The translations under genes and the position numbers were made by a program. Below the pieces are notes generated by a model. That model worked only from the letters and a program-made list of their open reading frames with translations, did not search any database and was not told where the DNA came from. This document shows, piece by piece, positions 1 to 26,025 of a stretch of DNA of 26,025 nucleotides. Each line of letters starts with the position of its first letter. Within the stretch, counting starts at the first letter, position 1. The stretch comes from a virus (lineage: Duplodnaviria; Caudoviricetes): IMG/VR virus record IMGVR_UViG_3300023214_000502, positions 1-26,025 of that record; one strand, 5' to 3'.

Positions 1-290
1 GCAAATGGCTTAGTGAGGTTTACAACCTAGATTACATTCTAGAAGAGTTCCCATGTTTTGGCGAGGGGCTGTTCTTAGACTTTTTTTTACCGCGTAGAAA
101 AATCGCAGTTGAAGTTCATGGGTCACAGCACTTCAAATACAACAAGTTTTTTCATGCCACGAGAGCGGATTTCATTAAGCAACAGAAGAATGATGTCCGC
201 AAGCAGAAGTGGTGTGAGTTAAATGACATTACACTTGTCGTAATTACACATGGAGAAGAAGAAGAAAAAGTGAAAAAGTGTCTTCCTTGA
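1..290 (+). CDS. 5'-truncated DUF559/Vsr-like PD-(D/E)XK endonuclease
   Basis: Not in the ORF track. Frame 3 reads KWLSEVYNLDYILEEFPCFGEGLFLDFFLPRRKIAVEVHGSQHFKYNKFFH...NDVRKQKWCELNDITLVVI to TGA 288-290. The DF..P..KIAVEVHGxQH and D..K..WC patterns are typical of the family. Confidence 0.7.
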   Translation, partial: KWLSEVYNLDYILEEFPCFGEGLFLDFFLPRRKIAVEVHGSQHFKYNKFFHATRADFIKQQKNDVRKQKWCELNDITLVVITHGEEEEKVKKCLP

Positions 291-315
291 CCAGGATTAT
301 GGGGTCGACTATAGT
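287..315 (+). promoter_or_regulatory. sigma70-type promoter
   Basis: TTGACC (287-292), 17-nt spacer, TATAGT (310-315), in a rare intergenic gap; GGAG RBS and ATG 331 follow. Confidence 0.6.
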
Positions 316-330
316 GTTTTCGGAGACACA

Positions 331-723
331 ATGGCGCACTCAGTAGACCTTAAAAAAGAAATAGAAGCATGGCGCAAGAAGATAGGGTTGGACTCGCTCC
401 AGCCCTTTAGCACTGGTGAGTTAGAGTGGGCGCTAAACGCATCTGGAGAACTCAGCGAACAGCCAATCGATAAGATTGGTGCCTGCATGATAATTCTATC
501 AAACCATCTATATACATTAGCTGAACAAATGGGCGTTACTTTTGCTAGAGTTCGCTATCTGGAATCTACACATTCAGATAGGGAGCAACTTACATTGGTT
601 CGTGCCCAACTAAATATAGTGAAACCAGTCCATGATGCTTTAAAAGAAAAGATAGCAGTAATTAAAAAGATTTATGACCACAAGTCTAGAGAGGCACAAA
701 ATGTCGCAAGCAATAGGCGCTGA
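331..723 (+). CDS. hypothetical helical protein upstream of the helicase
   Basis: 130-aa ORF with RBS, overlapping the dnaB start; amphipathic helical pattern, no recognised motif. Confidence 0.6.
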   Translation: MAHSVDLKKEIEAWRKKIGLDSLQPFSTGELEWALNASGELSEQPIDKIGACMIILSNHLYTLAEQMGVTFARVRYLESTHSDREQLTLVRAQLNIVKPVHDALKEKIAVIKKIYDHKSREAQNVASNRR

Positions 724-2146
724 ACGCGCAATTCTTTCAATTCTTATAAAAGAACCAACGTTGCTATTTGATGTTGATGATGTTTTAACTGAGCGCGATT
801 TTACCAATAGCGGCGCTCAAATTATTTATAGACTAATTAAGGATGTGTTAATAGAGGATAGAGATGCGCAAATTGACCAATATGTCCTAATAAGCAGGGC
901 TGAAGAGCGCGGCATCGATGATTTTTTAAACCTTACACACAATGGTGATTTAATTAATGCCATCCAGCATACCAAGGTAAATAGTGCCAACCTTGGCAAG
1001 TATGTCGCGGCTGTAAAAACCGCTACGGTAAAGCGTGAAACAATTGAAATACTCGATGTCCTCAAGGATGAGGTTGAGGAATATGATGGTGGCGCCATTG
1101 ATATCAAGAACCATGTTGAGGATTCTGTATTTAAAAGCTTCCAGCAAATAGATGATGGTGGTGATGACATTGAGTGTGTTGCAGATTCTTTTGAAGAAGT
1201 AATTAATGAGTATGCCGACAAGAATAGCCTTTTGGGTTTAGATGTATGTCTACCTAGGTGGCAAAGGGATGTTGGGGCTCTACGAAATGGAACCGTAACT
1301 GGTTTGTTTGCGCGAGCAAAAGTCGGTAAGAGTCAGTTTAGTGCGCATTGCGCTGTTGAGGTTGCGGTTAAGCAACGGCTACCCGTATTGTATTTAGACA
1401 CAGAGCTACAGTTGCGAATGCAACAAATGAGAACAGCCGGTATTCTTAGTGGTGTTTCATATAGTAGAATTGAAAGTGGAGCCTGGAAGTCTTCTCAAAA
1501 AGATATTGATGCTCTCACTGAAGCTTTTGGAGCGGTTAAAGATGCTCCTTTCTATTACAAGAATATTGCGGGTAAAAGTATTAAGTATGTTATTCCAATT
1601 ATTAGAAAGTTTTTTCATAAGTATGTTAGTGAGTCTAAAGGCGACAAGCCCAAATGTCTAATTATCTATGACTATCTAAAGCTTATGGACCCCGCTGATT
1701 TAAAACAGGCCGCAGAATGGCAATTGCTCGGTTTTGTTATGAGCGCAATTCACGACCTAGCAGCGCAACTTAACATACCAATCTTGTGTCTTGGACAGCT
1801 TAATCGAGAAGCCCTTAGGGTAGATTCTGAGGGAACTGTTAGTGGGTCAGATAGAATTACTCATAATCTAGACAGTCTAACAATCATGAGAGCAAAGAAG
1901 GAAGAAGAGTTGGATGCAGATGGTTCCAAACGGGGTAATTACATACTGAAGGGTATTCTTGCTCGCAGTGGCCCCGGACACGATTATAACGAACACGTAA
2001 ATTTAAAGTTTGATAAATCGTCCGGTCAGTTTATTGAAGATAAGCGCCATAGCGAAGTATTGGAGGCTATCCAGGGGAATCCCGAATTCAGAGACCGACT
2101 TGAAGATGAAGATATTGGGCCGCTAGGAGATATGCGGGAGGACTAA
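701..2146 (+). CDS. dnaB: DnaB-like replicative DNA helicase
   Basis: N-terminal AERAIL motif, Walker A FARAKVGKS, LYLDTE, Walker B IIYDYLKLM, LGQLNR, SDRI. ATG 701 follows GAGAGG; the ORF-track start at 674 is the alternative. Confidence 0.92.
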   Translation: MSQAIGAERAILSILIKEPTLLFDVDDVLTERDFTNSGAQIIYRLIKDVLIEDRDAQIDQYVLISRAEERGIDDFLNLTHNGDLINAIQHTKVNSANLGKYVAAVKTATVKRETIEILDVLKDEVEEYDGGAIDIKNHVEDSVFKSFQQIDDGGDDIECVADSFEEVINEYADKNSLLGLDVCLPRWQRDVGALRNGTVTGLFARAKVGKSQFSAHCAVEVAVKQRLPVLYLDTELQLRMQQMRTAGILSGVSYSRIESGAWKSSQKDIDALTEAFGAVKDAPFYYKNIAGKSIKYVIPIIRKFFHKYVSESKGDKPKCLIIYDYLKLMDPADLKQAAEWQLLGFVMSAIHDLAAQLNIPILCLGQLNREALRVDSEGTVSGSDRITHNLDSLTIMRAKKEEELDADGSKRGNYILKGILARSGPGHDYNEHVNLKFDKSSGQFIEDKRHSEVLEAIQGNPEFRDRLEDEDIGPLGDMRED

Positions 2147-2295
2147 TGATATTTGAATGTAGGGGATGTAGATACGAAATAGAATATCCAGACGACTATG
2201 TTCTCTTTCCGTCTTGTGGGTTTTGTGGTAAGTATTATAAAATTGTTACGTCTTGGCGCAAGTTTATTAAGAAATTGATTAATTATATTTCATGA
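2146..2295 (+). CDS. 49-aa zinc-ribbon protein
   Basis: Not in the track. MIFECRGCRYEIEYPDDYVLFPSCGFCGKYYKIVTSWRKFIKKLINYIS; two CxxC; TAATG overlap with the dnaB stop and ATGA overlap with the dnaG start. Confidence 0.7.
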   Translation: MIFECRGCRYEIEYPDDYVLFPSCGFCGKYYKIVTSWRKFIKKLINYIS

Positions 2296-3308
2296 AACGC
2301 GAACAACTTGACACGATAAAAGAACTTGCGGCACTGAGGGTAGAGGAAATTCTCGATACACTTGGCATAAATTACTCACCAAGGTATAATTATTATGTCG
2401 CAGCTTGCCCCGTTCATGGTGGGTCTAGAAGAGATGCTTGGAGTTGGCATATCGATAAGCAGATGTGGAGATGTTTTTCACATCAGTGCGAAAAGGATTA
2501 TGGACAGGATATCATAGGGTTAATCATGGGGGTTAGAGAGTGTTCGTTTATGGATGCTCTTGATTTTACAAAGGGTTTCGTTGACTCGAATATCTCAAAA
2601 GAAGAGATTAAGAAACTACTGGACCAAAAGAAAAACCGTGAGTTCATTGAAGCTTCTAGAGAAGAAAAATCCGACAAAATATACGACCCAAGTTGCTTAG
2701 AACGTCTTTCGTATCATGGATACCTTGAGGGGCGCGGCTTTCCTCGTTGGTTGGTTGAGCAATACCAAATTGGAGCCTGCTTAGAGCCACACAAGTATAT
2801 GTCTGGTCGCGTTGTAGTTCCAGTATGTGATATTAATGGTGGCATTGTCGGATTTACTGGTCGCACCTTAGATGAGGACTGGGAAGCTAAATCCATCCCT
2901 AAGTGGAGGCATTCAAAAGGCTCATGGGCGTCAAGAAACCTATTTAATATAAATAATGCTGCTCCTCATATCCAAAACACTGGCGTTGTTATCGTAGTTG
3001 AGGGTCCATTTGACGTACTGAGGCTTGAAGAAGCTGGAATTAGAAATGCCGTGTCTATTTTAGGCAAGACTCTTCACTCAGGCCAAATGACACTACTTTA
3101 TAAAGCTGGCGCCTTTGCGATTTTAGATGCACTCGACAATGATGCGGCGGGACAAATAGGTTCACAGAATCTCAAGAAAAAGGCGTCTTGTATGTTTGAT
3201 GTGAAGAAACTTAAATTGCCAGATTCCTATAAGGACTTTGGAGATATGACAGTAAACGTAATTAACGACTATTTCGCTACATTAGAGGTTGCGATTGGGA
3301 TAAGATAA
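2292..3308 (+). CDS. dnaG: DnaG-like DNA primase
   Basis: CHC2 zinc finger (CPVH...CFSHQC), GRVVVPV..IVGFTGR, TOPRIM motifs VVEGPFD and DNDAAG. Confidence 0.92.
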   Translation: MKREQLDTIKELAALRVEEILDTLGINYSPRYNYYVAACPVHGGSRRDAWSWHIDKQMWRCFSHQCEKDYGQDIIGLIMGVRECSFMDALDFTKGFVDSNISKEEIKKLLDQKKNREFIEASREEKSDKIYDPSCLERLSYHGYLEGRGFPRWLVEQYQIGACLEPHKYMSGRVVVPVCDINGGIVGFTGRTLDEDWEAKSIPKWRHSKGSWASRNLFNINNAAPHIQNTGVVIVVEGPFDVLRLEEAGIRNAVSILGKTLHSGQMTLLYKAGAFAILDALDNDAAGQIGSQNLKKKASCMFDVKKLKLPDSYKDFGDMTVNVINDYFATLEVAIGIR

Positions 3309-3889
3309 TGAAGACAAAAACAACTTACGGAATTGACCTTGACGGGATTTGCTTCAATTTTCTTAAGGGGTTCTCGCAATGGTTAGAAGATAAAATTGGA
3401 ATTCAGTGCCCAAAAGACGAAGAGATTACCTCATACTACTGGTATGAAACCATAGATGGGCTTTCTAGTGACGTTTTTTGGGAAGAGTTCGATAAATTTG
3501 GTAAAGCTGGCGGGTATCGCAATTTGGAGCTATTACCTCACGCTCTAGATGGGTTGAATAGAATTTATGCTGCCGGTCACGATATTTTGTATGTTACAAA
3601 TAGGCCAGAGTATGCTCTAGATGATACTAAGGCTGCTTTGCTTCAACATGAGTTCCCGTATCATGCTAATATTCATTTTGCTCATGGCGCAAAAGCGCCG
3701 CTAATTCGTGAGTATGGAGTTGATGTTTTTATTGATGATTCTCCACGAACAATAGCAGAGATTTGCGCAAACACAGATGCTCGTATTTATTGCATGGATT
3801 ATCCAATGAATAGAGGTATTCATGAAGTGCACAACTATACTAGGGTGAAGTCATGGGGGGAGTTTCTTGAACTTGAAGGAATCGCTTAA
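3308..3889 (+). CDS. HAD-family 5'(3')-deoxyribonucleotidase (NT5C-like)
   Basis: Motif I GIDLDG, motif II YVTNR, motif III K, motif IV FIDDSP. Confidence 0.85.
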   Translation: MKTKTTYGIDLDGICFNFLKGFSQWLEDKIGIQCPKDEEITSYYWYETIDGLSSDVFWEEFDKFGKAGGYRNLELLPHALDGLNRIYAAGHDILYVTNRPEYALDDTKAALLQHEFPYHANIHFAHGAKAPLIREYGVDVFIDDSPRTIAEICANTDARIYCMDYPMNRGIHEVHNYTRVKSWGEFLELEGIA

Positions 3890-4622
3890 GTGTAACTGCC
3901 CTGAAGGTCCAGACATTCAAAATGGTAAGGGGTGTCCTTCTTGTGTGACATGTAAAAAGTGCAAGACATTTATGGGTTGCTTAAATGCTATGGCTCAGGC
4001 CAAAACCGCCTCAAAGGTGACTCATAACGGATTCATTTACTATAGAAACCGATGGAAGTGCCCAGTTTGTTTCCAATTCAATCAACACAAGGTGGGGTGC
4101 AAGATGGAAGAAGGTTTTCATACTTCGCAATTTCTTAATCAAAGCGACAATATCGCAGATGAAGAGAGTAGGGTTGTGCCTGAAAAAAAATCTTCAGAGA
4201 AAGATACGAACCCCAAGGATGCAGTAGGGGTGCGCAAGGCGCCGATATCTACCGTTTCTGGTCCAGTTATACTTGAGCTAGGATTGGCTATGCTTGAAGG
4301 CGCTCGTAAGTATGGACGACATAATTATCGAGAATCTGGAGTTCGGTCGTCTGTATATTACGATGCTACATTTCGCCATTTAGTAAAGTGGTGGGAGTTT
4401 GAAGATTTAGACCCAGATAGCGGTCTTAGTCATATAACCAAAGCGATAGCATCACTTGTTGTACTTAGGGATGCTATGATAAATGATAATTGGGTGGATG
4501 ATAGGCCACCACCGGGAGCTTCTAAAGAATTCTTTAAAAATTTAGATAAATTAGCCTCAGATGTAATAGATAAGTTTCCAGAAGCAAAAGACCCATTTAC
4601 TAGAAATCAAAATGGTCGATAA
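3867..4622 (+). CDS. dATP/dGTP diphosphohydrolase domain protein (DUF5664-like) with Cys-rich N-terminal extension
   Basis: TNPKDAVGVRKAP...AMLEGARKYGRHNYR..GVRSSVYYDATFRHL..WWE.ED.DPDSGLSH signature. Start uncertain (TTG 3867/3873 or ATG 4104). Confidence 0.8.
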   Translation: MNLKESLKCNCPEGPDIQNGKGCPSCVTCKKCKTFMGCLNAMAQAKTASKVTHNGFIYYRNRWKCPVCFQFNQHKVGCKMEEGFHTSQFLNQSDNIADEESRVVPEKKSSEKDTNPKDAVGVRKAPISTVSGPVILELGLAMLEGARKYGRHNYRESGVRSSVYYDATFRHLVKWWEFEDLDPDSGLSHITKAIASLVVLRDAMINDNWVDDRPPPGASKEFFKNLDKLASDVIDKFPEAKDPFTRNQNGR

Positions 4623-5130
4623 AAGTCTTTACCATAAACGAAAAAGGAATATGGTTTGTTTTAGATGTGGGTCGGGCGACTTGGTTACAAGAACACTATG
4701 TATAAAACATAGTAGATTTAAAAATAAAGAGTGTAGAGAAAGATACAAAAAACGCTTCGAAGATGGAAGGTGTCTTTATTGCGGTGGAGATAATGATACG
4801 CAATCTATGACGTGTAGTATGTGTTTTTTTAAAAAAATTTCTATTAGATATCTTGGAAATACACAACATTGGGATGAATTTAAAATAAAACTTGAAGAAC
4901 AAAATTATACATGCTCGCTTTCTGGCGAAAAACTAATTATTGGTAAAAATATTGCTGTTGACCATATCGTTCCATTATGCAAGGGTGGTGAAAACGAATT
5001 GGACAATTTACAATTTACGACGAAAAGAGCAAACTTTATGAAGTATGATATGAGTATTGTGCAACTTAAAAAAATGTGCAAGAAAATATTGAACCACCTT
5101 AATAAAAAGGAGTTGTTCACTTGCAAATGA
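4612..5130 (+). CDS. free-standing HNH endonuclease, probable homing endonuclease
   Basis: VDHIVPLCKGGENELDNLQ..TKRANFMK HNH motif, N-terminal CxxC repeats, visibly AT-richer than its neighbours. Confidence 0.85.
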   Translation: MVDKSLYHKRKRNMVCFRCGSGDLVTRTLCIKHSRFKNKECRERYKKRFEDGRCLYCGGDNDTQSMTCSMCFFKKISIRYLGNTQHWDEFKIKLEEQNYTCSLSGEKLIIGKNIAVDHIVPLCKGGENELDNLQFTTKRANFMKYDMSIVQLKKMCKKILNHLNKKELFTCK

Positions 5131-5522
5131 ACCTAAAGATTAATTACCGCCCATATAATAGTGGCGGTAAGGGTGGCCAGCATTCGAATAAGACACTAAA
5201 CGCAATAGAAGCTACGGTAAAACTACCAGATGGTCGCTTAATTAAGGCAAATTCGTTGTGCTTTAAATCTCAATATCAAAACAAAAAGGCCGCTGAAAAA
5301 GTACTCCTCTCTAGAGTTAGGGAAGCACTTAAGCCAATTCATGAGCGCCCAGACACATCAGAACAGGTGCGCACTTACAATAAATGTCGCAACGAGGTAA
5401 TCGACCATGCGTCTGGCGAGCGCCGCAGGTATAAAGATGTAATGGAAGGTAAAGATGCGTTTGGTGACCTTGTTAATGCGCGAGTAGAAGCTAAAAACAT
5501 GGAGAAGTTAGATGAAGCGTAG
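5121..5522 (+). CDS. miniature class I release-factor-like peptidyl-tRNA hydrolase (GGQ)
   Basis: SGGKGGQHSNKT, SQYQNKKAA and QVRTYN...VIDH match RF1/RF2 domain 3 and the following segment; AAGGAG RBS before TTG 5121 (ATG 5127 is the alternative). Confidence 0.85.
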   Translation: MQMNLKINYRPYNSGGKGGQHSNKTLNAIEATVKLPDGRLIKANSLCFKSQYQNKKAAEKVLLSRVREALKPIHERPDTSEQVRTYNKCRNEVIDHASGERRRYKDVMEGKDAFGDLVNARVEAKNMEKLDEA

Positions 5523-5946
5523 TGTAACAATAACAGTATACAATGAAGATGGTCAGATTTTAGCTGTTACAAATCGCCGATGGGGTGGCTTTACACTTCC
5601 TGGTGGTAAAGTTGACCCAGGCGAAGACGTTGAGCAAGCTGCCTTTAGGGAATTAGAAGAAGAGACTGGCCTCGTTCCTCGCGCTATGAAATATCTTGGA
5701 TGTAGCATATTTGACAATCCGTGCGCGAGTGGTCCGCCCTACTTGGTGAGTCATTTTGAAGCTATTATTGAGAACCCTCAACCGATACAACTTGAGGATA
5801 AGACTAGGCCGTTTTGGACATCTAGAGAAAAACTTCTTTTGGATGTTGAGAGTATTTTTCAGAGACACTACATGGACATTTTAGAGCTTGGCGTGTTGCG
5901 CGAGACATTAGCGGCTAAAATTGAAAGGACACTTAGAAATGCCTAA
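5512..5946 (+). CDS. NUDIX hydrolase
   Basis: Complete Nudix box GGKVDPGEDVEQAAFRELEEETG. Confidence 0.9.
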   Translation: MKRSVTITVYNEDGQILAVTNRRWGGFTLPGGKVDPGEDVEQAAFRELEEETGLVPRAMKYLGCSIFDNPCASGPPYLVSHFEAIIENPQPIQLEDKTRPFWTSREKLLLDVESIFQRHYMDILELGVLRETLAAKIERTLRNA

Positions 5947-6226
5947 AGTTGTTCACTGCAAAAAAGCTGAACCGGAAACATTTGTGTATGTTGGACGCCC
6001 AACAAAGTATGGGAATCCTTTTTCACATAAAAGTGGAACACTTGCAAAACATATCGTAGGAAGTGTAGAAGAAGCTGTTAACGAGTATGAAAAGTGGATA
6101 ATGGAGCCTGCTCAAGACTGGATTAGACAAGATGCTAAAAATGAGCTTAAGGGTTGGAACTTAGGTTGTTGGGGTTGTAAACCGCGATGTCATGCAGATG
6201 TGCTACTGAGGGTCGCAAATGAATAA
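5939..6226 (+). CDS. DUF4326-family protein
   Basis: VVHCK...VYVGRPTKYGNPF...ELKGWNLGCWGCKPRCHADVL; ATG 5939 preferred over TTG 5921. Confidence 0.8.
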   Translation: MPKVVHCKKAEPETFVYVGRPTKYGNPFSHKSGTLAKHIVGSVEEAVNEYEKWIMEPAQDWIRQDAKNELKGWNLGCWGCKPRCHADVLLRVANE

Positions 6227-6255
6227 ATTTCCTCAATATATGTTTGCTATAGAAA

Positions 6256-6396
6256 ATGCCTTATCAAATGCAAATTCCACGTGGACCTTCTGGTAGAGTT
6301 AAACGTGGGTTTAACAAAACTTTATGTCAAAAATATAATGTTGCATCTAGCACAATGAGTGCAATTTTAAATAGAAAATCATGGGGTGATTTATGA
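6256..6396 (+). pseudogene. probable homing-endonuclease remnant (C-terminal HTH only)
   Basis: 46 aa ending LCQKYNVASSTMSAILNRKSWGDL, resembling the terminal HTH of HNH/GIY-YIG endonucleases; ATGA overlap with thyX. Confidence 0.5.
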
Positions 6397-7328
6397 GAGA
6401 GAAATCAGAATTTCTAGATGATATTTTAGGTAAGGAATTCAAAGTTTTGAATGATGGTTTTGTTCGTGTCGTTGATTACATGGGAACTGATACTTCTATC
6501 GTAAATGCGGCTAGAATTTCATATGGGAAAGGCACGAAGAGGGTTTCAGAGGACGAAGGACTCATTCGCTATTTAATGAGACATAGACACACAACCCCTA
6601 CAGAAATGTGTGAGATTAAGCTACACATTCGAATACCTATGGATGCGTGGCGCCAAATGGTGCGGCACAGAATGGCATCAATAAATGAATACTCTACTCG
6701 TTATAGTGAAGCTATAGATAGTAGTCAGACAACTGAGCCAAGTGAATGGCGATGTCAAACCCTTGGCAATAAACAAGGGTCGGATGGACGCCTAGATAGC
6801 GAAAGGGGCGTCGGACTTAGTCAGGCAGAGCGTGACTTACAGGCTATGGCGCGATTTACATATAACCAGCGGCTCGAAAACGGAGTGGCGCGGGAGCAGG
6901 CACGCAAAGACCTCCCTCTATCCACATATACCGAGGCTTATTGGAAAATAGACCTACACAATCTTTTGCATTTTCTTGCACTTCGCATGGACTCGCACGC
7001 CCAGAAAGAAATCCGCGATTATGCCACAGTTATTGGCGAGGAAATTGTTGCTCGCTGGGTTCCGCTTACCTGGGCGGCGTTCAACGACTATCATCCTCTA
7101 CGAGGAGGACTGACGCTTTCGGCCAGAGATATGGCTGTAGTTCAGGCTCTCGGTAAGAAAACTTCAAATATCGATGACGATTCGTGGCACGCAAATCATG
7201 TTGCCAAGAGTTTCGGCTGGCTTGAGCGGTCAAAGAAAACTGGTAAATTGAAGAGAAACCGCGAGAGGTCTGAATGCGAGGAAAAGCTTCGCTCCCTCGG
7301 CTTGGAAATTCCATGGCAAACTTTATAA
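6393..7328 (+). CDS. thyX: flavin-dependent thymidylate synthase
   Basis: IVNAARISY, RHRHTTPTE, ThyX motif RHRMASINEYSTRY, AREQARKDLP, LRMDSHAQKEIR. Confidence 0.96.
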   Translation: MREKSEFLDDILGKEFKVLNDGFVRVVDYMGTDTSIVNAARISYGKGTKRVSEDEGLIRYLMRHRHTTPTEMCEIKLHIRIPMDAWRQMVRHRMASINEYSTRYSEAIDSSQTTEPSEWRCQTLGNKQGSDGRLDSERGVGLSQAERDLQAMARFTYNQRLENGVAREQARKDLPLSTYTEAYWKIDLHNLLHFLALRMDSHAQKEIRDYATVIGEEIVARWVPLTWAAFNDYHPLRGGLTLSARDMAVVQALGKKTSNIDDDSWHANHVAKSFGWLERSKKTGKLKRNRERSECEEKLRSLGLEIPWQTL

Positions 7329-7397
7329 ATAAGCACAAATGGGAGAGAGTGGATTTAAGTATAATTACAAAAGAAGATGAAACCCTAAGGGGTAGCT

Positions 7398-8525
7398 ATG
7401 TTATGTACGCACGCAACTGCTTCACGCATTAAAACATATAAAGATTGCGCCTTTAAGTATTTTTTGGAGTATCATCTTCAGTTACCTTCTATGCGAGAGG
7501 GTAATATTTATAGCGAAAAGGGTTCTGCCGTTCACCTCGCCTTGGAAAAGTATGCAAATGCAGTCTTGGGAAAAGACGAAAATGCAGAGCTGGATTACAA
7601 AAAAACACTTATAGAGTGCTATGTAGAAAGTGAACTATGGAAGCTCGATGACCGTAAGCCAGAAAAAGGCGGCGACCCATATCCGCAGCAGAAAAATTGC
7701 GAACAGTGTCCGTGGTATTCCAAAGATTCTGTTTGTCTTGTGGCAAAGAAAAAGGCCGCTCTAGTAGACGGTTGTCCGCGTGGAAATTTTGATAGCGATG
7801 TAGAACTAATCGAAAAAACACTAAATAGGACAGACTATAAGCCACTAGAGACGACCGAAGGTGAAGATGGCAATTTAAAGTTTGTTAAAAAAATTCTCGG
7901 AGTTGAGCAAGACTTTGACTTGGAGTTAAATGGAGTTCGGGTAAGAGGATTCATGGACCTTGTTATTGAGGTCGATGAAAATACCGTTGAGGTAATAGAC
8001 TATAAAACTGGTCGCTCAATGAGTTACAATAAGGCGCGCCTAGACCCACAGGTACGAATTTATGGTGCCGCTGCTCGCTTTCTATTTCCCAAGTATAAAT
8101 ATGTAATGGTTACCCTCTATTATCTTAAGTCTAACCCAGTTACTGTTTGTTTGTCTCCAGAAGATGACGAACTTACACTACAAAGCTTGCGCAACAACTA
8201 CGATGTAATCTCTGGCGATAGAAATCCGCGACAGCAAAAGATATGGTTGTGCAACTATTGTATTGGATATGATACTTGCAAGGATGTTCGCAAGAAGTTT
8301 AAAAAGAAGGGTCAATTTTGCCTTCCTATTTTGTATTGCGATTATACAAATCCATATCACGATTGTTGGGGCAATCTTTATCCAATAGAAAATCAGCGTG
8401 TTGGGCTAGAGAATATCGATAAGATTAAGTATGCTTGTAAGGGCCATACAGACTTTGGAAGAGATTACGTGGGTCCAAAGGAGTATCGTGAGGAACAACC
8501 TAATGATAGCAGTAAAACTGCTTGA
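7398..8525 (+). CDS. PD-(D/E)XK exonuclease, Cas4/RecB-like
   Basis: ASRIKTYKDC, GSAVHLALE, RGFMDLV...IDYKTG, QVRIY, and C-terminal CNYCIGYDTC cluster. Confidence 0.85.
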   Translation: MLCTHATASRIKTYKDCAFKYFLEYHLQLPSMREGNIYSEKGSAVHLALEKYANAVLGKDENAELDYKKTLIECYVESELWKLDDRKPEKGGDPYPQQKNCEQCPWYSKDSVCLVAKKKAALVDGCPRGNFDSDVELIEKTLNRTDYKPLETTEGEDGNLKFVKKILGVEQDFDLELNGVRVRGFMDLVIEVDENTVEVIDYKTGRSMSYNKARLDPQVRIYGAAARFLFPKYKYVMVTLYYLKSNPVTVCLSPEDDELTLQSLRNNYDVISGDRNPRQQKIWLCNYCIGYDTCKDVRKKFKKKGQFCLPILYCDYTNPYHDCWGNLYPIENQRVGLENIDKIKYACKGHTDFGRDYVGPKEYREEQPNDSSKTA

Positions 8526-8754
8526 TGGAACTACGGTTTACGGAAGAGATTTTACAGTTGGCCATCATGCTATTTTTTTAGAGCAGCTTCGATATTCCGG
8601 TAAGGATGAATGTCCAATTTATGTAGACGAAGCAATGACAATTTCGCTAGATGCGGTTGATGTTTATTTTATAATTCACGAAGGTCAAAAGGAAGAAGAT
8701 TTGTATGTCGAAGAAGTATCAGAAGATACCAATGACCCACCTACACCTGCATAG
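8503..8754 (+). CDS. small hypothetical beta-rich acidic protein
   Basis: ATG 8503 after GAGGA gives 83 aa (MIAVKLLDGTTVYG...) and bridges the nuclease and dnaE by overlaps. Confidence 0.55.
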   Translation: MIAVKLLDGTTVYGRDFTVGHHAIFLEQLRYSGKDECPIYVDEAMTISLDAVDVYFIIHEGQKEEDLYVEEVSEDTNDPPTPA

Positions 8755-11700
8755 TACATATAGCGAGTTAGATGCAATTAGTAAAATTCCAGATATTGTC
8801 AAGAGGGCAAAAGAATATGGGCATTCTCATATTAGTCTGACAGACCATGGTACAGTGGCTGGGTGTCCTGAATTCTATAACGAATGCCACAAACAAGGTA
8901 TTAAACCCATCTTAGCTTGCGAATTCTATATGGTTCCAGACCCTGCTAAATCCAAGGAAGAAAAGTCTAGATTAAATCATCACCTAATTCTTCTTGCCAT
9001 GAATCAAGAGGGGTGGACAAATATCAAAAAACTAACCACTAGGGCAAATGAGCAGTTTTATTACGCTCCTCGTATTGGGTATGAGGACTTAAAGAATTAC
9101 TCAAATGGCCTAATTTGCTTAACGGCTTGTCTTAAGGGGGTTGTTCCTTGGCACATTGCCGCTGAGAAATATGAGGACGCAGAAAAACATCTTATTATCT
9201 TAAAGGGTATTTTTGGCGATAGGTTTTACCTTGAACTTCAAGATGGTGGGCTAGATGTGCAAATTAGAGTCAATGATGTTATGCGTCGTATGGCTCAAAA
9301 GCACGAACTGCCGGTCGTTGGATGTCAAGATGCGCACTATGTGGACCGTAACGACGTAGAGGCTCACGAGGGTATCTGGGCTATTCGAACGCGAAATACA
9401 TTCGATGACCCCGTTGGCTATGGTCCCCGCGACGACGTTGAGGGTCAGAGAACGCGACCATATTACTCCACCAAAGAATATTGGTTAAAAGATGCCCACC
9501 ATATGTTAAACGAAGACCTTACAACGGAAAATGGAGAAAAGCGTCGCAGCACACTCACACAAAAAGAGATTGAGGAAAGTGCGAAAATTGCAGAGCGAAT
9601 TGGCGATGTTGTTATTGAAAAGCGTATGCATCTTCCAAAATACGCATTTATTCCAGATATTTCACAAGTTGGTTGTGCCGTTGACGATTGTGGTGTTGAC
9701 GACATACCCTCTTCGCACTATCATCCAGGTGACATCAAGAGCGGCGAGACGGTCGACTTGGCGTCATTTAATTACCTTTGTGAGCTAATTGCGCGTGGCT
9801 ATGAGCGCGTATACGAACGAAGTTGGCTAAATCGCACAGAAGAGCACCGCAAGCGATTAGCAAAAGAACTAGGGGATATTAAAGATGCGAAATTGGCGGA
9901 CTATTTTCTCATCGTTTGGGATGTTGTGTCCTGGGCTAAATCTCAAGATATCCCCGTGGGACCTGGCCGTGGTTGTCTTACTTCTGACTCTTACGTGTCT
10001 ACTTTGGATGGGTATAAGTCCATAATGGACGTAAGACCAAATGTCGACAAGGTATTTAATAGCACTGGAGACATTGTTTCTGTAATTAATAAGTCGTCTT
10101 TCGATATCAATGAAGAAGTAGTATCGATTAAATCTTACTTTGATTTTTGGTCAACATGTAGGTTTACTAAGGACCACAAGGTTTTAATTAAAGTAGGCGA
10201 CGAGCAAACGGTGTATGGTAAATCTCTTCATCCCTCAAATAAGAAAAACACGTGGGTTGCAGCAGAAGATGTGCAAGTGGGCGACTTTGTTTGCATTCCT
10301 AAAGTCAAGAAGAATTTCCTACAAGAACAAACTATTTCCTTTTGGGATTTTGGTGTTCCTGAACATTGTAGTGAAGATGGAGACCAACTTATCGAAAAGA
10401 TGAGAGTTAATTCGCCTTATGATTTCTCAATTAGGGATGTGAATAAGGCAACTGGTATTGCAAGGTCAACTCTTCATAGAGTGATTGATGAGGGCGTTGA
10501 AAGGTGTCCTGACTCCACTGTTTCTACACTAACAAGCTACCTTATTGATAGCGGATTTGATAGCCTTGACCTTTGGATTTCTTATATTAGAAAGAATATG
10601 TGGAATTACTCAAGGATTTCGCGTAGACTACCAATAGATATGGATTTTGCGAAGTTTGCTGGTTTATGGATTGGAGATGGTTGTTTTAAGTCAGATACAG
10701 GACTTTCAATCTTTCTGGGCACTTCTGATGTCGATGCGATTAGTTTCCTTAAGACATATCTTTCAACTATAGGCGTGAGATTTTCTGTTAGGGACACTTC
10801 TAAGGAAATGGTCGCGGTTGATATTCATAGTAAGCTTTTTAATAGTATGTTTAAGCAAATCTTTGGGAATTGCACATCTCATACAAAGTTTATTCCAGAT
10901 AGCTTTATGCATAGCGAGAATCTACTTAAAGGTCTTCTTGTGGGGTTAATTTGGTCTGATGGTTCCCTGAGTGGTGGTAGGATTTCATTTGATACGACTA
11001 GTGAAGCGCTCATGAATAATATTAGGCTTCTTGGCTATCTACTTGACACTCCGTCGTCAGTCTCGAAGAGAGTATATGATGGAAATGAGGTAGATTCTTA
11101 TAAAATAAGATTCGCCAAAACTAGTGTTATCTGTGAGCTTTTTGGACTTAAGCAAACTAGGCAAAATTATTTCTTTGAGGATGATAAATATTTATACTGT
11201 GCAGTTAGAGAAAAGTCTATTGAAGAGTTTTCTGGTAAAGTCTATGACCTAGCAGTAAGTGGAGATAGTCCAAGTTTTCTTACTGGTGGCTATATTGTAC
11301 ACAATTCTGCTTCCGGCTCTATGGTTAGTTTTTGTTTGGGTATCACTGACGTGGACCCCCTCAAATACGGCCTCATCTGGGAGCGATTCTACAATGCAGG
11401 ACGCAAAGGGTCTCTCGCCGATATCGACATCGACATCGGAAAGAAGGATAGGGAGCGAGTAATCGCATATGTAAAGGAGCGTTTTGGCGAAGACAGAGTT
11501 GCTCCGATTATTACATTTAACACCCTTAAGTCAAAAGCCGCCCTTAAAGACACAGCTAAGCTTCTTGGTAAGCAGGGCGGCATGGCATTTGATGATGCAA
11601 ATGTTATGACTCGCTTTGTTCCCATGAAACACGGTCAGCCAGCTAAAATCGCTGATGCACTCGAAGAAAACGAGAAGCTTGCGGAGTACGCAGAGCGCTA

Positions 11701-11956
11701 TCCGCGCCTTTTTAACGTTGCTCAAAAACTTGAGGGGTGCCCAAAGAGCAGGGGGACTCACGCTGCCGGTATTCTGATTTCCGATAAGCCATTTTCGGAA
11801 GGTTTTCCGCTTAGGTGGAATACAAAAGAAAAGCACCTAATGACGGAATGGGATATGGAGACGATTGATTCGCTAGGGTATCTCAAATTAGACCTATTAA
11901 GCCTTAAAACATTAGACGTTCTAAGTGACATTGAGGATGAAGTAAATGAAACCTGA
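8705..11956 (+). CDS. dnaE: DNA polymerase III alpha, N-terminal part (PHP, palm, thumb), intein-containing
   Basis: HLHLHSTYSELD, TDHG, QDAHY, DYFLIVWD, GPGRG/SASGS, WERFYN, ADIDIDI, GTHAAG, LKLDLLSLKTL, then stop. Confidence 0.95.
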   Translation: MSKKYQKIPMTHLHLHSTYSELDAISKIPDIVKRAKEYGHSHISLTDHGTVAGCPEFYNECHKQGIKPILACEFYMVPDPAKSKEEKSRLNHHLILLAMNQEGWTNIKKLTTRANEQFYYAPRIGYEDLKNYSNGLICLTACLKGVVPWHIAAEKYEDAEKHLIILKGIFGDRFYLELQDGGLDVQIRVNDVMRRMAQKHELPVVGCQDAHYVDRNDVEAHEGIWAIRTRNTFDDPVGYGPRDDVEGQRTRPYYSTKEYWLKDAHHMLNEDLTTENGEKRRSTLTQKEIEESAKIAERIGDVVIEKRMHLPKYAFIPDISQVGCAVDDCGVDDIPSSHYHPGDIKSGETVDLASFNYLCELIARGYERVYERSWLNRTEEHRKRLAKELGDIKDAKLADYFLIVWDVVSWAKSQDIPVGPGRGCLTSDSYVSTLDGYKSIMDVRPNVDKVFNSTGDIVSVINKSSFDINEEVVSIKSYFDFWSTCRFTKDHKVLIKVGDEQTVYGKSLHPSNKKNTWVAAEDVQVGDFVCIPKVKKNFLQEQTISFWDFGVPEHCSEDGDQLIEKMRVNSPYDFSIRDVNKATGIARSTLHRVIDEGVERCPDSTVSTLTSYLIDSGFDSLDLWISYIRKNMWNYSRISRRLPIDMDFAKFAGLWIGDGCFKSDTGLSIFLGTSDVDAISFLKTYLSTIGVRFSVRDTSKEMVAVDIHSKLFNSMFKQIFGNCTSHTKFIPDSFMHSENLLKGLLVGLIWSDGSLSGGRISFDTTSEALMNNIRLLGYLLDTPSSVSKRVYDGNEVDSYKIRFAKTSVICELFGLKQTRQNYFFEDDKYLYCAVREKSIEEFSGKVYDLAVSGDSPSFLTGGYIVHNSASGSMVSFCLGITDVDPLKYGLIWERFYNAGRKGSLADIDIDIGKKDRERVIAYVKERFGEDRVAPIITFNTLKSKAALKDTAKLLGKQGGMAFDDANVMTRFVPMKHGQPAKIADALEENEKLAEYAERYPRLFNVAQKLEGCPKSRGTHAAGILISDKPFSEGFPLRWNTKEKHLMTEWDMETIDSLGYLKLDLLSLKTLDVLSDIEDEVNET
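9974..11305 (+). mobile_element. 444-aa intein with LAGLIDADG endonuclease in DnaE
   Basis: GPGRG|CLTSDSYV...FTKDHKV...AGLWIGDG...GLIWSDG...VYDLAV...IVHN|SASGS; excision restores GPGRGSASGS. Confidence 0.95.
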
Positions 11957-12377
11957 AGTTAAAATTGTGCTAACACATCAAGATGCGAAACTTCCGAGTT
12001 ATGCAAAGCTTGGAGATGCCGGTGCGGATGTTGTAGCAGTTGAATCCGCCACTATTTACCCTGGAACTACAGCAATGATTGATATCGGAATACGGATGGA
12101 GATACCTTCCGGTTGGGAAATGCAAGTTCGTTCGCGAAGTGGACTCGCCGCCAAGCGCAGTTTGTTTGTGCTTAATAGCCCAGGAACAATTGATGAAGGC
12201 TATAGGGGCGCAGTTAAGGTTTTGCTACACAACGCTGGTAAGTGTGTCCAAAGAATTGAAGCTGGTGAGCGAATTGCGCAATTGGTAATTAAGCGAGCAC
12301 CACAAGCTTTCTTTGTAGAAGTTGACGAACTGAGCGAGACAGAGCGCGGCTCGGGCGGCTTTGGAAGCACCGGATGA
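11946..12377 (+). CDS. dut: trimeric dUTPase
   Basis: AGADV, RSRSGLA, NSPGTIDEGYRG, RIAQLV, RGSGGFGSTG. Confidence 0.97.
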   Translation: MKPEVKIVLTHQDAKLPSYAKLGDAGADVVAVESATIYPGTTAMIDIGIRMEIPSGWEMQVRSRSGLAAKRSLFVLNSPGTIDEGYRGAVKVLLHNAGKCVQRIEAGERIAQLVIKRAPQAFFVEVDELSETERGSGGFGSTG

Positions 12378-12535
12378 GAGTCATGGAGTCTTTTGAAGGC
12401 AATAAGGTAATTCGACGCTGGTATTGTTGTGGCCACAAATGGCAGAAGACATTTGAGTTTTCTGACCTAGAAGCTGCGTCATGGACGCCAGTTTGTCCAA
12501 AATGCGAAGGGTGGGACGAATCACAATATGTCTAG
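12374..12535 (+). CDS. 53-aa putative zinc-ribbon protein
   Basis: Not in the track. MRVMESFEGNKVIRRWYCCGHKWQKTFEFSDLEAASWTPVCPKCEGWDESQYV; overlaps both neighbours. Confidence 0.6.
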   Translation: MRVMESFEGNKVIRRWYCCGHKWQKTFEFSDLEAASWTPVCPKCEGWDESQYV

Positions 12536-13004
12536 AAAAAATACATTTTTAAGAGACCTATCTAGAAGCCACGAGGCGGTACATACACTTGCTGAATATT
12601 ATCGCTCTTGTGGATATAAAGTTGAGGAGCACACTAAAGAAAACCAAATACTAGGAGACCTAGATGTTTCTTTTGATGGTGGAGAATCCTTTAACCTAGA
12701 GGTTAAGTACGATATAATGGCAGCGCGAACAGGTAATTTATGCTTTGAATTATCAAATGGCAATAAAGAAACTGGTATTATAACTACAAAATCTGATTAT
12801 GTTTGCTATGTTGTTCCACGTAAAGGCAAAAAAATAGCTTACGTATTTAAAACAAGCGACCTTCAGAAGTTCATTAAAGACCCCGCGAATGTAACTATTA
12901 AAAACGGTGGGGATAAGAAGAAGTTTATTTTAGCGCTTTGCTCAATAGAGAAGATTCGTGAACACGAGGTATTAGACCAGGAGTTCGAAATTGCCTATAT
13001 ATAA
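12528..13004 (+). CDS. PD-(D/E)XK-fold putative endonuclease
   Basis: GDLDV...LEVKYD...TGNLCFE...GIITTKSDY pattern common in phage nucleases. Confidence 0.65.
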   Translation: MSRKNTFLRDLSRSHEAVHTLAEYYRSCGYKVEEHTKENQILGDLDVSFDGGESFNLEVKYDIMAARTGNLCFELSNGNKETGIITTKSDYVCYVVPRKGKKIAYVFKTSDLQKFIKDPANVTIKNGGDKKKFILALCSIEKIREHEVLDQEFEIAYI

Positions 13005-13353
13005 ATATTTATGTGGTGAGTGCAAACATTCCCAAATGGAATCTTTGCCAATCTCATTTGACCCACAAAAAAAACTACATTGTCCAGAGTGTAAAGAGGA
13101 CGCAATGGAGCGCCGCATTATAGCTAGTGAGTTTCCACGCAAAGTAGGTAAAGTTTGGGCTGGTGATTGGTTTGAGAAGACCTATGGGCACGATGTCGGC
13201 GAAGACGCACAGCGTCGTGTTGATAAGAAAGAAGAGTTAGAGAAGGAGCGCAAAGAGCTTGAAGACCTAGGCGTTAGAATTAACTTTAAGTCGCGTCAAG
13301 TCGGAGATGAAAACAGAATTAGCATCAAGGGTAACAAAGGGGAGGACTCTTAG
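12991..13353 (+). CDS. FmdB-family zinc-ribbon protein
   Basis: MPIYKYLCGECKH...CPEC...MERRI; AGGAG RBS before TTG. Confidence 0.75.
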   Translation: MPIYKYLCGECKHSQMESLPISFDPQKKLHCPECKEDAMERRIIASEFPRKVGKVWAGDWFEKTYGHDVGEDAQRRVDKKEELEKERKELEDLGVRINFKSRQVGDENRISIKGNKGEDS

Positions 13354-13955
13354 TGCTTACTGTAATTACTGGTCCGATGTTTAGCGGCAAAACAACACGC
13401 TTACTATCGCTGGTGAGTTCATATCACCATGCTGGTCAAACTGCGTGCATTTATAAGCCATCGAATGATGATAGATATAGCGATGTGCACGTAAGGACTC
13501 ACGATGGTCAGGAAAGAATGGGATATGTGTGTGACAAAGACCATCCAGAATTTATATATAAATGGTCAAAAGATTTTGCGAACTTAATGCCGTCGGAAAA
13601 TTTTACGCCACCAACGATTTTTGGCATTGATGAAGCGCAGTTTTTTGAACTAGATGGGCTTATCGAAGTGGTTTGCAGAATGCTCTATCGTTGGCATGAT
13701 GATTTCCCCTCGCAGCCCAGATTAATCATTAGTGGGTTATCCCAGGATTCTAACGGCGAGCCATTTGGTGCTATGCCACACTTGTTGGCAATTGCTGATG
13801 AAATTATTCACCTAAAAGCCGTTTGTGCTGCTGCTAAAAAATTAAATAGCGCCACAAGAACATACCGAAAAGACAAAACAAATACTAATAAAGTGGCCGT
13901 CGGCGGCGCTGAAATGTATGAGCCCAGGAGTTTTGACGAGTGGTTGAAAAAGTAA
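13353..13955 (+). CDS. tdk: thymidine kinase
   Basis: GPMFSGKT, YKP..DDRY, IDEAQFF, GL..D..GEPFG, LKAVC, VGG.EMYEPR. Confidence 0.93.
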   Translation: MLTVITGPMFSGKTTRLLSLVSSYHHAGQTACIYKPSNDDRYSDVHVRTHDGQERMGYVCDKDHPEFIYKWSKDFANLMPSENFTPPTIFGIDEAQFFELDGLIEVVCRMLYRWHDDFPSQPRLIISGLSQDSNGEPFGAMPHLLAIADEIIHLKAVCAAAKKLNSATRTYRKDKTNTNKVAVGGAEMYEPRSFDEWLKK

Positions 13956-15634
13956 AGAGTGTCCCAAGAGACTATTTAGTAACACCAAAAGCTGAAGGAA
14001 CAGAGATTGTTGACCGCTTCAATGCTATTGAGGCAATTTCAAAGAAAAAGAAAAAGTTAGATTTTAACAAAATTCCACTTGACGACCAAAAAACATGGAA
14101 GCTAATTCAGAGCGGAATGACAAAGGGTGTATTTCAACTCGAAAAGCAGTTGGGCAAGAGGTATTGCAAGGAGATTGCGCCGAGAAATATTAATGAGCTA
14201 TCTGACGTATTGTCTTTAATTCGCCCTGGGTGTCTTGAGGCCGAATTTCGCGAGAAACCAGAGACGCCTGGTGAGTTTTCGTCAATTACACATACATATA
14301 TCAAAGTTAAGGATGGCACGTGGGAGCCGGAATACATTCACCCCGTTCTTGAGCCAATCTTTTCAGAGACATATTCAGTGCCGATTTATCAAGAGCAAAT
14401 CATGCGTATCTGTAGTGATTTTGCAGGATTTACGCTTCAGGAAGCTGATGTTGCTCGCAAGGCTGTTGGTAAAAAGAAGGCCGACGTTATGGCAAAGGTC
14501 AAGATTAATTTTCTTGATGGTGCTGAGAAAAACGGTCACACCAAAGAGCTTGCTGAGACTATTTTTAGTTGGATTGAAAAGTTCTCGGGCTATGGATTCA
14601 ACAAGTCTCACGGCGTAGCATATGCTTTAATTGCATATAAAACAGCTTATGCAAAAGCAAACTATCCAGCGGAATTTTTTCGTGCCATGCTTGCAAATTC
14701 AGATGGCAAGCAGGATAGTCTTGAAGAAATCGAGGAGCTTGTTCACGAGGCGCGCTACTTTAATATTGAGGTCTATCCCCCACGTCTTGATAGGATGAAT
14801 ATTGACTTTGAGATGGATGAGCGAAAGAATATCTACTTTGGGCTTTCGCACATCAAGGGCGTTGGCTCAAACGCTACTGGACAGCTACAAGTAATAAAGA
14901 CCTGTAAGACGCCAGGCGATTTTCTTGTCAAGTGCTTTTCTAAAAGCAAATACACGACATCAACTGGCAAGAAGCGTAATGGAATCACGATTAAGAGTAA
15001 TGTAGCGGAAGCATTGATTAAATCTGGGTGCTTGGATTATCTAGACTATCCAAGAGTTAAACTGTTGGCTCAATACAAATTGCTCAAGATTTTAACAGAG
15101 CGCGAGCGGAAATTCGTATTTGAGAAGCTCCCAGTTTTTGCTGAAGCCAAGAATCCTAATCCACTAAAATCTGCTTATCAAGCACTTCTAGATTCAAAAG
15201 TTCCAAACAAGTCGCGGCGCCCACGAATTATTGAGGCCGTTGATGAGCTTAATCGCTCCCTAGCAGGAAATCCAAAGAGAATGTGTATCGCATACGAGAA
15301 ACACCTCCTTGGTATTCCTCTATCTGGCAGCTTAGTCGAGCTTTATGACAACCCGAAGGTTAACATTAAGCTAAAGAATCTTCCAAAACTTCCAGAGGGA
15401 ACCAAGGGTGCGATTGGCGTAGTTATTGAAAAGGTCAAATTACATAAAGATAAAAATCACAATCAAATGGCATTTCTGACAGTATCTGACGATACATATT
15501 TTTGTGATGGGGTTGTTGTTTTTGCATCGTATTACAATAAAATAGCCTGGATAATTGAAGAGGGTCGCCCTGTTTTAATTACTGGTAAAAAAAATCGCGG
15601 CAGCTTTTTGGCGCGAGATATTTCTCATCTGTAG
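13940..15634 (+). CDS. dnaE: DNA polymerase III alpha, C-terminal part (fingers, HhH, OB fold)
   Basis: IPLDD.KTW, GVFQLE, LIRPG, YQEQIM, ARKAVGKKK, GYGFNKSH, KANYPAEF, FGLSHIKGVG, EKHLLG, MAFLTVSD; AGGAG RBS 9 nt before GTG. Confidence 0.93.
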   Translation: MVEKVKSVPRDYLVTPKAEGTEIVDRFNAIEAISKKKKKLDFNKIPLDDQKTWKLIQSGMTKGVFQLEKQLGKRYCKEIAPRNINELSDVLSLIRPGCLEAEFREKPETPGEFSSITHTYIKVKDGTWEPEYIHPVLEPIFSETYSVPIYQEQIMRICSDFAGFTLQEADVARKAVGKKKADVMAKVKINFLDGAEKNGHTKELAETIFSWIEKFSGYGFNKSHGVAYALIAYKTAYAKANYPAEFFRAMLANSDGKQDSLEEIEELVHEARYFNIEVYPPRLDRMNIDFEMDERKNIYFGLSHIKGVGSNATGQLQVIKTCKTPGDFLVKCFSKSKYTTSTGKKRNGITIKSNVAEALIKSGCLDYLDYPRVKLLAQYKLLKILTERERKFVFEKLPVFAEAKNPNPLKSAYQALLDSKVPNKSRRPRIIEAVDELNRSLAGNPKRMCIAYEKHLLGIPLSGSLVELYDNPKVNIKLKNLPKLPEGTKGAIGVVIEKVKLHKDKNHNQMAFLTVSDDTYFCDGVVVFASYYNKIAWIIEEGRPVLITGKKNRGSFLARDISHL

Positions 15635-15635
15635 G

Positions 15636-15663
15636 TTTACAGAAAATACGAAAGAGCTATGAT
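15636..15663 (+). promoter_or_regulatory. possible sigma70-type promoter for ssb and the downstream glycosyltransferase/glyoxylate genes
   Basis: TTTACA (15636-15641), 16-nt spacer, TATGAT (15658-15663) in the 50-nt gap; AAGGAG RBS follows. Confidence 0.4.
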
Positions 15664-15684
15664 TATAGTAGCAAGGAGAATGTA

Positions 15685-16080
15685 ATGTTTAACGTAAATA
15701 CAGTTGTGCTTGGTGGCCGTTCTTGTAGTGACCCAGAAATTCGCGATACGCCGAATTCTCGCGTCGCCACTATTCGACTCGCAGTAAATGAGCGAGTCAA
15801 GAAGGGCGGCGAGTGGCAAGATGAGACTCTTTATGTTGATTGCGACGCTTGGGCCAAGAAGGTCGATTATGTCGAAAAACATGTGGGTCGCGGAACGCCG
15901 CTTCTAGTTGAGGGTAAACTCAGGATGGATACCTGGGAGAAGGATGGCAAGAATCACCAGAAGCTTAAGCTTTATGTGACAAATCTTCAGGTTGATTTCC
16001 TAGAGAAGAGTAGGGATGGTCAAAGGGCCGCCAATAAGCCAGCGGCAGCTCCAACTGGTGGAGACAATCTGCCATTCTAA
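15685..16080 (+). CDS. ssb: single-stranded DNA-binding protein
   Basis: NTVVLGG...DPEIR...LAVN...DCDAW...GTPLLVEGKL, C-terminal DNLPF. Confidence 0.95.
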   Translation: MFNVNTVVLGGRSCSDPEIRDTPNSRVATIRLAVNERVKKGGEWQDETLYVDCDAWAKKVDYVEKHVGRGTPLLVEGKLRMDTWEKDGKNHQKLKLYVTNLQVDFLEKSRDGQRAANKPAAAPTGGDNLPF

Positions 16081-18953
16081 TGAAGCGTAGAATTTTATTT
16101 TGTGGCGAGGCATCTTTCCTGAGCACGGGTTTTGCAACCTTCAATCGGGAGGTGCTTCGTCGCCTACATACTACTGGAAGATACGAATTGGCCGAAATGG
16201 CGTCGTTTGTTTCGCAAAATGACCCACGAGCTAAGAATATTCCGTGGGGGTTCTACGGTGTGTCGCCAAGTAATCAGCAGGAAAAACAAGCTTTTGACGC
16301 CTTGCCTGAAAACGAAAAGGCGGTTTATCAGTTTGGTAAGCACAAAATCAATGCAGTTCTGGCCGATTTTCAGCCAGACGTAGTTTTTGATTGCGTGCCA
16401 CCTGGAGAACTCGTATACACTCGACATGGGTATAGGCCAATCGAAGATATAGCTGCTGGCGATTTAGTTATGACTCATAAGGGTAGGTTTAGACCAGTAA
16501 AATCTGCATGGTCCCGAAGCCATAATGGTCAACTTGTTAAAATCTCCGTAAATGGAAACAGAGACACATTGAGGGTTACGCCGAATCATCCCGTTTTGGT
16601 TTTTCAAAAGCGCAACCAAACAAATAGAAAAAAATCTTATAAGAAAATTTATAAAGATGTAAAACCAGAGTTTGTTAAGGCAAAGGATTTAAAGAAAGGG
16701 GACCTGGTCGTTCTTCCAAAGTTTAATGGGGAAAGAAAAAAAAACACAATAGACATTACAGACTATGTAGAAAATTATACTTTAGTTGGTGAAGATAAGC
16801 TACGCCCACAATCGCATGGCAATCTAATTAATAGATATATTGATGTGGACGAGAAGTTTGCTCGCCTTATTGGGTATATTTTGGGTGATGGCTATATTAA
16901 TTATCCTGGTATCCAAATTACTTTTGGAGAAAATGAATCTAATTTAATAGACGATGCGCAAGTGCTCATTGAAGATATTTTTGGACTACGGGCTAATGTT
17001 AGACCATATGTAGATAAAGCTGCTAAAGACATATATGCGCATTCTGTAGTAATTAGAGAATTCTTGGATAATTATTTGAAAGATTTACACGTTCCAGAGC
17101 ATTTCTATGTCGCTGAAGATTCTATTATTTCCAACTTAATAAGTGGAATGGTTCGTTCTGATGGGTGCTACAAAAAAAGAACTGTCTCTTTTGCCAATAC
17201 AGCCCCTCATCTTATCTATGAATATAGAGCGTTGTGCACTACGATTGGTGTGCCAACAAATATAACATATTCTTTGAGAGAAAAGGAAACGCATAAAACA
17301 GCATACGAGGTGTCTACATACGGCAGTGCGTGTGAAGATTTACATAGAATTGTAGATAAATCTAATTATGATTTTAAGAATGCAACGAATCCAGTTTGCA
17401 GTTCAAGGCGAACGCAAATAGTAAATGGATTTTTAACATCATCAATAACTAGTATTGAAATTAAGCCATATGATGGTTTGGTTTACAATTTTGAAGTAGA
17501 AGAGGATAATAGCTATTGTGTAAAGTCTTGGACTACTCATAACTGTAGAGACCCATGGATGCTCGCGCACCTTACGAATTCTCGCTATAGGAACTACTAT
17601 AAGCTTGTGTTAACCCCGACTGTTGACTCTGCGCCGTCAAAGCGCGAGTGGATTGATAAAATCTATAGAAATGCTGATGTTCTTACAGCTTATAGTCGCT
17701 TTGGGAAAAAAGTTCTTGAAAAAGATGGGCTTGATGTCGGTGCTGTTACGTCTCCAGGTTGCGACTTGAGTGTTTTTAAGCCGCTTGATAAAGACGAAAT
17801 AAGAGATAAGTTTCATCTTAATAAATCCCTAATGGTTTTTGGCACAGTGATGCGCAATCAGCGCCGCAAGCTTTTCCCAGATTTATTTGAGGCTTATGCG
17901 AGGATGCGTAACAAATATGCGCCGCGCAGTAAAATTGAGCGAATCAAAAAGAGATTGAACAGTGGTAAGTCTCTAACGAAATCAGAAAAAGATGCGTTAA
18001 AGATTCACCATAGTGTCTTGTTGTGTCATACAAGTTGGCCAGATAACGCTGGCTGGGACCTTCCAGATTATATCTTTAATCGTTTCAATATCCAGAGACA
18101 CGTTCTTTTCACCTATAAGTGTAACAATTGTCAGGACGTATATGTAAGTTGGTTTATACCAACAGACCAGCGTGGATATTGTGTTTGTCGTAGCTGTGGC
18201 GAGAAGGCCGCGCACATGCCATCAACGCATGATGGTATTGATGAAGACAAGCTTGTAGAGATATTCAACTTAATAGATGTGTATATCCAGCCGGCAATTT
18301 GTGAGGGCTGGGGTCTACCAATTATGGAAGCCAAGGCGTGCGGGGTTCCCGGTTTATATCAGAATTATTCAGCCATGGAGGACCACGTAGAAAATGGCGG
18401 CGGTTTGCCAATTAAGATAGAAAGGTTTTATCACGAAGCAGAAACTGCTGCTCGTCGTTCGCTTCCAGACCTTGATGATATGGTGAATAAGATGCGTAAA
18501 CTGGCGCTTAATGACAAGCTTCGCGCATCCCTTGGTAGAGAGGCCAGAGAGACGTGTGAGCGTATGCACACTTGGGAAATTACGGCGAAGCAATATGAGA
18601 ATATTTTTGATTCAGTAGAGCTTCATGACAGAACTCAAACGTGGGATGCTCCACCTAGAATTGAGATTATGAGTAATGAGCGTCCGCCAGCAAATATCGA
18701 TAATAGAAATTTTGTGATTTGGCTATATGTTAATATTCTTAGACGTCAACCAGATGAAAAGGGGTTTAACGACTGGATGGTCTCTCTTTTAAATGGAACC
18801 TCTAGGGCTGAAGTTGAGAATTTTTTCCGTCAACAAATCCTTTTAGAGAATAAGTTTGAAGAAACTCGCTGGATAAAATCATTGAAGCGACGCGGCATAC
18901 AGCCACCACAAAGGACAATAGTTAACACTGGTGCGCCAGGAGTCCTCATATGA
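16080..18953 (+). CDS. GT4 (GT-B) glycosyltransferase with intein, Cys4 insert and DUF4214-like C-terminal domain
   Basis: RILFCGEASFLSTGF, RNQRRK, DVYIQPAICEGWGLPIMEAKACGVP (E-x7-E); 573 aa after splicing. Confidence 0.88.
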   Translation: MKRRILFCGEASFLSTGFATFNREVLRRLHTTGRYELAEMASFVSQNDPRAKNIPWGFYGVSPSNQQEKQAFDALPENEKAVYQFGKHKINAVLADFQPDVVFDCVPPGELVYTRHGYRPIEDIAAGDLVMTHKGRFRPVKSAWSRSHNGQLVKISVNGNRDTLRVTPNHPVLVFQKRNQTNRKKSYKKIYKDVKPEFVKAKDLKKGDLVVLPKFNGERKKNTIDITDYVENYTLVGEDKLRPQSHGNLINRYIDVDEKFARLIGYILGDGYINYPGIQITFGENESNLIDDAQVLIEDIFGLRANVRPYVDKAAKDIYAHSVVIREFLDNYLKDLHVPEHFYVAEDSIISNLISGMVRSDGCYKKRTVSFANTAPHLIYEYRALCTTIGVPTNITYSLREKETHKTAYEVSTYGSACEDLHRIVDKSNYDFKNATNPVCSSRRTQIVNGFLTSSITSIEIKPYDGLVYNFEVEEDNSYCVKSWTTHNCRDPWMLAHLTNSRYRNYYKLVLTPTVDSAPSKREWIDKIYRNADVLTAYSRFGKKVLEKDGLDVGAVTSPGCDLSVFKPLDKDEIRDKFHLNKSLMVFGTVMRNQRRKLFPDLFEAYARMRNKYAPRSKIERIKKRLNSGKSLTKSEKDALKIHHSVLLCHTSWPDNAGWDLPDYIFNRFNIQRHVLFTYKCNNCQDVYVSWFIPTDQRGYCVCRSCGEKAAHMPSTHDGIDEDKLVEIFNLIDVYIQPAICEGWGLPIMEAKACGVPGLYQNYSAMEDHVENGGGLPIKIERFYHEAETAARRSLPDLDDMVNKMRKLALNDKLRASLGREARETCERMHTWEITAKQYENIFDSVELHDRTQTWDAPPRIEIMSNERPPANIDNRNFVIWLYVNILRRQPDEKGFNDWMVSLLNGTSRAEVENFFRQQILLENKFEETRWIKSLKRRGIQPPQRTIVNTGAPGVLI
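16392..17543 (+). mobile_element. 384-aa intein with LAGLIDADG endonuclease in the GT4
   Basis: DVVFD|CVPPGELV...VTPNHPV...IGYILGDG...GMVRSDG...VYNFEVEEDNSY...THN|CRDPWM. Confidence 0.93.
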
Positions 18954-20107
18954 GGCCGCTTGGGTCAAGCGTGAAGATTCTATATGTGGCTCCGCTCAGA
19001 GATTTTAGCGGATATGCTAGTGCGTCCCGCGATTACGTTAGGGCTTTAGATTCAATTGGGGCTCATGTCACAACTAGAGATTTAATCTATGACGGTGGAA
19101 ATTATGAGCGAGATAGGCGCGAATCTGAGTTGGCTAATAGGGCGATTGACAATGTAGAGATACTCATACAGCAAACAACACCAAATGAAATGGAACCGAT
19201 GCCTGGCGTTTTTAATGTTGGCGCATTCTGCTGGGAAACAGACACGATTCCTCAGTTGTGGGTGCAGCAGCTTAATAAAATGCAACTTGTGATTGTTCCT
19301 ACTAAGGAAAACGCAGAGGTTGCTCGGCGTTGCGGAGTTATTACTCCAGTGGAACAAATTCCATATGCTTGCGATGTCAAAAAATATAAGAATAAAGTAG
19401 ACTCATATCGCTTTTCGCAAATAGACAATAGGTTTAAGTTTTTGGCTATTTGTCAGTATAGCAAGAAAAAGGGTCTAGACCCGCTACTAAAGGCTTACCT
19501 AAGTGAATTCAATCAAGATGAAAATGTTGCGCTAATTCTGAAAACATATTTTAGCCCAAATGATGGTGAAGCTGAGCGCGATAAGATGATGGAGATTGTA
19601 AACATTATCAAACACGCAATGCGTCTTAAGAGCTACCCCCCAATTCAATTAATTCATGGAGTGTCGAGTTTCGAAGAAATCGAAAGACTCTACGAAACCG
19701 CAGATTGCTACGTCCTTCCATCAAGAGGCGAAGGGTGGGGCGTGCCGCATTTTGATGCACTTGGCTATGGCCTCCCAGCGATAGCTACACAGGGAACTGG
19801 GCCGCTAGAGTTTATTACACCAGAGTGTGGTTGGCTTGTGGATTCTCACATGAGTCCAGTTGTAGATATGCCGCATCCACATGATTTCCTCTATACAGCG
19901 AAGGAGAAGTGGCACGAGCCACATGTGTGCGATATTCAACGGTGCATGAGGGATGCTTTCAACACCTACACTCATAGACAAGAAGAATGGGAGAATAAGT
20001 GTGTTGCGGCAAAAACGCGTGTGTTAGATTTCTCACATGAAAAAGTTGGGGCTACACTAATAGCCGCCATAGATAAATACTACAGGATGTGGAAAGATGT
20101 TTCTTAA
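18950..20107 (+). CDS. GT4 glycosyltransferase
   Basis: FSGYASASR, FCWETD, KKGLDPLLKAY..EF, DCYVLPSRGEGWGVPHFDALGYGLP. Confidence 0.88.
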   Translation: MRPLGSSVKILYVAPLRDFSGYASASRDYVRALDSIGAHVTTRDLIYDGGNYERDRRESELANRAIDNVEILIQQTTPNEMEPMPGVFNVGAFCWETDTIPQLWVQQLNKMQLVIVPTKENAEVARRCGVITPVEQIPYACDVKKYKNKVDSYRFSQIDNRFKFLAICQYSKKKGLDPLLKAYLSEFNQDENVALILKTYFSPNDGEAERDKMMEIVNIIKHAMRLKSYPPIQLIHGVSSFEEIERLYETADCYVLPSRGEGWGVPHFDALGYGLPAIATQGTGPLEFITPECGWLVDSHMSPVVDMPHPHDFLYTAKEKWHEPHVCDIQRCMRDAFNTYTHRQEEWENKCVAAKTRVLDFSHEKVGATLIAAIDKYYRMWKDVS

Positions 20108-21179
20108 TTTAGTCGCACCAATCAATCAACTTGGATATGGAAATGTCGGCTTTAATGTTCTAAAGACTCTTGCTGACGAGGGCCACATGGTTGCATATTT
20201 TCCAATTGGTCAACCGCAATGGGAGGCTCCTGTAGATTTTGCTCAGCGAGCCCTTGAGGCCGCAAAAACATTTCCACCAGATGCGCCATCAATTAGAATT
20301 TGGCACCAAAACGATATGGCTATGATGCCAGGTAGGGGTAAGCGCATCGGCTGGCCTATCTTTGAGCTAAATAGATTCGATATGCAAGAAGAGCATCATT
20401 TACGCTCTTGCGACGAATTGTTTGTTTGTTCAGAATGGGCTAAGGAAATTCTTAAAGCTGAGGGTTTCGACATGCCAATTCATGTTGTACCCCTTGGCGT
20501 GGACTCAAGCGTCTTTCACGTAGATGAGGAGGCTGCTGCTCAGCGCTCGTATTGGACGCGCGATAAGACGGTCTTTTTAAATATCGGGAAATGGGAAGTG
20601 CGCAAGGGACACAACGAATTACTAGAGGCATTCTGTAAAGCATTTAAGCCAAATGACCCCGTTGAACTCTGGATGATTAACCAGAATGATTTTATTGGGT
20701 TGCAAAACGAGCAGTGGAAGCTTAAGTACATTTCGTCCCCAATGGGGCAAAATATCAAGATTCGCCCAAGGGTAAATACTCAGGCTGAGTTAAAACAAAT
20801 CTATAACCAGGTCGATTTGGGCGTCTTCCCAGCCCATGCAGAAGGATGGAACTTGGAGGTTCTAGAATTGATGGCTTGCGGTAAACCGTCAATTGTTACT
20901 AACTACTCTGGGCATACTGAATTCTGCAATGAAAAAAATTCTTTCCTAGTAGAACCGAATGGAATGGAGAGCGCTCAGGATGGTATCTGGTTTAAGGGTC
21001 AAGGCGAGTGGTGTACATTCGATGTTGACGAGCTTGCTAAAGCCATGGTTGAAGCACATACTGCGCGTCAACAAATAGATGAAACCGAAGTGTATGCTTT
21101 GAAGTCACAGGCTGCTCTTAATACCGCCGGCAAGTTCTCTTGGAAAAATACTGTAGAAAAGATTGAGTGTGTTTTATGA
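20097..21179 (+). CDS. GT4 glycosyltransferase
   Basis: APINQLGYG, VVPLGVD, IGKWEVRKG, GVFPAHAEGWNLEVLELMACGKP. Confidence 0.88.
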   Translation: MFLNLVAPINQLGYGNVGFNVLKTLADEGHMVAYFPIGQPQWEAPVDFAQRALEAAKTFPPDAPSIRIWHQNDMAMMPGRGKRIGWPIFELNRFDMQEEHHLRSCDELFVCSEWAKEILKAEGFDMPIHVVPLGVDSSVFHVDEEAAAQRSYWTRDKTVFLNIGKWEVRKGHNELLEAFCKAFKPNDPVELWMINQNDFIGLQNEQWKLKYISSPMGQNIKIRPRVNTQAELKQIYNQVDLGVFPAHAEGWNLEVLELMACGKPSIVTNYSGHTEFCNEKNSFLVEPNGMESAQDGIWFKGQGEWCTFDVDELAKAMVEAHTARQQIDETEVYALKSQAALNTAGKFSWKNTVEKIECVL

Positions 21180-21337
21180 TAGCTAAAATTACATATATGG
21201 ATAAAACAGTAGAGGAAGTTGAGTTTGAAAATAGTAGAGTTTATGATGGTATTATTGCACTTACAACAGAAAAACTTTCAACAAATATCCCACTTCATAA
21301 TATTTTTAAGGTTGAGGTGGAGCTAGACAGTGAATAA
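21176..21337 (+). CDS. 53-aa hypothetical beta-rich protein
   Basis: Not in the track. MIAKITYMDKTVEEVEFENSRVYDGIIALTTEKLSTNIPLHNIFKVEVELDSE; overlaps both flanking genes. Confidence 0.6.
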   Translation: MIAKITYMDKTVEEVEFENSRVYDGIIALTTEKLSTNIPLHNIFKVEVELDSE

Positions 21338-23732
21338 GCAAATAGTTGGGGTTTTAGATGAATTCCAATTTACTAATAGGCCAATTAAGTTGGTTAAGTG
21401 CTTAGCCGCCCACAACGAAGAGGAGTGGATTGAATATAATCTAAGGAATTGCTATGACGAATTTGACATCATTAGGGTTGTGGAGGGAGCCGTCGAAGGA
21501 AGACCTGGAAGCACTCCTGATGGGCATTCCACTGATAAAACCCGCGAGATTATTCGTGAATTTCCTGACCCAGATGGAAAGGTTGAATTCTATCAAATTG
21601 AGCGCCCATTCAAATCTCTTGAAGAACAAAAACAGGTATTTCTTGACGTCGCCAGCGAAGGCGAGTGGCTGTTCATCGTAGACTGTCTGACTGGCGACAG
21701 GTGCGTTCCTGTTCAAATAGATGGTAAGACACGGGTTATTACTCTTGAGGAGCTTTTTGAATTCTATAAAGACAGTAAATCTTACTGGCAATATAGGTCT
21801 ATTGGTGGACAAGAAGTTCTGTCTGTGTCTAACTTAAAAACTCTCTCCGTCTGCCGCGTCAATTATCCAGAACATAAACTTGAAAAAGAAAACCGAGGGA
21901 AGATTAAGCTTTCTGGCTACTTTAGGTCGAAGTTAACGAAGAGGCAACTAGCTGTATTGGACCTTTATGAGTCTGATGAACTAAAGTTAAATCAAGAATA
22001 TAATTCTGTTATTCGTAGTCTTCGCAAAAAACTTAGCGAGGTGCGTGAAGTAGTGCTTGAATGGAAGAAGGTTTCTAGGCTTACGAGGAGACTTACAGAC
22101 AAGGAAATCGTTCTAACCCGCAGTAAGCATGGCGAGACAAGGACGACTGGAGACCATAAGTTGGCCTGTAAAGTTGACGGTCAGGAGGTTTTGTATACGA
22201 AGGCAAAGTTTTTTAATAAGACCTCTAGTCAAGACTTGCTTCAGGCATCGAGCGTGACTCAAGATGTTATAGGGGAAATAAAACTGTCCGATTGGATTGA
22301 TATTAATAAACTAGGGATGTTTATTGGTAATGACGACCCACATAGTAATGACCTTCGATTGCATTACAACTCTCCAAGAAAAGACCAACGAAAGTTTTGT
22401 TTCCAAGACCTATATTTTGGTCCAGATATCGAAGACTTGTGTTGGTTACTTGGGCATTATGCTGCCGAAGGGTCTGTAGATAAGACAATGGCAAACTTTA
22501 GAGTTTGTGGTAGTAAACACGACGTGGATAGGTGTGAGAAAATCCTTAAAGGGTTTGGGGACTTTAGGTCACATCGAGGCGTGACAGAAAAGCACACAGG
22601 AACCGAAGTTCACTACTTGGCGATTACATCATCGGTTGTTATTCAAATTTTTGCAGAGCTTTTTGGTCTTGGCGCACGCAATAAGCAAATTCCGAGTTTT
22701 GTTTTTCATCTAGATAAGCATTCTAAGGAAGCTTTTCTTGATGGATACAATACTGGCGACGGACACGCCATTGAGCTTAGTAATTCTACCAAACAAATTG
22801 CGACGACCATATCACCTAAGCTACTAGGGGGCATATGCCTACTTAACAAATATCTTGGGAAAGACCTATCCCTAACCTACAGGGAACCCGACCAATTTTA
22901 TGATAACCACAGTAGAAATGGAACGACATACTCTTGTTATCAAGATGTAACAAGAAGAAGAAACTCCAAGAGTGTGGTTCAAGTAAATCAAGGCAAAACC
23001 AAGGAGTGGGTGTACGACCTTATTGTTCCAGAGACTCACAATTTCTGTGATGCTGCGGGTATGATTGTTGTGCATAACTGCGACGAGTTCTACATGGAGG
23101 GCTCAATAGAGCGTCTTAGGCGCTGTATTCGTGCTCGTCCAAATGCATCTGAATTTATTCCAACTTTTCTTCATTTCTATAGGGACTTCTACCACATCAA
23201 AGCTGTACACCCAGAATGGAACTGTTGGCATCAAAGGGTAATTCGTTATCAAGATGGGCTGAGATATCATACTCACCCTGTTGCAACTGATGCAAACGGT
23301 AAGTGTACGTATTTTGATGGAGGATATCAAACAAAGAGATATTTTATTCCAGAATTGTATGTTTGGCATTACGGCCACGCAAAGGGTAAAGAATTCCATA
23401 CTATGAAGCAGGAGTTCTACAAGAGTGAACTCGAAAAGTTTAAACTTTCAGATGGAAGTAGCGCTTTTCAAAAGTTTGATGAGAAGTTTCTTGAGTTCGT
23501 AAATAATTCTGAGGACCTTAGCACTATCCTAAGCTATCCAGATGACCATCCAGAAGCTATTAAGTCACATCCTAGTTTTTCTCATAGGGAAAATTCATAT
23601 AAAGGTGTTGATTTTAAGTATTGGCGCGAAGCCCCGTTTTACAACGAACGAGAACTGCCAACTATTCCACTGTTAATGCAAGGACCGTGGCGACAAGCCA
23701 TGTTGTTCTACAATGTACTGGATGTAGCATAA
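21330..23732 (+). CDS. GT2-like (GT-A) glycosyltransferase with intein
   Basis: AHNEEEWI, IRVVEG...STDKT, WLFIVD/CDEF (DxD restored on splicing), WHYGH; 335 aa after splicing. Confidence 0.85.
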   Translation: MNKQIVGVLDEFQFTNRPIKLVKCLAAHNEEEWIEYNLRNCYDEFDIIRVVEGAVEGRPGSTPDGHSTDKTREIIREFPDPDGKVEFYQIERPFKSLEEQKQVFLDVASEGEWLFIVDCLTGDRCVPVQIDGKTRVITLEELFEFYKDSKSYWQYRSIGGQEVLSVSNLKTLSVCRVNYPEHKLEKENRGKIKLSGYFRSKLTKRQLAVLDLYESDELKLNQEYNSVIRSLRKKLSEVREVVLEWKKVSRLTRRLTDKEIVLTRSKHGETRTTGDHKLACKVDGQEVLYTKAKFFNKTSSQDLLQASSVTQDVIGEIKLSDWIDINKLGMFIGNDDPHSNDLRLHYNSPRKDQRKFCFQDLYFGPDIEDLCWLLGHYAAEGSVDKTMANFRVCGSKHDVDRCEKILKGFGDFRSHRGVTEKHTGTEVHYLAITSSVVIQIFAELFGLGARNKQIPSFVFHLDKHSKEAFLDGYNTGDGHAIELSNSTKQIATTISPKLLGGICLLNKYLGKDLSLTYREPDQFYDNHSRNGTTYSCYQDVTRRRNSKSVVQVNQGKTKEWVYDLIVPETHNFCDAAGMIVVHNCDEFYMEGSIERLRRCIRARPNASEFIPTFLHFYRDFYHIKAVHPEWNCWHQRVIRYQDGLRYHTHPVATDANGKCTYFDGGYQTKRYFIPELYVWHYGHAKGKEFHTMKQEFYKSELEKFKLSDGSSAFQKFDEKFLEFVNNSEDLSTILSYPDDHPEAIKSHPSFSHRENSYKGVDFKYWREAPFYNERELPTIPLLMQGPWRQAMLFYNVLDVA
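21684..23078 (+). mobile_element. 465-aa intein with LAGLIDADG endonuclease inside the DxD motif
   Basis: FIVD|CLTGDRCV...TTGDHKL...LGHYAAEG...FLDGYNTGDG...VYDLIVPETHNF...VVHN|CDEF. Confidence 0.93.
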
Positions 23733-25174
23733 TGGAAATTAATGAAATTACCACGCCCCTGTCTCGTAAGTTTTTAAAGTTTTTAGCCAAGCTAGACCAA
23801 GGCAAGCTGTCTTCTAAGCAAAAAAGGCTAGCTAAACTGCGTGCCCGAGTTCTTGATGCAGCCAGGTGCGGCAAGAAACCCACCTATAAGGTGGACGAAA
23901 CGCCAGAATGGCGCAGGGAAATTCCTGAGTGGATGCAAGACCAGCGCAACCAAATGACTGGTCCAGCAAACGATGCGAAGCTAGTTGTTCGTATGGTTAA
24001 TTCTCACTCACCTGGAGTAATGCTTGACCTAGAAGATTCGTGTGCTAATACTCCCGGCGCCATTATGGAGGGCCACTGGACAATTAAGGAAGCGCATCGC
24101 GGAACACTCAAGTGGGGCGTTGAGGAGATTGATGCTAGTTCTCCAAGTGTTATTTGGACTCGTGTGCGCGGTTTACACATGGGGCAAAACATTATGGGAC
24201 CGAATAACAAAAGGCAGTATACTAGTGCGAGCCTATTTGATATCGCTATGCATTTTTATGACATGGAGCTTGAGGATTTTAAACACGACCCATGTATTTA
24301 TATTCCGAAGAGCGAGAACTCTCAGGAGGCAAGGTGGTGGCGCGATGCATTTGGCGCTGTTGAGCGAGCTAAGGGGTGGAAGCGCGGTACGATTAAGGCA
24401 ATGGCGCTCGTGGAATCGTATCCACTAGCTTTTGAGCTAGAAACCTTCATTTACGAACTTCAACCCTACCTGGTCGGCTTGAATCTTGGTCGTTGGGACT
24501 ACATGGCGTCGTTTATTGATTATCATTATGGGGACTTTATTTTCCCAGACAGAAATGAGATTCCAACAGATGTATCGTTTTTTCAGAATTTACGTAAACT
24601 TATTGTAGATGTGTGCAATAGACATGGTCTTTTTGCGATAGGTGGTATGACAGCGCTATATCCCAATTCTTCTTATTCTGAAGAGAAGAACGCTACTATA
24701 CTAAAGCAAACCGCTTCAGATAAGAAAAACGAAGCCAAATGTGGATTTTCTGGTGCATGGACAGGCCACCCATCTGTCAACGATATAGCTATTGAGCAGT
24801 TTCCAAAACCAAACCAAATAGGTGCTATTCCTCCTCTGGAGCAGCGAAACTTGGATATCTCGACATATAGTGATTTATTGGAATTACCGACAACACTACG
24901 TGGCACTAAAGATGCAATAAAGACGTGTATTATTTATCGTTTTGGTGTGTTAAGCGGGAAAGGTGCGTCTTTTATTGATGGATACATGGAGGATTTAGCG
25001 ACTGATAGAATATATCGAATTATAATTTCGCAAAGATTAGACCTTGGCATCCACGATACGAACGAGGTGCTGAAAATTTTTGCTGATATAGGAAGGGAGT
25101 TGGGGCAAAAATACGATAATGCATTAGAGGAAACATGGCGACTTATTGAAAAACGACAGTTTAATCCAAAATGA
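23732..25174 (+). CDS. aceB: malate synthase
   Basis: QMTGP, MLDLEDS, TRVRGLH, SLFD, IYIPKSE..EARWW, GTIKA..LVES, GLNLGRWDY, IGGM, DK.NEA..GFSGAWTGHP, YMEDLAT. ATG 23732 overlaps the GT stop (TAATG), giving 480 aa; the track start at 23621 is unlikely. Confidence 0.92.
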   Translation: MEINEITTPLSRKFLKFLAKLDQGKLSSKQKRLAKLRARVLDAARCGKKPTYKVDETPEWRREIPEWMQDQRNQMTGPANDAKLVVRMVNSHSPGVMLDLEDSCANTPGAIMEGHWTIKEAHRGTLKWGVEEIDASSPSVIWTRVRGLHMGQNIMGPNNKRQYTSASLFDIAMHFYDMELEDFKHDPCIYIPKSENSQEARWWRDAFGAVERAKGWKRGTIKAMALVESYPLAFELETFIYELQPYLVGLNLGRWDYMASFIDYHYGDFIFPDRNEIPTDVSFFQNLRKLIVDVCNRHGLFAIGGMTALYPNSSYSEEKNATILKQTASDKKNEAKCGFSGAWTGHPSVNDIAIEQFPKPNQIGAIPPLEQRNLDISTYSDLLELPTTLRGTKDAIKTCIIYRFGVLSGKGASFIDGYMEDLATDRIYRIIISQRLDLGIHDTNEVLKIFADIGRELGQKYDNALEETWRLIEKRQFNPK

Positions 25175-25884
25175 ATAAGCCGAGAATTAAAGAATGTGGT
25201 ATCTATAAGATAGAATGTATCCCAACTGGAAAAATATATATTGGAAGTTCAGATTTTATCTATAGAAGATTTGGCGCTCATAGGCGAGTTTTAAATAAAA
25301 ATAAGCACGACAACGAATATTTGCAGCGCGCTTGGAATAAGCATGGTTCTATAAATTTTATATTTTCAGTTGTTGAAATTTGTAGCGAAGTTGACCTTCT
25401 TAGTAGAGAACTGTATTTTATGCAAAAATATAAATCGTTTTTACGAAAATTTGGATTTAATTTAGTAAACAATCCAATTAGAAAGACTCACTCAGAAGAG
25501 ACAAAACTTAAGCTTTCAAAGAAACGAATTGGGTGCTTAAATCCATTTTACGGTAAAGAACACAGCAAAGAAGCTAAAGAAAAAATTTCCAGGTTTTCTT
25601 GCGGTAAAAATAATCCGTTTTACGGTAGAAAACACACGAGTGAGTCTAAGGAAAAAATTAGCAAATCGTCCAAGAGTAGAACACACCCACTAAGTTCTCG
25701 TGAAAAAGTAAGTCGAAATAATCCAAGAAGAAAATTCACAGATAGCCAAATAACAAAGATAAGACATCTTTGTAAGCAGGGTAATTTTACCCAAGCCACA
25801 ATAGCTAATCTTTATAATACAGATAGCGGAACTATTTCTAGGATTAAAAATAAGAAAATCTATATATTCGTAGAGGATAAATGA
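25171..25884 (+). CDS. free-standing GIY-YIG homing endonuclease with NUMOD3 repeats and terminal HTH
   Basis: GIYKI...KIYIGSS, RRF..H, LQRAWNKHG, RE, FNL; HSEETKLKLS-type repeats; AT-rich. Confidence 0.92.
   Translation: MNKPRIKECGIYKIECIPTGKIYIGSSDFIYRRFGAHRRVLNKNKHDNEYLQRAWNKHGSINFIFSVVEICSEVDLLSRELYFMQKYKSFLRKFGFNLVNNPIRKTHSEETKLKLSKKRIGCLNPFYGKEHSKEAKEKISRFSCGKNNPFYGRKHTSESKEKISKSSKSRTHPLSSREKVSRNNPRRKFTDSQITKIRHLCKQGNFTQATIANLYNTDSGTISRIKNKKIYIFVEDK
25540..25662 (+). repeat. two NUMOD3-type repeat units with 72-nt period
   Basis: NPFYGKEHSKEAKEKIS at 25540 and NPFYGRKHTSESKEKIS at 25612; both start AATCCnTTTTACGGTA. Confidence 0.8.
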
Positions 25885-26025
25885 GAAACTACAACGAACT
25901 AAACGAAGCATTTCATGGTGAGCGATTTCAAGGCGTTGCGCGCGAGTGGACGCCAGACGATGTATTGAAGTTAAGAGGTCCGCATTTCATCGAACACACA
26001 ATAGCTCGCCAAATGTCAAGTCGAC
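25881..26025 (+). CDS. aceA: isocitrate lyase, N-terminus (runs off the window)
   Basis: Not in the track. MRNYNELNEAFHGERFQGVAREWTPDDVLKLRGPHFIEHTIARQMSSR matches the AceA N-terminal pattern RW.GI.R.Y..EDV.KLRGS..IEHTLAR; GAGGA RBS; adjacent to aceB. Confidence 0.8.
   Translation, partial: MRNYNELNEAFHGERFQGVAREWTPDDVLKLRGPHFIEHTIARQMSSR

Follow-up and report, generated by a model that had tools for sequence, protein, structure and literature searches.

A divergent malate synthase gene and the 5' end of an isocitrate lyase gene in a variable glycosyltransferase slot of a large tailed phage

Introduction

Isocitrate lyase cleaves isocitrate to succinate and glyoxylate; malate synthase then condenses the glyoxylate with acetyl-CoA to malate, and together the two enzymes bypass the two CO2-releasing steps of the TCA cycle. 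The DNA analyzed here (the window, a 26-kb fragment of 26,025 nucleotides from the Caudoviricetes record IMGVR_UViG_3300023214_000502) closes with what an earlier note, made from the letters alone, took for genes of both enzymes. The locus thus raises the question of whether a phage carries a glyoxylate shunt of its own and what the shunt would do for it. The argument draws on the following features of the window and on its collinear relative.

16080..21179, plus strand: three glycosyltransferase genes of GT4 type (Pfam and PHROG matches), an intein in the first; they open the glycan cluster
21330..23732, plus strand: GT2-like gene with an intein (intein matches); left border of the slot holding aceBA
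23732..25174, plus strand: aceB, an intact malate synthase of a divergent MSA-like subfamily (480 aa from ATG)
25171..25884, plus strand: free-standing GIY-YIG/NUMOD3 endonuclease gene (PF01541 and three NUMOD3 matches)
25881..26025, plus strand: aceA, an isocitrate lyase gene of which the contig end leaves the first 48 codons (frame 25881-26024 open)
G001: tailed-phage record of 167 kb, rated 91% complete

Results

Both genes lie within phage DNA

Nineteen of the 28 window ORFs have collinear matches in G001, a record with hits for terminase, portal, RIIA/RIIB and ribonucleotide reductase. The sequence GATC does not occur in the window (0 observed versus 72 expected), in the interval 23732-26025 (0 versus 5.5) or in G001 (0 versus 442). 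Contigs of the public runs X1 and X2 bridge the junctions at 23732 and 25881, and an X1 contig bridges that at 25171, with no joints listed at any of the three; because the two runs come from the same study, X1 possibly being the source sample itself, this bridging does not count as independent support. Run X3, with only a small share, was left out of use, and none of the contigs of X1 to X3 extended the window past 26025. The codon-usage score of aceB was 0.063, with 13 scored reference phage genes spanning 0.028-0.128.

The earlier note had described a TAATG overlap at 23732, ATGA overlaps at 25171 and 25881 and a window-wide lack of GATC, had argued from these against a host-chromosome junction, and had pointed to read coverage across 23732 as a check. 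The overlaps are as it gave them, the X1 and X2 contigs span the site, and its argument is borne out: by collinearity with G001, bridged junctions and the common lack of GATC, both genes lie within viral sequence and not in a host flank. That aceB and the start of aceA are phage-borne is close to certain.

The malate synthase is full length and keeps its catalytic residues

The ORF tool began aceB within the upstream gene, at a TTG (23621); relatives start at ATG. The product matched PF01274 with an E value of 3e-46 (157.9 bits, curated cut-off 26.4) and E. coli MSA (3cuz) with an E value of 2e-57. Both of its PDB sequence matches, 3cuz and 3cux, are malate synthases, alignable with it over most of its length. 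It is approximately 31-32% identical to enterobacterial MSA and some 50 residues shorter than the E. coli enzyme. The catalytic Arg and Asp that the earlier note had seen in the RVRG and MED motifs are R144 and D421, both kept and both invariant in all 317 aligned malate synthases; E228 and D256, equally invariant, align together with R144 with identical residues of E. coli MSA. We take the RVRG Arg to be equivalent to MSG Arg338, for which the role of the catalytic Arg has been described, and E228 and D256 to be the Mg-binding ligands. D421 aligns with Asp447 of E. coli MSA (chain position plus 1), the catalytic base of that enzyme (PMC3112382).

Across highly conserved malate synthase columns, 82 of 86 are kept, the four departures being T117, N296, I323 and S340. 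The position of E. coli MSA Cys438 is occupied by Ala412, as it is by Ala in 3cux. The AlphaFold2 model has a mean pLDDT of 90.8, with N-terminal helices ahead of the barrel and a helical C-terminal cap; structural likeness to malate synthases is read from the sequence alignment and the model's secondary structure. It is highly likely that the window malate synthase is active.

The frame at 25881 begins an isocitrate lyase

The 48 residues visible at 25881, which the earlier note had likened to an isocitrate lyase N terminus, matched NF011645 (E value of 3.6e-6) and TIGR01346 (E value of 0.0043). Their best PDB match is an isocitrate lyase (E value of 3.4e-5), and against a profile of 181 isocitrate lyases they scored 19.3 bits, the best of 2000 shuffles reaching 4.2. 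The fragment had no match in Pfam or PHROGs and is weakly like the isocitrate lyase of G001 (local score of 41 over 19 aligned residues). Searched against longer proteins, the fragment gave 13 candidates, none at an E value of 10 or below; 48 aa make a short query, which weakens this search.

In G001, aceB (49% identical) occupies the corresponding position, and 3 bases later comes a 418-aa isocitrate lyase with the KKCGH motif (PF00463, 266.6 bits). Because in this collinear genome the orthologous malate synthase is immediately followed by a complete isocitrate lyase, the window pair very probably forms a glyoxylate shunt, the reading that the earlier note had put forward from the sequence. 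The window's own isocitrate lyase is likely to be whole.

A GIY-YIG gene parts the pair

The pair is adjacent in G001 and one gene apart in the window, where only the GIY-YIG gene comes between, in agreement with the earlier note. This gene scored 119 bits against TIGR01453 (cut-off 56), and its GC content is 0.32 versus 0.44 for aceB. It overlaps aceB and aceA by ATGA, leaving both in frame, and it is absent between the two in G001. A GIY-YIG domain with NUMOD3 repeats, a location outside an intron and absence from the corresponding site of G001 are the marks of a free-standing homing endonuclease, and the gene is likely a homing endonuclease that was inserted later. We rejected an intron reading: the window has no Rfam match and no spacer DNA at this site, and, since the gene overlaps both neighbors, there is no room for flanking intron sequence.

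aceBA is an optional cassette in a glycan cluster

The three GT4-type genes are 50-59% identical to their G001 orthologues and stand in the same order. The GT2-like gene at 21330-23732 is 62-65% identical to an intein-free G001 orthologue directly before the malate synthase gene, and its orthologues hold the same position in family loci; in G001, phage glycan genes lie on both sides of aceBA. Where the earlier note had counted four upstream glycosyltransferases, three carry Pfam glycosyltransferase matches, but the fourth, the GT2-like gene, has none, and its intein-free G001 orthologue does not reach the threshold of a GT2 family (E value of 8.7e-4).

Among 16 family loci, aceBA was found in G001 only. 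The complete relatives G006 (177 kb) and G013 (176 kb), which like G001 are under the 200-kb limit for huge phages, have the glycan cluster and lack both aceB and aceA. As relatives including these two carry the cluster without the pair, the cluster does not need aceBA, and aceBA is an optional cassette in this phage family. In a tree of six marker segments, the window groups with G001 and L277 at a support of 100/100, and the presence of aceBA takes 1 change; a sister relation between the window and G001 was not rejected by the AU test (P of 0.46), which does not in itself demonstrate sisterhood. PEP carboxykinase (two families) and AceK were each found in 0 of 4 records, G001 included.

A single-protein scan of viral contigs found no relative, and an alignment-based scan found three. 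In GenBank phages, 3 of 50,697 records matched, all at 31-32% identity: two Salmonella genome contigs and one unannotated 1.7-kb record. None of the three was accepted as a phage aceB. L001 was likewise rejected as a phage example, with a GC content of 65%, the gene at the end of the record and a product that groups with cellular proteins.

A divergent malate synthase subfamily

Malate synthase trees were built with FastTree and, for 36 rows, with IQ-TREE, whose bootstrap had not fully settled. The aceB product scored 243.8 bits against the MSA equivalog TIGR01344, below the cut-off of 594.5, and a 100/100 branch splits its type from the canonical-type viral malate synthases; on these two grounds we file it as MSA-like and not as MSA. 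Named cellular members of its subfamily are mostly from Acidobacteriota, Eremiobacterota and Eisenbacteria. Of 80 cellular genome loci with a malate synthase of this subfamily, 66 have an isocitrate lyase motif close by; the divergent malate synthase also stands beside isocitrate lyase in G001 and in G002, a record of 371 kb. None of 160 cellular and metagenome loci fell within the group holding the window protein. Terminal branch lengths were 0.87 for the window protein and 1.39 for that of G001, with a median of 0.34.

Because the window protein is 29-34% identical to the malate synthase type of 35 other viral aceA loci, it was probably captured separately from that type. A fuller account, which we hold tentatively and at slightly under even odds, is that the 170-180 kb family made a second, independent phage capture of the shunt from a donor near Acidobacteriota, Eremiobacterota or Eisenbacteria, as a swappable cassette feeding acetyl-CoA carbon to the glycan island. 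If so, the approximately 25 unplaced nearest proteins (P0002-P0026) would make up a malate synthase branch confined largely to phages, and sister phages that differ in having the cassette would form a natural experiment on its worth. One of these proteins, P0020, is encoded on a contig of 168,636 bases, a length like that of genomes in the window family.

Discussion

The aceBA pair is real in this phage, and the kind of system is already known; the novelty that the earlier note implied does not hold, since phage aceBA is in print, including with glycan genes and one gene apart (PMC5332604; bioRxiv 10.1101/2025.02.27.640493). In the present scan the pair also occurred on at least 7 further genomes. 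What follows on the published cases concerns the parts of these reports drawn on here. Nishimura et al. 2017 (PMC5332604) gave an aceBA operon in the complete marine viral genome TARA_ERS478052_N000008 (179 kb), which resembles the window family in having aceB before aceA, a similar genome size, glycosyltransferases and nucleotide-sugar enzymes. It differs in its T4-like structural genes, in an aceB and aceA that are adjacent with no endonuclease between them, and in its 502-aa AceB, which, judged from table values, appears to be of the canonical MSA type (TIGR01344 E value of 2.7e-215 versus 2.6e-72 for the window). The Huge Phage Genome Collection preprint (bioRxiv 10.1101/2025.02.27.640493) reported the pair in 22 huge phages, two with one gene between; the collection is limited to genomes of at least 200 kb, whereas the complete or near-complete members of the window family are 167-177 kb, and G002, of the divergent type, is large enough for that set. 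For Pacific Ocean viromes, Hurwitz et al. 2013 (PMC4053976) put forward aceAB as auxiliary metabolic genes of viruses, a virome-level detection with genome context not given there. The distinctive features of the present case are the divergent malate synthase type and its carriage in an optional cassette among sugar-modifying genes.

Taken as a whole, and with a probability of about 0.68, the evidence points to a large tailed phage with aceBA in a variable glycosyltransferase slot, the shunt likely being run in the infected cell. The cassette may have been gained once, in the subgroup of the window and G001, and the GIY-YIG gene would have come later in the window's lineage, breaking neither gene. 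The pair would be read together with the replication and glycan genes, given the same strand and the overlapping stops and starts. In a host living on acetate or fatty acids, the extra C4 acids could enter aspartate-derived nucleotides and, via host PEP carboxykinase or malic enzyme, sugar phosphates; the route to sugars would need host enzymes, because the cluster is kept without aceBA and G001 has no match to PEP carboxykinase or AceK. We lean toward carbon supply for phage production as the benefit. Phage HP1 reportedly infects a Pseudoalteromonas-type host. In its virocells, host aceA and aceB are approximately 3-fold overexpressed (PMC7082346).

Other readings of the pair differ in what the enzymes would do. 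They could be active yet serve host upkeep in starvation or stress, at a stalled or lysogenic stage and together with the surface-glycan genes, as Nishimura et al. argued, in the part cited here, for a genome with aceBA and LPS genes (PMC5332604). The family record G009 is classed as a provirus and the complete relatives do without the pair, both of which fit such a role; aceBA nonetheless closes a replication block of one strand, tied to it by overlaps, promoter-like and terminator-like sites were not above chance (18 versus 22.5 and 7 versus 7.9), and a partial scan of G001 (81 ORFs, all of at least 180 aa) found no integrase, so that we regard host upkeep as unlikely. Decay of the cassette, with selection on the malate synthase relaxed and the isocitrate lyase broken past the contig end or uncoupled by the endonuclease, would suit the long terminal branch, the four departures at conserved columns and a lyase visible to residue 48 only. 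It is rather improbable for a full-length frame that retains its catalytic positions and 82 of 86 conserved columns, a confident model and an insertion that leaves its neighbors in frame.

A malate synthase-like protein working on another substrate or step (e.g., malyl-CoA hydrolysis or glyoxylate disposal), with no canonical shunt, might be suspected from the score below the MSA equivalog cut-off, from the fact that no assayed subfamily member was found and from the promiscuity of related TIM-barrel enzymes (PMC3832036); the company of isocitrate lyase in most cellular loci, G001 and G002, and PDB matches to malate synthases only, make this very unlikely. Host chromosome joined at a prophage edge or by misassembly would account for two genes at a contig end and for a drop in X1 depth across aceB, 10.9 to about 3.7, accompanied by two short loose ends, and host flanks do occur in viral collections, L001 being one. 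The same arrangement in G001, flanked by phage glycan genes, largely refutes it, and with GATC absent, the junctions bridged and no cellular or metagenome locus in the window protein's group, it is scarcely credible. A shunt run in the infected cell for phage production is the reading we prefer.

A viral glyoxylate shunt could decide whether acetyl-CoA carbon is released as CO2 or goes into biomass. In the portions of the reports cited above, the idea of such a shunt is argued from sequence alone. To that idea the window adds a well-supported case that, by the size of its relatives, probably falls outside the 200-kb class. Its malate synthase differs in type from those of other viral pairs, and in its phage family the cassette is present in some close relatives and absent from others at a single fixed place.

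Malate synthase and the start of isocitrate lyase at the right end of the window

The right end of the window carries a malate synthase gene and the beginning of an isocitrate lyase gene on either side of an endonuclease gene:

23732-25174, malate synthase (aceB), 480 aa; PF01274, E 3e-46
25171-25884, GIY-YIG/NUMOD3 endonuclease, between aceB and aceA
25881-26024, isocitrate lyase start (aceA), open frame of 48 codons; NF011645, E 3.6e-6

Two PDB entries matched the malate synthase, both malate synthases. The 48-codon frame was not detected by Pfam or PHROGs; its top PDB match reached E 3.4e-5, and with a profile of 181 distinct isocitrate lyases from the fetched loci it scored 19.3 bits, where the highest-scoring of 2000 shuffles reached 4.2. 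The Pfam, PDB and profile matches place all three genes where the earlier note had put them, and sequence counts confirmed the start/stop overlaps (TAATG, ATGA and ATGA, in order) and lack of GATC that it described (none in the window, where 72 are expected, and none in its final 2.3 kb, where 5.5 are).

The catalytic Arg and Asp, said in that note to be retained, are indeed present: R144 and D421, like E228 and D256, are invariant across 317 aligned malate synthases. We take the first Arg of RVRG to be the equivalent of Arg338 of malate synthase G (MSG). PMC3832036 describes what Arg338 does in MSG, and D421 is aligned to Asp447 of E. coli malate synthase A (MSA), the catalytic base according to PMC3112382. 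At 86 columns at least 95% of the 317 rows agree; the protein follows them at 82 and departs at positions 117, 296, 323 and 340. An AlphaFold2 model from a 26-row alignment (mean pLDDT 90.8, pTM 0.90) predicts helices at the N-terminus, strands that alternate with helices, and a C-terminal part made of helices. Because its MSA equivalog score of 243.8 did not reach the cut-off of 594.5, we call the protein MSA-like; it is very improbable that it catalyses another reaction.

The genes lie in phage DNA

The remaining window is a phage replication block encoding DnaB, primase, ThyX, an exonuclease, DnaE in two genes, dUTPase, thymidine kinase, SSB and glycosyltransferases. An alignment-based scan of viral contigs for malate synthase yielded three loci, one of them (L003) in G001, a viral record of 167,041 bases (91% complete). 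G001 matched 19 of the window's 28 ORFs, in unchanged order and at 28-71% identity, and the nine without a match include the GIY-YIG gene and the short piece of isocitrate lyase. The record has no GATC (442 expected), and among 81 ORFs scanned were matches to terminase, portal, RIIA, RIIB and ribonucleotide reductase. There, a 480-aa malate synthase that shares 49% identity with the window's comes after a GT2-like gene; 3 bases further on begins a 418-aa isocitrate lyase with the active-site motif KKCGH, and beyond it lie further glycosyltransferases, epimerases, a WecB-type epimerase and a UDP-sugar dehydrogenase.

Contigs from two public sequencing runs of one study, X1 (possibly the window's source sample) and X2, bridge the junctions at 23732 (both runs), 25171 (X1) and 25881 (both runs); none extends beyond the window end. 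A point on the other side is that read depth in X1 falls across aceB from 10.9 to about 3.7, with steps down at 23929-23958 and 24708-24737, where two short X1 contigs, of 58 and 92 bases and at depth 3.7, match aceB over 30 bases and then diverge; they may stem from chimeric molecules, from a variant subpopulation or from spacer-like matches. Collinearity with G001, the bridged junctions and the lack of GATC bear out the earlier view that this is not a host-chromosome junction, and we regard a host flank or chimera as having almost no chance of being correct.

Origin of the malate synthase

The proteins nearest to the window malate synthase (P0002-P0026) are 47-59% identical to it and almost none is named. 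Their grouping, low-GC-type amino-acid make-up (GARP/FYMINK 0.88, vs 0.84 for the window and 1.67 for cellular proteins) and one 168.6-kb contig suggest that they may be viral. One member of this nearest group, P0121 (P0003 cluster), lies on a 7.5-kb contig assigned to a Bathyarchaeota bin and may be a phage fragment that was binned wrongly. Among the best 80 of 584 cellular matches (25 of the genome collection's 64 parts), the top named relatives, 45-53% identical, were from Acidobacteriota, Eremiobacterota/Vulcanimicrobiota, Eisenbacteria and Chloroflexota, and 66 of the 80 loci had an isocitrate lyase motif near malate synthase. In a 317-row FastTree, the window and G001 proteins fell in a 30-row group (SH 94, not starred) with none of the 160 cellular and metagenome loci, i.e., the best 80 of each scan (metagenomes: 590 matches, 14 of 64 parts). 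A 36-row IQ-TREE recovered the matching group at 83/97 and the five rows nearest to the window at 99/99, with long branches for both the window (0.87) and G001 (1.39).

Scanning for isocitrate lyase gave 178 viral loci, G001 being among the best 80; malate synthase was nearby in 35 of the other 79 (L173-L251). Since those 35 malate synthases are only 29-34% identical to the window's and are split off by a 100/100 branch, the window cassette was most likely captured independently of this commoner viral type. The other 44 loci, some of them cut short, had no malate synthase match in the fetched DNA, in agreement with the published surplus of lone phage isocitrate lyases. An unrelated jumbo phage, G002 (370,804 bases, complete), has the window's divergent type of malate synthase adjoining a whole isocitrate lyase (L002:9797-12594), with KdsA-, NeuA- and sugar-aminotransferase-like neighbours by eye; its malate synthase was placed outside the window's group and is perhaps a further capture.

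An optional cassette in the phage family

Searching with a two-row GT4 alignment turned up 16 family loci, including G001 and L277, which stops before the slot, the variable site after the GT2-like gene 21330-23732. No malate synthase or isocitrate lyase match was found within the other 14 loci. Flanking genes abut in L264, L266 and L267, leaving the slot empty; other genes occupy it in L265, L268, L270 and L271, so that, judging from the last three, it is a general gene-turnover site. Its contents include weak vWA-domain matches and a PD-(D/E)XK nuclease (L268:13276-15892, L270:13262-15818, L271:13892-15721). Whole-record searches of 12 family records for aceBA found it in none, with G001 and G002 positive as controls; G006 (177 kb) and G013 (176 kb) are complete and the other ten 14-62% complete, and the 12 exclude L272, L273 and L275, which nearly duplicate L274. 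In a marker tree of six segments (14 of 17 sequences), the window, G001 and L277 formed one group (100/100), and presence of aceBA required one change. L267 has GIY-YIG homologues between several glycosyltransferase genes, which fits a mobile endonuclease moving within the cluster.

Several other features were observed. DnaE (DNA polymerase III alpha) is split in the window (8705-11956 and 13940-15634), G001 and family loci; between the window's halves lie dUTPase, a gene of no assigned function, a zinc-ribbon gene and thymidine kinase. Inteins with LAGLIDADG matches interrupt the first half and two glycosyltransferase-type genes (16080-18953 and 21330-23732). The G001 orthologues are intein-free, and the second DnaE half of G001 has an intein-like insertion (L003:1909-4305). 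GATC is likewise absent from the inner family members L264-L270 and L277 and present in the outer members L271-L276, L278 and L279, with L271 normal despite weak grouping with GATC-free L268 and L270; the phages probably evade a host nuclease that cuts at GATC. Nucleotide-pool genes are dense at 3308-7328, 11946-12377 and 13353-13955: 5'-nucleotidase (NT5C), a dATP/dGTP diphosphohydrolase domain, Nudix, ThyX, dUTPase and thymidine kinase. An RF-1-domain protein is encoded at 5121-5522. Diphosphohydrolases of the dATP/dGTP type often accompany modified-base systems; the window's had no G001 match.

Proposed function and standing

With the two shunt enzymes the decarboxylating TCA steps are skipped, and two acetyl-CoA yield one net C4 acid. 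In the window, aceB and aceA would be read together with replication and glycan genes, and in a host on acetate or fatty acids the shunt may raise supply for aspartate-derived nucleotides and, via host enzymes, boost sugar phosphates. G001 had no match to PEP carboxykinase of either family or AceK, so gluconeogenesis and the isocitrate flux split would fall to the host. Relatives carry the glycan cluster without aceBA, and the link to NDP-sugars is therefore positional only.

PMC7082346 reports host aceA and aceB about 3-fold over-expressed in one phage infection; a phage-encoded pair is not what was measured, and by analogy a benefit of the shunt to infection is plausible. That the enzymes instead serve host upkeep in a carrier state is doubtful, and that the cassette is decaying is somewhat more so.

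As for novelty, which the earlier note had raised, the pair is already in print: Nishimura et al. 2017 describe a complete viral genome of 179 kb that has an aceBA operon and also six LPS and capsule enzymes (PMC5332604), and Hurwitz et al. 2013 detected aceAB in ocean viromes. It is well supported that the window's aceBA is real and of a kind already known among phages; it stands out, modestly, by its enzyme type and by the with/without pattern across its phage family.
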